From: a virus
Lineage: Duplodnaviria > Caudoviricetes
Length of the DNA stretch: 60,863 nt
Virus record (IMG/VR): IMGVR_UViG_3300032333_000288
Coordinates: 1 to 60,863 of that record
Reading direction: 5' to 3' (one strand)
Shown: in pieces, positions 1 to 60,863 of the stretch
Layout of the letters: each line of letters starts with the position of its first letter
How positions within the stretch are numbered: position 1 is the stretch's first letter
Made by a program: the position numbers and the translations under genes
Notes under the pieces: generated by a model
The model's input: the letters and a program-made list of their open reading frames with translations, nothing else
The model's database searches: none
What the model was told of the DNA's origin: nothing

Positions 1-27
1 CCGAAGCCCCGCTCTCACTCCCGAATC

Positions 28-1995
28 TTGACGAGCCCGACCAGGACGGAGAAGCGCCATGAGCCGAGCCCACAAGCACGCCCACGCTCAGCGCCGCGGA
101 AACGGTCGCGCAGTCCGCCGCCGCGAGACCCGGTTCCAGGAGAAGGCCGCTCGCCAGGAGGCCCGGCAGGCGGTACAGATGGCACGACAGAGGCCGGCGT
201 GACCCGGGCTAAGCCCAAGCCCAAGGCCAAGGTCATCACCAAAGCCCGGCTCCCGAAGCTCTCAAAGACCGAAATCCGCACGAAGCAGGCTTCGACCGTC
301 TTCGACACGCCCCCAGACCCGAACCGCTTCACCGGCACCCGCGAGGAACAGGTCGCCGCCGCCTACGCGGCGAACCCGAGCCTCGCCAAGCCTCTGCCCC
401 CGCTGCACAAGACCGCCACAGCCCTGCAGAAGGAGCTGATCAGCCGGACGCTGGCTCGACGCCGCTTGTTGCCGTTCGTGCAGCGCATGAACGAGCGCTA
501 CGACGCCGGGTGGGTGCATGAGGACATCTGTCGGCGCCTGGAGAAGTTCAGCGACGACGTGGCCGCGGGCCTGAGCCCCCGGCTGATGATCCTGATGCCG
601 CCACGGCACGGGAAGTCGGAGCTGGCGTCCCGCATGTTCCCGCCCTGGCACCTGGGGCGGCACCCGGAGCACGAGTTCATCGCCTGCTCGTACAACCTGA
701 GCCTTGCGATGGGCTTCAGCCGGAAGGTGAAGCAGGTGATCGACGACCCGGCCTACCAGGGCGTGTTCCCGACGAAGCTGGACCCGAACAACCAGAGCAC
801 AGAAGAGTGGGGCATCGCCGGCGAGCGCGGCGGCTACGTCGCAGCGGGTATCGGCGGGCCTATCACGGGCAAGGGCGCCCACGTCCTGGTCATCGACGAC
901 CCGGTGAAGAACGCCGAGGAAGCGGACTCAGCCGACGGTCGTGAGAAGGTGTGGGAGTGGTACTTGTCCACGGCCTACACCCGCTTGGCGCCCGGCGGCG
1001 GTGTGCTGATCATCCAGACCTGGTGGCACGACGACGACCTGAGTGGCCGCATCCAGCAGATGATGGTGAACGGCGCGGACGACGACATCGACCAGTTCGA
1101 GGTCGTGAAATACCCGGCCCTGGCCACCGACGACGAGTATCTGGACGGCGTCACCGGGAAGATCGTCAACGAGATTCCGCCGCTGGACGCCGACCCGGGC
1201 GGCACCACGTACACCCTGCTGCGCAAGAAGGGCGACGCGCTGCACCCTGCGCGCTACGACGCGAAGAAGCTCAACAAGATCAGGGCGCTGAACCGCAAGG
1301 ACGACGGGACGGATGGGCGCTGGTGGAGCGCGCTGTACCAGCAGAACCCGGTGCCCGACGATGGCGGCTATTTCACGAAAAGCCAGTTCAAGCGCGCCCA
1401 GACGCCGCACATCAGCCGGTGCAACGTGTTCATCGCCTGGGACTTTGCGATCAGCGAGAAGAAGCAGAACGACTACACCGTGGGTTCCGTGGGCCTCCAG
1501 GACGAGGACGACATGCTCCACGTGGCCGAAATCGTGCGTTTCAAGTCCGCTGACAGTTTCTTCATCGTAGAATCTATTTTGAATCTGTCTGCGAGGTGGC
1601 CGAGTGCGAGCCAAGTCATTGGCTTTGAAGACGGTCAAATCTGGCGGGCAATCGAGGCACTACTCAAGAAGCGAATGCGAGAACGCCGGATGTACCCCGC
1701 CATCGTTGTGCTGCCGCCAATCACCGACAAGCTGGCGCGAGCGCGCCCGCTTCAGGGTCGCATGCAGCAGGGGATGGTCAGCTTCAGTTCGAGCGGCGAG
1801 TGGTTCGAGACGGCACGCAATGAGATGCTTCGTTTCCCGGCTGGCGTGCACGACGACCAGGTCGATTCGCTGGCCTGGATGACGAAGATGGCGATGGAGC
1901 GCGCGGCGCCCCGCAAGAAAGTTCACCCGAGCCTGCGGTCCTGGCGCGACAAACTGAAGCTCGCCGCCGGCGCCGGCTCACACATGGGAGCCTGA
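28..1995 (+). CDS. terL: Terminase large subunit with a long low-complexity N-terminal extension; may start before the window
   Basis: Walker A MPPRHGKS, Walker B VLVIDDP, QTWWHDDDL, ALYQQNP, nuclease motifs AWDFA and HDDQVDS. The frame is open from base 1. Confidence 0.95.
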   Translation: MTSPTRTEKRHEPSPQARPRSAPRKRSRSPPPRDPVPGEGRSPGGPAGGTDGTTEAGVTRAKPKPKAKVITKARLPKLSKTEIRTKQASTVFDTPPDPNRFTGTREEQVAAAYAANPSLAKPLPPLHKTATALQKELISRTLARRRLLPFVQRMNERYDAGWVHEDICRRLEKFSDDVAAGLSPRLMILMPPRHGKSELASRMFPPWHLGRHPEHEFIACSYNLSLAMGFSRKVKQVIDDPAYQGVFPTKLDPNNQSTEEWGIAGERGGYVAAGIGGPITGKGAHVLVIDDPVKNAEEADSADGREKVWEWYLSTAYTRLAPGGGVLIIQTWWHDDDLSGRIQQMMVNGADDDIDQFEVVKYPALATDDEYLDGVTGKIVNEIPPLDADPGGTTYTLLRKKGDALHPARYDAKKLNKIRALNRKDDGTDGRWWSALYQQNPVPDDGGYFTKSQFKRAQTPHISRCNVFIAWDFAISEKKQNDYTVGSVGLQDEDDMLHVAEIVRFKSADSFFIVESILNLSARWPSASQVIGFEDGQIWRAIEALLKKRMRERRMYPAIVVLPPITDKLARARPLQGRMQQGMVSFSSSGEWFETARNEMLRFPAGVHDDQVDSLAWMTKMAMERAAPRKKVHPSLRSWRDKLKLAAGAGSHMGA

Positions 1996-1996
1996 G

Positions 1997-2074
1997 ATGA
2001 AACCGACCCCGATCGCACTCGCAGTCCGCCAGCTCATCTGGGAAATCCGGTACGCGAAGGAGAAGAACCGATGA
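1997..2074 (+). CDS. Small hypothetical protein (25 aa, MKPTPIALAVRQLIWEIRYAKEKNR)
   Basis: Fills the gap after the terL stop. Its TGA overlaps the next ATG (ATGA at 2071-2074). Confidence 0.45.
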   Translation: MKPTPIALAVRQLIWEIRYAKEKNR

Positions 2075-2340
2075 GCCCCGCCGAGTTCGTGTTCTGGCTG
2101 CGCGGCTTCATGCAGGCCGAGCCCGAGCTGACCCCGGAGCGCCTGAAGGTGATCCGTAGCGTGCTGGAGGACGTGATAGTGTCCCCGCCCCCGCCCGCGC
2201 AGGCGCGTATCCAGGGAGTTCAGGACGCTTGGCGCACTGATCTGCGCCGCAAGCTGGAGGAGGAGCGCAAGGAGTTCCTGAAGTCCTTGCCGCCGCACAG
2301 GCCCTGGAGCGTGATCCCGACGGCTGGGTGTGAGCTATGA
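2071..2340 (+). CDS. Hypothetical phage protein
   Basis: AAGGAG RBS upstream and ATGA coupling to the next gene. Confidence 0.7.
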   Translation: MSPAEFVFWLRGFMQAEPELTPERLKVIRSVLEDVIVSPPPPAQARIQGVQDAWRTDLRRKLEEERKEFLKSLPPHRPWSVIPTAGCEL

Positions 2341-2744
2341 ACGTCGCCGCCCAGCTCGTCGCCCGCTGCTTCGCGGCGCGCACCGCCGCTCACCTCGATC
2401 ACCTCACCACCGAGAGCTACGCCCAGCACATGGCTCTCGGCGACTTCTATGACGCCGTGGCCTCCGGGGCGGACGAGTTCGCGGAGTGCTACATGGCGCT
2501 CCACGGCAAGTTCACCTCGGCGGATTTCCCACGCATCAACACGACGCTGGGCGCCTCCATCAACACCATCACAGACCTGCGCACGTGGATCGTGGACAAC
2601 CGCGAAGAAGCGTGCGAGCCCCCAGGTGACAAGGACTCCGAGAACGAGCGCGAAGACATCGACTGCACCGAGTTGGCGAACCTCATCGACAACATCCTGG
2701 CAGTGATCGACCGCGCAATCTATAAATTGAAATTCCTCTCGTGA
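2337..2744 (+). CDS. Ferritin/Dps-like four-helix protein (DUF5856-like)
   Basis: HLDHLTTESYAQHMALGDFYD...DEFAECYM and terminal NLIDNILAVIDRAIYKLKFL pattern. Confidence 0.7.
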   Translation: MNVAAQLVARCFAARTAAHLDHLTTESYAQHMALGDFYDAVASGADEFAECYMALHGKFTSADFPRINTTLGASINTITDLRTWIVDNREEACEPPGDKDSENEREDIDCTELANLIDNILAVIDRAIYKLKFLS

Positions 2745-2751
2745 GTCACCC

Positions 2752-4899
2752 ATGCCACTGAACACTGCCCTGTGCATGAAGACATGGAACAGGTACCAAT
2801 GGGCGCGTGACAACGGTCATCAGCGGTTCGTCGAGAAGGCCGACAAGTGCGAGCGCTTCTTCGCCGGGGACCAGTGGGACCCAAGCGACGTGGCTCGGCT
2901 CAAACTGGCGCGTCGCCCGGCGCTGACGATCAACAAGATCATCAGCACGGTCGGCAACGTGATGGGCGAGCAGATTTTCAACCGCTCCGAGACGAGTTTC
3001 CGGCCCCGCGCCGGCTCGCCGGATGAGGTCGCCGAGGCGCTGACGAAGGTCTACAAGCAGATCAGCGACAACAACCAGCTCGATTGGAAACGCAGCGACA
3101 TGTTCGCTGACGGGATCATCACGAGTCGGGGTTTTCTGGACGTGCGGCTGGGCTTCAAGGACAGCATGCAGGGTGAGGTACTCATCGAGAACCTGAACCC
3201 GAAGAACGTGATCATCGACCCGGACGGCGAGGAGTACGACCCGGACTCGTGGAGCGAGGTTTTCCTCACGAAGTGGGTCACGGCGGACGACATCGCGATC
3301 CTCTACAACAAGACCGACGCCGAGCTGCTGCGCAACCGCGAGCAGAGCTACTTCCCCTACGGCTACGACTCGATTTCAGCGCACCGGGACCGCTTCGGCG
3401 ACCGTCTGAATCCGATGTACCAGGGCGACTACGACAACTCGTCCGTCCTGCGCAACATCCGCGTGATCGAACGCCAGCACCGCATGCTGGACCGCCAGAA
3501 GCACTTCGTGAGCGCCGAGGGCGACATGCGGGCGATCCCCGAGGACTTCCCGCGCGACAAGATCGCGTGGTTCGTTGAGAAGTTCGGGTTCACGGTGACC
3601 TCGAAGCTCGTCCGCCGCATCCGCTGGACGGTGATCGCCGACAACATCGAGCTGCACGACGACTGGAGCCCGTACAAGCACTTCACGCCGGTGCCGTTCT
3701 TCCCGTATTTCCGTCGCGGCAGCACGATCGGCCTGGTCGAGAACCTCCTGGGCAGTCAGGAGCTGCTCAACAAGGTCAGCAGCCAGGAGCTGCACGTCGT
3801 GAATACCACGGCGAACAGCGGCTGGAAGGTGAAGTCCGGCTCGCTGACGAACATGACGCCCGAAGAGCTGGAGCAGCGCGGTGCGGAGACCGGCCTCGTG
3901 GTCGAGACGAACGGCGACCCGGACACGGATCTGGTGAAGATCCAGCCGAATCAGGTGCCGCAGGGCCTGGACCGCATCAGCTACAAGGCTGAGGAGCACA
4001 TCAAGACGATCTCCGGCATCAACGACTCGATGCAGGGCTTCGACCGCGAGGACGTGGCCGCGAAGGCGATCGACAAGAAGAAGCAGAGTGGGCAGACCGG
4101 GCTGGCGAAGCCCCTGGACAGCCTGACGCGCACCGACCACATGTTGGCGCGGAACATTCTGGACCTCGTGCAGGAGTTCTACACCGAGGAACGGCTCATG
4201 ACGATCACGCACAACCGTGCGACCGGCGAGACTGAGACGTTCGCGGTGAATCAGGCCACGCCCGAAGGCACAATCGTCAACGACCTGACTCTCGGCGAGT
4301 ACAGCGTGGTCACCACGTCCGTCCCGCACCGTGAGACGATGGAGGACAGCCAGTTCGACCAGGCTGTGGCGATGCGCGAGATGGGCGTGATGATCCCCGA
4401 CAGCGTGATCATCGACTCCAGCCGCCTCCTGAACAAGAAGGACATCATCAAGGCGATGGAGGGCGACAAGGAGAGCCCAGAAGCCCAGGCCCAGGCCCAG
4501 CTCCAGCAGCGCGCACAGGCCGCTGAGGTGGCGAAGGTCGAGGCCGAAGCCTCCGCCAAGGGCGCGGACGCTGGCCTGAAGAAGGCGAAGGCCGACAAGA
4601 CCGTCGTCGAGACCCAGGTGCTGGCGAACACGCCCATCGAGAACCCGAACAGCGGCGAAGACCCCGAGCTGGAGTACGCGAAGGCTGAGCATGAGGCGGG
4701 TCTCGCCGAGCGCGAGCAGGAGCGCAAGGAGCGCAAGGACTTCATGGACCACGGCCTGAAGCGTGAGGTCGAGAACAACAAGCTGCGCCTCCAGGCACAG
4801 GACATGGCAGCGAAGCGCATGGACGCCCGCGCTGCCGCTCAGGCACAAGCCGCAGCCGCGGCCCAGAAACCCCAACCCCAACGACAAGGACTCCGATGA
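2752..4899 (+). CDS. Portal protein (P22/N4-like)
   Basis: 715 aa following terL. FFAGDQW...RPALTINKI N-terminus, FTPVPFFPY, Q/A-rich C-terminal coiled coil. Confidence 0.9.
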   Translation: MPLNTALCMKTWNRYQWARDNGHQRFVEKADKCERFFAGDQWDPSDVARLKLARRPALTINKIISTVGNVMGEQIFNRSETSFRPRAGSPDEVAEALTKVYKQISDNNQLDWKRSDMFADGIITSRGFLDVRLGFKDSMQGEVLIENLNPKNVIIDPDGEEYDPDSWSEVFLTKWVTADDIAILYNKTDAELLRNREQSYFPYGYDSISAHRDRFGDRLNPMYQGDYDNSSVLRNIRVIERQHRMLDRQKHFVSAEGDMRAIPEDFPRDKIAWFVEKFGFTVTSKLVRRIRWTVIADNIELHDDWSPYKHFTPVPFFPYFRRGSTIGLVENLLGSQELLNKVSSQELHVVNTTANSGWKVKSGSLTNMTPEELEQRGAETGLVVETNGDPDTDLVKIQPNQVPQGLDRISYKAEEHIKTISGINDSMQGFDREDVAAKAIDKKKQSGQTGLAKPLDSLTRTDHMLARNILDLVQEFYTEERLMTITHNRATGETETFAVNQATPEGTIVNDLTLGEYSVVTTSVPHRETMEDSQFDQAVAMREMGVMIPDSVIIDSSRLLNKKDIIKAMEGDKESPEAQAQAQLQQRAQAAEVAKVEAEASAKGADAGLKKAKADKTVVETQVLANTPIENPNSGEDPELEYAKAEHEAGLAEREQERKERKDFMDHGLKREVENNKLRLQAQDMAAKRMDARAAAQAQAAAAAQKPQPQRQGLR

Positions 4900-5930
4900 A
4901 ATTGCACTGGCTGCTCCGCGCTTTCCTCTGGGCGCTCTCTCCCGGCATTGTTGGCGGCGAAGGCGGCGGTCCCGTCGACCGCGGCGACGACTTCACCCCC
5001 ACCGGCCCCGACGCCGAGGAGCCGTCACCAGACGACAAGGCTGCTGCCGACGAGGCGCTGGCCGCTGAGGTCGCTGCCGCTGAGGCTGCGAAGGCGAAGA
5101 AGGAGAAGCCCGCCGTCGAGCCCGAGGCTGACGAGGGCGACGAAGACGGGGACAAGGACAAGCCGAAGGCGAAGAAGCGCATCCCGCTGGACCGCCACGA
5201 AGCGATCCTGAGCAAGGAGCGCGACCAGCGCAAGGCGCTCGAAGCCCAGCTCGCCCAGTACCAGCAGGGCGCGAAGGTCGCGGACATCAACGTCGAGCTG
5301 ACCGCTGCCGAGGAGAAGATCGGCAAGCTGGAGAGCGACTACGCCAAGCTGCTGGCTGATGGCGAGGTCGAGAAGGCCACGAAGGTGATGGCGGACATCC
5401 GCCGCACTGAGCGGGAAATCTCCGAGGCGAAGGCGGACATGAAGATCGCTGCGGCTACGGCCACGGCCATCGAGACCACCCGCTACCGCATGAGCCTGGA
5501 GCGGGTCGAGGCAGCGTTCCCGGCGCTGAACCCAGACCACGAGGACTTCGACGCCGAGCTGCTGGGCGACGTGGCGGACCTGAAGACCACGTACGAGCGC
5601 AAGGGCATGACGCCTACGGACGCGCTCCAGAAGGCGGTGAAGAAGCTGCTGCCGACCGAGACCGTCAAGCAGGACGACGCCGTCACGGTGAAGCCGAAGG
5701 TGGGTGCTGCGGACGCAGCCGCTGCGGTCGCAGCCGAGCGCAAGAAGGGCGCCGTGGCGAAGACCCTGGAGGCCACCAGCAAGCAACCTGCCAGCCTCGC
5801 GAAGGCTGGCATGGACAGCGACAAGGATGGCGGCTCGGTCAGCGCGAAGGACGTGCTGAAGATGTCGTTCAAGGACTTCTCGGCACTGGACGAGCAGACG
5901 CTCGCGAAGATGCGCGGAGACGTGCTGTAA
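4896..5930 (+). CDS. Capsid scaffolding protein
   Basis: Acidic, Ala/Lys-rich coiled-coil protein between portal and capsid, with RIPLDRH motif. Confidence 0.75.
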   Translation: MKLHWLLRAFLWALSPGIVGGEGGGPVDRGDDFTPTGPDAEEPSPDDKAAADEALAAEVAAAEAAKAKKEKPAVEPEADEGDEDGDKDKPKAKKRIPLDRHEAILSKERDQRKALEAQLAQYQQGAKVADINVELTAAEEKIGKLESDYAKLLADGEVEKATKVMADIRRTEREISEAKADMKIAAATATAIETTRYRMSLERVEAAFPALNPDHEDFDAELLGDVADLKTTYERKGMTPTDALQKAVKKLLPTETVKQDDAVTVKPKVGAADAAAAVAAERKKGAVAKTLEATSKQPASLAKAGMDSDKDGGSVSAKDVLKMSFKDFSALDEQTLAKMRGDVL

Positions 5931-5953
5931 CTCAACTCACCCAAGGACTGACC

Positions 5954-6345
5954 ATGAACCACATCCAATCCCCCGCACCTGTGACGCCTCTATCGAGGAG
6001 GAAATCCTCGCCAAGGGCCTGACTGCGCCGCGCATCACGCCGGCGGACATTGAGGACAACATCGAGGCCGTGCACTATTTCACTGCTGCGGACGGCGTCA
6101 TCGCGGCTGCCGTGGAGAGCACTGGCTCCATCGGCGTGTACGGACCAGATCGCGGATCACCGCTGCATCTCCTGACCTTCTGCGTCTTGGTGCTCAAGAA
6201 CGGCTTCACCGTCACCGGCGAGAGCGCCTGCGCCAGCCCCGAGAACTTCGACGCCGAGGTGGGCCGCAAGATCGCCCGCGCCAACGCCGTGAACAAGGTG
6301 TGGCCGCTGATGGGCTACGAGCTGAAGAGCAAGCTGACCGCCTAA
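5954..6345 (+). pseudogene. N4 gp49/Sf6 gp66-family gene with an apparent 1-nt frameshift near 5970-5974
   Basis: RBS plus ATG at 5954 reads MNHIQSP. The family-like continuation (IEEEILAKGLTAPRITPADI...LTFCVLVLKNGFTVTGESACASPENFDAEVGRKIA) is in the -1 frame. Confidence 0.7.
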
Positions 6346-6360
6346 ACCAGGAGAACTGAA

Positions 6361-6558
6361 ATGACCAAGCAAGTACGCATCGAGAACGCCGACCAAGCGC
6401 CCTACAAGGTGCTCGTGGAGGTGTGGGACAAGGGTTACCCGGAGGGGCAGCCCGACGTGCTGCAGAAAACTATCGAACTGAACCACCCAACGGCCATGAC
6501 CGGCAGCGACTGCTACCTCACGAGCACGCGCTACCTCGTCGTGAAGGAAGCGCCGTAG
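6361..6558 (+). CDS. Hypothetical protein
   Basis: AGGAG RBS, ATG start, typical codon usage. Confidence 0.75.
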   Translation: MTKQVRIENADQAPYKVLVEVWDKGYPEGQPDVLQKTIELNHPTAMTGSDCYLTSTRYLVVKEAP

Positions 6559-6564
6559 GGTGAG

Positions 6565-6587
6565 ATCGAACCTCGAAGATAGAACGG
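6565..6587 (+). promoter_or_regulatory. Copy of the recurrent intergenic motif (atcgaacctcgaagatagaacgg)
   Basis: The 14-mer TCGAACCTCGAAGA is identical to the reverse complement of 45986-45999. 20/23 identical to 17465-17487. Confidence 0.6.
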
Positions 6588-6609
6588 CCCCACGGGGCCG
6601 TTTTTCTTT
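6583..6609 (+). terminator. Rho-independent terminator
   Basis: Hairpin aacggcccc-ac-ggggccgtt followed by tttcttt. Confidence 0.8.
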
Positions 6610-6617
6610 GCTATAGT
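6609..6617 (+). promoter_or_regulatory. Possible extended -10 promoter for the capsid gene
   Basis: TG-c-TATAGT about 105 nt upstream of the capsid ATG. Confidence 0.4.
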
Positions 6618-6721
6618 TCCGCCATCGTCAGCCTGCACGACAGCCAGGCACCCCGCGCGTCGGAGCGATATTCGACACCAAGAGTCGCAAGTCGAACCAA
6701 GAACGCAAAGGGGTAGCCGTC

Positions 6722-7867
6722 ATGGCAGTGACCAATTTCAGCCTGCTCACCTCGGAACAGAAAACCGTGTGGAGTATGGATTTGTGGAAGCAGGCTCGTA
6801 ATATGAGCTTCGTCAACAAGTTCCTGGGCAAAGGCCCGAACTCGTTGATCCAGCACATCACCGAACTGAAGAAGTCCGAAAAGGGCGCCCGTGCAGTCAT
6901 CACGCTGCTGGCCGACCTGACCGGCGACGGCGTTGCCGGTGACCGCCAGTTGGAAGGCAACGAAGAGGCGATGCAGACCTTTGACCAGGTCATCCGCATC
7001 GACCAGCTCCGCCACGCCAACCGCCACGAAGGCAAGATGGCCGACCAGAAGTCGGTTGTTGAATTCCGCGGCAACTCCCGCGACGTGCTGGCCTACTGGC
7101 TGGCCGACCGCATCGACCAGATGGCGTTCAGCGCCCTCGGTGGCCGTAGCTTCGCGATCCGCCCGAACGGCTCGACCCGCATCGGCTCGGACCTGCCGAA
7201 CCTGGAGTTCGCTGCCGACGTGACCGCGCCGTCCACCAAGCGCATGCTGCGCTGGGACAACGTGAACAAGGTGCTGAAGGACAGCGCCTCGGGCTCGAAC
7301 ACCAGCTCGGCCATCGTCAACACCGGCGCCGCGGTCAGCAGCGACTTCCCGGCTTGGCAGACCTTCGTGCAGCTCAAGGCGTACGCCAAGGACCGCTACA
7401 TCCGTGGCGTGAACGGCGAGGGCGGCGAGGAAACGTACCACGCGTTCCTGACCCCGCAGGCGTTCGCCAAGCTGAAGGCCGACAACGACTACAACCTGAA
7501 CCTGCGCCACTCGCAGCAGACCAGCAAGAACGACGCGCTGTTCACGGGTTCGAGCGTCAAGATCGACGGCATCTACCTGCACGAGTTCCGCCATGTGCCG
7601 AACGTGTCTGCCGGCATCAGCGGCACGAACATGTACGGCGCCGGTTTGAACCTGCCGGGCTCGCAGATCCTGTTCTGCGGTGCGCAAGCGCTCGGCATGG
7701 CCGACATCGGCGCCCCGGACTGGAACGAGAAGGGCTTCGACTACGAGAACAGCCAGGGCATCGCCATGGGCAAGATTCTCGGCTTCCTGAAGCCCAAGTT
7801 CGGGACGATCTACGAGAACAACACCGTCGAAGACTTCGGCGTGCTGTCTTGCTACGTGGCCCAGTAA
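6722..7867 (+). CDS. Major capsid protein (N4-gp56/DUF4043-like)
   Basis: 381 aa after the scaffold. ITELKKSEKGARAVITL...GVAGDRQLEGNEE...IDQLRHA...LFCGAQAL pattern; strongly biased codons. Confidence 0.9.
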   Translation: MAVTNFSLLTSEQKTVWSMDLWKQARNMSFVNKFLGKGPNSLIQHITELKKSEKGARAVITLLADLTGDGVAGDRQLEGNEEAMQTFDQVIRIDQLRHANRHEGKMADQKSVVEFRGNSRDVLAYWLADRIDQMAFSALGGRSFAIRPNGSTRIGSDLPNLEFAADVTAPSTKRMLRWDNVNKVLKDSASGSNTSSAIVNTGAAVSSDFPAWQTFVQLKAYAKDRYIRGVNGEGGEETYHAFLTPQAFAKLKADNDYNLNLRHSQQTSKNDALFTGSSVKIDGIYLHEFRHVPNVSAGISGTNMYGAGLNLPGSQILFCGAQALGMADIGAPDWNEKGFDYENSQGIAMGKILGFLKPKFGTIYENNTVEDFGVLSCYVAQ

Positions 7868-7891
7868 CCTGAAGGCCAAGGAGAACACACC

Positions 7892-8392
7892 ATGAAGAAG
7901 CTCGCAAATCGCGTTGCCCAGAACGTCATGTCCCAGGAGTTCACCTTCGAGTGGAACGACTGGGTCATTGACTCCGCCGACGGTGCGAAGAAGACCCTCG
8001 GATCGACGGTCGCCCTGTCGAAGGACCCCGCCGAGTCCGGCCTCACCGGCCCGGTGGCGAACACCATCACCTTCGACGCGCTGCCGATGCCTGTGGGTGC
8101 GGTGCTGGTCGGCGGTGAGGTGATCATCGAGGCGGCGTACGCCGGCTCTACGGCTGCCACGCTCACGCTGGGCATCGCCGGATCGCTGACGAACATCTTG
8201 GCGTCCAACGACCTCAAGGCCGCGGCGAACACCCGCACCGCTCTGCTGTTGACCGCGGCTCTGACGTGCAACTCGGGTCAGAACATCCGCGCCACCATCG
8301 CCTACACCGTGGCAAACGCCACCGCGGGCAAGGTGCGTGTGCGTGTGCTGTACACGATCGACGGACGCGCCAACGAGATGGTCGGCGCCTGA
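7892..8392 (+). CDS. Putative capsid decoration/minor structural protein
   Basis: Directly after the capsid gene, AAGGAG RBS, beta-rich LPMPVGAVLVGG sequence. Confidence 0.6.
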   Translation: MKKLANRVAQNVMSQEFTFEWNDWVIDSADGAKKTLGSTVALSKDPAESGLTGPVANTITFDALPMPVGAVLVGGEVIIEAAYAGSTAATLTLGIAGSLTNILASNDLKAAANTRTALLLTAALTCNSGQNIRATIAYTVANATAGKVRVRVLYTIDGRANEMVGA

Positions 8393-8415
8393 TTCACGGA
8401 CCAGCCGTGACCCAT

Positions 8416-8443
8416 AAGAACGGGGCCTGACGGCCCCGTTCTT
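8416..8443 (+). terminator. Perfect 12-bp hairpin, probable terminator/attenuator after the capsid genes
   Basis: aagaacggggcc-tgac-ggccccgttctt. Confidence 0.65.
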
Positions 8444-8469
8444 CCACCAGCAACCACAAGGACCTGACG

Positions 8470-8844
8470 ATGAAGTTCACCATGCCCCGCAACCGTACCA
8501 TCGCCTCGACGTGCGGCCTGTCGATCGAATTCAAAAAGGGCGAGCCCGCCCTGGTACCCCCGGCCATGTACGCCGAGGTCATCGCCGCCGGCGGAGTCTC
8601 GGAGGACGAGATCCCCGAAGACGAGCTGCCGACGAAAGCTGCCACGCCCGCTGCGCTGGCCGAGCGCGAAGCCGCGCTGATGGTGGCGTTCAAGAAGATC
8701 GCGTTGCGCAACGACAGCAAGGACTTCACTGCTGGCGGCATGCCGCATCTGGCTGTGATCCAGGCCGAGACCGGCTGGCGCGTGGACTCGAAGGAGCGCG
8801 ACGCCACCTGGGTGAAGTTCACGGCCGGTTCGGACCCGGACTAA
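8470..8844 (+). CDS. Hypothetical head-associated protein
   Basis: RBS plus ATG, position in the head module, DFTAGGMP motif. Confidence 0.7.
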   Translation: MKFTMPRNRTIASTCGLSIEFKKGEPALVPPAMYAEVIAAGGVSEDEIPEDELPTKAATPAALAEREAALMVAFKKIALRNDSKDFTAGGMPHLAVIQAETGWRVDSKERDATWVKFTAGSDPD

Positions 8845-8847
8845 GCC

Positions 8848-9507
8848 ATGACGCCCGGCGACCTGCTCACGCTGTTCCGCTCCGAGGTCAGCGACGTTGC
8901 GACGCCGTACCTGTGGATCGACGACGAGTTCTTCAGCTATGCCGACGACGCACAGAAGCAGTTCGCCCGCCTCACCTGGGGGCTGATCGACAGCTCGACG
9001 ACCGCCATCGTGGACATCCCGCTGGTGGCCGGCACGAACACCTACGACCTCAGCCCGCTGATCCTTGCCGTACGCGCGGCGCGCGTGACTGCCACGGGCC
9101 GCGGGCTCGACATCGTGAACCAGGAGGACATGCCCGTACGGCGCATGTACTTCGACGGCACGGAGGGCGTACCCCAGGCAGTGATCCTGGGCATGGACAC
9201 GGACAAGATCAGTGTGTGGCCCGTGCCGATCGAGGATGAGGCGATCAAGCTCTCAGTCTTCCGCCTGCCGCTGGCGGACATCACCAGCGCGAACGAGACG
9301 ACGCCCTTCGAGATTGCTCCGCAGCACCACCGGCACCTCCTGCTATGGGTGAAGCACCTCGCCTACCTCAAGCAGGACGCGGAGACCTACGACCGCATCA
9401 AAGCCGCTGAGTTCGGGGCCGCTTTCGAGGCGTACTGCGCACGAGCCAAGAAGGAACAGGACCGCTCGCGCCACAAACCCCGCTCCGTCACGTACGGAGG
9501 GATCTAG
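8848..9507 (+). CDS. Head-to-tail adaptor protein
   Basis: FRSEVSD...PYLWIDDEFFSYADDAQ N-terminus, position in the module. Confidence 0.65.
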   Translation: MTPGDLLTLFRSEVSDVATPYLWIDDEFFSYADDAQKQFARLTWGLIDSSTTAIVDIPLVAGTNTYDLSPLILAVRAARVTATGRGLDIVNQEDMPVRRMYFDGTEGVPQAVILGMDTDKISVWPVPIEDEAIKLSVFRLPLADITSANETTPFEIAPQHHRHLLLWVKHLAYLKQDAETYDRIKAAEFGAAFEAYCARAKKEQDRSRHKPRSVTYGGI

Positions 9508-9542
9508 TGATCCGCATCTGCTTCCGCTACCCGGAGAGTTCA

Positions 9543-10175
9543 ATGAAGCGCCACCTGACTGCCTTATTTCTCGCACTGTTCGCCTTGTTGTTGTTCGCCC
9601 CGATCCTGGCCCAGGCCGGCGAGTGCGGTGTCGGCGGCACGGCGAAAAACGTGGCGGGCATCGAGGTCACCAAGACCGACCAGGAGGCCAAGGACCAGCA
9701 GGCCCGCATCGGCTTCGACGGGTACTGGTGGACATGCCCGCCACCGAAGTTGGTTCCTCCTGTACTGCCCAAGCACTGCATACCCGAGAAGCACGAGGCA
9801 TTCCGCACCTGGACAGTCGGTGAGAACCACTGCACCACTTGGCGCAAGTACGCCACATCCCCGACTGATCCTGCGCGTGACCGCGTGATCCTCGAAGGTC
9901 GCACCGATGTGTGGCAGCAGTGGACAGGCACGATGCGCGGCATGCTGATCGAGCGTTGCGTAGCCGGTGTGCGGCAAGTGGCCGGTGCGACGTGCGAGCC
10001 GGTCACGCATTGCGATCACAAGTGGTCAACTTCAGCGGATGGCGGCAAGACGGTCTACGTGATCGACGCCCGGCCGAAACCCGTGCCAATCGGCGAAACA
10101 GTGCAGGCTGTAGCGGCCAACGGTAAGACTCTCGACGTGAAGTGCACCGTCAACGGCTTCGTGAGCCGCCGATGA
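9543..10175 (+). CDS. Secreted Cys-rich protein with Sec signal peptide
   Basis: GGAG RBS before ATG 9543. MKRHLTALFLALFALLLFAPILAQA signal; 8 Cys in the mature part. Confidence 0.65.
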   Translation: MKRHLTALFLALFALLLFAPILAQAGECGVGGTAKNVAGIEVTKTDQEAKDQQARIGFDGYWWTCPPPKLVPPVLPKHCIPEKHEAFRTWTVGENHCTTWRKYATSPTDPARDRVILEGRTDVWQQWTGTMRGMLIERCVAGVRQVAGATCEPVTHCDHKWSTSADGGKTVYVIDARPKPVPIGETVQAVAANGKTLDVKCTVNGFVSRR

Positions 10176-10269
10176 ACTTCGATCACCAGCCGCAGGTAGC
10201 AGCCGCAGGTAGCAGCAGCGGCAGTGTGGCGAAGGACGCCGTGATCCACGAACTGAGTCGGGATCGCAA

Positions 10270-10449
10270 GTGACCGAACTCACCCTGGCCCCCTCCGATC
10301 TGGCGCGACTCCGCGAGGACGCCGAACTGCTGGCGTGGGTACTGGCGCACCCAGAGACTGCAGCCGAAGAGCTGGACGACGCGGCGGCGGGCGAAGGATC
10401 TGCCAGGGCCAACCTTGAACGGCGGCGCGACTCCACATTCACAGGCTGA
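10270..10449 (+). CDS. Small acidic hypothetical protein (59 aa, MTELTLAPSDLARLRED...)
   Basis: Open frame from GTG to TGA, ending 1 nt before ATG 10451. Confidence 0.45.
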   Translation: MTELTLAPSDLARLREDAELLAWVLAHPETAAEELDDAAAGEGSARANLERRRDSTFTG

Positions 10450-10450
10450 C

Positions 10451-13400
10451 ATGGCAATCACCATCCTTGACCCCACCGTAGCCGCCGCAGTCGCTGCTGC
10501 CACGTCGCAAGAGGCCCAGCGCGCCGCGCTGCTGGCCCCGTTCGGCAGTGCCGATGTGACCGTGCGCGCACTCAACAGCGCCACCCTGCGCGAGACGATG
10601 ACCTACGGCGCCTGGGTGACGGACAGCCTGACGCCACGCGGCGCCACGCTTGGGCCGCTGCTGGCCCGGTCTGTGGCGTCCACGGGCGCACCCTCGAGCT
10701 TCGTGTTCAGGGCCGGAAGTCTGGACGTGTTCAGCATGACAGGCGGCGTGTCGCCCGAAGCGGCCGACATCGTGCTGGTGTCGGGAATCAGTGTCTCTGC
10801 CCGCACGAACTTGTCAGACGGCAGCATGAGCAAGGTCACGGTGACGGCCAATCCAGCACTTGCCGTCACGGACGCGGTTGCGACAGCCTTCGCGCTCACC
10901 ATCAGTTCCACCAGCGGAACGAACGGCATCGCTGTGACGCTCACGGTGACACCCAATGGCCCGATCCCTCCCGGCGGTGCATCGGTGACGCTGGCGGCCA
11001 GCAATGGCGGCACGCTGGGCACCACGAGCCTGTCTTTCACGTCCGGGTCGGTCGGTTCGCTGGGCACCACCCTGACACGTTCCACGGCTGGCACCAGCAC
11101 GGTCACGATGACCAACAACAAGGGCCTTTCCAACAACGGCAGCCCGGTGAGTTTCACCAGCGTGGCGCCTGCTGCTGTTGGCCCGACCCTGGCGACCCTG
11201 ACGCTGACCGGATCGGATGGCGCAAGCAAGCCGTTCACTGTAGGCCATGCCTTCAAGAAGGGCCATATCCCGGCCGGCGCGAGCATCCTGCTATCTGGCA
11301 CCAGCGTGAGCGCTCAGAGCACGATCAAGAGCACCTGGCCGGATGGTTCGGCCAAGATCGCGGTCCTGGCCGGCACGGCGACGATCTCAGGCGGCACAGC
11401 GGCGCTCACCGTGTCGTCAGGCCCTGCCGCCACTGGCACAGTGCTGACCACGGCTGACCTGATCGCCACGGGTGCCACGGCAGTGGTCGATGCTGGCGCG
11501 TTCGGGGCAGCATCGTTCGGCGATACGGAGTGGGCGGCGCCGTTCCAGGCATGGATCAGCGGGCCGCGGATGTCGTCGTGGGTGTACCGCAAGCCAGTCG
11601 GGAGCGATGCCCACCTCGTTGCGTGGCTGGAAGTGCGTCTGTACGCAGGCGGACAGGTCGAGGTGTTGCCGTGGGTCGAGAACGGATACATCACGGTGGC
11701 CGGGCCGACCAACAAGAGCGATACCTACACGTTCACGCTGGGCGGGACTTCGATGTTCAGCGCGGCCATCGACCTGAAGCACCACCAGCGCACACCGCTG
11801 GTCAGCGGGACCGCGCTTTCCTACTGGCTGGGATCGGACCCTGCCATCGTGCCACTGCACGACGCGGCTTATCTGCAGTCTACAGAGTTGGTCCCAACCT
11901 ACTTTGCAGCGATGTCGGCTGGCAGCGGTCGCGTGACGGCGCAGCCTACCAGTTTCACACCGCTGCAGGCCGGCAGCTTGGTGTACGACAGCGACAACAT
12001 GGCCTCTGCCGGGTATCAGCACCCCATCGGGCTGTTGCCTGAGCATGACGTGCTGCATCTGGTGGCCCACGCATCTGACAGGCAGACGACATACCGCAGT
12101 GTCGTGTGGAACGGCTACAGCGGTGGCCGGTACGGCATTCACTACCGCGACGAAAGCACAAACCGGCCGCTGCGCTTCAGTCAGCATCCGACGCTGAACA
12201 TCCGCAGCGGTCAAGGCTTCAAAGACACGGGCGGCAGCACGGGCAGCAATTACACGCCGGTCGTTTCCGGCGGCAACCCGCCGCAGTGGGATGTGGCACA
12301 TAGCCCGAATCTGGGGTACATGGCATACCTGCTGACGGGCCGCTTCTACTTCATGGAAGAAGTGCTGTTCGTTGCGACGGTCAACTACCTGGGCAACGGT
12401 GACAACTCGCAGTTGCGTACCGGGTCACAGGGTCTTGTGCAGACCGCCACGCAGGCATGGCAGACCCGTAGTTGCGCTTGGGATTGGCGTTCGCGGATCA
12501 TGGCTCTGACTGTCGTTCCTGATGACGACACCACGTTGCGCACCGAACTGATCTCGTGCGTCGAGTCCAACATCGCGCACTTTCACGGACGCTATGTGGC
12601 GCAGGCCAACAACCCGTTCGGCTTGATCTTGCCTGGCGAGGACGCCTATAGCGGCGGCGTCGACGAGGTCGCCATCTGGCAGCAAGATTTCGTGACAGCC
12701 GCATTCGGGTGGGCAGTGTCGCTTGATCTTCCCATCGGCACCACTCCAAAGTCGAACCTATCCGCGTTCTTCCAGTGGAAGGCGCAGAGCGTCACCATGC
12801 GGCTGGAGGCTTCGTCCGGGTGGTGGTACATCAACGGCGCCCCCTACACCATCAAGGTAGGCGGCAGCGTCAACCAAAACAGCTACAAGAATGGCACCGG
12901 CCCGTGGCCGGCAGACCCATCCGCTGTGTACGCCCTGACCTACGCTTCCCCTCCGGCATGGCTGGGCAGCACCGAGGGCACGCTGGCGTTTGATTTCCAG
13001 CCAAATTACGACGCAGGCGTTAAGGGGGTGTGGGGCAATCTGCAGCCGGCGCTGGCCTACGCGGTTCGGCATGGCGTGACTGGCGCGCTGGAGGGCTACA
13101 CGCGCATGGTCGAGGCCAACAACTGGAGCACGTTTGAAACTGCGTTTGCTAGCCGCCCGGTGTGGTCGGTCAAGCCCTCAGCCGGGCTCTTGCCAGCGTG
13201 GCTTCAGGACAAGCCTCTCAACTCGTGGTTCAGCATCCCAGGCACGACAGGGGCTGGCGGCGCTTCAGTCGATGCCTACAGCGGATTCGGCCTGCGGGAA
13301 GACACCAGCGAGCTATTTGTCATGTGCGCTGGCGGGCATCTGGACTCTTCCGACAACCGGGTCACCAGCATCAACCTCATGGACGATGCCCCGACGTGGC

Positions 13401-14245
13401 TGCTTCGTGGCGAAACGATCCCTGCGGCCCTGGACGGCAACGCATCAGCAGGCGCTGACCGGCTGATGAACGTCACCCACTACTTGGACGGCAGGCCGAC
13501 CAGCAGGCACACCTACTGGAACAACTTCTGGATGCCCGAGTTGAACCGGATGATCAGCGTGGGCGTGCGGGGCGAATACGCAGGCGCCACGGCCGGCGGC
13601 ACGGCAATAGACGGCTTTAATCCTGACACGAATCGATGGGATGCGGCCGGGACATGGCCCGACACAGCCGGCGCAGACATCATCGGTATTGGCAAAGACG
13701 GGTTTGGAGACGTTTGGACCGCCCCGCTCCGCCACAAGTTCAGCCATGACGGCCTGTATACCAACCCGTCCACATCAGGATCGTTCCCAGGCTGGCGCGG
13801 CCCGGCCAGGTGGGACGCAAACGCGCAGCGGCTTGTCGTCATCCAGTTCGGTGACGGATTCGGCTACGGTACACCAGTGATCAATATCACGCGGATGAAC
13901 CCGCTTAGCGGCGTTGGAGAGGCGATCTCCATTGCCGACAGCGCTGCAAAAACTCAGTTCATTGCTGATGCGCCGCTGAACGCTGGCTGTGATTACTGCC
14001 CGGACAACGGCAAGTTCATGTTTATCGATGGGCGCTCTGGCAAGCAGGGCCGCTTCTACTGGATCACGCCTAACTCTGGCACGACCTGGGACATGGAAAT
14101 CGCCACATTCGCGGCTGGTTCGGCCTCACTCCCCGCAGTGGGAAACGCCGGCACCCTGTCGAAGTTCCTATACATCCCGAGACTGAAGGGCTTTGTATTC
14201 ATGCCGACATCTGGAGCCGGCTTGTACTTCCTGCGCACAGCCTAG
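10451..14245 (+). CDS. Large receptor-binding/depolymerase-like protein (Thr-rich N-terminus, PcRGLX/YetA-like lyase-type region, C-terminal beta-propeller)
   Basis: PFTVGHAFKKGHIP...QSTIKSTWPDGSAKIA resembles the RIFT-barrel N-terminus. Aromatic-rich helical middle. AYSG/GGH.DS/P.SRHTY propeller-like C-terminus. Confidence 0.6.
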   Translation: MAITILDPTVAAAVAAATSQEAQRAALLAPFGSADVTVRALNSATLRETMTYGAWVTDSLTPRGATLGPLLARSVASTGAPSSFVFRAGSLDVFSMTGGVSPEAADIVLVSGISVSARTNLSDGSMSKVTVTANPALAVTDAVATAFALTISSTSGTNGIAVTLTVTPNGPIPPGGASVTLAASNGGTLGTTSLSFTSGSVGSLGTTLTRSTAGTSTVTMTNNKGLSNNGSPVSFTSVAPAAVGPTLATLTLTGSDGASKPFTVGHAFKKGHIPAGASILLSGTSVSAQSTIKSTWPDGSAKIAVLAGTATISGGTAALTVSSGPAATGTVLTTADLIATGATAVVDAGAFGAASFGDTEWAAPFQAWISGPRMSSWVYRKPVGSDAHLVAWLEVRLYAGGQVEVLPWVENGYITVAGPTNKSDTYTFTLGGTSMFSAAIDLKHHQRTPLVSGTALSYWLGSDPAIVPLHDAAYLQSTELVPTYFAAMSAGSGRVTAQPTSFTPLQAGSLVYDSDNMASAGYQHPIGLLPEHDVLHLVAHASDRQTTYRSVVWNGYSGGRYGIHYRDESTNRPLRFSQHPTLNIRSGQGFKDTGGSTGSNYTPVVSGGNPPQWDVAHSPNLGYMAYLLTGRFYFMEEVLFVATVNYLGNGDNSQLRTGSQGLVQTATQAWQTRSCAWDWRSRIMALTVVPDDDTTLRTELISCVESNIAHFHGRYVAQANNPFGLILPGEDAYSGGVDEVAIWQQDFVTAAFGWAVSLDLPIGTTPKSNLSAFFQWKAQSVTMRLEASSGWWYINGAPYTIKVGGSVNQNSYKNGTGPWPADPSAVYALTYASPPAWLGSTEGTLAFDFQPNYDAGVKGVWGNLQPALAYAVRHGVTGALEGYTRMVEANNWSTFETAFASRPVWSVKPSAGLLPAWLQDKPLNSWFSIPGTTGAGGASVDAYSGFGLREDTSELFVMCAGGHLDSSDNRVTSINLMDDAPTWLLRGETIPAALDGNASAGADRLMNVTHYLDGRPTSRHTYWNNFWMPELNRMISVGVRGEYAGATAGGTAIDGFNPDTNRWDAAGTWPDTAGADIIGIGKDGFGDVWTAPLRHKFSHDGLYTNPSTSGSFPGWRGPARWDANAQRLVVIQFGDGFGYGTPVINITRMNPLSGVGEAISIADSAAKTQFIADAPLNAGCDYCPDNGKFMFIDGRSGKQGRFYWITPNSGTTWDMEIATFAAGSASLPAVGNAGTLSKFLYIPRLKGFVFMPTSGAGLYFLRTA

Positions 14246-14269
14246 TCCACCAAACTAAACGGGCGAAAA

Positions 14270-15787
14270 ATGACTGTCCTATATTCAAACGATTTTGAGG
14301 CTGAGACTACCTCGGCTGCGCTGCCGAACTGGGAGACTAGGGGTGGCGTCGGGTTGATTGTGTACGCCGGTACTACGGGATCGGCAGTGCCAATAAGCGG
14401 CACAAAACACTACGGTAGAAACAGCAATAATGACTCGTCGTTTTGGACTGGCGGATGGTCGCTGACAGATCAAGCGGTGCGGTGTGCGCAATCGCTGATG
14501 AGCAACGGGTCTTCGATTGGCATCGTTTTGCGAGCCGCATGGACAGACCAGAATTACTACTGTTTCTTTACGTTTGACGGCTCAAACATCTGGGCGAATA
14601 TCGACATACGAGACAACGGCAGAGTGTCGCTTCACACCGCGGCGTCAGGTGTAGCAGGCACTGCCGGCGACGTTGTGCACACTGAGGCAAGGGCCGTTGG
14701 CACGTCAATTGAGTATCGTGTATGGGTTAACTCTGATGCACGGCCATCCGCGGCAACCGTGTCTGTCACAAACGGTCTATACACATCAGGGGCGCCTGGG
14801 CTGCGGAAGTACGGCGCGACAGGTCACGCCTCGGTTGACAATCTTGTCATTACTGACGCGACCGGCGGCGAGGATTACTGGTACGCACCTGTAGCCCCCA
14901 CCGTCAGCGCGCACCCATCGGCGCAGTCCGTCACCGAGCCAGCCACTGCCGGGTTCAGCGTTACGCTTTCAGGCACCTACACGGGCATCCAGTGGGAATA
15001 CAGCACGGACGGCGGCACCAGCAGCGCCGGCAACGTGCCTGGCGGGACAGGCGCGACCTCCACGTCCTACACCACGGGCGCAACTGCGGTCAGCACTGGC
15101 AGCTACCGCAACGGCTACCGCTACCGTGCGGTGGTGACGTGGAGCGGCGGGACGGTCAACAGCAACTGGGCCACGCTCACGGTGTCTGCTGCCGGTACAG
15201 CGCCGTCCATCACCGTCCAGCCGAGCAACCAGTCTGTGGATGCCGGATCGACCGCGAACTTCTCGGTCACTGCCACAGGGACTGGCACGCTCACCTACCA
15301 GTGGCAGCGCCAGCCCAGCGGGGGCGGCGGGTACACCAACATCAGCGCCGCAACGTCCAGCAGCTACACCACGCCAGCGACGACGATCACGGGCGGGTCG
15401 GCCAACAACGGCGACACGTACCGCTGCGTGGTGACCGGAGACACCGCACCGCCGGCCACGTCCAATGCGGCGACGCTGACCGTCCTGCAGCCTGTTGCCA
15501 CCACCGTGAGCGTGACACTGACGACTGACGGCACGACCCCTGCGGCCAGCCTGACCGGCCTGAAGTGGGCCTTCTACGATCAGGTCACGCCTGACTTGTT
15601 CACTGCGGCACCTGTCGTCAAGGGGGCAGCAGAGACGACGGACGGCAGCGGGGTGTTCAGCGCCTCGATCACCGGCACGACGCTGCGGCAGGGTGATGTC
15701 GGCTACCTGATCGTCACCAACAGCAACGGCACGACGACGCAGGGCGCTGCGCTCAAGGCGTTTGCTGCACCTGTGGTGGTGGCCTGA
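14270..15787 (+). CDS. Lectin-like plus two Ig-like domain virion surface protein
   Basis: Repeats APTVSAHPSAQSV...QWE...YRYRAVV and APSITVQPSNQSV...YQWQ...YRCVV. Confidence 0.75.
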   Translation: MTVLYSNDFEAETTSAALPNWETRGGVGLIVYAGTTGSAVPISGTKHYGRNSNNDSSFWTGGWSLTDQAVRCAQSLMSNGSSIGIVLRAAWTDQNYYCFFTFDGSNIWANIDIRDNGRVSLHTAASGVAGTAGDVVHTEARAVGTSIEYRVWVNSDARPSAATVSVTNGLYTSGAPGLRKYGATGHASVDNLVITDATGGEDYWYAPVAPTVSAHPSAQSVTEPATAGFSVTLSGTYTGIQWEYSTDGGTSSAGNVPGGTGATSTSYTTGATAVSTGSYRNGYRYRAVVTWSGGTVNSNWATLTVSAAGTAPSITVQPSNQSVDAGSTANFSVTATGTGTLTYQWQRQPSGGGGYTNISAATSSSYTTPATTITGGSANNGDTYRCVVTGDTAPPATSNAATLTVLQPVATTVSVTLTTDGTTPAASLTGLKWAFYDQVTPDLFTAAPVVKGAAETTDGSGVFSASITGTTLRQGDVGYLIVTNSNGTTTQGAALKAFAAPVVVA

Positions 15788-15788
15788 C

Positions 15789-16883
15789 ATGCCCGCAATC
15801 TACGCCTCGATGCGCAGCGCCTCAGACGTGGCGCTGTACCCAAGCATGGGCGAGGCGCCGCCTGTCGTCATCCCCAACGCCCCGACTGGTGTCAGTGCCA
15901 CCGCGACGGGCGGATCGACGGCCACATTCAGCCTGACCGACACCAACGGCGGGACGGCTGTCTACCGCTGGCAGATCAGCCTGGTGGGGTCTGGCACATG
16001 GGCCGACGCAGTGGGTGGCACGAACCCAGCCGTCAGCGCGACGTTCCTCGCTACGGGGGGCACGCCTGCGACCGAGTGGCTTGTGCGGGCGCGTGGAGAG
16101 ACGGGTGCCGGCGACAGCGCGTGGGTGCAGGCCAGCACCAGTTTCTGGTTCGACAACACGGGCGTGGGTGGCGGGACCATCGGCGCGGCCGACACGACGC
16201 CCCCAACGCTGACCGGCAGCATCGCCATCACAGCCCTGACGGCGGCCAGCTACACGGCAACGTGCCCAGTGGCATCCGATGCTGTTGGCGTGAGCGGGTA
16301 TCAGTGGCGCCTGGGTGGGTCTGGCGCATGGACAGATATCGCATCCGGTGGGAGAGTCGCCAGCTTCTCAGGCCGCACCCCGTCAAGCACCGACACGCTG
16401 GAGATGCGCGCCCGGGATGCGGCCGGGAACTTCTCTCCAGCCCTGACGACCAGCGTCACGCTGCTGGCTGTAGGCGTGGCGCCAACGGTCACGCTGCAGC
16501 CTGTCGGCGCAACGATTGTCGAGGGTGTCACTGCCACGTTCACGGCGAGTTTCGACGGCGTGCCGACGCCGACATATCAGTGGTACAGGGACGGCCTGGC
16601 GATCAGCGACGAGACGGGGCTGTCGTACAGCCTGGTCACTGTGCTGGCCGACAACGGGGTCATCTTCACTTGCGTTGCGACGAACGCGGCCGGGACCGTA
16701 ACGACCGACCCGGTGACGCTGCTGGTGGTCCCGCAAGGATCGGCAACCGCATCCGAAATCTGGAACTACGTCCTATCCAACGGGCAGACCGCTGAGGTGA
16801 ACGTCCTGGCGATCCGCACGCTACTTGAGAGCATGCCCGCCTCGGCCATCGCCGACGCAGTGTGGGCGAAGGTGCTGCCATGA
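15789..16883 (+). CDS. FN3/Ig-like domain virion protein
   Basis: PNAPTGVSAT, DTTPPTL...ASDAVGVSGY...RARDAAGNFS (FN3-like), PTPTYQWYRDG...CVATN (Ig I-set-like). Confidence 0.75.
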   Translation: MPAIYASMRSASDVALYPSMGEAPPVVIPNAPTGVSATATGGSTATFSLTDTNGGTAVYRWQISLVGSGTWADAVGGTNPAVSATFLATGGTPATEWLVRARGETGAGDSAWVQASTSFWFDNTGVGGGTIGAADTTPPTLTGSIAITALTAASYTATCPVASDAVGVSGYQWRLGGSGAWTDIASGGRVASFSGRTPSSTDTLEMRARDAAGNFSPALTTSVTLLAVGVAPTVTLQPVGATIVEGVTATFTASFDGVPTPTYQWYRDGLAISDETGLSYSLVTVLADNGVIFTCVATNAAGTVTTDPVTLLVVPQGSATASEIWNYVLSNGQTAEVNVLAIRTLLESMPASAIADAVWAKVLP

Positions 16884-17065
16884 CAACCGGCGCCCGTCTC
16901 GTTTCGCTCTCCGGGCTGTCGAGCGGCACGGCCATGGCGCATCTGCTGGCCATCGTCACGGGTGGCGGCTCGGGCATGATCGTGAATGACGGCATCGCAG
17001 TGGAGATGGCCCCCATGGAAGTAGAAGCGCTACTGGCGGACGTACCAATCGTGGCTGAGCTGTAG
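16880..17065 (+). CDS. Small hypothetical protein; the frame continues past TAG to TGA at 17128
   Basis: ATGA overlap with the upstream gene; see findings. Confidence 0.6.
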   Translation: MTTGARLVSLSGLSSGTAMAHLLAIVTGGGSGMIVNDGIAVEMAPMEVEALLADVPIVAEL

Positions 17066-17124
17066 GACACAGCCACCCTGGTCGAAGTTGCATCCGCCGA
17101 ACCAATCATCGTGGAGATTTGCGA

Positions 17125-17460
17125 ATGACCGACATCACCCGCAAGCGCGGCGACACCTACGCCGACGAGTTCATCATCAAGAGCAAGACCACGAAGCTCC
17201 CGATCAACATCGCGGGGTACACGTTCACGCTCACAGTGGACCCGTCGAAGACCCCAGTCGATGACGCGGAGAACCTCTACCAGCTCGCGGGGACGATCCT
17301 CGACGCTGCCAACGGGCGTGTCGAGTTCGCACCCACTGCAATGCAAGCCGACCAAGTCGGCGCGTTCTACTTCGACGTGCAGATGATCGACGGTGCAGGA
17401 CGCAAGCGCACCATCGAAGGCGGCAAGTACAAGTACGAGCAAGACATCACAAAGACCTGA
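17125..17460 (+). CDS. BppU-N-like Ig-fold tail/baseplate protein
   Basis: RGDT...PINIAGYTFTL...DAANGRVEF...FYFDVQM...RTIEGG pattern. Confidence 0.6.
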   Translation: MTDITRKRGDTYADEFIIKSKTTKLPINIAGYTFTLTVDPSKTPVDDAENLYQLAGTILDAANGRVEFAPTAMQADQVGAFYFDVQMIDGAGRKRTIEGGKYKYEQDITKT

Positions 17461-17464
17461 CAAA

Positions 17465-17488
17465 ATCGAAGCTCGAACATAGATCGGA
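17465..17488 (+). promoter_or_regulatory. Recurrent motif upstream of the lysis cassette
   Basis: atcgaagctcgaacatagatcgga, 21/24 identical to 27382-27405. Confidence 0.65.
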
Positions 17489-17495
17489 GTACGAC

Positions 17496-17819
17496 TTGAA
17501 TGCACACACAGACAACGCGCCCCTCGATTCGCCAACGCCACCACGGCGGAAACCAGTCTTCGATCCGACCATCAACTTGGGGCACATCCTGACGTTCCTC
17601 GGCTTCATCGCCGTCGGCGGCGGGGCCTACCTGAACATCGAGAAACGAGTCACGGTGCAGGAGGTTCGCAGCGAGCTGACCTACCGCGCCATGGAAGAAG
17701 AGAAGGGGCGTAACAACTCCAACCTCAACGAGATCAAGAACGACATCAAGGAAGTCCGTCGCGGCATTGACGAGCTGCGCAGCAACAACAGCAACACCGG
17801 CAACGGAGGCCGCAAATGA
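17496..17819 (+). CDS. Single-TM plus coiled-coil membrane protein (holin/antiholin-associated)
   Basis: TINLGHILTFLGFIAVGGGAY TM segment followed by a coiled coil. GGAG RBS, TTG start. Confidence 0.65.
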   Translation: MNAHTDNAPLDSPTPPRRKPVFDPTINLGHILTFLGFIAVGGGAYLNIEKRVTVQEVRSELTYRAMEEEKGRNNSNLNEIKNDIKEVRRGIDELRSNNSNTGNGGRK

Positions 17820-18022
17820 AACTCGTAGCTGACTGGAAGAAGAGCTGGACGTGGTTCAGCATGTGGGCCGCGTCGGTCATTGTGGCCTGGGGCTTAATCC
17901 CCTACGAAGGTCAAGTGGCCATCGCCGCGCTGCTGCACATCCCCGCCCCTGCGATCCCTGCCGTCCTCGGCCTCATGGTCATGGCGGGCCGGCTGACCAG
18001 TCAGACGAAGGCACCCGAGTGA
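17816..18022 (+). CDS. Holin
   Basis: 68 aa with two hydrophobic segments, MKLVADWKKSWTWFSMW N-terminus, upstream of the lysin. Confidence 0.75.
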   Translation: MKLVADWKKSWTWFSMWAASVIVAWGLIPYEGQVAIAALLHIPAPAIPAVLGLMVMAGRLTSQTKAPE

Positions 18023-18420
18023 AGCTCGCCCTGCGACGCACTGCGTACACGCTCAACAGCACCATCGGCGAGCTGAGCGTGGACGGCGTCTTCGAGTGCT
18101 ACACGCTCGAAGACATGGTGCGCAACAACGGGGTGAAGGTCTACGGCAAGACCGCCATCGACCCAGGCACGTATGCCGTGGAGCTGACCCGCAGCCCGAG
18201 GTTCAAGCGCATCCTGCCGCTGCTGATCAACGTGAAGAACTTCACCGGCGTGCGCATCCATCCGGGCAACTCCGCCAAGGACACCGAAGGGTGCATCCTG
18301 GTCGGGCGCGTCAAGGGCATCGACTGGATCGGCCAGAGCGTGGCGGCGTTCGACAAGCTCTTCGCGAAGCTGGACAACGCCATCAAGTGTGGCGACTCAG
18401 TCTCACTGGAGATCACATGA
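18019..18420 (+). CDS. DUF5675-family protein, probable endolysin
   Basis: STIGEL...CYTLE...TAIDPGTY...GVRIHPGN...DTEGCILVG, located between holin and spanins. Confidence 0.8.
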   Translation: MKLALRRTAYTLNSTIGELSVDGVFECYTLEDMVRNNGVKVYGKTAIDPGTYAVELTRSPRFKRILPLLINVKNFTGVRIHPGNSAKDTEGCILVGRVKGIDWIGQSVAAFDKLFAKLDNAIKCGDSVSLEIT

Positions 18421-18869
18421 TCGCTGTCTATGCCGCCCTGGCCTCCGCTGCCGTCTCGCTCGCCCTCGGCGGCTGGCTCGGCGTGCGATGGGAAGAAGGC
18501 AACCAGGCCATCGCCCTGAAGGCCGCGAACGATGCCCGCAAGGTCGCCGAACAGAACGCTGCCGACGTGGCGCTCACTCACGCCAACAATACCGCCGCGA
18601 TTGCGGCCCAACTAGGAGACCTCCGTGTTCGCATCCGCTCCCTCACGACTGGCCGTGATTGCCTCAGCGCTGCTGCTGTGCGCGTGCTCAACGACGGCTC
18701 CGCCCCCGGTGTGCCCGCCGCTGCCGCCCAACCTGCAAGTGCGCCCGAAGCCGCTGCCACCGATCAAGATGTCGGGGACGCCCTTGCCATCTGCCGCAGC
18801 GGTTACAGCCAGCTCTCCGAGCAACTGAACGCCATCCTCGACATCACCACAGCAAATTCGCGGCACTGA
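18417..18869 (+). CDS. Inner-membrane spanin (Rz-like)
   Basis: N-terminal TM segment, Ala-rich coiled coil, follows the lysin. Confidence 0.75.
   Translation: MIAVYAALASAAVSLALGGWLGVRWEEGNQAIALKAANDARKVAEQNAADVALTHANNTAAIAAQLGDLRVRIRSLTTGRDCLSAAAVRVLNDGSAPGVPAAAAQPASAPEAAATDQDVGDALAICRSGYSQLSEQLNAILDITTANSRH
18625..18828 (+). CDS. Outer-membrane lipoprotein spanin (Rz1-like), nested in the +1 frame
   Basis: AGGAG RBS, lipobox LLCA-C, Pro-rich mature part, fully embedded in the Rz-like gene. Confidence 0.75.
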   Translation: MFASAPSRLAVIASALLLCACSTTAPPPVCPPLPPNLQVRPKPLPPIKMSGTPLPSAAAVTASSPSN

Positions 18870-19010
18870 CCAGTGGCGGGTGTCGCCGCAATACGGTAAA
18901 GGATCGGAGCCGTTACCCAACCCGCCTCAGCGCCGCGCAACCGAATCCTTGACCGGGAACCGCGGCGCACCCATCTAACTTAGAATCAGCTAACCCCACA
19001 GGAGCCCACC

Positions 19011-19439
19011 ATGGCCAACGCTCTCTACGCCAAAGGCAAAGAAAAGCTGCTCAGCGCGACGAGCGCGATCAGCCTGGATACGGACACCATCAAGGCGTGT
19101 CTGATCATCAACACGTACGGGCAGAACCTGTCTACTGACGAGTTCTACACGTCGATTAGCGCGTACCTCGCAGGCGGCGCAAGCGCGACGATGAACACGC
19201 AGACGCTCGGGACCAAGAGCATCACCGACGGCGTGTTCGATGCGGCCGACATCACGTTCCCTGCCGTCACTGCCGGCGCGACGTGCGAAGCCGTCGTGCT
19301 CTGGAAAGACACTGGCGTCGCCGGCACCTCACCGCTGATTGCTTACATCGACACGATCACCGGCTTCCCGCTGCTCACGAACGGCGGTGATGTGACGGTG
19401 CAGTGGGACAACGGCGCGTACAAGATTTTCAGCCTGTGA
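19011..19439 (+). CDS. Tail-associated structural protein
   Basis: MANALYAKGKE...FDAADITF...LIAYID...NGGDVTVQW; AGGAG RBS. Confidence 0.7.
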   Translation: MANALYAKGKEKLLSATSAISLDTDTIKACLIINTYGQNLSTDEFYTSISAYLAGGASATMNTQTLGTKSITDGVFDAADITFPAVTAGATCEAVVLWKDTGVAGTSPLIAYIDTITGFPLLTNGGDVTVQWDNGAYKIFSL

Positions 19440-19447
19440 GCTGAGCT

Positions 19448-20413
19448 GTGCCCACCGTCAGCGGCGTGATCTACGACTCGACGGCGAGCGCTGTCGCCGG
19501 TCGAACGGTGCGCGCCTACCGGCGCGACACTGGGGTGCTGCTCGGCTCGGCGGTCAGCAGTGACGGCAACGAGACCCCGGGTGACGCGAGCTACAACAGC
19601 ACCGAACTGCTGATCCGCTGCGCCGGGGCGGACGACAGCACGGCGTTTACGAGCGAGGCGTACGTTGCGCGGGCAATCAGCAACCCATCGAGCAATGTCA
19701 AGGTGAAGACCGGGGTCTCGCCGCCCGTCGGCGGAAACTCAGCGTACTTCAACAACTCGACCTCGACCTACCTCACCGTCGGCGCAGCAGCGGACTACAA
19801 CTGGTTCTCGGCGATGGACGAGTCGTGGACCTACGACGGCTGGGTGTACGTCTCGAACGTGACGGGGACGAAGGCCCTGCTCACCAAAGGCACGAACAAC
19901 AGCACCATGGCAGCGCCGCTCATCACTGTGAGTGGCTCTACCTTCTACTGCGATGTCTACAAGTCGAGCACGTACGGCAGCGGCGGCGGGGCCTCGAAGA
20001 GCGGCATCACGGCGACGACGTGGCAGCACGTCATGGTCACATACGACAACACTACGCGCACTCTCAAGGCCGCGGTCGATGGCGTGTTCGGTGCTGGCGG
20101 AACCGTCGTCGCCAGCTCGAACTTCTCGACGGTGAACGGGCAGCTCCTGACGATCGGGCGATTCAGCGACGCTTTCTCCCCGATGGACGGGTACATGGCA
20201 CAGATGCGGCTGACGCGCGGGATCGTGCGCGAGACGGCGAACTTCACTCCGCCGACGCTCCCCGCCTACGCCAATCTCTACGTCGCCGCCACGCCGCTTG
20301 GCAGTTACAGCATCGACACCGCCGGCCACACTGGCGAACTCAACGTCATCGCGCTCGATGACGTGGCAGGCTCGACAGAGAACGACCGCATCATCCGCAC
20401 GACGGGGGTGTAG
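19448..20413 (+). CDS. LamG/concanavalin-like tail fibre protein
   Basis: WTYDGWVY, WQHVMVTYD, LTIGR, GYMAQMRLTRGIVR...NFTPPT. Confidence 0.75.
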   Translation: MPTVSGVIYDSTASAVAGRTVRAYRRDTGVLLGSAVSSDGNETPGDASYNSTELLIRCAGADDSTAFTSEAYVARAISNPSSNVKVKTGVSPPVGGNSAYFNNSTSTYLTVGAAADYNWFSAMDESWTYDGWVYVSNVTGTKALLTKGTNNSTMAAPLITVSGSTFYCDVYKSSTYGSGGGASKSGITATTWQHVMVTYDNTTRTLKAAVDGVFGAGGTVVASSNFSTVNGQLLTIGRFSDAFSPMDGYMAQMRLTRGIVRETANFTPPTLPAYANLYVAATPLGSYSIDTAGHTGELNVIALDDVAGSTENDRIIRTTGV

Positions 20414-20415
20414 CC

Positions 20416-21546
20416 ATGAGCTACACACCGCCTGCCGGCGACGAAGCGGATCTCCAGTTCGCAGGGGCCTACGTCCCGTTTGCCGGCGACCGCGCCGACC
20501 TGACGTTCGAGGAACTGGCCGCAGGCGTCACCCGCGCGCAGGGGATCTCACCAGCAACTCACTTCGGTTCACCGAAGGTGCTGGTCTCAGCCATTGGCTG
20601 GCTCGCGACTCACTTCGGCACGCCGTTCACGAGGGTCTTCACATACGCGAGCGGGTTCACGTCCACGACCTTCGGTGCGCCGCGATGGGGCGTCAACACT
20701 CAGCACACCGCCGCTGCGCCCTCGACGGCGTTCGGCACCGCGGCCATCGAGCCGCACGTCATGCCGATCTACAGCACGGTGTTCGGCACCCCGAACTCAC
20801 CGTACCTGCAGACCGGCGTAGCCACCGGCTTCTTGACGACGCAGCTCGGCCCCGACCCGAGGCTTATGACCGTCGGGTATGCGCTCTCCTCGCCGCCGAG
20901 CACCGTCGTCTCCACGGCCTACACCGCCACCGACCAGACCGCTGAGGCCAGCGGCACAGCATTCACGAAGTTCGGCACGCCGTTCTACGGTACTCCGCCG
21001 GGGATCATCATCAACTGGCGCTGCGTCGCTCGTGGGTGGGAGACCACGAACTTCGGCACACCGCGCGCACCGCACACCGTCGCGACCCAGGCGACTGGGT
21101 TCCGCTCGACCCGGTGGGGCTGGCCGAAGGGCTTCTCGCTCGGCGCCTTCTCCCGGCTCGGTACGCCCCACGCGATCCGGGTGCAGCCCACCACCGGCTG
21201 GACGAACACCGCGTTCGGCACACCGCATGTGGTGTACGTCGCGGCGCCAATCTATGACACGGCCTTCGGCGCGCCCGCCGCCAAGGAAGGGCATCTGGTC
21301 CTGCCTCGCGCTCCGCGCACGCGCTTCGGGAACCCGGCCAGCTTCATCGGCGGACACATCGCGTTCGGCATCCAGCTCGGGCGCTTCGGCCAGCCGTCAG
21401 CGTCCAGCGCGCTCAACCGCAGCGCGTCAGGCTGGACCTCGACTGCGCACGGCGCGCACACTGCGCGGCTGACCTACAAGGCCACCCACATCCCGCCGCC
21501 GAACAAGATGGGCGTGCCTCTGCTGCGAAGGAACACGACATGCTGA
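20416..21546 (+). CDS. Tail protein with repeated T-x-F-G-T-P motifs
   Basis: About 16 degenerate FGTP repeats. Confidence 0.7.
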   Translation: MSYTPPAGDEADLQFAGAYVPFAGDRADLTFEELAAGVTRAQGISPATHFGSPKVLVSAIGWLATHFGTPFTRVFTYASGFTSTTFGAPRWGVNTQHTAAAPSTAFGTAAIEPHVMPIYSTVFGTPNSPYLQTGVATGFLTTQLGPDPRLMTVGYALSSPPSTVVSTAYTATDQTAEASGTAFTKFGTPFYGTPPGIIINWRCVARGWETTNFGTPRAPHTVATQATGFRSTRWGWPKGFSLGAFSRLGTPHAIRVQPTTGWTNTAFGTPHVVYVAAPIYDTAFGAPAAKEGHLVLPRAPRTRFGNPASFIGGHIAFGIQLGRFGQPSASSALNRSASGWTSTAHGAHTARLTYKATHIPPPNKMGVPLLRRNTTC

Positions 21547-22709
21547 AGTTCGAGAAGTTCTCCGGGATCGACAACGTCGCCCAACCCCACCGCCTGACGA
21601 AGGATCAGCTCACCGTCGCCGAAAACGTGGACATCGGCCTGAGCGGCGAAATCTTCCGCCGAGGTGGGTACTCCGGTGCGTCCGGCGTGTGCCACAAGAA
21701 CGTGTGGCAGGGCAGCGGGTTCATGCTTGCAACGACCGACGGCGGCGACCTCGCCGTGACGACAGGCGCGACGCAGACCGTGCTCTACGCCTCGCTCGGC
21801 ATCGCCCGGGTCTGGTACTGCAACCTGCCCGACGGGCGGACGACTTTCAGCAACGGCCTCATCAACGGGATCACCGACGGCGCTGTGACGACGAAGTGGG
21901 GCGTGCCTATCCCTTCCGGCATCGGCGCCGTTACCGACGTGGCCGGCAACCTGCACCCCGGCAGCTACCAGTATCAGGTCACGCACGTGCGCTCTGCCGA
22001 CGGGCTCGAAGGTCCGCCTGCGTACTCGAACCCGGTGCCGCTGCCCTCGGGCGGGATCGTGCTGACCGGCCTGCCTGTGCTGGCGGGCCACACCACGAAC
22101 GTCTACATCACCGGGCGCGACGGCGGCACGGGCTACTACGCCGGCAACACAGCGAACGCCGCCTTCTCGTTCACGGGCACGAACGAGCAGCTTGTGCTGC
22201 CGTGCCGAACCGAGTTCCTTGACGTGATGCCCGTCGGCACCGTGACGGCGTTCTGGCGCGGGCGCACGCTCGTCGCGGTCGGCCCGACCCTGTACGCCTC
22301 GCAGCCGAGCCAGTGGGAGCTGTGCGACATGCGCAAGAACTTCAAGCAGTTCAGCGGCGACATCACGCTGATCCAGCCTGTCGACGGCGGCATCTTCGTC
22401 GGCACGACGAAGGAGTTGGCATTCCTGGCCGGCACGGAGTTCGACAAGCTGAGCTACGAGCCGAAGGTGGTGGGCAGCACCGTGCTCGGCTCGGGCGTCT
22501 CTGTCCGCGGCGAGCTGATCAAGCAGCGCGAAGGCGCTGCCCTCGGCACCGCCATGATCTGCATTGCCGACGGGGTGCTGACCGCGGGGTACAGCGACGG
22601 CAACGTGGTACGTATGACGGAGGGGCGGTACGAGACAACTGCGACCGAAGTGGCAGCGACGTTCCGCATGATCGACCGCATTCCCCAGTACATCGCCATC
22701 CCGCAATGA
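21540..22709 (+). CDS. Tail (nozzle/stabilisation-like) beta-rich protein
   Basis: FSGIDNV...AENVDI...RRGGY N-terminus; position in the tail module. Confidence 0.6.
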   Translation: MLKFEKFSGIDNVAQPHRLTKDQLTVAENVDIGLSGEIFRRGGYSGASGVCHKNVWQGSGFMLATTDGGDLAVTTGATQTVLYASLGIARVWYCNLPDGRTTFSNGLINGITDGAVTTKWGVPIPSGIGAVTDVAGNLHPGSYQYQVTHVRSADGLEGPPAYSNPVPLPSGGIVLTGLPVLAGHTTNVYITGRDGGTGYYAGNTANAAFSFTGTNEQLVLPCRTEFLDVMPVGTVTAFWRGRTLVAVGPTLYASQPSQWELCDMRKNFKQFSGDITLIQPVDGGIFVGTTKELAFLAGTEFDKLSYEPKVVGSTVLGSGVSVRGELIKQREGAALGTAMICIADGVLTAGYSDGNVVRMTEGRYETTATEVAATFRMIDRIPQYIAIPQ

Positions 22710-25069
22710 GCCTGCTCAATCCTCACTGGGCTGCTATAGGCGGCGAAGCCATGTCGGGGAAACCACCCCCGACACTGACTGTGCATGCACCGCCCGGGAC
22801 AGAGTTGAGCGCGGAGCAGCTTACGGGGGTCGTCCACGCACACAAGTTGTTCTGCGACGCGATCCGGGTCTCAGTAGACCCCAACATGGTCCACGTGGAC
22901 TATTGCATGCTCTCTGACGGAACGCAGATCCAGCTCACTTCGATCCAAGGTGCGCACGAAGTCTCGGTGTGGCCGTCAGGCGTGAAGAAGCCAGAGCCTC
23001 CGTACCGGGGCTTCGTCATTCGCCCGATCAGGACGGACAACCCCGCTTTCTCGTTCCCGAACAGCAACGTGCTGCTGCACTGCGTCCCCGACGACGCAGA
23101 GGTGCTGCACTGGGAGCCGTGGCTCTCCCCGTACCGGATCGGGAAGGACGAGATCCAGATTGAATACTTCGTTGACACCGAACGCAAGATATACGACGAG
23201 AGCGTAGCCCCGAGGGCGGACGCACGGTACTTCGACACGTACACTCGCGACGGCGAGAAGATTTACAGAAACGCCGAGAAGGAAATCTACCTCGCCGTCC
23301 CCGCCGGCACCCGCGTGCCAGTCCGGGCGAAGAGCATCGACGACGTTGCGTGGTTTTCGATGGGCGAGTCCGAGCTGCAGCGCATCGTGTTCGACCCGTC
23401 GAACCCACCGACGCTGTCCCCGCTGTGGAGCCGCGCAGAGATCGAGCCGCCGTTCGCTGGACTGTTGACTTACTCTGGAGGGCGACCGACAGAGAACATG
23501 ATCGAGTACATCGGCTACAACGTTCGAGAGACCACCTGGGACACACGGCGCCGCGCGCTCGGACTGCTCACCGCCGCGCCATGGGTGACGGGGGCGACGG
23601 TCTTCGTCCAGTATTACCGGCTGACCCCGTTCTTCCCGACGGGCGGGTGGGTGTCGGACAGCTACGAGATCCCCACGCTCGCGCCGCTGCGCCCGAACAC
23701 GGACCCAGAGTCGTACTGGCTCGGCACGGGGAACACCAGCGGCAAGATGTACGCGACGGATATCTCGTCTCCTGACTCCCGCACGCAGCTCGACTACGTC
23801 AAGCTGCTGACCGACTCCAGCACCGTACCGATGTTCGACGGCATCAGTGCGACAGTTCGGCGCGAGGTCAACCTCGACGCCCACCGGACGAACGGCATCG
23901 TGACGTGGTGGAACGAGTGGGCGGCAGGACCGATGTGGACCGCTTCGATCAATGGACCAGTGGTAGGCGAGTACCCCGACCAGTACACCGACTGGACCGG
24001 GTACATCTACGTCCAGGGGCCGCGGGCGCCATCCCCGAACTCCCCTGGCGTCGGTGCCGGCTTCCGCTACAGCATCAACACCCAGGAGGGCGGCGGCGAC
24101 CTCAAGCTCGACGAGACGGCGGTCGCGGAAATCCTGATGACGAGCCCGGAGAGCCGCATCAAGACGATCTTCAGGACCGAGTCGATCCGGAACCTCGACC
24201 AGATCGAGAGTACCCACGACAAGCGCGTTTGGACTGGGGTCTATGACGGGTACGCCGGAGACGGCACCGGCAACAACGGGCACTACGTCCCTGAAGGGTT
24301 CCACGTAGCTGACGAGTGGACCAACATCAGCGAGTCCTTCGACGAGTTCACGGAGACGACGACCTTCAACTGCGTCTCGCGGGACTACCTGCTGGCCGAC
24401 ACGGTCAGCCATGTCTACGTCTACATCGAGGGCGTGCTCGTCGGGAGCCACGTCAGGCACGTGGACTACGACACCCCGGCGAACGACTCGTCGGTGAGCG
24501 CGTGGACGCTGCAGATTTACCTCGTCGCGGAGTTCGCCGACCAGGAGGTGCGCCGGCTCATCAAGACAGCGACGGGCCCCGAAGCGCTCGACGCAAAGCT
24601 CCTGGTGCCGGGTGATATCACCCAGACATTTGCGAACCGCGTCATCCGCTACTCCAGCCCGACCGGGGCGATCCCGATCTTCGCCCCGCTCTGGTTCGAC
24701 CAGGGCGCATGCCCTTACATCGCCTACACGACGAAGGCAGAACTGGAGCAGGAGCTGCCCGACGGCACTCCGGAGATCGTGCGCAAGCAGCTCAAGAAGT
24801 TCCTGCTGTCCCTGCGCTTCCGCCTGCTGGTGTCCTCACGCCCGCTGTTCGCGGACCCAGCACCCATGTCCGCCGTCGATCTTGCTCTGTACGTGCCAAT
24901 GCTGGAGCAGATGTTCGGCGCAGTGTGGGAAGGTATCTCGTTCTACAAGCTGGTCGAGATTCTGGAGTCCGACAGGTTCACTGTGAACATCGCCTTCCCT
25001 GATGAAGACGTGCATGCGAAAATCGGCATCGCCGACGCCAACCCCGAGTCGAGGTACTACCGCACATGA
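22706..25069 (+). CDS. Large hypothetical virion protein
   Basis: ATGA overlaps at both ends; aromatic/beta-rich composition. Confidence 0.7.
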   Translation: MSLLNPHWAAIGGEAMSGKPPPTLTVHAPPGTELSAEQLTGVVHAHKLFCDAIRVSVDPNMVHVDYCMLSDGTQIQLTSIQGAHEVSVWPSGVKKPEPPYRGFVIRPIRTDNPAFSFPNSNVLLHCVPDDAEVLHWEPWLSPYRIGKDEIQIEYFVDTERKIYDESVAPRADARYFDTYTRDGEKIYRNAEKEIYLAVPAGTRVPVRAKSIDDVAWFSMGESELQRIVFDPSNPPTLSPLWSRAEIEPPFAGLLTYSGGRPTENMIEYIGYNVRETTWDTRRRALGLLTAAPWVTGATVFVQYYRLTPFFPTGGWVSDSYEIPTLAPLRPNTDPESYWLGTGNTSGKMYATDISSPDSRTQLDYVKLLTDSSTVPMFDGISATVRREVNLDAHRTNGIVTWWNEWAAGPMWTASINGPVVGEYPDQYTDWTGYIYVQGPRAPSPNSPGVGAGFRYSINTQEGGGDLKLDETAVAEILMTSPESRIKTIFRTESIRNLDQIESTHDKRVWTGVYDGYAGDGTGNNGHYVPEGFHVADEWTNISESFDEFTETTTFNCVSRDYLLADTVSHVYVYIEGVLVGSHVRHVDYDTPANDSSVSAWTLQIYLVAEFADQEVRRLIKTATGPEALDAKLLVPGDITQTFANRVIRYSSPTGAIPIFAPLWFDQGACPYIAYTTKAELEQELPDGTPEIVRKQLKKFLLSLRFRLLVSSRPLFADPAPMSAVDLALYVPMLEQMFGAVWEGISFYKLVEILESDRFTVNIAFPDEDVHAKIGIADANPESRYYRT

Positions 25070-25503
25070 ACACCATCGTGATGAACACCATGACCGGCGC
25101 GGTGTCGGAGTACAGCGCCTTCGACTTCCAGAGCATCACACCGACGCACGCGGGCAGCGCTACGGGGCTCTTCCTGCTCGGTGGCGCGCTCGACATCGAC
25201 GCGCCGATCAGCGCCCGCATCCAGACCGGCAAGACTCAGTGGGGCGGCTCGCTGAAGAAGTTCGTGCGGAAGCTCTTCTTCGGTCTGAAAGGTGAGGGCA
25301 CCTTCACCGCGCACGTGAGCGGCGAGAACGACGACTACGAGTACGACTTCCCCGCCATCGAGACGGGCGAGTCTCGCGCGCAACCCGGGCGCGGGATCAG
25401 AGAGACCTACCTGTCCTTCGGCCTGTCGAACACCGACGGGCAGGAGTTCCAGCTCGACAACATCGAGGTCGAAGAGACGACCTCTACCACCAGGAGGGTT
25501 TGA
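25066..25503 (+). CDS. Hypothetical tail protein
   Basis: Coupled to both neighbours; typical codon usage. Confidence 0.75.
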   Translation: MNTIVMNTMTGAVSEYSAFDFQSITPTHAGSATGLFLLGGALDIDAPISARIQTGKTQWGGSLKKFVRKLFFGLKGEGTFTAHVSGENDDYEYDFPAIETGESRAQPGRGIRETYLSFGLSNTDGQEFQLDNIEVEETTSTTRRV

Positions 25504-27344
25504 TGCCCGGCGCCTCAGCACAAGTCTCGTCGGTCTTCTCACAAGCGGCGGCTTACGCCTCCGCTGCGCAGACCGCCGTCAACGCATTCACAAGCGCACT
25601 GTCCGCCTCGATCTACACCGTGCCGACGATGGACGTGGTGTGGGATTCCCCCGCTGCACCGACTCTGCCGTCCGTGCCGACCGCCCCGACGCTGCCCGAC
25701 ATCACCTTCGTCGCCCCGGCAGCGACGCCGTCAGCGCTGGCCCTGGCCGAGCCCGGCATCACCATCGACGACTTCGTCACGTCGGAGCCCACGCTCACCT
25801 TCCCATCGGCCCCGACGGTCTTCTACGACTCGGCCCCGCTGGTCCCTGCCGTCGCCGCAGTGACTGTGCCGGCGGCTCCGACCGTCGCTGCCGTGACCCT
25901 GCCGACGATGCTCGCGCTGAGCACGATCACCGTGCCGACGATCGATCTGCACGAGAGCTGGCTGACGCAGCTTGAGACGATCCCGACGCTCTCGCTGCTG
26001 GCGCCCACACCCTACAGCTACAGCCGCGGGGCGGCGTACGCCTCAGACTTGCTGGCTGACGTGAAGGCGAAGCTCGAAGAGCGTATCGCTGGCGGCACCG
26101 GCCTCTCGGCTGCCGTCGAGCAGGCGATCTGGGACCGCGCCCGCGACCGTGAGACCCGCACCGCGCAGGCGAACATTGATCAGGTCGCGCGTACGAACGA
26201 GGCGCTGGGCTTCCCACTGCCGAGCGGTACGCTGGCGTCTCAGCTCCGCGAGGCAGAGCAGAACTACTACGACAAGCTGTCGGAGTTCTCGCGTGACGTG
26301 AGCATCAAGCAGGCTGAGCTGGAGCAGGCGAACCTGAAGGACACGATTGCCGCCGGCATCCAGCTCGAAGGCCAGCTCATCGACTACTCGTGGAAGATGG
26401 AGAACTTGGCGTTCGAGTCCGCGAAGCAGTACGCCGAGAACGCGATTCAGATCCACAACGCCGCCATCGAGAAGTTCAAGGCGCTGATTGACGGGTACCG
26501 CGCCTACGCCTCTGCCTACGACACGATCATCAAAGGCCAGATGGCCGCGGTCGACATCTACAAGGCGCAGCTCGAAGGCGAGCAGACGAAGGCGAACATC
26601 AACACCGCTCTGGTGCAGCAGTACAAGGCGCAGATCGATGCCGGGCTGGCCCAGGTCGAGGTCTACAAGGCTCAGGTGCAGGGCGCGCAGACCCTGATCC
26701 AACTGGAGCAGACGAAGGTCAGCGCAGCTGCCGAGACGATCCGCGCCTACGTCGCCCAGGTGAATGCCGAGACCGCGAAGGTCGAAGCGTACAAGGCGTC
26801 AGTGCAGGCCGAGTCCACGAAGATCGAAGTGTTCCGCGCTCAGGTCGAAGCGTACAAGGCGAAGGTCGGCGCGCAGGCAGATCAAGCCCGCGCCGAGGTC
26901 AGCCGCTACTCCGCGCTCTTCCAGGCGAAGGCGTCCGAGTGGGAGGGCTACAAGGCCCAGGTCGGCGCCGAGAGCGAGCGCATCCGTGCACTGGGCATCC
27001 AGTCCAGCTCGCTGCTCGACGGCTTCAAGGCCGAGGTCGGTGCGGTACAGGCCGAAGCCGAGATGGCGACGACGGTGTGGAAGGGCACCGTGGCCCAGTA
27101 CGAAGCCGGCCAGAACATCGCCATCCAGACGGCGAAGTTCAACACCGATGCCTTCATCGCCACGAAGACCGCGGCCATGGAGGCAGCGAAGACCGGCGCT
27201 CAGGTGTACTCGCAGCTCACCGCATCCGCCTACAGCATGATGCGCGCCTCGGCCGCCATCCAGGGAACGGACCAGATGGCGGTGCAGTTCCAATACTCCG
27301 GCCAGACCTCATCGTCAGTCAGTCCGACCACCTCGCTTGGCTGA
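25500..27344 (+). CDS. Coiled-coil virion (tail/ejection) protein
   Basis: Pro/Thr-rich N-terminus, then repeated (V/I)ExYKAQV helical units. Confidence 0.7.
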   Translation: MMPGASAQVSSVFSQAAAYASAAQTAVNAFTSALSASIYTVPTMDVVWDSPAAPTLPSVPTAPTLPDITFVAPAATPSALALAEPGITIDDFVTSEPTLTFPSAPTVFYDSAPLVPAVAAVTVPAAPTVAAVTLPTMLALSTITVPTIDLHESWLTQLETIPTLSLLAPTPYSYSRGAAYASDLLADVKAKLEERIAGGTGLSAAVEQAIWDRARDRETRTAQANIDQVARTNEALGFPLPSGTLASQLREAEQNYYDKLSEFSRDVSIKQAELEQANLKDTIAAGIQLEGQLIDYSWKMENLAFESAKQYAENAIQIHNAAIEKFKALIDGYRAYASAYDTIIKGQMAAVDIYKAQLEGEQTKANINTALVQQYKAQIDAGLAQVEVYKAQVQGAQTLIQLEQTKVSAAAETIRAYVAQVNAETAKVEAYKASVQAESTKIEVFRAQVEAYKAKVGAQADQARAEVSRYSALFQAKASEWEGYKAQVGAESERIRALGIQSSSLLDGFKAEVGAVQAEAEMATTVWKGTVAQYEAGQNIAIQTAKFNTDAFIATKTAAMEAAKTGAQVYSQLTASAYSMMRASAAIQGTDQMAVQFQYSGQTSSSVSPTTSLG

Positions 27345-27377
27345 CAGGCAAGAGGTCTGCCGGACACCCGCACGAAC

Positions 27378-27405
27378 TACAATCTAAGCTCTAACACAGA
27401 TCGGA
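27378..27405 (+). promoter_or_regulatory. -10-like TACAAT overlapping the recurrent motif, upstream of the ejection-protein genes
   Basis: tacaatctaagctctaacacagatcgga. Confidence 0.6.
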
Positions 27406-27412
27406 CAGAGAC

Positions 27413-29272
27413 ATGGTGCAGCCAGCAAACGAAGCAACCGGCGCGAAGTCCACCGGCTGGTTTAAGCGCACAGCGAACGCGCTGCGAAATCCCGTTCAGA
27501 CCCTGTCCTCGGCAATGCCGACGGTGCAGGGAGCGAGCAAAGCCGCCGGGGCAGCAACAGCACGCTTTGGCCCGGCGGCGGCGGGTGCCGGGGTCGTCTC
27601 CCACCTGAACGACTTCAAGATCGACGACCCGACGAACGACTCCACTGTCGGCGGCACGTTCAACGCACTGCGCAAATCTAGCGTGGCGGACGCAGTCAGG
27701 ATGCTGAACCCTGCAGCTGCGCTCGGCGCTGTGGCTGGCGGCGGGCTAGGCGACGTAGGCCGAAGCCTCAGCAAGGGCGCGCTCGAAGCAGGCATGGACC
27801 TGGGCTCGGCGGCGGCGAACGTCGCCGACATCTTCGTACCCGGCAAGGCTCCGGTCTCGACGGCGTACAACAGCTCGTTGCGTGAGAAGTTCGGCGATCA
27901 GCTCGTGGACCGCACCGGCACGGCCCCGGCTGCGCTTGCGCCGCAGCCCCAACCGGCCGCTGCCAAGGTCAACCCCCACTACGGCAACGAACACCTCCGC
28001 GCACCCTCCGCGCCCGCAACTACACCCGAGGCGGCACCAGTCAACCCCAACGGCGTCATTACGCGCGGCCCAGGCAACAGCTACTCGGGCACTGCCAACG
28101 CAAAGGCCGGCGCCGACATGGTGGACCCGCAGGGGGCTGCACTCGACGCGGCTACAGGCGTGAAGAGTGGAGCCCGTGCGGGGTACGGTGTCTCGACGAT
28201 CGACGGCATCGGTGTCGAGGGTCACCTGCGCCAGCTCGCCAACATCCGCGCGCTCGGTGGACCCGGCGCAGGCGAACCTATCAACACCGGCGCCGCGGGC
28301 TTCGGCGGCGCCACGCTGAGTAGCGCGCTCCGAGAGAAGGTCGAACGCGAGAAGACCCCCAGCATGAACGGCCTGTCTGCGCAGCAGGCCGTCGCGGCGC
28401 AGCAAGGGCAGCGGCAGCTCGCGCAGGGGTTTGATCTCGCCCAGATGCAGAACGCCACGGCCCAGGCCGGGCAGGCGAACCAGCTCCGCACGGCGGAGAT
28501 GAACAACGCCACGCTGCGCGAGAACAACGCAAACACGGCGCGCGTAAATCTGCGCGGGCACGAGCTGGACTTCGAGCGTGGCATGGCGCCCATCCGGTTC
28601 CAACAGCAGCAACGTGCGCAGATCGCCGACCTCCTGAAGAGCACGAACGGCGACCCGGCAGCGGCGGCGCAACAGGCGCTTGCCGCAGGGCGCGTCGATC
28701 TGGCCGAGACCCTGTCGAAGCCTGTCGCCACGATGCAGGGCGAAGCGGAGAAGCGCGACGGACTGATCGAGAACAAACGCAAGGAGATCGCTGCCGGTGT
28801 GAAGGGCGCGTTCAACCACATGGACAAGGACGGTCAGCCGAAGATGTCCGAGGCGCTCGAAGCGCAGGCCATCGCCCGGTTCATGCGGGCCAACCCCGAC
28901 TTCCACAAGGAAGGCGACCCCGTCAAGCGCCAGCAGATGCTCGACGACGCGCTCGGCGACGAGGAGCTGATGGCCCGATTCAGCAAGCCAACATCTGGCG
29001 GGTGGGCGAGCCTTGTGCCGAACTTCATCTCTGGCAACAAGCCGATGCTCCGCCAGGACAACATCCCGAACGCAGAGCTGCTGGCGAAGGGCAAGATCAG
29101 CGGCGCCATCGGCGGCGTCCGCGGCGCGCTGAGCCCAGACGCGGAGAAGGGCGACCGATTCTTCGACCCGGGCGACGGCTACGAAGCCGTGAACATGGGC
29201 GACCTGAGCGCACGCGCGCTGGCCCGCCTGGAGAAGCACCGCAAAGAAGCAGCCGAACGGCTGAGGAAGTAA
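27413..29272 (+). CDS. Internal virion (ejection) protein
   Basis: Ala/Gly/Gln-rich helical 619-aa protein preceding the giant gene. Confidence 0.65.
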   Translation: MVQPANEATGAKSTGWFKRTANALRNPVQTLSSAMPTVQGASKAAGAATARFGPAAAGAGVVSHLNDFKIDDPTNDSTVGGTFNALRKSSVADAVRMLNPAAALGAVAGGGLGDVGRSLSKGALEAGMDLGSAAANVADIFVPGKAPVSTAYNSSLREKFGDQLVDRTGTAPAALAPQPQPAAAKVNPHYGNEHLRAPSAPATTPEAAPVNPNGVITRGPGNSYSGTANAKAGADMVDPQGAALDAATGVKSGARAGYGVSTIDGIGVEGHLRQLANIRALGGPGAGEPINTGAAGFGGATLSSALREKVEREKTPSMNGLSAQQAVAAQQGQRQLAQGFDLAQMQNATAQAGQANQLRTAEMNNATLRENNANTARVNLRGHELDFERGMAPIRFQQQQRAQIADLLKSTNGDPAAAAQQALAAGRVDLAETLSKPVATMQGEAEKRDGLIENKRKEIAAGVKGAFNHMDKDGQPKMSEALEAQAIARFMRANPDFHKEGDPVKRQQMLDDALGDEELMARFSKPTSGGWASLVPNFISGNKPMLRQDNIPNAELLAKGKISGAIGGVRGALSPDAEKGDRFFDPGDGYEAVNMGDLSARALARLEKHRKEAAERLRK

Positions 29273-29275
29273 CTC

Positions 29276-32200
29276 ATGGCGACCCTGCGCGACCTCGTCC
29301 CCGGACTCGATCAATCACTCGCGGGCCTGGTCCCAGGCTCTGGCCCCTCGCCCGTGCAGCAGGGGCTTCGTGGCCCGGCCACGGCCCTGATCGAGGATGA
29401 GGCGGAAGCCGCAGGCATGGGCCAGCTCCGCCGTGGCTTCACCACCGGGCGGCTCCAGGCAGACGCGAACGCGCTGGCCACTGATGAGTCTGCTGCCCGC
29501 GCTGCGGGCGACACTGCTGCAGCCGACGCACTGCGCCTGCGCATCGGCGGGCTCCAGCAGCGCGCCAAGACCTTCGCCCCCACCGAGCAGGACGTGACCC
29601 AGCTTGACTGGCAACCCGGGCGCATCCTCGATTACGGCCTCGCCACGATGGGGCAGGGCGCGGCGAGCATGACGGACCCGCTGGCCGTCGGCGTTGGTGC
29701 GAACGCTGCAGCCGGCGTGCTCGGCCTCATCCCTCACCCGCTGGCACAGGGCGGCGCGAAAGCGCTGCGTGCCGGCGGCATCCTGGGTGGCGGCTACCTG
29801 AACTACCGCCAGAACAAGGGCGAGTTCTACAACCAGGCAGTCGAAGATCCGACGCTGCTGGCCGGCAGGACCGCGCAGGAGATCGACCGGGCCGGCACGG
29901 GCCACGGCGTTGTGGCCGGCGCTCTGGACACCGCACTGCCGGCCTGGGCGGCGAACCGCATCGTGCCGGGCGGCACGAAGGTGCTGTCAGGGCTGGGCGG
30001 CGGGATGAAGGCCGCGCTCGGCCTGGGCGGCGAGGCAGTGACCGAGACACTGCAGGGCGAGAGCAAGCGCGGCATCCTGGGTCTCCTGAACCCGCAGCGC
30101 GACACCAGCGGCGACGCGGCGGAGCGCTGGAACGACGCCGTGGGTGGCGCCATCGGCGCGGCGCCGATCGTGGGCTTGAGCCACCTGGGCGACAAGGCGA
30201 ACGCCCGCCTGGGCGTGAAGGACGACACCTCCAGCGACGACGTGAGCGGCGGCAAGACGATGCCCGGGGCACCGAAGCGCGAGAAGCTCACCGACTCCCT
30301 GAAGCGCGGCGCGGCGAAGTACACCGACGACGACGCAGCAGAGAAGTGGAACGAGACCCTGCAAGGGCTGCACAACCCCGACCAGGAAGTCGCCACGACC
30401 GAGCAGCACGCTGCCCTGCTGAAGGAGCTGGGCGGGCGCGCGGCAAAGGGCGACACCGTCGCGCAGCAGCACATCGACGCGCTGAACAAGCTCGACCCCG
30501 CGGACAGCGCCACGTGGTACGGCGCACCGCAGCGTGACGCCGCCTACGAGCACATCCTGGGCGACGGCACGGACCACGAGAAGGTCATCGAAGCCTACAA
30601 GGGCCGCAAGCTGAACGCGCAGGGCGGCAGCGACACGGCCCCGGTGCGGCTCGCGGCCAGCATCCTGAGTAGCTCGCTGCCCGAGAACGCCGACCAGGCG
30701 CTGCACGCGGAGGCGAAGGACATCGCCCGCGAGCTGGCCAGCTTCGCCGACGTGGCGGAAGGACGCGGCAAACTGCACGACCCGCTCAAGGCGCAGGGTG
30801 TGGCTCAGCGCATTGCTGACGTGTTCCCCGGCAAGACCGCCGCCGCGCTGGTGGCGAAGGTAGCTACGGCCATCGGCGTCGAGACCACCCCGCTGTTCAA
30901 GCAGCTCCAGCAGAACCTCGCCGGGGCGGCAGACATCGCGAACGTGAAGAAGAGCGGGCGTACCAGCCGCGCCGCCGTGGGCGATCAGCTCGTGGCCCTG
31001 ATCCCCGCGAGCAAGCAGCTAGCCCTGCGCAACGAAGGTATCGACCTGACCAGCCCGGCCTACAAGGCAGCGCTGGTGGACTACGTCGAGCAGCTCGGCA
31101 AGGCGATCAGCTACGGCGCCACGGACAACAAGGGTGAGCCTATCGCCGTGTCCCCGTCGGCCTACGCGAAGCTGACAGCGAAGGTCGGCAGTGAGGCCGC
31201 GGTAGCGATGCTGGACATGGTGTCGCCCGGCAAGATCATCGAGAAGGAGTCGGACGCACCGAAAGAGAACGGCGGCGGGACGACCGGGCCGGCGAAGGAG
31301 AGCGACCGCGAAGGCGAGAAGCGCAGCGGTGGCTTGGGCGACGACCTGGAGATGGACGACTTCGACATCGACGCCGCGAAGAAGAGCATGGAGCGGGCGC
31401 CGGGGGCGAAGCTGTACCTGACGAAGGGCAAGCGCGGGATCGCCACTGCCGGCGACACCGAGGGTGCGCACCCGTTTGTCCGGGACAAGAAGACCGGCAA
31501 CTTGCCGAAGCTCTCACTCGCTGACGACACGGACACGAAGTCCGGCTTCAACACGCTCGAAGCAATGGAAGAGCGCGCGTACGAGATGCTGACCGGCAAG
31601 CCGTGGGAGCCACTGCCAGGCGACGATCTGAAGGACATGGAGACCTACTGGACCTCCATGCAGAAGACAGTAGAAGAGGGCGGCACGAAGGTGACACGCC
31701 GCACGACGCAGGAGCTGTCGCCCGGCCAGTACATCAAGAACGACGACCCGAAGGCTCAGCCCGTGCTCGGCATCGGCAGCTTCCGCATCCGCCGCATCTC
31801 GGCGAAGGACGTGATGGACGACCGCGGCGTGGCCGCTGGCCGGCGCACGACGCTGCTGCGGCAGTATCTGGCGCAGGACGGTGTACTCGGCGAGGACGAC
31901 CGGACCCTGACGCAGCTCGCCACGCTCAGCCGCAAGATTCGCGAGCTGACCGATGAGGCTCAGCCGCAGCCCGTGAAGCGCAACCCCCAAGCCGTGCCCC
32001 TGGCCGGTCAGGGCGTAGCCGAACTCGAAGAGCTGAAAGCCCAGCGCACCGAGGTGATCGCCAAGCTCGCCAAGAAGATCGGCGTCGAGGCGAAGGACGA
32101 CGCCACCGTCGAAGACCTGGCGAACGCCTACTTCGGCCAGCGCTTCCTGATCACCGCCGAGCAGATGGCCGAGAAGGACCAGCTCCGCCTGAACCAGGCG

Positions 32201-35200
32201 GAGGTGCTGGCGATGATCCGCAAGGGCAACCAGTACATCAACAAGAGCACGGACCCGACGCTCGGCCCCTCGCCCGTCGAGGTGCAGGCGGACATGAACC
32301 TGATCCGCTTCCGCTCGAAGTCCGCGATCACGAAGAGCGACGAGAAGCGCGGCATCGCCGTGATCCCTGCCAGCGAGCTGGTGGCCTGGGTCTTCGCCAA
32401 CCGCAACGACTACAAGGGCGTTGAGGGCGGAAAAGAGAGTGCGTTGGAGTACCGCAACGCGCTGATGGAAGGCATCGGCGCGCTGGCCGAGGGCGGCTAC
32501 ATGGACGCGCTGCCGTTCATGATCAACGCCGAAGGCAACATCGAGCGCTTCGGCTCGAAGAAGCATGGCGGGTTCCCGCCATCGCTGAAGCTGGGCGGCA
32601 TGCGGCAGGCGGACCTGAACGAGGGCTCGAAGCGCATCGTCGCGGCGATTGTCGCCACGGACAAGGCGGAAAAGGAGATCCTCGACAAGATGACGCCGAA
32701 GCAGCGCGCCAAGTACGAGGCGGCTGCTGAGAAGAAGCGGAACGACGAGGTCGCCCGAGACCAGGAGAAGACTGAGAAGGTCAAGAACACGGACCCGGAT
32801 GAGCTGGTGAGCGAAGGGCGCGAGCACAACCCGAAGACCGCTGCGCGCCCAGTCGCTCAGCGCTCGCTCGATCTCGTGCCACCGTCTAAGGGCGAAGCCG
32901 GGCCTCACCCTGTCCTCATGTCCACGCCGGCCAAGGAAGCCCCGCCTGCACGGTACTGGGACGCGCCTGCGGCAGAGCCGACGGAGCCGGCGGCGTTCAC
33001 GAACCCTGAGTTCGACAACCCGCTGGGCACGCCCGACCGGCGGTTCGTGGGCGGCACCCAGATCCAGGGCGATCTGCCGGGCATGCCCGAAGCGCCCGGC
33101 CCGAACACCGGGGTCGAGCGCCCCTACACCACAGCCGTCGGCGTGTCCCGGCCCAGCCAGAAGGTGGACGAGAAGCGCTCAGGGCGCTTCCCCGTCGCCC
33201 CCGAGACCGTCGAGACCCGCCGCGACAACGTCGAGCGCACCCAGCTCGACTGGGACCTCAAGGCCCAGGACGGCGGGGTGCCGACGGACTTCACAGCCGC
33301 CCAGATGGCGAAGGCCGTCGCTGACGCGGCGCTGACAGAAGGCGAGACCCGCCCACTGACCCCGACGAACGCCACGGCCCGCGCGCCGGCCCTGGCGCGG
33401 GAGATCCTGTGGCAGCTCGACAGCTTCGACGGCCTGTTTGAGGGCAAGCGGGTGACGAGCGACGTGCCTGCCGACCCGCAGGGCGCCTTCCAGCGCATCC
33501 AGCGCCTCGTGGCGGCACTTTCTCGACCCGTCAGCACCACAGGTAGCCGCCCGGCCGGCGGGAGGCACTACGCGGCTCCCTTGGCCCTGATCCTGACTCC
33601 GGCGAACGTGAAGGTCCTGATCAGCAAGGCGCAGAACAAGGCCGCTGCCGGCCCGCGCCTGGAGCGCATGCGCGACAAGGTAGCACGAGCGCTGCTGCTG
33701 GCAGACGACAACGACCTGTCCCTGGCTGGGCGGGTGGTGGCTGCGCGGGCACTGCTGGGCAACGACGCCCTGACCAGCGCGACGATGAAGGCCCCGCTGA
33801 AGGTCATGGCTGACCGGGAAGAGAAGCGGCAGGCGGACGCGGCGGCGGACCAGCACCTCGAAGAGGTGGCGCGGAAAGCGAAGATTGCTGCGGTGCAGCA
33901 GAAGCGTTCAGCGAAGCCCATGCAGGCGAAGACTGAGGCGCCCGCAGAGGTCGACCTGTTCGGCCCTACGCCCAACGGGCGCCGCGCGCTGAAGACCGCG
34001 AGCATAGACACGCTGCTGAACGCCCGGGAGAAGGCCGTCAACCAGTTGCGCTACGACGACGCAGGCGTTGAGTACAACCCGGAACTCGATACGGATGCCG
34101 CAGTCATCCTTGCAACGCGCGTGGAAGCGCCGCCGGATGACGAGTTTTCGGCCGGGGTACTGCGAGCTATCGACGCTATCGACCACGAGATCAAGCGGCG
34201 TCGCGGCGAGGTGGGGACGCAGGCGAAGACCGAGCCGGCCAAGGTCAAGCTCAACGGCACGAGCGCCTACGTCGCCAAGGATCAAGCCAAGGCGGACAAG
34301 GCCAACAAGTTCATTGGGCGCGGCTCGGAGAGCAGCAGCACGGCCCAGTACGCCAAGGACTTCGGCCCCGCTGCCAACACCGGGACCTACGTCAGCACCG
34401 ACCGCGTGTTCGTGTCCGCTGAGGGCAAGCGCGAAGGGCGCGTGAACCCTGACCGCGCGGAGCTGGACAAGGCGGTGGCCGCGGGCGTGACGTTCATCAC
34501 CGACGACGCTCCGAACCGCGAGCGCGGCTACAACGTCGGTGAGCGGCAGATCGCGAAGTACCTGACCGAGAACGGCTACGCCGAGACGGCGCCGGGCGAG
34601 TGGATGAAGACTGAGGCCCCCGCCCAGACTCAGCGCTCCGTCCGCGACATGCCGATGAACTACAAGGACGGCACGAACGGCATGCGCATGCGCCCAGCGC
34701 TGGTCGGCAAGTCCACAATGGACCTGATCCGTGAGGGTGTCCGCACGGCCACGACCGGCGCGCTGGAGCGCTTCCGCGGTCTGAAGGTGGGCGACGTGTT
34801 CACGGTCGTGGGTGCAGACGACGAGCGCATCCAGGTGCGCATGACCCAGAACCCGCGCCCGGTGTCTGAGCTGACGCCGAGCGAGTGGGCCACGCCCGAG
34901 GGCTGGGCGACGGTGAACTACGCGAAGTACAAGGATGCATGGCAGATCAAGTACGAGCTGGTGAATAAGCCGGTTGCGACAGAGGCCCCGGCCCCCAAGC
35001 TCAACGCCATGCGCGGCCCGGCCCGGCCCACTCGCAAACTCAACGCCATGTCCGCGCGCATCCACAGCGAGCTGGGCCGGGCAGGATTCCCCGCCACGCA
35101 CGACTCGCCGATCCGGCACGAAGGTCGGTTCGACTGGCGCGAGCACGCCATGAAGGGCGAGGGCGCCATGGTCAAGGGCGCCGGCACGTACCTCAGCACT

Positions 35201-38200
35201 TCTGAGAGCGTGAACAAATACTACAAGGGGATGTTCACGGCGAAAGTCGAACCCGAATACGACTACGTGGCGGCTGACCGCATCAATACTCAGTTCATCA
35301 AAGCCGTCGGCGCGCGGACTGAAGTCAGCAGCGACGCCGCGAAGATCGCCGTCGGCAAGGGCAAAGAAGAAGCCGTCGCCTTCGTTCAACGGACCCTGGA
35401 CGAGCACCTCAAAGATGGGCCCGAGTCCACGATCTCGCAGGCCGAGTTCGATAAGTGGACAGAGCGCTACGAAAAATTGTTGAGGGCTATCAAAGCCATG
35501 CCGGAAAGCGAGATGCGTCCAAAGCGCATAGACGGGTTCCGAAACGACAAGTCCCCCACCTACGAAGTCTCCGTGAACATCCCGCAGGAGCAGCTCCTGA
35601 ACTGGGACAAGCCGCTGAGCGAGCAGAGCACGAAGATGCAAGAGGTGGCGAAGAAGGTGGCGGGCGAAGGGAAGATCGCAGACCTCTCACTGAAATGGAA
35701 ACAGGACGCCGACGATCTGTACACGGCAACTGACCCCGACACTTTCGCCATCTACACAATCCAGCAAGTCACCCCGAGCAAGTTCATCCTCACCGATGGG
35801 ATCGAAGAGATCGTCGGGATATACAGCTCACTCGAACAAGCGAAGCACGAAGCCGAGAAAGTGACGTTCGCCGGGCCTGACTCCGACAGGAAGATACTCA
35901 ACTACAGGGGCGAAGACTTCTACCGCGCGCTCTCGGACCACTTCGCTCCGGGCGACCGCGACACGGGCGACCGGCAGGCCAGCGACTACCTCCAAGCCGC
36001 TGGCATCCTGGGCCACCGCATGAAGGCCAGCGCCAAGGACGGCACGCAGAATCCAAACTACGTCATCTACGACGACAGCAAAATCACGACGAACTACGTT
36101 CACTTCAACGCCGAGACCGCGACCAAGGTCTCGTCGGACGCCGAAGTGGCCGAAGCCCTTGCCATGCTGAAGAAGACCCTCGGCCCGAAGATCATGGTCG
36201 AGGTCAGCAAGGACTTCCCGAATGCGGGCGAGTACCTCGAAGCTGAGCGGCTCATCAAGTTGTCCACGGTCATCGGCCCAGGCGTGCTCTCCGTGGCGTA
36301 TCACGAGGCACTGCACGACGCCTGGGCCAACGTGCTGAAGAACCACCCCGGCGCACGTGAGGCGCTGAGCAAGGTGATGTCGAGCCCTACCATGCTGGCC
36401 CGTCTTCAGGACAAGCTGGCGAACGAACCCGATGCCCTGGCGGCTATCGCCGACGGTGCGCCGCACGCAGCCGAAGAGCGCGTCGCCTACGCCTACCAGT
36501 TCTGGGCCGCGGGCGAGCTGGACGTGGACAAGCCGGCGACGACTCTGTTCGCAAAATTCCGCAAGATGCTGCGCAAGGTGCTGGGCATGGTGCGCGAGAG
36601 CGAGACCGCGCTCGACATCATGACCGCCCTGCACGACGGCAAGCTGGCTGAGCCCAGCGCTGCCGGGCGCGTGCTCAAGGAGATCATGGCCCGCGAGACC
36701 TGGAACGCGGACGTGAAGCGCAAGTTCGACAAGGTGATCCAGAACAGCTTCGCTGCGATCGCACCGAGCAACGACGTGCTGCGCCGCGAGACCCTCAGCG
36801 GCACGGCCCGGCTGCTGGGCAAGATCATGTTCTCGAACCCGGGCGAAGAGGCTGCGGGCGGCGACCAGGGCTACCTGAACGCACGCAAGCAGAAGATCGC
36901 CCAGTACACGAACTACCTGCACGCAGCCCTGAAGGGGCTGAGCGAGCGCGATCTGGCCGAGGTGGCGAAGCAGCTCCAGCTCAAGACACCTCTGGAGCAG
37001 ATCACCTACGCCCCAGTGCGCGACGCCGTCAAGGGTGTGCGTGCGCTGACGAAGCGGTACTACGAGTACGCCACCCAGAAGTCGCCGCACGGTGAGCCGG
37101 TGCTGAAGCTGGAGTTCCTCGGCGAAGACCACTACCCGCGCGTGTGGGACTTGCGCAAGCTCGTCGACGACGGTGACGGGCAGGCGAAGTTCATCGCCAT
37201 GCTGCTGCAGCCGAAGTACAAGAAGCCCATGGCCGCTGCGATGGCGATGGCGAACGCAGGCCGCAAGGTCATGACCCCCGTAGAGGTGGGCATGGCGATG
37301 GTGCGGGGGGAGAAGATCAACGCCGCATACACCGCCGAGCAGATTGCCCTGAAGATGTACGAGCGCCTCGTCGAGAAGAACGGCGTGGACGACATGTCCG
37401 CGGACAGCGACCGCATGGACGACGAGCTGCTCGACCCGTTCTTCGCCAGCCAGAAGGAGCGCAGCTTCAAGTGGCTGGACGACGCGGATGTGGAGCCGTT
37501 CCTGGACAAGGACGTTGTCTCGGCGATGACCCGCTACCTACACCAAGGCATCCGCGCTGTGGAGTTCAGCCGGCGCTTCGGCGAGCGCGGCAAGTTCCTG
37601 CGCCCGCTGCTGGTTATGAAGGGCGACCCGGTGTTCAACTCCGAGACCGGCAAGGTCGAACCGGCGGAGACCCACGGGCGCATCGCCAGCGAGATGTACG
37701 AGAGCCTGAAGAAGGCCGGCACGAAGGGCAAGGAGGCGGACCTGATCGTCGCCCGGCACATGGACGACGTGCGCAAGGCAGTCGCCGCGCATGAAGGCTC
37801 TCTAGGCCACACGATCAGCCCGACATGGCGCAAGTTCAGCAGCGCGGCGATGGCCTACCAGAACCTGCGCCTGCTGCCGCTGAGCCTGTTCGCTGCGTTC
37901 GGCGACACGATCGGCATCGCAGCACGTTTCGGCGAAGGTGGCGGGAAGCTGGCTTTCCAGGCGTTCACGCAGGGCCTGCGTGACGTGTACGCCCGCTGGA
38001 AGGACGCCGCCAGCGACATGCCGGCTGAGCGCCAGAAGACGGTCTGGGAGAACATCGCCGAGATGGTCGGCGCGGTGGACAGCCACATGCTCCTGGAACA
38101 GATGGGCAACGCTGCTGCCAGCGAGTTCACGACGGACTGGGCACGCAAGGCGAACCGTGCGCTGTTCATGGCGAACGGCCTGACCGCCTGGGACCGCAGC

Positions 38201-38929
38201 ATGCGGGTCTCAGCCACGAAGGCGGCGGTGCTCTTCCTTCAGCACCACGCCAGCCTGCCTGACAAGCAGCACAGCGCCCGCTGGCTCAAGGAGCTGGGGC
38301 TCAAGGTCGAGGACATCCCACTGGATGCCGACGGCAAGCTGATCTACGACCGGCACGTGCTGGCCGCGGAGAAGGGCATCTCCCTGGAGGACGCGACGAA
38401 GCAGGCCGAGAAGGTCCACTACGCCATCACCCGCTGGGTCGAGGGCGCGGTGCTGACGCCGACGGCAGGCCAGCGCCCGACCTGGGCGAGCGACCCACAC
38501 TACGCGGTGCTCTTCCACCTGAAGCAGTTCACGTACAGCTTCCACCACACGATCCTGAAGCGGGCGTTCAACGAGGCGGGCCACGGGAACATGGCCCCGA
38601 TCGGCGCGCTGATGATGGCTGTGCCAACGATGGTGGCTGCGGATCTGGTCAAGGGTGTCGTGGTGGGTGGTGGCTCGCTGCCAGCGTACATGCAGCAGTG
38701 GGACCTGGGCGATCACATGATGCACGGGTTCAACCGCGCCGGCCTGGGCGGCATCGGCCAGTTCGGCATCGACGGGCTGCGCGATCCGTTCAGTGTGCTG
38801 GGGCCGACGGTGCAGCAAGTATCGGAGTTCATCCTGAACCCGCTGGACATCGGGCACAACCTGCACAATGCAGTGCCGGGGGCTCGGTACATCAAGGGGC
38901 TCCCCGATCTGGCACGCGTGGCTGAGTGA
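29276..38929 (+). CDS. Giant internal virion polyvalent protein (SLOG-like, ASCH-like, ADP-ribosyltransferase-like and zincin peptidase domains)
   Basis: 3217 aa. ART-like THDSP/GEG...GAGTYLS/LLNWDKPLSEQ/NYVIYDD; HEALH...EER zincin motif; STMDLIREGVRTATT ASCH-like motif. Confidence 0.8.
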   Translation: MATLRDLVPGLDQSLAGLVPGSGPSPVQQGLRGPATALIEDEAEAAGMGQLRRGFTTGRLQADANALATDESAARAAGDTAAADALRLRIGGLQQRAKTFAPTEQDVTQLDWQPGRILDYGLATMGQGAASMTDPLAVGVGANAAAGVLGLIPHPLAQGGAKALRAGGILGGGYLNYRQNKGEFYNQAVEDPTLLAGRTAQEIDRAGTGHGVVAGALDTALPAWAANRIVPGGTKVLSGLGGGMKAALGLGGEAVTETLQGESKRGILGLLNPQRDTSGDAAERWNDAVGGAIGAAPIVGLSHLGDKANARLGVKDDTSSDDVSGGKTMPGAPKREKLTDSLKRGAAKYTDDDAAEKWNETLQGLHNPDQEVATTEQHAALLKELGGRAAKGDTVAQQHIDALNKLDPADSATWYGAPQRDAAYEHILGDGTDHEKVIEAYKGRKLNAQGGSDTAPVRLAASILSSSLPENADQALHAEAKDIARELASFADVAEGRGKLHDPLKAQGVAQRIADVFPGKTAAALVAKVATAIGVETTPLFKQLQQNLAGAADIANVKKSGRTSRAAVGDQLVALIPASKQLALRNEGIDLTSPAYKAALVDYVEQLGKAISYGATDNKGEPIAVSPSAYAKLTAKVGSEAAVAMLDMVSPGKIIEKESDAPKENGGGTTGPAKESDREGEKRSGGLGDDLEMDDFDIDAAKKSMERAPGAKLYLTKGKRGIATAGDTEGAHPFVRDKKTGNLPKLSLADDTDTKSGFNTLEAMEERAYEMLTGKPWEPLPGDDLKDMETYWTSMQKTVEEGGTKVTRRTTQELSPGQYIKNDDPKAQPVLGIGSFRIRRISAKDVMDDRGVAAGRRTTLLRQYLAQDGVLGEDDRTLTQLATLSRKIRELTDEAQPQPVKRNPQAVPLAGQGVAELEELKAQRTEVIAKLAKKIGVEAKDDATVEDLANAYFGQRFLITAEQMAEKDQLRLNQAEVLAMIRKGNQYINKSTDPTLGPSPVEVQADMNLIRFRSKSAITKSDEKRGIAVIPASELVAWVFANRNDYKGVEGGKESALEYRNALMEGIGALAEGGYMDALPFMINAEGNIERFGSKKHGGFPPSLKLGGMRQADLNEGSKRIVAAIVATDKAEKEILDKMTPKQRAKYEAAAEKKRNDEVARDQEKTEKVKNTDPDELVSEGREHNPKTAARPVAQRSLDLVPPSKGEAGPHPVLMSTPAKEAPPARYWDAPAAEPTEPAAFTNPEFDNPLGTPDRRFVGGTQIQGDLPGMPEAPGPNTGVERPYTTAVGVSRPSQKVDEKRSGRFPVAPETVETRRDNVERTQLDWDLKAQDGGVPTDFTAAQMAKAVADAALTEGETRPLTPTNATARAPALAREILWQLDSFDGLFEGKRVTSDVPADPQGAFQRIQRLVAALSRPVSTTGSRPAGGRHYAAPLALILTPANVKVLISKAQNKAAAGPRLERMRDKVARALLLADDNDLSLAGRVVAARALLGNDALTSATMKAPLKVMADREEKRQADAAADQHLEEVARKAKIAAVQQKRSAKPMQAKTEAPAEVDLFGPTPNGRRALKTASIDTLLNAREKAVNQLRYDDAGVEYNPELDTDAAVILATRVEAPPDDEFSAGVLRAIDAIDHEIKRRRGEVGTQAKTEPAKVKLNGTSAYVAKDQAKADKANKFIGRGSESSSTAQYAKDFGPAANTGTYVSTDRVFVSAEGKREGRVNPDRAELDKAVAAGVTFITDDAPNRERGYNVGERQIAKYLTENGYAETAPGEWMKTEAPAQTQRSVRDMPMNYKDGTNGMRMRPALVGKSTMDLIREGVRTATTGALERFRGLKVGDVFTVVGADDERIQVRMTQNPRPVSELTPSEWATPEGWATVNYAKYKDAWQIKYELVNKPVATEAPAPKLNAMRGPARPTRKLNAMSARIHSELGRAGFPATHDSPIRHEGRFDWREHAMKGEGAMVKGAGTYLSTSESVNKYYKGMFTAKVEPEYDYVAADRINTQFIKAVGARTEVSSDAAKIAVGKGKEEAVAFVQRTLDEHLKDGPESTISQAEFDKWTERYEKLLRAIKAMPESEMRPKRIDGFRNDKSPTYEVSVNIPQEQLLNWDKPLSEQSTKMQEVAKKVAGEGKIADLSLKWKQDADDLYTATDPDTFAIYTIQQVTPSKFILTDGIEEIVGIYSSLEQAKHEAEKVTFAGPDSDRKILNYRGEDFYRALSDHFAPGDRDTGDRQASDYLQAAGILGHRMKASAKDGTQNPNYVIYDDSKITTNYVHFNAETATKVSSDAEVAEALAMLKKTLGPKIMVEVSKDFPNAGEYLEAERLIKLSTVIGPGVLSVAYHEALHDAWANVLKNHPGAREALSKVMSSPTMLARLQDKLANEPDALAAIADGAPHAAEERVAYAYQFWAAGELDVDKPATTLFAKFRKMLRKVLGMVRESETALDIMTALHDGKLAEPSAAGRVLKEIMARETWNADVKRKFDKVIQNSFAAIAPSNDVLRRETLSGTARLLGKIMFSNPGEEAAGGDQGYLNARKQKIAQYTNYLHAALKGLSERDLAEVAKQLQLKTPLEQITYAPVRDAVKGVRALTKRYYEYATQKSPHGEPVLKLEFLGEDHYPRVWDLRKLVDDGDGQAKFIAMLLQPKYKKPMAAAMAMANAGRKVMTPVEVGMAMVRGEKINAAYTAEQIALKMYERLVEKNGVDDMSADSDRMDDELLDPFFASQKERSFKWLDDADVEPFLDKDVVSAMTRYLHQGIRAVEFSRRFGERGKFLRPLLVMKGDPVFNSETGKVEPAETHGRIASEMYESLKKAGTKGKEADLIVARHMDDVRKAVAAHEGSLGHTISPTWRKFSSAAMAYQNLRLLPLSLFAAFGDTIGIAARFGEGGGKLAFQAFTQGLRDVYARWKDAASDMPAERQKTVWENIAEMVGAVDSHMLLEQMGNAAASEFTTDWARKANRALFMANGLTAWDRSMRVSATKAAVLFLQHHASLPDKQHSARWLKELGLKVEDIPLDADGKLIYDRHVLAAEKGISLEDATKQAEKVHYAITRWVEGAVLTPTAGQRPTWASDPHYAVLFHLKQFTYSFHHTILKRAFNEAGHGNMAPIGALMMAVPTMVAADLVKGVVVGGGSLPAYMQQWDLGDHMMHGFNRAGLGGIGQFGIDGLRDPFSVLGPTVQQVSEFILNPLDIGHNLHNAVPGARYIKGLPDLARVAE

Positions 38930-38973
38930 CCCCTTTCCCCGTGCCCCATTCCCAGTAGTAGAGAGAAAGAGAG

Positions 38974-39000
38974 AAGCCACCGCGAGGTGGCTTTGTTCTT
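38974..39000. terminator. Bidirectional terminator at the convergence of the two arms
   Basis: aagccacc-gcga-ggtggctt with pyrimidine-rich tails on both strands. Confidence 0.75.
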
Positions 39001-39002
39001 GG

Positions 39003-39215
39003 CTATGAAGCGTGTCGGCGTAGAGCCTCTTCGTGTTCTGAGCCCACAGTGAAGCACCAGCAGCCGTCTGGGTAAGGTTCTGTGTGAAGAGGTTCCATGT
39101 GGAAGGCTCGGCCTTCGTCAATCATGGAGAGGGCCACGGCCTTGGCCCACTCGATGGTGGGCACCATCAAGAAGAACTTCCTGATGTTCGAGCTGGGCTG
39201 GATGACGGGGTCCAC
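39003..39215 (-). CDS. Hypothetical protein
   Basis: GGAG RBS, GTG start, last gene of the - arm. Confidence 0.6.
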   Translation of the reverse strand: MDPVIQPSSNIRKFFLMVPTIEWAKAVALSMIDEGRAFHMEPLHTEPYPDGCWCFTVGSEHEEALRRHAS

Positions 39216-39218
39216 GGC

Positions 39219-39356
39219 CTACTCCCTGTGTGCGCGGTCGGCGTCGTCGATCAGGTCAGGCGCCTGGCGCCAACCTGTCCGTTTGCGGTAGAAGAACTTG
39301 TCCCAGACGAACAGGGCAAGAAGGATGATGAGGACGAGAAGGTATTCCACGTTCAC
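39219..39356 (-). CDS. Small membrane protein (45 aa, MNVEYLLVLIILLALFVWDKFFYRKR...)
   Basis: GTGA overlap with the upstream stop; one TM segment followed by basic residues. Confidence 0.6.
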   Translation of the reverse strand: MNVEYLLVLIILLALFVWDKFFYRKRTGWRQAPDLIDDADRAHRE

Positions 39357-39622
39357 TCGATGCTGATGAGGGTTGTTGACCAGGTGGCATCTGTCTCGAT
39401 GCGCACGAAGCGGGTTTTGGGGTTGGTGGGGTCGGCAATGTAGCGGGAGACGATCGGGCCGTGTCTCAGCATGCTCTCGGCGTTTCGGCGCCGCTCACGT
39501 GAGGTGATCAGTCCATGCTCGTTGATCGCGTGCCGGGCCACCAGATCGTAGGGCAACCGCTTCAGCGTCATGCGCGCTTCGGGGGTGAGTTGAAGGGTGC
39601 CCAGGAGAAAGTTGGTCTGCAT
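39353..39622 (-). CDS. Plasmid/phage-type hypothetical protein
   Basis: FLLGTLQLTP...LVARH...IVSRY...STTL pattern. Confidence 0.6.
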   Translation of the reverse strand: MQTNFLLGTLQLTPEARMTLKRLPYDLVARHAINEHGLITSRERRRNAESMLRHGPIVSRYIADPTNPKTRFVRIETDATWSTTLISIE

Positions 39623-39643
39623 GAGGGCTTCTAGTATTCTGGT

Positions 39644-39760
39644 CGCCGCGACTACCTCTTATAGGAATCCTTCTTACTCTCTTCTCTTTTTTCTATAGGG
39701 TAAGTAAGTAGAAGAGTAGAAGAGTAGAAGAATAGGGTGATCTACATAGGTGGCCGCGGC
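39644..39760. repeat. AT-rich non-coding element with flanking inverted repeat and 3x AGTAGAAG
   Basis: gccgcgactacct and aggtggccgcggc (11/13 inverted match); AGTAGAAG x3 at 39707-39730. Confidence 0.7.
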
Positions 39761-39791
39761 CTTCCAGTCTGCTTCTGAACTGGCTCGAAAA

Positions 39792-40007
39792 TTACGCAGT
39801 TTGCGCGTTCAGAAGGGCCAGCAGCCCTTGCTTGTTCGTCTCGAACTCCACCTCTTCCGTTGTAGGGCTTGCGCCGTGGTTTTCAGCCTTTGCCGCAGTG
39901 CGTGCTTTCGACGCGTCGGACGCCGACGATTGCCAGGTCGCGACCTTGCGGAATGCGCCCTTGGGGTCGTCAGCGCCAGTGGTGAAGGAGGTCTTGTAGA
40001 GCTTCAT
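39792..40007 (-). CDS. Hypothetical protein
   Basis: Coupled ORF in the - operon. Confidence 0.7.
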   Translation of the reverse strand: MKLYKTSFTTGADDPKGAFRKVATWQSSASDASKARTAAKAENHGASPTTEEVEFETNKQGLLALLNAQTA

Positions 40008-40234
40008 GTGGGGGTGCCTTTCAGGCAGTGGTTGGAAAAATTGCGAGCGTCGCGCACGACGTTCGCGATGGTGTGGTCGGTGTTCTTGGGGGAGCCGGCC
40101 ATGGTGAGGGTGCGTTCTTCGCTGGTGGGTAGGCGTATCGTGAGTTTGGTGTGACCCTTGTGCTCTCGTCGCTGGACGATGCTCACCCCGATCTTGCTCA
40201 GCGCCCGTTGAACCTCACGGTCGAGCTTGTTCAT
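40004..40234 (-). CDS. Small basic protein, possibly HicA-like fold
   Basis: KGHTKLTI...TMAGSP...NVVRDAR pattern. Confidence 0.5.
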   Translation of the reverse strand: MNKLDREVQRALSKIGVSIVQRREHKGHTKLTIRLPTSEERTLTMAGSPKNTDHTIANVVRDARNFSNHCLKGTPT

Positions 40235-40503
40235 GCCGGGGTGGTCTCCAGCGGCATGGTGCACGAGTCGCCATCGACGACCTCGGGCTTGGGAATCCAA
40301 ATCCACGCCATCACGTAGGCGCCGCTGGGCGTCTCGCTGACGTAGGTGGGCTCGCCCAGCTCCAGCACACCGACCTCGTGGTGCTGCCGGGCCAGGACGA
40401 CGTAGGGGTCGTTCTCGTCGGCAACGAAGGCGTGAATGCAGTCGGCGAGCGTAACGTCTGCGTCGTCGAGCACGGCGCGGAGGTCAGCAGGCTTGCAGGG
40501 CAT
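40231..40503 (-). CDS. Hypothetical protein
   Basis: GGAG RBS, ATGA overlap, GAYVMAWIWI C-terminus. Confidence 0.65.
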   Translation of the reverse strand: MPCKPADLRAVLDDADVTLADCIHAFVADENDPYVVLARQHHEVGVLELGEPTYVSETPSGAYVMAWIWIPKPEVVDGDSCTMPLETTPA

Positions 40504-40759
40504 AGTTAGTCTCCAAAGTGAAGAGCGGGTAACACTCATCGAGCGCGCAGCGGACCAGGTGGGCGGGCAGGTAACGGCCCAGCTCGTGGTAGCCGAGCAC
40601 ATAGCAGAAGTGCCGCACCGGCTTGAGCATCAGCAGCGTCGGGCTGACGTCGGTGAAGACTCGCTCGACGACACCGATGTGCCGGTGCATCACGGGTGTG
40701 TAAGGGTCACGCTTCTCGTGTTCACCGACGACGACCAGTGTGCCGATTGCGGGGATCAC
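40484..40759 (-). CDS. Hypothetical protein
   Basis: GTGA-coupled ORF. Confidence 0.5.
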   Translation of the reverse strand: MIPAIGTLVVVGEHEKRDPYTPVMHRHIGVVERVFTDVSPTLLMLKPVRHFCYVLGYHELGRYLPAHLVRCALDECYPLFTLETNYALQAC

Positions 40760-40989
40760 GCCCGGTCCTTCTTCAGTTCGTAGCGGTCGTTGCCTTCGTC
40801 CGGTTCGATGAGCAGCGCAGCTTCGCAGACTGGACACTCGCAGCGTGAGTGCAAGGTCGTCGGGGCGTCCACCACCTTGCGCCAGCGGAGCAGCAGCTCC
40901 TGGATCAGCGGGCTGTAGATCGCCGCTTCCTCGGCCTTGGCTTCGAGCACGTCGTCAGGCATGCCGGCGTACTTGGTGACGGTGTTCAC
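40756..40989 (-). CDS. Small protein with CPVC zinc-ribbon-like motif
   Basis: CECPVCEA; coupled ORF. Confidence 0.6.
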   Translation of the reverse strand: MNTVTKYAGMPDDVLEAKAEEAAIYSPLIQELLLRWRKVVDAPTTLHSRCECPVCEAALLIEPDEGNDRYELKKDRA

Positions 40990-41363
40990 TTCAGGGCCTC
41001 TTCAATCGCTTGATAAGCAATGTTCATCGAGAGTAGATGCCCGTGATCGTCCGTGAAGTTGCAGCGACGCGCTTGCTCGACGAGCTTGGCCATCATCTCG
41101 CGGTACGCGCCCAGCTTCAGGATCAGTTTCGCTACGTCAATCGGCCGCGCGCCGGCCTTGGGTGCGAGCTGCCAGTCCAGGACAATCAAGGACTCGGTGG
41201 GGATGTCGGCGCAGGCATTGACGCAGGCGATGATGCGCTCGGCCTCGACTTTGTCTGCTTCCTTGAAGACGACATCGCCAGTGGCCGACATGACTTCCCA
41301 CCAGCCGCCGAAGCCAGTTTCAATGTGCCAGGGCGTCGGATAGTGTTCTCGTGGGGCATTCAT
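40986..41363 (-). CDS. Hypothetical phage protein
   Basis: PTPW...AERIIACVNAC..IPT motif typical of phage early genes. Confidence 0.7.
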   Translation of the reverse strand: MNAPREHYPTPWHIETGFGGWWEVMSATGDVVFKEADKVEAERIIACVNACADIPTESLIVLDWQLAPKAGARPIDVAKLILKLGAYREMMAKLVEQARRCNFTDDHGHLLSMNIAYQAIEEALK

Positions 41364-41365
41364 GC

Positions 41366-42265
41366 TTACGCCCCCGCCGGCCGCAGGCCCAGGTAGACCG
41401 GGTGGCGCGGCTTGTCCTTCACACCGACGGGGAAGGACTTGTACTTGATGGTCGGTGCGTCCACAGACGCGTCGCGCAAAGTGAACCACGTCCACCAGTA
41501 GCGTCGGTCTTCAGCCGTGAACCCAGTGCCGATGTTGAACTCGACCCCGGTCTTCGCGTCGCGCACGATGAGCGCGCCCATCGTGCCCTTGCCGGTGAGA
41601 CCGGCCTTCGCAGTGGAGCGCTTCGTGCGGCCCAGCTCATTTGTCTGCGCCTCGTTGCCGTTGTACATCTCTTCTTCGATGCCGATGACCACAGCCTCGC
41701 TGTCCACGAAGCGCTTGACCTTCAGCAGCTCGCCGCCCTTGGGTGTGGCGCGACCGAACTTGTAGAAGCCGGTCGGGCTGTTCACCATGACGCCCTCGTA
41801 GCCGGCGAGCACGCGGCTCGCCTCATAGGCGTCCAGCTCTTCGCGGTTGTGGATGATCGTGTGCTCGACCTGGACGACGTGCGGGTGGTTCAGCTCAGCG
41901 AGCTTCGTCTGGAGCAGCACCATGCGTGAGCTGAAGGGCAACGTCGGGTCGGCCCAGTAGTCGAACACGTACCACTTGAAATCGGGCGTCTTGTCGTCGG
42001 CCATGATGCCGCTGACGGTGTCGCGATAGCACGTGGGGCTGGTGGGTGGGCCGACGATCAGCTCGCCGTCCAGATGCTTGAACTTGGCGAAGTTGAACAT
42101 GTTGTAGACATGCCGGCTCGGGATCTCTTTGAGCGTGCGGCTGAGCAGCCGGCCATCGACGTTCGAGGCACGGATGCCGTCGAGCTTCGGGCTGAGGTAC
42201 AGCGGATACTCCAGCTTGTCGAGATCGGCAGGGCTGGCAAGCATGGGGCGGAAGGTGCGGCTCAT
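41366..42265 (-). CDS. lig: ATP-dependent DNA ligase (minimal type)
   Basis: Motif I SPKLDGIR, LDGEL, YVFD, EGVMV, LLKVK, OB-domain IGTGF, RHPVY. Confidence 0.95.
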   Translation of the reverse strand: MSRTFRPMLASPADLDKLEYPLYLSPKLDGIRASNVDGRLLSRTLKEIPSRHVYNMFNFAKFKHLDGELIVGPPTSPTCYRDTVSGIMADDKTPDFKWYVFDYWADPTLPFSSRMVLLQTKLAELNHPHVVQVEHTIIHNREELDAYEASRVLAGYEGVMVNSPTGFYKFGRATPKGGELLKVKRFVDSEAVVIGIEEEMYNGNEAQTNELGRTKRSTAKAGLTGKGTMGALIVRDAKTGVEFNIGTGFTAEDRRYWWTWFTLRDASVDAPTIKYKSFPVGVKDKPRHPVYLGLRPAGA

Positions 42266-42450
42266 GGGGTGTCCTCGATGACGGTGGGGTACTTCGCTTT
42301 GTCCTCGTCAGTGGCTGTGCCGGCGTCGATCCAGCCGATGCCAACCCACTCACGCTTCACGTTCCCGTCGATGACGACAGGGATGTTGTCCTCGTTGCCA
42401 GCGACCATCTTCCAGGTGGAAAGGTCGCTGCGTTTGACGGTGGCGCTCAT
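42262..42450 (-). CDS. Hypothetical protein
   Basis: REWVGIGWI; coupled ORF. Confidence 0.7.
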   Translation of the reverse strand: MSATVKRSDLSTWKMVAGNEDNIPVVIDGNVKREWVGIGWIDAGTATDEDKAKYPTVIEDTP

Positions 42451-42890
42451 GAGGTGATGCGCTTAGTGACGAGGGCGAGAGTGAGGCGTTGACAGGCGTC
42501 AGGATCACCTTTGTCGCCGTCGTAGACGAACCACTCACCGTCCTTGAACAGGTAGGCATACTCTTGGCCGGACTCGATGGCGAGGAAGGCTTCGACATTG
42601 GCGCTGGTCTTTGCCCCGCAGTCCTTCTCGTTGCGGTCTCGCCCATAGGCGACCGTGGTGCGCGGGGCCCTGTTGTCGTAGGAATGAGCTACGCCAGCAG
42701 GCGGTGTCAACTGTTCGTACAACGATGAGAGGTCACCCAAGGCGACGATAGCTTTGGCTGCGGTCAAGCTGTTGTGGTGCGTATGGAGCTGGTGGCCGAC
42801 GCCGGCCTCGACGTAGCCGTCGTTGTGACAGTACACTGACTTGACCTCGCCGCTGGGAAGTAGGTAGCCGATCCGAGAGCGTGTGCTCAT
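42447..42890 (-). CDS. Conserved-looking phage hypothetical protein
   Basis: MSTRSRIG...VYCHNDGY...GDLSSL...EYAYLF pattern. Confidence 0.75.
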   Translation of the reverse strand: MSTRSRIGYLLPSGEVKSVYCHNDGYVEAGVGHQLHTHHNSLTAAKAIVALGDLSSLYEQLTPPAGVAHSYDNRAPRTTVAYGRDRNEKDCGAKTSANVEAFLAIESGQEYAYLFKDGEWFVYDGDKGDPDACQRLTLALVTKRITS

Positions 42891-43114
42891 GTCTTGAGTC
42901 CTTGCATGACGCACCGCAATGCCTTGAGAGCGAGTGCGTCGTTGTTACGGGCCCGGCCTGTGACGAGGTTCATGGCGTCACTGGCACGGGAGAGGGGTGG
43001 GGTGAACGTGATGGGCAAGACCTGGGGGCGGGCCTTGCCGGTCTTCAGGTCGAAGACCTGAACTAGCTGCCAGCCTTGACTTCGAGCGGCGACGATTTCG
43101 TGGGGGTCGAGCAC
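42887..43114 (-). CDS. Hypothetical protein
   Basis: GGAG RBS before GTG 43114; ATGA overlap with the downstream gene. Confidence 0.5.
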   Translation of the reverse strand: MLDPHEIVAARSQGWQLVQVFDLKTGKARPQVLPITFTPPLSRASDAMNLVTGRARNNDALALKALRCVMQGLKT

Positions 43115-43512
43115 ACTTTCTCCGTGATCAAAGCGGCAAGGGCCTTGCGGGTGAGAATTCGTCGTCGGAACTCCGAGGCGGGCAAAGGAGCCCAGTAGCC
43201 AGGCGGAAGGTACACGCCGCCTTCTTTGCAGCCGACGATGACAGCCACGTTGCGCCCTTCGTTGGCCCGATCGGTACCCCACTCGGCTTGAAGGGCACTG
43301 AGGTCAGGGACGACTAGCGTGGCGTCGCGCTTGGGCAGCACGACGAACTTGTACTCGATCCAAAGATCGGCGGAGTCTTCACCCTTGCCGCTATACCAGC
43401 AGTCGAACACACCGCCGACATACTCGTTGTGGTTCTTCATCCAGTACAGCGTCGCACGGTCCAGGTGGGCGTGGACGCTGTTGGTGAAGGTGGTCTCAGG
43501 CTTTGCGGCCAT
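43063..43512 (-). CDS. PD-(D/E)XK nuclease (VRR-NUC/resolvase-like)
   Basis: E...GVFD...WIEYK...LSALQ motif order. Confidence 0.7.
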   Translation of the reverse strand: MAAKPETTFTNSVHAHLDRATLYWMKNHNEYVGGVFDCWYSGKGEDSADLWIEYKFVVLPKRDATLVVPDLSALQAEWGTDRANEGRNVAVIVGCKEGGVYLPPGYWAPLPASEFRRRILTRKALAALITEKVCSTPTKSSPLEVKAGS

Positions 43513-43942
43513 GGTTCTCGGCCTTCACCAGGTCAAGCTCCAGAGCCGCGAGAGCGTTCCAGGCGACCTGGGCGAGGTGTAGGCACTGAGTGTCTGCATC
43601 GACCTGTTCGCCACGCCCCAGAGCCAGCATATGGCGCACCATGGCGTCCATGTATCGCTCTTGCCCGTTGGGTACTTCCTTCCACCCGTTGGGGCTGTAT
43701 TTGATGGCCCCCTTGGTGGTCACGTCGGCCACTGCTGCCAGGGCACGCGAAAAACCGCCGACGCAGAGCCACGCTCGGATCTTGCCGGCGTCGAGCTTGG
43801 CGCCCGGGGTGTTGGCCGGCACGCCGAAGGGGTCGGCCTCGGCGCGTCGGTCGGATGGGTGGGGTAGCTCTTGGCCAGTGAGCATGGCGCACCACGGGGC
43901 GTGCTTGCCTCCTGCGACGATGCAGTTGCACGGCGTGCTCAC
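43496..43942 (-). CDS. dATP/dGTP diphosphohydrolase-like protein (DUF5664)
   Basis: GAKLDAGK...GAIKY...GW...RYMDAMVRH...HLAQVAWNAL. Confidence 0.85.
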   Translation of the reverse strand: MSTPCNCIVAGGKHAPWCAMLTGQELPHPSDRRAEADPFGVPANTPGAKLDAGKIRAWLCVGGFSRALAAVADVTTKGAIKYSPNGWKEVPNGQERYMDAMVRHMLALGRGEQVDADTQCLHLAQVAWNALAALELDLVKAENHGRKA

Positions 43943-44484
43943 GTCTTCACCTTCTTCCCGTTCATCGCCGCGAAGATCGCCTGGATGAGTTGCGCCTGGT
44001 AGATCGCGTCCTGCAAGGCGTTGTGGTGCGTGCCCAGGCGCGGCACGGACACGTTCTTCGCCGCCGGCAGGTTCTTCAGCGTGCGCAGGCAGCGGTTGTT
44101 CCAGAACTTCCAGGGGATCGGGACAGTGGTCTGGGTGTAGGCCAAGGCCAGCATGGGCTGATCGAAGTCAGCCCCGTTGCCCCACATGAAGCTGTCGGTG
44201 CCGCCGAGCCAGTCGCTGAATTCGCACAGCGCAGTCTCCAGGCTCACCTTGTTCGGTTCATGGAACACCTTCTGCGCAGCAGGCGACTGTTTCGTCCACC
44301 ACACCAGGGTGTCCTCCTGGATGCGGCGCTTGTAGTCCAGATTTGAGTCGATGCTGATGCAGCGGTAGAAGCCGCCATCGTCGATCTGGTTGGTGTCAGG
44401 ATCGAAGCGCACGGCCCCGATTGACAGGATCACCGCGTCAGCCACGGTGCCGAGAGTTTCGAGGTCAACGGAGACGTGATTCAA
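43939..44484 (-). CDS. DEDDh 3'-5' exonuclease
   Basis: VDLETLG, WGNGADFD, HNALQDA. Confidence 0.9.
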   Translation of the reverse strand: MNHVSVDLETLGTVADAVILSIGAVRFDPDTNQIDDGGFYRCISIDSNLDYKRRIQEDTLVWWTKQSPAAQKVFHEPNKVSLETALCEFSDWLGGTDSFMWGNGADFDQPMLALAYTQTTVPIPWKFWNNRCLRTLKNLPAAKNVSVPRLGTHHNALQDAIYQAQLIQAIFAAMNGKKVKT

Positions 44485-44493
44485 AGCAGCTCC

Positions 44494-44527
44494 AAAGAGA
44501 AGGGAGAGGCCCCGCCTCGTGGCGGGG
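44494..44527 (-). terminator. Probable terminator
   Basis: On the - strand: ccccgcc-acga-ggcgggg followed by a pyrimidine tract. Confidence 0.5.
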
Positions 44528-44549
44528 ACTGTCGAAGCGAACCGAACGA

Positions 44550-44942
44550 TCAGGCCGTGGCGGGCGCCGCCACCTTGGGGCCGCGCTTCGCCGGTTCGGC
44601 GGGCGTGGCAGCAAGCGCGGTGAGCTGACCGTTCAGCTTGTCGCGGCCCTTGCCGGCGGCGTCGAAGACCTTGGTGTGCTTCTTCGTCGCGGCGTCGAGC
44701 GCCTTCTGGGCGGTGGCGATCAGCTTGTCGCCTTCCTTCTGGGCGGCGGTCACGGTCTTGCTGGCCGTGGCGACCAGGGCGTCGGCCTGCTTCTTGGCGG
44801 CAGAGAGGGCCTTCGTCGCGGCTGCGACTTCGGTCTCACTGGTCTTGACGCCGGCGTTCACCAGCTTGAGGGCCTGCTTCAGGCCGGTCTCGGCCTGCTT
44901 CTTTTCGGCCACGGAGAGGATTTTCGAGGGAGCGCGTGCCAT
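44550..44942 (-). CDS. Ala/Lys-rich helical (histone-like) protein
   Basis: AAGGA RBS; repetitive ATA.K composition. Confidence 0.65.
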   Translation of the reverse strand: MARAPSKILSVAEKKQAETGLKQALKLVNAGVKTSETEVAAATKALSAAKKQADALVATASKTVTAAQKEGDKLIATAQKALDAATKKHTKVFDAAGKGRDKLNGQLTALAATPAEPAKRGPKVAAPATA

Positions 44943-45153
44943 GGAATTTTTCCTTGAGTTGGCGGTTGTAGGACAGCTCGTTGAGTCGGACTGCCCGGGA
45001 AATGAGACGGTCCAGGATGGACTGCCTCCGCTGGCTTGATGCCTCCAGGTGAAGGCAGGCCAACACTTCTTCTTCAGTCAGTTCGTCGAGTGTCGAGGTC
45101 AGGCTCTTGTACGAGACGAGAGCCTGGTTGATGTAGTACCGGCGAACTGCCAT
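44836..45153 (-). CDS. Hypothetical protein (3' end overlaps the next gene)
   Basis: LTEEEV...LHLE...RRQSILDRL helical motif. Confidence 0.6.
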   Translation of the reverse strand: MAVRRYYINQALVSYKSLTSTLDELTEEEVLACLHLEASSQRRQSILDRLISRAVRLNELSYNRQLKEKFHGTRSLENPLRGRKEAGRDRPEAGPQAGERRRQDQ

Positions 45154-45167
45154 GAAGTTTCAGTCAG

Positions 45168-45187
45168 TGAAGAGGGGCTTGCGCCCC
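45168..45187 (-). terminator. Possible terminator after the SSB-like gene
   Basis: On the - strand: ggggc-gcaa-gcccc followed by tcttc. Confidence 0.4.
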
Positions 45188-45191
45188 GGGA

Positions 45192-45974
45192 TCAGCGGCG
45201 CACTTGCGGGCGCTTCGGCGCGGCCTTGGCCGGGGCCTTCGCCACACCGTAGCCCGACACGTCGGGCTCGACAGCCAGCATGGCCTGCGCCTCGGCCTGA
45301 CGCCCGAAGTGGTCGCCTAGGTTCGGGTTCGGCTGCGGGTCGCTGAACACCAGCTTCGGGTAGGTCTCGTTGGCGTCCAGGCCCACCTCGACGACCACGC
45401 CCGCGGGCACGGTCTGGAAGGTGCGCGCGACGCCGGCTACAAAGCCGTCGAAGCCACGGATGCCGGTCGGGCTCACGTTGAGCTGCCACAGCGGGGTCTC
45501 GGCATCGCCATCGGGCGGCAGCACGGCCAGCGAGCGCTCGTTCTTGCACGCCTTGCCCTTGCCCTTCGAGCCGAACATGTTCATCGGGCAGACGGCGCAG
45601 CTCGCGGCTTGGGGCAGCGGGCTGTTCGGGCTGGGCACCAGCTTGAGCGGGTTCGTGCCGATGGCGAAGCAGACGGGCGACTCGATGTTGTTCGCGTCGT
45701 AGTCGTTCTCGTAGAACATGTTGCGCGCCACGAAGTCCACCACCACCATCGGCACGGGGCCGGGGGTTGCGGTGCCGTCGGGCATGGTCATCTTGCCGGC
45801 TTGCAGCTTGATCTTGCTGCCGCCGGGCGGGGCGATGCGGTCACCGAGGGCGGCGATCTGAGCGGCAATGGCCTCCTTGATGGAGACGACGCCGCCAGCG
45901 CTGGGCTTGCGGACAGCGACGGAGGTGGAGGCCGGGCCGTTGGCCTGGAGGGGTTGAGCTTTCTTGGTAGCCAT
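45192..45974 (-). CDS. ssDNA-binding/annealing protein
   Basis: PVCFA...CAVCPMNMFGS.GKGKACKN...LNVSPT; position in the replication module. Confidence 0.65.
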   Translation of the reverse strand: MATKKAQPLQANGPASTSVAVRKPSAGGVVSIKEAIAAQIAALGDRIAPPGGSKIKLQAGKMTMPDGTATPGPVPMVVVDFVARNMFYENDYDANNIESPVCFAIGTNPLKLVPSPNSPLPQAASCAVCPMNMFGSKGKGKACKNERSLAVLPPDGDAETPLWQLNVSPTGIRGFDGFVAGVARTFQTVPAGVVVEVGLDANETYPKLVFSDPQPNPNLGDHFGRQAEAQAMLAVEPDVSGYGVAKAPAKAAPKRPQVRR

Positions 45975-46001
45975 GTGTCGATCTTTCTTCGAGGTTCGAG
46001 A

Positions 46002-46472
46002 TCAGGTGGACAGCGTGCGCAGGTTGATGCGACGCTTGAGGAAGGGCATGACGCCCGGGACGTGCTTCTTCGCCGTCTTCACGTCGAAGTCAGCGCCTGC
46101 GCCGTTGAGAGCGGCCAGAACTTCCTTGTAGGCGGCGTCAGAGACACGGCGGTGGAGGAGATGGAAATACTTCTTCTTGGCGATGAACTCGTAGAAAGCC
46201 TTCCAGCCTTCTTCGCCTTGGACATCCGCGGCGACGCTGTACGTGAAGGACAGAGACGCGGCCTTGCCGGTGGCCTTCTGGAGCCCGTCGGTGTCCATGA
46301 CGGTCATCAGCTCCTCCTCGATCGCCTTCATGTCTTTGCCGAGTTTTTCGAGGGCGGTGTCGTGGACGCGCTTGGCTTCACGCAGCGCCCAGAGCTTGTC
46401 GATCAGAGTACCGACGGAGCGCGCAGAGGCGACCTTGACGGCGAGTTTGGGAGGGGCGGCAACAGCGACCAT
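46002..46472 (-). CDS. Replication-module coiled-coil protein
   Basis: AAGGAG RBS at ATG 46472; W.AFYEFI...LLHRRVS motif. Confidence 0.7.
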   Translation of the reverse strand: MVAVAAPPKLAVKVASARSVGTLIDKLWALREAKRVHDTALEKLGKDMKAIEEELMTVMDTDGLQKATGKAASLSFTYSVAADVQGEEGWKAFYEFIAKKKYFHLLHRRVSDAAYKEVLAALNGAGADFDVKTAKKHVPGVMPFLKRRINLRTLST

Positions 46473-46507
46473 GTGTTCGGGCTCCTTGAACGGATCGTTA
46501 GAGAAAG

Positions 46508-46536
46508 TGTAATCTAAGTTCGATCTTAGATGTCGA
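46508..46536 (-). promoter_or_regulatory. Near-palindromic copy of the recurrent motif adjacent to TACACT
   Basis: The - strand reads tcgac-atctaagatcgaacttagat-tacact. Confidence 0.6.
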
Positions 46537-46551
46537 AGGGTGAGAAAAATT

Positions 46552-46866
46552 TCAGGTGTGCACGCTCCACTTGTGTTCGAGGCCGGTCTTCTCCAGGCTG
46601 ACGGTGAGGGCCGGAGAGCTGCCGTCCAGAGGCTGGCCGGGGCCACTGTAGATTAGCCCGCCGTTGAACCAGCGGGTGCCGTCGGGTTTCTTCATGAGGA
46701 ACTCGAAGCTGTGCGGGGCGAAGTCGCGATGCAGCTCGACGGTGTTGTCACCTTCGCCGTAGCCGGCGAGGTAGTCGAGACGTTCGGTGAGCTGCTTGGC
46801 GCAGTTGTTCGCGACGGCCCACTGGAGGGTCATGAGAAAGTGGTCGGGGTCTTTGAACTCGATCAT
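46552..46866 (-). CDS. DUF4120-like protein
   Basis: DFAPHSF...NGGLIY...WSVHT. Confidence 0.6.
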   Translation of the reverse strand: MIEFKDPDHFLMTLQWAVANNCAKQLTERLDYLAGYGEGDNTVELHRDFAPHSFEFLMKKPDGTRWFNGGLIYSGPGQPLDGSSPALTVSLEKTGLEHKWSVHT

Positions 46867-46871
46867 GTCGA

Positions 46872-47447
46872 CTACTCCGCGCGTACGGTGAACCCGAAGG
46901 CCATCAGATCGGCCAGCAGGTTGGAAGTCGTCGCTAGTGGGTAGGGCTTGGCGATCTTAGGGATGTGCGGGGCCAGTTCAGGCAGGCGCTCCAACGCCTT
47001 CTCGACCGTGCGGACGCTGTTGAGCACGGCACGCAGTTGGCTCTTCGTTCGCAGGTACGCTTCAGCCAGCGCGGTTGCCTCAGCCGTCAGCTCCACGAAG
47101 TCGGCCTCGTGAACTTCGTCCTTGTGATGCGCGGTCGTGGGCACTGCGGGGTCGACCTGAACGCGATGCCCACCATAGTGCATGGTGGACTCGAATGCCT
47201 GATCGAGGATCTTGTGCGGGTTCCACTCTGCGTTGCCTGTCCAGACAGAGTCAGTCCACTGCAGCCACTCACGTGGCACCGTCTTTGAGAGGGCCACCAG
47301 CCCCGGAGGAGCGTCGCGCTCCAGCATGGCACACGCATGAGCACTAACGCGCTTCTCTAGCGCGTCACGTCGCTCCTGGAAAGTCGTCGAAGCGAGGACG
47401 CTGGAGACGATCTCGTCGATCATCGTCTTGTTGAGTCGTGTTGCCAT
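46872..47447 (-). CDS. Nmad5-like protein
   Basis: RLNKTMIDEIV N-terminus and LNSVRTVEKALERLPE C-terminus. Confidence 0.55.
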   Translation of the reverse strand: MATRLNKTMIDEIVSSVLASTTFQERRDALEKRVSAHACAMLERDAPPGLVALSKTVPREWLQWTDSVWTGNAEWNPHKILDQAFESTMHYGGHRVQVDPAVPTTAHHKDEVHEADFVELTAEATALAEAYLRTKSQLRAVLNSVRTVEKALERLPELAPHIPKIAKPYPLATTSNLLADLMAFGFTVRAE

Positions 47448-47520
47448 GGGTGTTCCTATTGAGTGATCCGTTGAGTGACGATGTGGAGGGCCGCTTTGCG
47501 GAGTTGATCTGAGCCATAGC

Positions 47521-49629
47521 TCACTTGCTGTAGTTGAAGGCGTGTCCACCCTCGGAAGACAGCGGGAGGTCTTTGCACCAGTCGAGCGGTACGGTCATGC
47601 GCTTGAGCATCTTGGCCGACGCAGACGACGCCTGAGCCTTCTTGACGCAGGCCACCATCTCGTCGTGCGTGGTCATCACCATGCGCATCGACTTGCTGAG
47701 GTCGAGCATCTGGTACATGACGATGATGCGGGCCAGGGCCTGCACGATGTTCTCGCAGAGGAGACCGCCGTAGATTTTCTTGCGGATGGGCTGGCCCTTC
47801 AGCGTCGAGGCGTAGGTCCACTCGTCCCACCCCTTGTCGCCGACGACCTTTCTCAGGTCGGGGTAATGCAGCCGCATGCCGTTCGGCAACCAGATGCAGT
47901 CTTTCTCCCAGTTCAGTGGGCCGTGGCTGCCTTCGCGGCCAGCAGCCATGTCTTCGATGATGTTGTTGCAGATGTCCCAGCCCTTGGCGATCTTGTCGTT
48001 CTTGCGGCGGTAGGTCTGCACCCAGCGCTTCGCTTCTTCGAGCGTGATGAAGATGGGCGGGCCACCGAGCGCACCCTTCGCCAGGGTGATCTGGAGCTTG
48101 GTTGGCCCCATCTGGAAGCCGAGGCCGAGGGTCAGCACTTTGCCGACGAAGCGCTCAGTCTTGTCGTCCTTGGTGATCGTGCGCCCATAGATGAGCGAGG
48201 CCATCAGGCAGTATGGGTCGGCGCCGGTCTTCGCGTCGCTGGCCTTGAACGCAGCCAGGATGTCGTTCTGCTTCCAGAGCCATGCGTTGACCCGTGCCTC
48301 GATTTGGCCTGAGTCACCGACGGCCAGCTCGTAGCCAGGTGGGGCTTCGATGGACTCGCGCAGGGCGCCGCCACGCTTGAGGTTCTGCAGGTTCCGTTTG
48401 TCGCCGCCGCCCAGCCGGTGCGTGTGCGCGCGGCTGTAGGCGTAGTAGGCGGGCAGAGTGCCATGCTTCGCTGAGGTCAGCATGCGCTCGGCGCGGGTGA
48501 TGTTCGTCGTGCTCTTGACGGCAATACGGGTGTCCACGAGCAGGCGCAGACGCTCGGACTTTGCTGTCATCTGCTTGATGCCCTCCGTGGTGTTCACGTC
48601 GGGCACAGCCGTCCAGCGCGTGGTGTCGTCAGGCAGGTTGACGAACTCCACGTCATCCTTGGCAAAGGCATAGGCCCATTTGCCGTCTTCGTCAGCCTCA
48701 CGCGCAGCTTTGTCCTTCTTCATCCAGGCTGGGCTGAGCTTGACCGGCGGGTCCACGCCTTCTGCGATCAGCAGATCGGCGAAGCGGTTCGTGCTGCCCA
48801 CGATGCGCTTGACGATCAGAATGTCGCGCTCCTTGCCTTCGAGTGCGCGTTCGACCTTTGTCTTGAGCACGGTCTTGTCGGTGTAGAACGGCTTCGGGTC
48901 GAGCACGGAGAGGAAGAGGGTCTCGCGTTCGGCCAGCTCGCGCGCCAGCTCGGCTTCGACGCGGGCCACGTTCACACGCAGGACCGGCTCGCAGAACATG
49001 CGGACCAGCACGTCGATGAGGTCGATCTCTTCGCTGGGCAGCGCGTAGACCATCTCTTGGAATACGCGCAGAGTCTCGTCGCCGTCGTTCAGGCAGTACG
49101 TCGAGGCTTCGGCATAAAGGGCCGGCGACCAAACGAGAATGCCTTTGGTCTTTTCGAGTACGTCGTGAATCTTGCCTGCTCCGCCGTAGAAGACTGAGAC
49201 CTCATCCAGGCCGGCGCCGATTTCGTTGGAGTGGATGCCGCGGGCCATGGACAGAGTGTCGTAATAGAAACTCGGAACCACACCGTAGTGGTGGCTGAGA
49301 ATGAGGCCGTCGAATTGGGTGTGGTGGCAGAGCAGGCCATGGGTGCCCCAGTTGATCTTGCGGAGTTCGGCTTTGATCTTGTTCGGCGGGATGATGCGGG
49401 CCGGCTTCAGGCCGACCTTCAGATACATCATCTGCGCCTTGAAGCGCGGGTCGCGGACGTATTCGGAAGTGGACAGTTTGGAAAGCGTGTAGTCCTGGTC
49501 GTAGTAGGTTTCTATGTCTACTACAACGAGTCTGTTCCAATCAACTTCTTTGGCTTGAAATGCAGGGCGGGCAAAATCCGGAGCGATGCGGCTAGTGACC
49601 TTACGAAGAGTGTTTTGCCAAGCGTTCAT
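47521..49629 (-). CDS. polA: Family A DNA polymerase with 3'-5' exonuclease domain
   Basis: Exo I VDIETYY; NLQNL; motif A DSGQIEAR; motif B RFVGKVLTLGLGF; ENIVQALAR; motif C HDE. Confidence 0.95.
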   Translation of the reverse strand: MNAWQNTLRKVTSRIAPDFARPAFQAKEVDWNRLVVVDIETYYDQDYTLSKLSTSEYVRDPRFKAQMMYLKVGLKPARIIPPNKIKAELRKINWGTHGLLCHHTQFDGLILSHHYGVVPSFYYDTLSMARGIHSNEIGAGLDEVSVFYGGAGKIHDVLEKTKGILVWSPALYAEASTYCLNDGDETLRVFQEMVYALPSEEIDLIDVLVRMFCEPVLRVNVARVEAELARELAERETLFLSVLDPKPFYTDKTVLKTKVERALEGKERDILIVKRIVGSTNRFADLLIAEGVDPPVKLSPAWMKKDKAAREADEDGKWAYAFAKDDVEFVNLPDDTTRWTAVPDVNTTEGIKQMTAKSERLRLLVDTRIAVKSTTNITRAERMLTSAKHGTLPAYYAYSRAHTHRLGGGDKRNLQNLKRGGALRESIEAPPGYELAVGDSGQIEARVNAWLWKQNDILAAFKASDAKTGADPYCLMASLIYGRTITKDDKTERFVGKVLTLGLGFQMGPTKLQITLAKGALGGPPIFITLEEAKRWVQTYRRKNDKIAKGWDICNNIIEDMAAGREGSHGPLNWEKDCIWLPNGMRLHYPDLRKVVGDKGWDEWTYASTLKGQPIRKKIYGGLLCENIVQALARIIVMYQMLDLSKSMRMVMTTHDEMVACVKKAQASSASAKMLKRMTVPLDWCKDLPLSSEGGHAFNYSK

Positions 49630-50054
49630 GTTTTGTTTCGTGAATTGGGCGTAAAGACTGCGTCGTACGTCAGTGTGTTTCGCCTGTGTCGCCAGAGGCG
49701 ATGGTGTAGAGTCGTCGGCAGAATTCGTAGCTTTTCGGCCCACTCCCAAGTCTTGAGCGTCTGCCCTCGGTATGTAATGTTTAGGGTGTAGTTGCGGTTT
49801 CGAGATTGAGTTCGTTTGTCGGCCCAGCGGCAGTTGTTTCTTGAGTAGCTGCGTTTGTTGTCGCGACGATCTAAAGTTGTTCCGTCAGGACGAAGACCCA
49901 TTGACGCTACAAAACCTTCATAGGTAAGCCACGATGAGGGAACAGTGATTCCTCTTGCACCGTAATAGGCAAAGTCTGTCGCGTTCGGGTTGAGGCAGCG
50001 GTTTTTCATCATCTGCCAAGACCGATAAGTAGGCTGATGTACGTTCTTCTTCAC
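49626..50054 (-). CDS. Free-standing HNH homing endonuclease
   Basis: SWQMMKNRC.NP...YYGARGI...TLDRRDN...YSRNNCRWA; lower GC than neighbours. Confidence 0.85.
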   Translation of the reverse strand: MKKNVHQPTYRSWQMMKNRCLNPNATDFAYYGARGITVPSSWLTYEGFVASMGLRPDGTTLDRRDNKRSYSRNNCRWADKRTQSRNRNYTLNITYRGQTLKTWEWAEKLRILPTTLHHRLWRHRRNTLTYDAVFTPNSRNKT

Positions 50055-51457
50055 ACCGCTGCCTCCTTCGCCGGGCGTTTGATCCTGTACGCCCCGGCAG
50101 TCAATGTCTCGAACATGCCGAGCAGGTTCGCCATGCGAGCGCCCTTGCCCATGCAGTTTGTGTAGGCCCAAGCGTCGGCCTCGCAGTCCTCGGCCAGGAT
50201 GACGATGGTCTCGGTCTTCTGCGTCTGGCCAATGCGGCGCTGGCGTGAGGATGCCTGAATGAACAGGGCGGTGTCGTGCGTGGGCGAGGACCAGATCGTC
50301 GAGGTGCCACGGGTCAGAGTCTGCCCGTGGCCGACAGTTTTCGGGTGAGCGAACAGGGCGTCGAACTCGCCGTTCTGGTAGCGCTGCACGTAGGCTAGGC
50401 GGTCAGCGTCGCTGGTGCCGCCGTCGAAGACTGCGTACTTCAGGCCGCGCTTGTCGACTTCAGCGACGAGCAGATCACGCTGGTGCTTCCACATGAACAA
50501 CACGAGCGGATGTACACGCTGTTCGACCAGGTCGAGGATCATCTCGTAGCGCCCAGTGTCGATGACATGGTACTGGTCAGGCGACGAGTAGACCGCACCG
50601 CTGGCGACTTGGAGTAGCTTTGTGGCCACAGCAGCAGCGTTGATGGCGGTGATGCCACCAGCCTTGCCCAGGTTCAAGAGCTGGGTCGCGGCCATCTCTT
50701 CATAGGCTCGGCGCTGAGTTGCCGACATCGTGTAGCTCAGCGTGTACTGGTGGTTCTCAGGGATGTCGGCGCAGTCGTCGAGCCGGTGGCGAATCGTGAT
50801 GTCGGAGAGCAGGCTGAACACTGCTTCTTCGGCACCGTCCTTGTCCTGCCACTCGATCATCTTCGAGCCGTGGCCGACCTGGACGGGCGTGCACACGGAC
50901 TGACGGAAGGGGAAGTACAGCTTGCCCAGGCGAGCGCCGCCATCGAGCAGCAGGGCCTGGTGCCATACGTCTATGATCGTGCGGCTGTTGGGCGTCGCAG
51001 TCATTGCGGCGCGGTAAGTGAAGTGCTTGACGATCTTGAAGATGGCTTTCGAGCGCTGGCTGTTGTAGTGCTTGAAGGCGTCGCTCTCATCCATGATGAT
51101 CTCGCTGAAGCGGGCGAAGAACGCCTTCGGCTGCTTGGCGAGCCAGTTCACGGCATCATGGTTCGTGATGTAGGCGTCGGCCTTCGTGGCGAACGCCTCG
51201 GCGCGGTTGTTGGCGTTAGCGACGACGGTCTTCAGGCCAGGGGCGAACTTCTTGAAGTCCGCGGCCCACACGGAGCGCAACGTGGAGCGGATGCCGATGA
51301 CGAGGGCACAGCCACCGCCTTTCTTGCGGCGTTTCTCGAAGGCCCAGATGCGCACAGCAGTCTTGCCTGTGCCGGCGTCGCTCATGTCGAAGACGATGGG
51401 CGTCTTGTCGTTGTGCTTGAGGCTGACGACCTGGTGCTTGAATGGCTTGTAGATCAT
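50051..51457 (-). CDS. SNF2-family helicase
   Basis: GTGKT, IMDESD, MTATP, GHGQTL, QASSRQRRIGQ. Confidence 0.9.
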   Translation of the reverse strand: MIYKPFKHQVVSLKHNDKTPIVFDMSDAGTGKTAVRIWAFEKRRKKGGGCALVIGIRSTLRSVWAADFKKFAPGLKTVVANANNRAEAFATKADAYITNHDAVNWLAKQPKAFFARFSEIIMDESDAFKHYNSQRSKAIFKIVKHFTYRAAMTATPNSRTIIDVWHQALLLDGGARLGKLYFPFRQSVCTPVQVGHGSKMIEWQDKDGAEEAVFSLLSDITIRHRLDDCADIPENHQYTLSYTMSATQRRAYEEMAATQLLNLGKAGGITAINAAAVATKLLQVASGAVYSSPDQYHVIDTGRYEMILDLVEQRVHPLVLFMWKHQRDLLVAEVDKRGLKYAVFDGGTSDADRLAYVQRYQNGEFDALFAHPKTVGHGQTLTRGTSTIWSSPTHDTALFIQASSRQRRIGQTQKTETIVILAEDCEADAWAYTNCMGKGARMANLLGMFETLTAGAYRIKRPAKEAAV

Positions 51458-51744
51458 GGCTTGAAGGTAAGGGCGCGGTTGAGGCGATAGACCCAGTCTT
51501 TCGCCCAGATGTCTTTCTCGATCTGTTCGATGAATTCGAGAGGAAAGCCGTACATCTGGGCGATGCGGCTCAGAGACAACTTGCAGCAGCGGATGTGTGC
51601 CTCAATGGCGGGCGTGTCTCGGATGCGTCGCACCGTGTAATCGGTTTGGTTGGATACGTCGTCGCGTTTTGCTCGACGAGCAGTGAGGTTCAACGGGGCC
51701 TGCGCACGTGAGCCGCCGGCACCATGAAACACGTACGACTTCAT
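51454..51744 (-). CDS. Hypothetical protein with possible HTH
   Basis: LSLSRIAQMYGFPLEFIEQI. Confidence 0.5.
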   Translation of the reverse strand: MKSYVFHGAGGSRAQAPLNLTARRAKRDDVSNQTDYTVRRIRDTPAIEAHIRCCKLSLSRIAQMYGFPLEFIEQIEKDIWAKDWVYRLNRALTFKP

Positions 51745-51995
51745 GAGGTGATCCTCTCGGTGACGCGTTGAAGCTGGTACGCATCGATCAGCTTCTGGCA
51801 GGCAGCGTCAGGGTCGTCGAGACCAGTGTTCATCTTCAGCCAGGCAAGTTCACTTGCCTGGATGCCTTCATGGTTGTGGAGGCGAATGAGCAGGCTGGCG
51901 GCGAAGCCGCCTGCATAGGCGACGAACTGATCAGACTGCTCGACCTCGACGAAGTCTTTGGTGACGCCGGCCTCGTTCTCGCCCCAGACACTCAT
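51741..51995 (-). CDS. Hypothetical protein
   Basis: GGAG RBS; ATGA overlaps at both ends. Confidence 0.6.
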   Translation of the reverse strand: MSVWGENEAGVTKDFVEVEQSDQFVAYAGGFAASLLIRLHNHEGIQASELAWLKMNTGLDDPDAACQKLIDAYQLQRVTERITS

Positions 51996-52696
51996 CGCTG
52001 CACTCCGACCTGGCATTGCCCCCCGTTCCACGGCCCGTACTGGCACCACTTGCACGAGTACACGTTCGGGTTGGGCGGGAAGTCGGTGCAGTCGGTGACC
52101 GCGTGACCGCGGCGGTCGAAATTCGGCTTGAAGCGCAGAATTTGCGCGCGGGTGAAGGTAGCAGAGGTCAGCTCCTTCACGTCGAGATACCACAGCTCGG
52201 TGGTGACCTCTTCGATCTCGGGGTAGCGCAGCACGGCGTTGAGGGCGTAGAGCTGGGTCTGCTCAGCGTGTTTGACCTCGTTGCCGAAGCGCTTGCCTGA
52301 CTTGTAGTCGATGACGATGGCTGAGTGCTTGTTGGGCAGCACGATGGCGTCCACCTTCGAGCGGTGCCAGCCGGTGCGCCAGTCCGTTGGCATCCAGTCC
52401 CGGTCTACGGCCCATTCGCCTTCGAGGCTGACGATGCCGGAAGGGTAGAGGCGGCGGAGGTGGTCGAACTCCTGGGCGAACTCGCGCATCTCAGGGATCT
52501 GGGCATCTACCTTGCCGGTGACGTAGTCTTCAGCGTGCTGGTGGATGCGGGTGCCGCGGTCGTTGGCGTGCTCGGTCTGACCAGGCTTGAGGGGGCGTTC
52601 AGGTTCGGGGATTTTCTGGTCGTGCTTGAGCCAGGCCAGGAACTTGCACTTCTCGAAGTCGCCGAGCTTCGAGTGACTCCAGCTTGAGATGGTCAT
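51992..52696 (-). CDS. Cas4/RecB-like PD-(D/E)XK exonuclease
   Basis: WSHS...C, GTRIH, KVD...IDYKSG, QTQLY, C-terminal CKWC...C. Confidence 0.9.
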   Translation of the reverse strand: MTISSWSHSKLGDFEKCKFLAWLKHDQKIPEPERPLKPGQTEHANDRGTRIHQHAEDYVTGKVDAQIPEMREFAQEFDHLRRLYPSGIVSLEGEWAVDRDWMPTDWRTGWHRSKVDAIVLPNKHSAIVIDYKSGKRFGNEVKHAEQTQLYALNAVLRYPEIEEVTTELWYLDVKELTSATFTRAQILRFKPNFDRRGHAVTDCTDFPPNPNVYSCKWCQYGPWNGGQCQVGVQR

Positions 52697-52713
52697 GATC
52701 GCCTTGTGTTGTT

Positions 52714-52735
52714 GGATCGAACTACGATCTTAGAT
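52714..52735 (-). promoter_or_regulatory. Recurrent motif copy
   Basis: The - strand reads atctaagatcgtagttcgatcc. Confidence 0.45.
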
Positions 52736-53395
52736 CAGAGCGCCCGACTCTTCAAATTCGTAGGTGCTGTCTGAGAAGAATTCGTCGATGTGCTCGTCGG
52801 AGGTGAGGTAGTCGTTCTCAGCTTTGAGCTGGGAGTAGATCCAGTCGGCGAAGGCGCGCATGAGGCGAGTGAGTTCTGCGTCGTCCTTGATGTCTGGGCT
52901 GACACCATCTTCTTCGTCGACGTACGTGACATCGACATCCATCGTGTGTGAATGATAATATCCAGAACCACCAAGTTTGATGGTTGCTTCGAGCAGTCGC
53001 CCATGTTTGAGTCGGGTTGAGACTTGAAGCAGAGCGAGCTGTTCGGCGATTCGATGAAGTTCGCTATCTGTGACGAACTCGTTAGCGATTTGATCGACAG
53101 CTTCGGACCCAGATCTGGGCGAGTACCGCCCTTCAAACGAAGCACCGTCGCCCTGGCTACAAAAACCACTGAAGTAGATGCGGGGGTCAAGACGAACATT
53201 GCCGTTTCGTAGCGTGACGGGCTTGGTGTCGATGGTGATGCCGAGCACCTCTGCTGCTTCAACCGCTTGCTCATAGACAGCATCCCACCAGTCGTAATGG
53301 AGGTCGTGGTCTCGGTACGCGTCGCGTGCGCGTTCCTTCGCCTTGTCACTCGGCTCGTCGAACTTGTAGACCGTGCGCTCGATGATGCAGGGCAT
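52730..53395 (-). CDS. Acidic phage hypothetical protein
   Basis: VYKFDE.SD.AKE...IYFSGFCSQGDGASF...WIY..L..E.DY pattern; AGGAG RBS. Confidence 0.75.
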   Translation of the reverse strand: MPCIIERTVYKFDEPSDKAKERARDAYRDHDLHYDWWDAVYEQAVEAAEVLGITIDTKPVTLRNGNVRLDPRIYFSGFCSQGDGASFEGRYSPRSGSEAVDQIANEFVTDSELHRIAEQLALLQVSTRLKHGRLLEATIKLGGSGYYHSHTMDVDVTYVDEEDGVSPDIKDDAELTRLMRAFADWIYSQLKAENDYLTSDEHIDEFFSDSTYEFEESGALI

Positions 53396-53403
53396 GGCTC
53401 CTC

Positions 53404-54510
53404 CTACACGTCAATCTTGATCGTTTCGCCAAAGGGCGCGACCACGTCGGTGGTCATCACCCACATGACGGGGTAAGGTGGTGGCTCCTTCGGGAATGGT
53501 CCCTCACCGTCGGTGAGGTAGATGAAGCAGGCCGGCTTGAGGTCGTTCTTCTTGACGTACTCGAACGGCGGGCGGAAGTCCGTACCGCCACGACCAGGCA
53601 TCTTGAATTCGGGCACCTGGTACTCGTCGTACGTGTCCACCTTCTGCACGCGCGCGTCGCAGTAGATGTTGACCATCTCTTGCGGCTTGGCCATCAGCTT
53701 GATGGCGTTAATCTCGCTACCGAAGGCGTCGAGCTGGAACTGATCGACGGAGCCGCTGGTGTCGATGCTGTTGATGATGCGGCCCATGGCCTCGTTGTGC
53801 AGGCTCGGCAGGTAGTAGCCGAAGGGCACCATGCGGCGTTGTGGCCGGCTCCAGGAGAAGTCGGTCTTCGCGTGCAGCATGGCGAAGCGGCGCAAGCGCT
53901 CGCGCCAGTTCAGTTTGCCGCTGGTCAGCTTCTCGACGAAGCTGGTCATCGAGCCGGGCAGTTTGCCCTGCTTCTTCGCCTCGGTCGCAGCCTGAATGCC
54001 GGCGATCTTCCACTCGACAGCATTCGCTTCAATGGCCGAAGGGTCGCCGGGCTTGAGTGAATCGAGCGCGCCTTGACCCTTACCATTCTTCGCGCCGCCG
54101 CCGGGCGGCATGTCAGGCAGCAAGGTGTAGATGTGATCGGCGGACATGCCATCGAAAGCCTGGTCGTAGAGCCAGGTCTCGCCGATCTTCATGCCGTCGT
54201 TCTTGATGTTCGCGTTGACGACGTAGTCGATGGCGTGATTCCACTTGTCGGGATCGCGCGGGCCGCAGCGGTCGATGTGATCGAGCAGTGCATGCTGGAC
54301 TTCGTGGCAGACCGCCGACATCTGGAGTTCTTCGTCGAGTTCGAGGAAGAACGTGGGGTTGTAGTAGATGGTCGTATTGCTCACGCACAGCGTCTTGATT
54401 GACGGGTCCTCTTCAATCGCCAGGCGCAGGGCCAGGATGCCGTAGAACGGCTGGTCGATGTAGAGCGCCGTGCGGGCACGAATCATCGCAGTGTGAGCAG
54501 CCTTGTTCAC
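53404..54510 (-). CDS. DUF2201-type metallopeptidase plus vWA domain protein
   Basis: HEVQH zincin motif, WNHAIDYVVN, MIDAS DTSGS, GGTDF, LTDG. Confidence 0.9.
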   Translation of the reverse strand: MNKAAHTAMIRARTALYIDQPFYGILALRLAIEEDPSIKTLCVSNTTIYYNPTFFLELDEELQMSAVCHEVQHALLDHIDRCGPRDPDKWNHAIDYVVNANIKNDGMKIGETWLYDQAFDGMSADHIYTLLPDMPPGGGAKNGKGQGALDSLKPGDPSAIEANAVEWKIAGIQAATEAKKQGKLPGSMTSFVEKLTSGKLNWRERLRRFAMLHAKTDFSWSRPQRRMVPFGYYLPSLHNEAMGRIINSIDTSGSVDQFQLDAFGSEINAIKLMAKPQEMVNIYCDARVQKVDTYDEYQVPEFKMPGRGGTDFRPPFEYVKKNDLKPACFIYLTDGEGPFPKEPPPYPVMWVMTTDVVAPFGETIKIDV

Positions 54511-55340
54511 TGGTATGCCTTCATCTTGGCCAGGATGGCGTCCGCGGCGTCTGCGGTCTTGGTGCGGGTCTGGGCGTTGGCGCGCAGCGCGTTCGGGCTG
54601 GGCAGCATGGCGTCCAGTTCTTGGCGCAGCTCTTCGAGGATCGGATCGCCGGTGAGGTTGAGTGCTGGCAGGCAGGCCACCAGGTCACGAGCATTCGTGA
54701 TCAGGGTGTCGAAGATGCGCGGATCTTCCTTGCGCAGCGTAGTGCTGATGTGGCCGACGACATCCTGCACGCGCGTGTAGCACTCACGCATAGCCGCTTG
54801 GAACTTGGCGTCGTTCTCGGCAGTGAGTTGTTCACGGATCAGCGCTGTGGCCTCGTCGCCTACGTTGACGCGGAAGTCGTCGGCGCTGGGGATGGGCTTG
54901 AGGCTGATGCGGATGTCGAACTTGTCCGCGATCTGAGCGACCGTCGGGAAGTCCTTGGGGTTGTAGAGCGTGCCCAGGCGCTTCGGCGCAGCAGCCAGAA
55001 GCTGCGGATAGAGCGCGACGAAGTCCTTGCGAAGCTTCTCGTCGGCCAGGCGCATGTGCTTGATGCCTGACGTGTACTCCTGGTACAGGGCTGACGGCAG
55101 GAGCCGGTCGCTGTTGTTATCCCACGGCAAGGTCAGCTTGTTGTGGAACGCGCGCATGGCGCTCGCGCTGGCCGTGAGCGGCTTGAGGTGGGCACGGTCC
55201 ACGAGGGTCTTGCGGAAGTCGCCGCTGTCGCTCGTGGCGTTGTGGGCTTGGGTCACTTCACGAGTGACCTTGCTGTCGATGCGCTGTGCTGTCCACCGGG
55301 AGATGGACAGATTGGCGAGCATGGCTTTGTTTTGCAGCAT
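54507..55340 (-). CDS. Helical partner of the AAA/vWA pair (DUF3150-like)
   Basis: Position in the operon, TLPW...RLLP motif, AAGGAG RBS. Confidence 0.65.
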   Translation of the reverse strand: MLQNKAMLANLSISRWTAQRIDSKVTREVTQAHNATSDSGDFRKTLVDRAHLKPLTASASAMRAFHNKLTLPWDNNSDRLLPSALYQEYTSGIKHMRLADEKLRKDFVALYPQLLAAAPKRLGTLYNPKDFPTVAQIADKFDIRISLKPIPSADDFRVNVGDEATALIREQLTAENDAKFQAAMRECYTRVQDVVGHISTTLRKEDPRIFDTLITNARDLVACLPALNLTGDPILEELRQELDAMLPSPNALRANAQTRTKTADAADAILAKMKAYQ

Positions 55341-55356
55341 GTGGACTCCTTATTGG

Positions 55357-55619
55357 GTGCGGTCTCTCCCGCCGTCACACGAAATTTCTTGTGCTGTTGC
55401 TTGACGTAAGGGTTGGCTACCTTCTCGCCTCACACTGGTGAATCGTGTATTACCGCTGCTAGGGTGGGCGAACTGCACAGTGCTGGGGAGCGGTCCTACC
55501 GACTCACTGTCACGGCACCCGTTGTTAAGGGATGCTGGAGATTCGTTCCGGCTTCAGCCAGACTCGCCCCTACGTGCTCAGGTCTTCGATCCGCTATAGC
55601 AGGGTGTGCAGTTCACCCA
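55357..55619 (-). ncRNA. Candidate structured RNA
   Basis: 15-bp closing stem (55605-55619 with 55465-55479) plus nested hairpins. The stem mismatches are G-U pairs only on the - strand. Confidence 0.55.
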
Positions 55620-55625
55620 TTGAAC

Positions 55626-56231
55626 TTAATTTCGTTGCGCTCCGACTGGAGTGAGACAAGCGTCTTTGATTGACCAGCCCATCCTCAGACGAGTGATGAT
55701 TAGCGTGTCGCAGCCACCAAGTTCCCGTGTCCAATCGATCATCAGTTGTGTGCGTCCGCCGGCGGTGAGCTTGCGGTTGTGGCGAGTATTGCGATGCTGT
55801 TCGAGGGGCGTAGCCCAGTAGCAGTTGGCTGGGCTGTAGTCCTTGTTGTTGTTCCGTCGGTCAATAGACGTATTCGGCGGACGCTCTCCCATGTCGTGAA
55901 GGAACAATTCAAAGTCATCCCACCGTTTGCAGACCTTGATGCCACGTCCACCGTAGTGTTTGAAGTCTTTTGACCGTGGGTTGTTGCAACGATCACGCAT
56001 GTTCGTCCACACCCTGTGCAGTGGCGAGCCAGTCAGACCATGTGTACGGCGGATGCAGCCGCACGAAGTTACTGCTCCTGTTCGCAGGCTTTTGCTATCA
56101 GTCGTTTTGAACTTGAAGCAACTGCAAAGACAGATCCAAGATACTCGGCCGTTGTAATGAGGGGCCTGGGCCACAACGGTTAGACGGCCGAAAGTCTCGC
56201 CTACGAGATGGACGGGGTCAGACATATGCAC
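55626..56231 (-). CDS. HNH homing endonuclease
   Basis: FGRLTV...WICLCSC...SCGC, WTNMRDRC, YGGRGIKVC, SIDRRNN...YSPANCYWAT; lower GC. Confidence 0.85.
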   Translation of the reverse strand: MHMSDPVHLVGETFGRLTVVAQAPHYNGRVSWICLCSCFKFKTTDSKSLRTGAVTSCGCIRRTHGLTGSPLHRVWTNMRDRCNNPRSKDFKHYGGRGIKVCKRWDDFELFLHDMGERPPNTSIDRRNNNKDYSPANCYWATPLEQHRNTRHNRKLTAGGRTQLMIDWTRELGGCDTLIITRLRMGWSIKDACLTPVGAQRN

Positions 56232-56278
56232 CTCTAAGTTAGAGCTTAGAGTGTAAGACAGAAAAGGTAGGAGCGCAA
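56232..56278 (-). promoter_or_regulatory. Sigma70-like promoter with the recurrent motif over the start site
   Basis: TTGCGC-N17-TACACT followed directly by ctaagctctaacttagag. Confidence 0.65.
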
Positions 56279-56286
56279 ACCCCCAA

Positions 56287-57462
56287 CTACACGAGAATGT
56301 CTTGATTCGCCAATCCCCATTTTGCGTACCTCCCCGTGCTCAGGATGTTCTTGTCGCGCGCCGTGGCGGCGCGGACGAAGGCCACCTGGATCTCGCGGCT
56401 CAGCCGTTCGACGTAGTCCATGACACGGTCGAAGTTGCTGGCCTTGGTCTTGTCGCTCAGCGTCATGACCACCGCGTGGGTGACAGGCGTGGAGCCCGGC
56501 AGTTGTGCACGCTTCGGATCCATCATGATGCTGTCGATGTCAGGCATGTCCTTGATGTCGCGGACGAAGCCGGTGAACTCGCCAGCGGCGCCTTCACCCA
56601 CGGTGCCCTTGATCAGCTCGAACTTCTCACCGGCGGTGTAGTCGCGCTTGTAGATGCGGTCCACGCCGTACCAGGCGCGCGGCGTCGGGAAGCAGCGCGG
56701 GTTCGCCGTGGTGTCGAAGGCGTGCAAAGCGTGGGTTTTCAGCTTGATGAAGGCACGGATGTGCGGGTGAATATCGTCGTCCGCTGCACGCATCAGCCAG
56801 TCGGTGGAATCCACCTCGTAGTCGATGTGCAGGAAGCGGTTCGCCAGCGGCGCGGCCATCTGGTACGTGATGCCTCGGTCGCCCTGATTGTTGCCAGCGG
56901 CCACGATGCTCCAGTTGTCGGGCAGTTCGTACTGGCCGATGCGGCGGTCGAGGATGAGCTGGTAGCAGGCGCTGGCCACAGCGGGCATGCCTCCGTTCAT
57001 CTCGTCGAGGAACAGGACACCAGGAGCGTCGCCCTTGCGCGGCAGGAAGTCGGCGGGCAACCACTCCATCTGCTTCTTCTTCGTGTCGGGCATGGGGAAG
57101 CCGCGGAGGTCGATGCTGTCGAGCTGGCTCACGCGCACATCGGCGAGTGAGCGCTTCGTGGCCTGAGCGATCTGGCTGACGACGCTGGACTTGCCGGCGC
57201 CCGACGGCCCCCAGATGAAGACGGGTTGCCGATCGTCGAGTAGCTTAGGGAGGACATGAGCAAGAATGGAGGGTTTCACGGATTTGGTTTCCTTGGGTGG
57301 GTTGTAGGTGGCGACGAGATAGCCGATGCCGAAGAACAGTGCGGCGACGAAAGCGAAGGTGCCGACGACGATCAGCAGCAGAACGCGGAATTGCTTGGTG
57401 CGGGACAGGGGAAGGAAGAGAGGCCGGCCGATTTCTTCCTCGTAGCTTTGGTTTTGGTTCAT
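56287..57462 (-). CDS. MoxR-like AAA+ ATPase with in-frame N-terminal TM extension; internal GTG start at 57279
   Basis: Walker A GPSGAGKS, Walker B LFLDE, AAGN, ANRF, TPRAW. Confidence 0.9.
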   Translation of the reverse strand: MNQNQSYEEEIGRPLFLPLSRTKQFRVLLLIVVGTFAFVAALFFGIGYLVATYNPPKETKSVKPSILAHVLPKLLDDRQPVFIWGPSGAGKSSVVSQIAQATKRSLADVRVSQLDSIDLRGFPMPDTKKKQMEWLPADFLPRKGDAPGVLFLDEMNGGMPAVASACYQLILDRRIGQYELPDNWSIVAAGNNQGDRGITYQMAAPLANRFLHIDYEVDSTDWLMRAADDDIHPHIRAFIKLKTHALHAFDTTANPRCFPTPRAWYGVDRIYKRDYTAGEKFELIKGTVGEGAAGEFTGFVRDIKDMPDIDSIMMDPKRAQLPGSTPVTHAVVMTLSDKTKASNFDRVMDYVERLSREIQVAFVRAATARDKNILSTGRYAKWGLANQDILV

Positions 57463-57503
57463 AGGCTACTCTTTGTTGTCAAGTGGGTTGGTGTACCACT
57501 GCA

Positions 57504-58043
57504 TTAAAAATCTCCCGACGCTACCTGGGCGCAGACGATGCCGTTGCGCCGCCACATATCGACGACGCGCTGGCGGTCGTCGAACACCATGACGAGGCGA
57601 GCGCGGTCTTCGGGGCTCATGGCGTGGAGCCAGGATTCCTTGAGCTGGTCATCGGGCGTGTAGTCGCCGGCGGGGCGCATCTTGACCAGCATATCGAACG
57701 GACCTGTGTACTTAAGGGAGACGTTCTGGTCAATCCAATCGAGTGTTTGTTCCCGCACAGTTTCCATGCGGCCTGACCAGATCCAAATCTCGGTCTTGAG
57801 ACAAGACAACGCCCAAACGATGTTAATGACCGGCTGAATCGGCGTATCGCCCACGCACGCGGCGTGGAAGGCGTCCCAGTTGGGCTTGAATGGGTGTTTG
57901 GCGCCACAAATGCACGTCGCTCGATCATTCGAGTTCCAGCAGGACAGACACCTGACACTTGGCCGCTCAACGAAGTGCCGGCGATGCTTCAGATCCGCGA
58001 GCGTGCCGTCGAGGTCGAAGATGTAGAGGGGTGTGGTGTTCAT
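57504..58043 (-). CDS. HAD phosphatase (PNKP 3'-phosphatase-like) with Cys-rich insert
   Basis: FDLDGT, SGR, MR...D...K, FDDRQRVVDMWR; insert CLSC...CIC. Confidence 0.85.
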   Translation of the reverse strand: MNTTPLYIFDLDGTLADLKHRRHFVERPSVRCLSCWNSNDRATCICGAKHPFKPNWDAFHAACVGDTPIQPVINIVWALSCLKTEIWIWSGRMETVREQTLDWIDQNVSLKYTGPFDMLVKMRPAGDYTPDDQLKESWLHAMSPEDRARLVMVFDDRQRVVDMWRRNGIVCAQVASGDF

Positions 58044-58171
58044 GACGCCGTCCGAAGTTTGTGGTTCATGCATTTGACATGGTTGACTGCGTTCCACCAG
58101 TCGCGCGCGTTGACGGGCTGTTTGTCGGAAGTGACGTGCCAGCGACCGCGTTTGAAGTAGAAGCGAATCAT
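58040..58171 (-). CDS. Small hypothetical protein (43 aa, MIRFYFKRGRW...)
   Basis: AAGGAAG RBS; ATGA overlaps at both ends. Confidence 0.5.
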   Translation of the reverse strand: MIRFYFKRGRWHVTSDKQPVNARDWWNAVNHVKCMNHKLRTAS

Positions 58172-58404
58172 GCTTCCTTCTTCCTCTCGCCACGTTGACG
58201 CGCAGGGCGTGCATCTGCCAGCCGGTCCAGTGGAATCTCGACGCCGCCACGATGCACGAAGACAGCGTAGGGCCCGGCCTGCCGGCGCGCTGCGCGGATG
58301 ATGCGGTATGCCAGTTCGGCGGTGCCTGCCAGGGTGGTGTACGTCCAGCGCTGCACCAGGGTGCCGTAGGGGCGGTGCAGTTCGACCACGTAGGGTGCGC
58401 TCAT
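58168..58404 (-). CDS. Hypothetical protein
   Basis: ATGA-coupled ORF. Confidence 0.5.
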   Translation of the reverse strand: MSAPYVVELHRPYGTLVQRWTYTTLAGTAELAYRIIRAARRQAGPYAVFVHRGGVEIPLDRLADARPARQRGERKKEA

Positions 58405-58616
58405 GGTTGACCCTTCACCCACGCTATTGCAGCCAATACCCTGGCGTTGTGAGCTCCGTATTCCGCAAGAATCTCGGCGCGCGTCTGGTCGCTTTGGCCG
58501 TACTTTTGCGCCATCTGTTCGGGTGTGCAGTTCCTGAACGCAGCGCGGGCGCGGTACAGGTCATCGCCGAGCATTTGCTCCAGCGCTCGAATTGCTAGTT
58601 GCTTATGTTCGTTCAT
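58401..58616 (-). CDS. Hypothetical protein
   Basis: GAGGAGGG RBS; coupled ORF. Confidence 0.65.
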   Translation of the reverse strand: MNEHKQLAIRALEQMLGDDLYRARAAFRNCTPEQMAQKYGQSDQTRAEILAEYGAHNARVLAAIAWVKGQP

Positions 58617-58914
58617 CTTCCCTCCTCTTGCGTTGGATGGCGGCTGCTAGCTTGCGGAAGTCGTGCCTGGGTTGCTTGGGCGCTAAGCCCTTCAGCTGCA
58701 TCGCCAGCCGGTGTGGGATCGGCGTGTTACCACGCGCGTTGTTGCATGGCTTGCATGCCAGCTTGAAGTTCGACTCGACATCGCGTCCGCCCTTGCTCTT
58801 GGGCTGCAGGTGGTCGACCGTGGCCGTGCTGCGGAACAACTGGCAGTTGCACATCCAGCACCAGCGCGGCTTGCGCCCCTCGAACTGCTTGTCAAGGTAC
58901 TCGGTCGGTCTCAA
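58603..58914 (-). CDS. Small HNH endonuclease (McrA-like)
   Basis: CWMC...TVDHLQPKSKGG...N...ACKPCN. Confidence 0.8.
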   Translation of the reverse strand: MRPTEYLDKQFEGRKPRWCWMCNCQLFRSTATVDHLQPKSKGGRDVESNFKLACKPCNNARGNTPIPHRLAMQLKGLAPKQPRHDFRKLAAAIQRKRREDERT

Positions 58915-59305
58915 GCCCCAACTCCCACACGCTGTTCGGGCCGCGCTTCTTGATTGGCGCCGCCTCCTTGGCAGGGACGATCTGTCGCTTCAACGGCAGC
59001 AGGTCAGCTGCGTCGATCTTCTCCAGGGCACGCTGCTCACACTTCTGCCTTGCTCGCAGCTCGGCGTAGGCTGCGCGGTCGGCGTACAACAACTCGATTC
59101 GACGTGCGACGGTGCCGGGCGGACCCCAGTAGATACCTCGACCACGCCTACGTGTGCGTTCGACGAGCTTGCGCTTCTCCAGAGTGACCAGGATGTGGCG
59201 GATGACACCGGGCGTGAGGTTGAGCTTTGCTGAAAGGTCGCTGACCTTGAGGCCGTCGGTCCCGACTTCGACAAGGGCGGCGTGGACGAGGTCGGTGTGG
59301 GTCAT
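58892..59305 (-). CDS. Winged-helix DNA-binding protein
   Basis: [30 protein letters not shown] followed by a wing segment. Confidence 0.7.
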
Positions 59306-59790
59306 GTCAGCGAATCTTTCGGCATATTCTCCAGCGCTTTCGCAGGGTAAATCTGCACACTGCCTGGGTGGGCGTCGGACTCCACGGCATAGCCATCGGG
59401 CGTCAACGTCGTGCAGTATTCGCCCACCACGCGGCCCTGCCATGCAGACCCGCTGCGCTTACGCACACGGTCGCCACGGTTGAACGTGGGCTGCGGATGC
59501 TGGGCCTGAGGTGCTGCGTATAGCGGAACAACACGCCCACCAAAGTATTCGTCTGGCTCCCCGGTGTCAGCCCTAAATTCGCTGGGCGGCTCCGCGCCAA
59601 CGTAACTGCACTTCGGATTCTTGGGGTGCCATACCTTGTACGCCACCGGCTCAGACTGCGGCTCGGTCTTCCCAGTGGCAAGCATCCGGTCTATTTCGGC
59701 AACTACCTTGGCCGGGCAGTCCCGGTCATACTGCCAAGTCACGACCAGCATGCGCAGGTCTTCCAGTTGTTGGGTTACTGTGGCGTTCAT
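59302..59790 (-). CDS. Phage protein with a C-terminal DfrB (type II/R67 dihydrofolate reductase) domain
   Basis: [52 protein letters not shown] matches the R67 core, including VQIY. Confidence 0.9.
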
Positions 59791-60497
59791 TTCGTCTTCT
59801 CGCAGTTCTTGGCGTCGTCAGCGTGCTGGCAGATGTCAGTGCCCTGCCTGTCGCACCATGGGCACGTCATTGATTCCAGCGCAGTGCTGCAGTCTTCCCA
59901 CATCCAATCGTTTTGAGCGGCAGGCTCAGACTTAGGCTGCTCTAGGGCGTCACGTTCTGCGCACGCCTTTCCGTCTGCAAGGCCGGCGGTGTAGCCGGCG
60001 ATGAAGTCGGGGCGCTCCTTCAGAGGCTGTAGGGCGTGACCATTGCGCCATTCGTCGATCTCTGCTTGCTGTGCAGCAACCACCTCACTCGCACTGCAAT
60101 TCATCGGACTGCGCGGCAAGCGTTCCTGCCAGGGCTTCACGAACCGTGGTTGCTGGGCCTGTGGCACTTGCAGGGCAGCGATCCACTCATCGCCAATACT
60201 TCCAAGATCGTTTTCTCGGATGTAGCAGATGATTTCTCGTATGGTGCGAGACTGTGCCCCCGGCTCAGGCTGCGGCTCGGCTTGTTTGCATTTGCCCTCC
60301 GCTGCACACGGCTTGCAGACCAGCCAAGGACTGTCGTTGTCAGCACATTCGTGGACAGGCTGCGGCTCGGCCAGGGCGGCGCGGAGTGCTTCGGCATGCT
60401 CCCTAATGTCGTCATCGCATGCGCCTGTTTTACGCCAGCGGCGGTCAAGGAAATCTTCTGCCGCCTGCGCGGCTGTTCTCAGTTGCTCAGTCATCAC
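59787..60497 (-). CDS. Mosaic early-region hypothetical protein
   Basis: [12 protein letters not shown]-type linkers, two CxxC motifs. Confidence 0.65.
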
Positions 60498-60687
60498 TCA
60501 ATCTCCCGTGAAGGTTGACCGGCGGACCCACGTCCACCGGCTTGATCGGGCAGCGCTCGGTGCTGCACTCCCAGTACCCGCTGGACACGGCGCGCAAAGC
60601 GCTGCCGGTGCGCTTGCACTTAGGGCATGTGTCGGGCAGCTTCAGGCCCGTGTAGACCGGGCCATCGAGGGGGTGAGATTGGGTCAT
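60487..60687 (-). CDS. Small zinc-finger protein
   Basis: CPKC...C...C. Confidence 0.55.
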   Translation of the reverse strand: MTQSHPLDGPVYTGLKLPDTCPKCKRTGSALRAVSSGYWECSTERCPIKPVDVGPPVNLHGRLSDD

Positions 60688-60863
60688 GAGTGCCTCGGCT
60701 CGTAGCGCGCCGCGTGCGGCCCGCAGGCGCCGGCAGGATGGCGAGCGTCGATGCAGTAGCCGTACTCCACGCCCTTGGGGCCGCCCTTGCCGTGCGGATT
60801 GGGCTGAATCTTGCAGCGCTCAGCGTCCCTAGTGCCGCCGTCGTACATGTGGTGCGCGCAGGC
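60684..60863 (-). CDS. 3' part of a Cys-rich hypothetical protein truncated by the window end
   Basis: Open frame ACAHHMY...C...C...CGPHAARYEPRHS*, ending in an ATGA overlap. Confidence 0.55.
   Translation of the reverse strand, partial: ACAHHMYDGGTRDAERCKIQPNPHGKGGPKGVEYGYCIDARHPAGACGPHAARYEPRHS

Follow-up and report, generated by a model that had tools for sequence, protein, structure and literature searches.

The minus strand of a wastewater phage carries, at the junction between two genes of a protein-coding operon, a stretch of 163 nt (55462-55624) that folds into a long-range 15-bp stem closing a multibranched interior. Substitutions among the known copies preserve this pairing on the minus strand only, the element is found both with and without the HNH gene that adjoins it here, and its ends carry a motif that recurs in three other stem-closed modules of related loci. 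We propose, tentatively and with somewhat less than even confidence, that the stretch is a self-contained RNA module that is co-transcribed in the operon and may be cut out by RNase P, with 3′ trimming at ACCC, to release an RNA, a reading drawn from the sequence and its comparison with known substrates.

Genomic Context

The window, that is, the whole stretch of DNA analysed here, comprises a complete IMG/VR record of 60,863 bases, with the genome estimated to be 91% complete. From about 40 kb to the end, its minus strand forms an arm of replication-type genes that includes a DNA polymerase (47521-49749), an SNF2 helicase (50051-51457) and a PD-(D/E)XK nuclease (51992-52696). Further along on the same strand are a gene for a polynucleotide kinase/phosphatase-type protein (57504-58250) and one for an AAA_5 (MoxR-like) ATPase (56287-57462), upstream of the element, followed downstream of it by a gene for a 277-aa protein (54507-55340) and by a gene for a DUF2201_N metallopeptidase-like and VWA-like protein (53404-54510). 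The 277-aa protein has no Pfam match, and a homologue in Synechococcus phage MinM2, which is 31% identical, is annotated as a DUF3150 protein. Literature listings for DUF3150 and DUF2201 had nothing that bears on the RNA element. Cultured phages with genomes of 70-78 kb have ATPases that share about 30% identity with the AAA ATPase, and there is no close cultured phage. As listed, the AAA ORF has 391 aa; its relatives, of 330-342 aa, begin to align at residue ~55-62, and the start codon actually used probably lies further downstream. On the other strand, only the last ~360 residues of a giant ORF of 3217 aa (29276-38929, plus strand) match a PHROG “virion structural protein”.

The region under study is the 285 nt (55341-55625) between the HNH ORF (55626-56231) and the 277-aa gene, whose AAGGAG ribosome-binding site lies at 55346-55351 and whose ATG is at 55340-55338. 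An earlier note, made from the letters of the window alone, had placed a candidate structured RNA in exactly this position and had seen no convincing ORF in it. The lack of a conserved ORF is borne out: all sense frames are stopped, no antisense frame is open in all three known copies, and the spacer has no similarity to a small ORF that is present at the same junction in other relatives. That ORF, of ~65-83 aa with the pattern ...Y.THT.AL.G....L..MR..., is conserved in the AAA/277-aa spacer of L003, L014, L018, L029, L030 and L084, and probably of L004, L005 and L045, and is absent in the window, L002 and L013; the L003 copy has no Pfam match.

The element begins 1-8 nt past the upstream stop codon (in the window and in L002), and no promoter-like or terminator-like site is found at 55341-55625 (nine terminator-like sites were found in 53000-58500). 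An intrinsic terminator was considered and rejected, as there is no U-tract hairpin and the closing helix is followed by ACCCUAG. With no promoter or terminator of its own, and abutting the flanking cistrons, any discrete RNA must come from processing. The sRNA that the earlier note had suggested is open as a reading solely in the form of a processed product. Contigs from RNA libraries cover the entire region, with a higher depth in bins 55500-55699 in one of them (X16), and such contigs show neither transcript ends nor transcript levels.

Fold of the Element

On the minus strand, UGGGUGAACUGCACA (55619-55605) pairs with UGUGCAGUUCGCCCA (55479-55465) to form the closing helix P1, of 15 bp with one U·G pair, as had been described. 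Past P1, the minimum free energy (MFE) fold extends by way of UGCU/AGCA and then AGCGG/CCGCU to a multibranch that has the hairpins UCUGGC..GCCGGA and GCAUCC/GGGUGC, all of which had been predicted. The hairpin CCUG/UAGG, which had been predicted along with them, is in neither the MFE nor the consensus fold; in both, CCUG is paired with CAG, and CACG with CGUG. P1, P2 and P3 make up a near-continuous rod of ~25 bp. The G·U pairs that had been pointed out in the stems occur in several helices, and the window sequence has five of them when placed on the consensus structure. The core module as a whole consists of the 5-nt leader UUCAA, 53 pairs in eight helices and an ACCC tail (55462-55465) directly 3′ of P1, whose counterparts are ACCC in L002 and ACCA in L013a.

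The whole 285 nt had been taken to be structured, and this holds for the 5′ 163 nt but not for the 3′ ~120 nt, which are missing or replaced in relatives. The core (55460-55625) has an MFE z score of -2.96, with 1 of 200 shuffles equally stable, while the 3′ part (55341-55464) has a z score of -0.49 and is not significantly structured. Taken together, the 285 nt have a z score of -1.56 and are matched by 13 of 200 shuffles; the folding signal is modest and limited to the core. The L002 copy of the core has a z score of -2.29, and the antisense of the window core one of -1.86.

These values leave room for the view that the fold is a chance product of a GC-rich spacer like any other, and that its hairpins seem meaningful only through the close kinship of the relatives. 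There are 40 inverted pairs of at least 13 nt, at most 400 nt apart, in the window, and the 15-nt inverted repeat alone is not unusual; since inverted repeats of such length are common here, a single sequence proves little. The z score of the whole 285 nt and the fact that the copies represent only about two independent lineages also fit this view. The z score of the core stands against it, and so does the way in which substitutions are distributed, for which reason we consider a chance fold quite unlikely.

Conservation of Pairing and Strand

The distribution of substitutions was assessed on the MFE fold of the window sequence alone, by re-placing the observed substitutions randomly on positions with the same base in 20000 trials. 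A placement test of this kind that uses the consensus fold is circular, and the version with the window-only fold avoids the circularity. Between the window and L002, 52 of the 53 pairs are kept despite 15 substitutions, which random placement equals in 0.63% of trials (P 0.006). For L013a, 51 of 53 pairs are kept despite 18 substitutions (equalled in 0.58%), but L002 and L013a are nearly alike and not mutually independent, so that the result is essentially that of one comparison. The same test on the antisense fold gives 48 of 54 pairs kept and a P of 0.98, no better than chance. The earlier note had argued from the G·U pairs that selection acts on the minus-strand RNA, and the pairing is indeed kept on this strand only.

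In the consensus fold, the pairs that differ between the copies include six one-sided changes of the wobble type and one compensatory change (C-G to U-A or the reverse) in AGCGG/CCGCU. A contig variant from three wastewater DNA runs has 3 differences from the window inside the element: the U·G pair at 55469 in P1 becomes U-A, one change falls in a single-base bulge, and the only A·C of the consensus fold becomes A-U. A column-shuffle covariation test on the three sequences reached the observed score in 174 of 500 shuffles; formal covariation has no power here because the known copies are three, plus the one contig variant. The interior of the multibranch, ~125 nt long, has a mean column identity of 96%. 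Since the substitutions preserve pairing, and do so on the minus strand only, a structured RNA on that strand is supported for the 5′ 163 nt. The data set is thin, but selection probably acts on the sense-strand structure.

The HNH Gene as a Recent Insertion

The HNH ORF encodes a homing-endonuclease-type protein of 201 aa that matches PHROG 374 (E 2.8e-57) and PHROG 3377, with no match in Pfam or NCBIfam. It lies on a cassette of ~627 nt, at about 55627-56253, the limits of which come from a contig joint (55626 to 56254): one metatranscriptome contig skips 55627-56253 and retains the element. In three other runs, DNA contigs run continuously through the HNH gene and the element. Among the 90 sequences searched, the window alone has an HNH protein at the AAA/277-aa junction, and neither of the two related loci that carry the element, L002 and L013, has the gene. 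The HNH gene thus came in recently, on a cassette that inserted at the 5′ edge of an element already in place.

The suggestion that the RNA is a partner of the HNH protein is refuted by these HNH-less copies, as is the co-occurrence with the HNH gene that would go with it. A partner or guide RNA of the HEARO or omega-RNA kind, or a part of an HNH-carrying intron, would be expected to adjoin such a gene, as the element does, but this adjacency is seen in the window only. The HNH protein is a small homing-type enzyme and not IscB-like, no HEARO or intron model matches at E values up to 10, and no gene is interrupted. This reading is extremely unlikely. As a class, HEARO/omega RNA resembles the element in being a structured RNA that adjoins an HNH-domain gene; it was rejected because of the copies in L002 and L013 and for want of an Rfam match at E <= 10. 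A group I or group II intron was likewise rejected, as the element lies between complete ORFs and matches no intron model, the HNH ORF is no part of the fold, and DNA that lacks the HNH gene still has the element.

At the head of the cassette is a palindromic motif, TCTAAGCTCTAACTTAGA (56233-56250, minus strand), one of four sites in the window. The palindrome, TCTAAG-N-TCTAAC-TTAGA, has 6 matches at 4 places (17466-17483 and 27383-27400 on the plus strand, 46513-46530 on both strands, and 56233-56250 on the minus strand), where shuffled sequences lead one to expect 0. A similar copy is found in an intergenic stretch of the related phage L181, the record that contains L002. The palindrome may be a phage-specific promoter or operator.

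In ~160 nt of the 277-aa gene, at its 5′ end (55103-55260), the wastewater contigs differ from the window at 24 positions, compared with 3 in the RNA element and 0 in the HNH gene. The stretch looks like a recombination patch.

Relatives and the Variable Junction

Related loci were gathered with two anchors. The 277-aa protein and its alignment retrieved 6 viral and 4 metagenome loci, and the alignment of the AAA protein retrieved 80 viral and 80 genome loci, all of the latter at most 42% identical; a single-protein AAA query had the L002 contig as its sole match. The core element, at ~91% identity, directly follows the AAA gene in one viral contig (L002) and in one metagenome contig (L013). 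In L002, it begins 8 nt past the AAA stop and ends ~20 nt ahead of the next ATG and ~12 nt ahead of GGAG. The layout in L013 is the same, with the addition of a second, shorter stem-closed module (L013b) that lies between two copies of TCACCCACC. The phage itself is common in public data from wastewater and sludge: among the matches listed, 20 runs from 12 studies, mostly of these materials, contain the window or part of it.

Outside this small group, the searches came back empty. A covariance model of the element (R1), run on 72 sources (the window and 71 viral or metagenome loci, 463 kb), found only its own three input sequences, and a match in L053 at E = 2 covers the terminal helix only. 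An 18-mer scan of viral contigs found the L002 contig as the sole other carrier, and a pattern of the termini with a 40-70-nt gap had no match in viral contigs. Matches to the 5′ motif that remain in five related phage records fall within coding sequence. The 401 sampled Pseudomonadota genomes yielded just chance matches of 24-32 nt, three single genomes yielded none, and no named phage was matched by the 285 nt in blastn. The module is part of the phage backbone in a small clade and not of the HNH gene.

The 3′ part of the region is a variable, weakly structured spacer (55350-55461) outside the conserved element. Its 113 extra nt in the window are missing from L002 and L013, being replaced by module b in the latter, and are not stem-closed; contig X16 skips 55350-55462 (joint 55349 to 55463), and the wastewater contigs have indels at 55406-55422. 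The hairpin GCGG-GAGAGA-CCGC that had been singled out does exist within this spacer (55372-55359) and is followed by ACCC, but L002 lacks the segment, L013 has another in its place, and the wastewater contigs skip it or carry indels in it.

This variability bears on the suggestion that the element is a cis-regulatory leader or riboswitch for the 277-aa gene. The element does stand upstream of the ribosome-binding site, and in L002 it ends close to GGAG, but neither the distance to the ribosome-binding site nor the sequence in between is conserved, given the extra nucleotides in the window and the extra module in L013. None of the predicted folds, whether of the 285 nt or of the core, pairs with the downstream ribosome-binding site, and there is no Rfam riboswitch match; the riboswitch or cis leader was rejected as a class for its variable inserts and the lack of such a match. 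A leader function is very unlikely.

The AAA/277-aa junction is itself highly variable. In 7 of 48 related loci, the spacing between the two genes is 0-13 nt (the lengths are approximate, being taken from the ends of tblastn alignments), which indicates that the operon can do without the element. Elsewhere, the junction is occupied by small ORFs, larger ORFs, repeats or structured modules. The L014 spacer has a fold z score of -0.46. In L011 (~2790-2840), the spacer has seven tandem CCCTAAC repeats, which are telomere-like, followed by a possible 51-aa ORF. In L018 (~4100-4400, or ~580-880 of the spacer), there is a long run of GGC-TAC, GGC-AAC and GGC-GAC that would encode a Gly-Tyr/Asn/Asp repeat protein and is flanked by two near-identical segments of ~45 nt. 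Just upstream of the 277-aa homologue of L006 (~3828-3934) is a stretch that resembles a tRNA, with GGGUUCGAUUCCC looking like a T-arm and with GCCA at its end. ARAGORN calls it a tRNA-Val(GAC) with a 25-nt intron at relaxed thresholds only, which is doubtful; neither default ARAGORN nor Rfam detects it, and the z score of its fold is +1.07. Outside L006, relaxed ARAGORN gave meaningless calls only.

A junction of this kind might be an insertion hot spot, and the element a selfish or neutral insertion, either a palindromic MITE-like sequence or a decayed RNA gene. What would make such an insert tolerable is its closing stem, which would hold the upstream stop and the downstream start near one another in space and so preserve translational coupling. 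The modules are all stem-closed, and they are gained and lost as exact units, as in the case of L013b, which L002 lacks. Correia and REP-like elements have terminal inverted repeats, are co-transcribed, and are present or absent among close relatives. The element is like them in having terminal inverted repeats, in being co-transcribed and in its varying presence between relatives, but it is unlike them in being present in single copy with no target-site duplication seen and in having conserved interior helices. The same single copy, with no others in the rest of the 72 sources, and the lack of a visible target-site duplication led to the rejection of a MITE or Correia-like repeat as a class. 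An insertion of the more general sort is also opposed by the outcome of the searches in the Pseudomonadota genomes, by the fact that substitutions spare the interior helices as well as the closing stem, and by the extra 113 nt of the window, which no stem closes. We regard it as unlikely.

The Ends of the Module

The element of the window has the ends UUCAAU|GGGUGAAC...GUUCGCCC-ACCC, in which the closing helix starts with G after U. Three further modules end in a similar way: L013b with UUCAAU|GGGUGACG...CGUCACCC-ACCC, and two modules of the related locus L005 with UUCAAC|GGGGGUGG...CCACCCCC-ACCC (L005-1) and CC|GACCCAAAAG...CUUUUGGGUC-ACCC (L005-2). The interiors of these three cannot be aligned with that of the window, yet each closing helix starts with G and is followed by ACCC. 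The L005 structures stand at the same junction and have z scores of -2.41 and -4.83; the second of them (3860-3961) is a stem-closed structure of three hairpins that lies directly after the first and is matched by 0 of 200 shuffles. In both L013 and L005, the modules stand in tandem with short spacers. The four modules with the common end motif may share ancestry.

The motif is also seen in two RNAs of E. coli. The ffs gene, which encodes pre-4.5S RNA, has the ends CUCAAU|GGGGGCUC...GGGCCCCC-ACCC, and valT has GGGUGAU...AUCACCC-ACCA. In the window, a 7-bp helix of the acceptor type, GGGUGAA/UUCGCCC with G1-C72, is followed by A and CCC, and in L013a by ACCA. All of the sequence determinants of RNase P are present: U55619 would be position -1, where U is preferred, and G55618 position +1 of the acceptor-like end, G55618 pairs with C55466, and A55465, at the “discriminator” position, is followed by C55464 and C55463. 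U-1 is able to pair with A73, and the tail may then be read as CCC. The end motif is a resemblance noticed post hoc. A generic scan for a helix of at least 10 bp followed by ACC gave 146 matches on the operon strand and 160 on the opposite strand in 913 kb of loci; with similar numbers on both strands, the argument from the end motif rests on its recurrence in four modules, each time at the closing helix.

The features recognised by bacterial RNase P are N-1, the pair G+1/C+72 and a 3′ RCCA motif, and pre-4.5S RNA is a natural substrate for which the tRNA-specific contact with the S-domain is dispensable, according to the review PMC11143913. The reference list of the same review has the C4 RNA of phages P1 and P7 and polycistronic operon mRNAs among the substrates (PMC11143913).

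The closing helix of the element ends like a tRNA acceptor or pre-4.5S RNA (U-1 | G+1 ... C, then A, C, C), which makes RNase P cleavage the most likely mechanism for its release. The module would be transcribed within the mRNA of the AAA ATPase, 277-aa and VWA operon, host RNase P would cut at U55619|G55618, and the 3′ end would be trimmed at the ACCC tail. The outcome would be a stable RNA of ~155 nt, freed from an operon transcript that is severed between its cistrons. Cleavage by RNase P, and any function of the released RNA, are what we infer from the form of the ends.

The same structure might also act in the mRNA with no functional RNA being freed, as an intercistronic stability or processing structure in which the P1-P2-P3 rod would be a target of RNase III or would hold up 3′ exonucleases. 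The rod would then protect the upstream message (AAA or HNH) and set the ratio of upstream to downstream products. This is possible, though rather doubtful. It accords with co-transcription of the element, with its start 1-8 nt after the upstream stop and with the lack of a promoter or terminator of its own, and also with the near-continuous rod and with the two very stable stem-closed structures of L005 at the same place; the strand-specific conservation of pairing fits it equally well. It leaves unexplained the conserved interior of the multibranch and the ACC(C/A) tail on modules with quite different stems. To our knowledge, phage RNase III sites are simple hairpins, unlike the multibranched element.

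Comparison with Known RNA Classes

The earlier note had not recognised the family, and the Rfam scan that it called for confirms that none fits: Rfam 15 has 0 matches in the window at the gathering thresholds and 0 in 55200-56400 at E <= 10, and nothing relevant turned up at E <= 1 in six related loci. Default ARAGORN finds 0 tRNA or tmRNA genes in the window, and at relaxed settings it makes no sense-strand call for the element. A tRNA or tmRNA was rejected, as there is no cloverleaf, T-loop or anticodon arm and no Rfam tRNA or tmRNA match.

Pre-4.5S RNA offers the closest likeness at the ends. Both RNAs have a long terminal helix built from their two ends, with UCAAU ahead of a 5′ strand rich in G and ACCC after a 3′ strand rich in C, and the window element thus shares the terminal helix of SRP RNA, with its G-run, C-run and 3′ ACCC. 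The element is unlike pre-4.5S RNA in lacking SRP domain IV, in being multibranched instead of a single rod and in lying inside a protein-coding operon, and its cleavage is only putative. SRP (4.5S) RNA was rejected as a class, as there is no Rfam SRP match at E <= 10 and domain IV is not found.

The resemblance to E. coli tRNA-Val(UAC) comprises the six acceptor-stem pairs of GGGUGA.../...UCACCC, the discriminator A and CC (in the comparison with L002 and L013). The tandem modules of L013 and L005, with their short spacers, recall the tRNA genes and arrays of phages, from which the element differs in having no cloverleaf, T-loop or anticodon arm. The C4 RNA of P1 and P7 and the intercistronic mRNA sites, which appear as titles in the reference list of PMC11143913, would be like the element in that the proposed RNase P cut falls at an acceptor-like helix within a longer transcript; they are not known to be homologous to it in sequence or structure.

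Implications

One further step, which is speculative and improbable, would be that this clade of wastewater phages carries, within its MoxR-type ATPase/VWA operon, arrays of non-tRNA RNAs capped by an acceptor-like helix and ACC(A/C), which host RNase P would excise and which would act in trans, possibly as decoys or competitors for those host enzymes that bind tRNA acceptor ends, or as substrates of the phage's own repair enzyme of the polynucleotide kinase type, encoded two genes upstream.

Whichever outcome applies, release by RNase P or a structure that stays in the mRNA, the idea of an RNA partner for the HNH protein can be dropped. Should the element be no more than a stability hairpin or an insert that is tolerated, there is nothing unusual in finding it at so variable an intergenic junction. 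If it is released by RNase P, it would be a phage RNA that is new and unclassified and that leaves its protein-coding operon by means of the tRNA-processing machinery of the host; L013b, L005-1 and L005-2 would then point to a small family of RNAs capped in this acceptor-like way.

Follow-up and report, generated by a model that had tools for sequence, protein, structure and literature searches.

The gene analyzed in this work belongs to an uncultured wastewater phage represented by one whole IMG/VR virus contig of 60,863 bases, estimated to be about 91% complete; this contig is the entire stretch of DNA that was analyzed and is referred to hereinafter as the window. The phage was classified as a KPP25-like podophage: among cultured phages it comes closest to the Pseudomonas phages KPP25 and phiR18 and those akin to them, with protein identities of 37-48%. 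The virion genes detected on the contig code for a terminase, a P22-type portal, a capsid protein, an SU10-type adaptor and a 3,217-aa virion protein, and the replication genes code for a family-A DNA polymerase, an SNF2 helicase, a ligase and PNK. No integrase or transposase family appeared among the Pfam matches of the 56 ORFs called in the window. The 3,217-aa protein is encoded by a single ORF (29276-38929, plus strand), of which only the last ~400 residues are covered by a PHROG family, that of a virion structural protein (E 3e-94); the remainder gave no family match. On the minus strand, a gene carrying an Nmad5 (nucleotide-modification-associated) domain adjoins the gene for the family-A DNA polymerase (46872-47549 and 47521-49749, respectively), and a dATP/dGTP diphosphohydrolase-like gene (43496-43942, minus strand) lies 3.6 kb from this pair; the two genes together hint at modified DNA in the phage.

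The DfrB gene belongs to an early operon read leftward, at a distance of 1.1 kb from the right end of the contig, and codes for a mosaic protein whose parts are listed in Table 1. Its ATG (59790-59788) overlaps the stop codon of the upstream ORF and its stop codon (59304-59302) overlaps the ATG of the downstream one (59305-59303), in both cases within an ATGA; these overlaps indicate that the gene is translationally coupled to the phage genes on either side. Since each overlap is only four bases long, an integron attC site could not be accommodated, in agreement with the original prediction, which had recognized no integron context at this locus. No in-frame ATG, GTG or TTG occurs between M36 and V109, the latter lying inside the DfrB core, so that the DfrB domain cannot be made as a stand-alone polypeptide. 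The GC content of the gene is 0.605 vs 0.636 for the contig, and its GC3 is 0.69, the neighboring early genes ranging from 0.63 to 0.82. Judging from the sequence, the DfrB gene is a genuine part of the phage. The protein encoded by the downstream gene matched Pfam MarR_2 below the cut-off (E 1.6e-4). A promoter scan of positions 57400-60863 returned no sigma-70-like site, and the three terminator-like sites found in the same interval are all on the plus strand and no more numerous than in shuffled sequences. HNH endonuclease genes occur inside the early/replication operon (58603-58914 and 55626-56231, both on the minus strand), one of them two genes downstream of the DfrB gene, and directly upstream of the mosaic pair lies an early ORF of 66 aa (60487-60687, minus strand) that resembles a zinc ribbon in having two CxxC pairs and for which no family match was obtained.

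Table 1. Features of the DfrB gene and of the genes coupled to it (positions in the window).
Feature	Position	Strand	Basis
Upstream tandem paralogue, 236 aa, mosaic, without DfrB	59787..60497	-	ORF; linker DNA repeats
Whole gene: hairpin, linker, beta module, linker, C-terminal DfrB	59302..59790	-	ORF, 162 aa, early protein
Module a: N-terminal helical hairpin, residues 1-41	59668..59790	-	AlphaFold2; similar hairpins in homologues
Linker 1, EPQSEP type, residues 42-48	59647..59667	-	DNA repeats
Module b: small beta module, residues 49-92	59515..59646	-	Also in some non-DfrB proteins; model
Linker 2, APQAQHPQP type, residues 93-101, directly before DfrB	59488..59514	-	DNA repeat
DfrB/R67-type SH3-like domain, residues 100-155	59326..59493	-	Pfam, NCBIfam, PDB, AlphaFold2, Foldseek
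Coupled winged-helix (MarR-like) gene, 137 aa, downstream	58892..59305	-	ATGA overlap; weak Pfam MarR_2

The original prediction had interpreted a ~53-aa C-terminal segment, at 59329-59487, as the core of an R67-type dihydrofolate reductase. This segment corresponds to residues 102-154 on the minus strand and falls inside a match to Pfam DHFR_2 (PF06442), the family whose search had been proposed as a check; the match (E 4.9e-30, 103.6 bits, cut-off 25) spans positions 21-76 of the 78 of the profile. A six-frame search of the contig with the same profile gave a single place, that of the domain itself, with 104.8 bits. The NCBIfam model trim_DfrB (NF000331) scored 109.9 bits, below the 137-bit cut-off set for resistance alleles. 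When the protein was compared with the PDB sequences using phmmer, only R67 DHFR chains were retrieved, with four distinct sequences at E 1.2e-24 to 6.1e-24, and the alignment with R67 is ungapped across 55 residues, with ~73% identity. In the AlphaFold2 model of the 162-aa protein, built from 40 aligned sequences, pLDDT is 88-95 across residues 101-160, and the modeled domain is predicted to be an SH3-like barrel of five strands that superposes on R67. Indeed, Foldseek returned seven matches with E<=0.001 for it, all of them R67 entries, with an rmsd of 0.9 Å, a target TM of 0.90-0.95 and 69-74% identity. The folding of four full-length copies without an alignment gave a score of 0.30 against a mark of 0.32, which counts as neither a pass nor a fail for the tetramer. 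On the whole, these searches confirm that the ORF ends in a true DfrB/R67 domain of the cluster-I, VQIY type.

The residues of the domain were numbered by setting VQIY as DfrB1 66-69, as in PMC12486381, and by carrying this numbering onto the R67 alignment. K32 (K111), W38 (W117), Y46 (Y125) and H62 (H141) are retained, as is the stretch S65-V66-Q67-I68-Y69 (residues 144-148), and position 45, occupied by W in R67, is E124; thus the residues that had been proposed as kept (K32, W38, H62 and VQIY) and the W45 to E replacement are all recovered on the alignment. The features that define the DfrB family in PMC12486381, a positively charged residue 32 (here K111) and a nonpolar/polar/nonpolar/aromatic motif in strand 4 (here V145-Q146-I147-Y148, the cluster-I form), are present, and so are the dimer-dimer interface residues W117, H141 and S144. 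The core could be extracted from 235 of the 239 homologues fetched, a set biased towards the relatives of the query, since it is made up of the best matches to it. In these 235 cores K32, Y46, V66 and Q67 are invariant (each 235/235), W38 and Y69 are each found in 234, S65 in 229 and I68 in 228, and H62 in 189, with E at this position in 45. Position 45 is occupied by T in 84 cores, E in 81, W in 45 and F in eight, so the W45 to E change is, as far as the aligned cores are concerned, an ordinary one in the family. In agreement with this, PMC9835603 reports that DfrB homologues do not conserve W45 and that other residues can take its place while structure and function are retained. For the 47-codon core of the viral copies, the Nei-Gojobori method gave a median dN/dS of 0.27 (1,831 pairs with dS 0.2-2.5), and one of 0.30 for the 65 pairs in which the copy of the window takes part: in viruses, purifying selection acts on the DfrB core.

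The portion of the protein preceding the DfrB domain had been described as unrelated to it, and no Pfam, PHROG or NCBIfam family was found in this N-terminus, which is consistent with that description; the ESM Atlas gave sub-threshold hits only, DUF551-containing clusters among them (0.76, TM 0.43), and these do not enter the interpretation. The AlphaFold2 model places two helices in module a (residues 2-21 and 27-39, pLDDT 63-76) and three strands in module b (50-54, 63-65 and 86-90), with pLDDT means for the successive 10-residue blocks of residues 41-100 of 80, 81, 79, 60, 75 and 74. These parts recur in other proteins in different combinations. An N-terminal hairpin of this kind, closed by an EPQ linker, occurs in the homologues P0003, P0004, P0007 and P0170; module b is found, with 66-81% identity, in P0005, P0006, P0121 and P0191, the ends of which are other modules, without DfrB; and in P0002, P0003 and P0004, too, the DfrB core comes after a linker of the second type.

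The two linkers are repeated at the DNA level. Linker 1 lies in a 25-nt repeat (59642-59666 and 60256-60280, 92% identity), with a further copy of 16 nt at 60356-60371, and linker 2 in a 17-nt repeat (59495-59511 and 60148-60164, 88% identity). Since both linker DNAs recur in the upstream 236-aa gene, this gene can be regarded as a tandem paralogue, put together at the same joints as the DfrB gene. The 236-aa paralogue, in which no Pfam, PHROG or NCBIfam family was recognized, comprises some six short modules, several of which are rich in Cys, strung on the same two linker types; its modules occur in other combinations in P0002, P0005 and P0121. In P0002 the first of them is joined directly to DfrB, and in P0121 it is joined to module b.

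A similar picture emerges from wastewater and aquatic metagenomes: nine runs from three studies contained half or more of the sampled words of the stretch 58800-60863, and a contig from another study contains the whole 2,064-base stretch with 18 differences. In one run (X6) no contig spans 59214-59489, a gap that carries no weight as evidence of absence. In the variants of this stretch the mosaic genes differ and the linkers are common; contigs from other samples match only 22-23-base linker stretches, with unrelated sequence in between. Two metatranscriptome runs contained small shares of the stretch, in contigs that belong to a relative and in which the DfrB gene is not covered; these contigs, from RNA libraries, track the downstream gene at ~90% (47 of 512 and 41 of 432 letters differ) and diverge at position 59311, six bases before its start codon. 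Near relatives have no DfrB cassette at this place. Thus, the shared linkers, the swapped modules and the point at which the relatives diverge together show that the DfrB gene is a mosaic of exchangeable cassettes. In the literature searched, the supplement of PMC12486381 (2025) aside, we found no account of such a linker-delimited shuffling of modules.

The DfrB domain is widespread. A search of 1.84 billion representative proteins gave 1,601 matches with E<=0.001 (977 with E<=1e-10), the lengths of the proteins ranging from 66 to 499 aa among the 150 matches listed; the closest relatives are environmental fusions with E at position 45, sharing 84-90% identity over the matched part. Twenty-six phage records have a DfrB match, in all cases within residues 83-162 of the protein, and none of them is a phage of the KPP25 group. 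Searches with the single protein gave no match in viral contigs and one weak match of 29 residues in metagenome contigs (L002). In IMG/VR, 210 contigs encode relatives with a near-canonical core, and the best 80 of these 210 matches were taken as the loci to be analyzed. A motif expression recovered the ORF in 77 of the 80 loci, the other three (L034, L043 and L064) being left out of the counts. These 77 ORFs are not independent, in that they form 28 clusters at 90% core identity, two of which hold 36 and 10 of them; 54 are at least 150 aa long and 20 shorter than 110 aa, and 47 combine a length of at least 150 aa with a DfrB domain at the very C-terminus.

The long fusions show a coiled-coil-like head followed by varied middle modules, with linkers rich in Q, P, A and T in between. 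A Pfam scan of 30 viral fusions recognized the DfrB family and, in single fusions only, two other families: a Lar-type restriction-alleviation zinc ribbon (L013:9197-10234, E 8.6e-9) and a DUF551 domain (L071:3085-4125, E 2.5e-8), each placed before DfrB in a temperate-phage protein. An expression for a 'PVAW...PLY' module frame matched only four of the 54 long viral ORFs, so that no general claim can be made for that frame; one or more matches to a looser linker expression were present in 41 of the 54. In two annotated temperate contigs the fusion is located in the interval that separates the integrase from the recombination genes (RecT, exonuclease, SSB), which in phage lambda is the place of ea22.

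As to the folate context, the original prediction had noted the lack of a thymidylate synthase in the window, and this holds for both types of the enzyme: no match to ThyA (PF00303) was found in the 60,863-base contig, with positive results in the control genomes, the contig being about 91% complete, so that a ThyA gene could sit in the missing part; ThyX and FolA-type DHFR were likewise not found in the contig. The same search was extended to 45 other DfrB-bearing viral records, i.e., those of the 80 loci lying on contigs of about 21 kb or more, which are not independent of each other, 31 of them coming from two lineages with cores at least 90% identical. ThyA was present in one of the 45 (one of 31 among those at least 90% complete), and neither ThyX nor a FolA-type DHFR was found in any of the 46 records, our contig included. 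The sole ThyA-positive record is a 66-kb contig (L036; DfrB at 9998-10219, ThyA with 179 bits), whose DfrB is a 73-aa stand-alone protein, i.e., the published ThyA-linked arrangement. In the sampled set, therefore, phages usually have the VQIY-type domain as the C-terminal part of a fusion, and no ThyA with it.

A remaining question concerns the role that such a domain might play in the phage. On the basis of what is known for the family, four C-terminal SH3-like domains would assemble into an R67-type tetramer, the pore of which would be lined by V145-Q146-I147-Y148, with K111 at its mouths, and would bind NADPH and dihydrofolate side by side, and the N-terminal modules would hang outside this tetramer. 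Such an arrangement is compatible with the active fusions described in the available text of PMC9835603 and PMC12486381, and by analogy the expressed protein would very probably have a weak, trimethoprim-insensitive DHFR activity. We are nevertheless inclined, with some reserve, to think that the primary role may be a different one, and that in this phage DfrB would represent an exchangeable, self-associating, nucleotide-binding end-cassette of shuffled and dispensable early accessory proteins, and not the partner of a phage ThyA. If so, the DHFR activity would be a by-product or a secondary benefit, and in temperate relatives this family of cassette proteins would sit where lambda has ea22.

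The main competitor of this idea is a dedicated early metabolic DHFR that would recycle the dihydrofolate produced by the host ThyA, raising the dTMP available for phage DNA, the N-terminal modules being incidental. It would fit the retention of all the ligand-contacting residues and the purifying selection on the core; the conservation of the pore, though, is also expected of a selected DHFR and so does not separate a metabolic role from that of a cassette. It would also fit the early operon, which is near the genes for PNK, ligase and polymerase and the dATP/dGTP diphosphohydrolase-like gene. Furthermore, a metabolic DHFR role is argued in the available part of PMC12486381 for the viral homologues located beside ThyA, and in that of PMC12466917 dfr and thyA are reported as enriched in lytic phages, the dfrB type accounting for eight of 1961 candidate dfr genes. 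Against it stand the lack in the contig of ThyA, ThyX or any other folate or nucleotide-synthesis gene, the rarity of ThyA in the other DfrB-bearing viral records (1/45), the fact that many DfrB carriers are proviruses, the position of the domain behind unrelated, shuffled modules in 47 of the 77 ORFs, and the near relatives that do without the gene at this place. In addition, PMC12486381 places the efficiency of DfrB enzymes about 100-fold below that of the host FolA. For these reasons we consider a dedicated metabolic enzyme possible, though rather unlikely.

Two other explanations can be given much less weight. If the gene were a bacterial resistance gene recently captured from an integron or a plasmid, the ~73% identity to the clinical R67/DfrB1 core and the recurrence of the stretch in wastewater metagenomes (nine runs, three studies) would be readily accounted for; yet the trim_DfrB score remains under the cut-off for resistance alleles, the domain is fused to phage-type modules and lacks a start codon of its own, the phage genes that overlap it by four bases at either end would leave attC no space, the base composition resembles that of the neighboring genes, and the closest relatives are environmental fusions with E45, so that a recent capture appears extremely improbable. 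A decaying remnant or a mis-called ORF without function, which might be suspected from a GC3 of 0.69 vs 0.80-0.91 in the replication genes and from RNA-library contigs (two runs) that all belong to a relative, none of them extending over the DfrB gene, is also very hard to sustain, given that the 162-codon frame is intact and coupled at both start and stop, that all the family-invariant residues are present, that dN/dS with the viral homologues is ~0.3, that the whole 2,064-base stretch recurs in the contig of another study with 18 differences, and that the neighboring early genes show a similarly low GC3.

Returning to the end-cassette interpretation, a bolder and more general version of it can be put forward only tentatively, as we think it somewhat doubtful: phage cluster-I DfrB domains might be mainly plug-in, tetramerizing and NADPH-binding end-modules of a hyper-mosaic protein family, of which the clinical 78-aa enzymes would be freed copies, DHFR activity being a by-product. 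In such a family, heads (helical hairpin or coiled-coil), small modules and C-terminal cassettes would be recombined at conserved P/Q-rich linker sequences, and the interchangeable small modules would include the Lar-like anti-restriction zinc ribbons and DUF551.

Several of these aspects are already in print. Phage DfrB homologues, their fusion to other domains and a possible non-DHFR native role are all dealt with in the available parts of PMC9835603 (2023) and PMC12486381 (2025). The former describes DfrB homologues inside larger proteins, including those of a Pseudomonas phage and a Vibrio phage; most homologues give trimethoprim resistance, both full-length and as excised domains, and the DfrB-like domain of the Vibrio phage confers it from inside a larger protein, which agrees with the statement of the original prediction that DfrB-like domains within larger proteins have been reported as active. 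DfrB-H3, from the Pseudomonas phage, gave no resistance, a result attributed to the lack of soluble expression, and the activity of a phage fusion is thus not guaranteed. In the accessible text of PMC12486381, 386 homologues were curated, 20 of which viral, and 148 tested; trimethoprim resistance was obtained with 114 of the 123 for which a DfrB1-like tetramer had been predicted, and the AlphaFold-multimer prediction, run on the SH3 region, matched the observed activity for 139 of the 148. The VQIY motif is reported there as exclusive to cluster I, and ThyA as present in three of ten cluster-I viral genomes and in all four cluster-II ones; 45 proteins exceed 160 aa, their partner domains being mostly helix bundles of unknown function, and the native role proposed is nucleotide binding or the promotion of oligomerization. 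The idea advanced by the original prediction, of phages as a reservoir of this fold with a native role that may be another one, is therefore the published view, and the presence of ThyA in one of 45 records fits it.

The phage analyzed in this work provides one more well-anchored example of DfrB domains as old, widespread and largely unrelated to antibiotic use. What is added is modest, namely the linker-delimited shuffling of modules and the IMG/VR counts: near-canonical VQIY domains occur in at least 210 contigs of IMG/VR, and in the IMG/VR sample these are mostly the C-terminal ends of long mosaic proteins, a phage ThyA being almost never present. For the surveillance of resistance, this implies that a DHFR_2 match in a virome does not equal a mobilized resistance gene. 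From the viewpoint of enzyme evolution, linker-delimited shuffling might represent a concrete route by which a tetramerizing SH3 module could be moved and, eventually, a stand-alone enzyme freed.

It is worth comparing the DfrB gene with known systems. In its architecture it recalls the lambda protein Ea22, which, according to the available text of PMC10834534, is an early protein, tetrameric at full length, with a variable C-terminal domain; both are early accessory proteins in which an N-terminal part and a coiled coil are combined with a C-terminal domain that varies. The C-terminal domain of Ea22 has a different, mixed alpha-beta fold in the same source, and our gene, unlike ea22, resides in a phage with no integrase detected. 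No Ea22-type family appeared among the 30 fusions scanned with Pfam or the 12 proteins scanned with NCBIfam, libraries that may lack an Ea22 model; with no link found between the sequences, the comparison is to be taken as an analogy of position and architecture only.

R67/DfrB1 and the clinical DfrB alleles (PDB 1vie, 2rk1 and 2gqv) share with our domain the fold and the residues of the pore and interface; clinical DfrB, however, are stand-alone proteins of 78 aa with W45, carried by integron cassettes, whereas ours is part of a fused, phage-embedded protein of 162 aa with E45. The cluster-II viral DfrB and the DfrB-TS fusion, as described in the available part of PMC12486381, are also phage-borne and also lack a FolA-type gene in the genome, but the cluster-II sequences have LHIF, LHIY or QMIA in strand 4 and ThyA within 20 kb, whereas ours has VQIY and no ThyA in the contig. 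The closest counterparts are DfrB-H3 to H6 of PMC9835603, two of which are phage-derived in the text available (Pseudomonas phage and Vibrio phage), and the 2025 fusions of PMC12486381: in all of them, as in our protein, a VQIY SH3-like domain is contained in a longer protein, W45 is not conserved and the context is not that of a resistance gene. Unlike these published fusions, ours belongs to a KPP25-like podophage and follows two linker-delimited modules that are shuffled among related genes.
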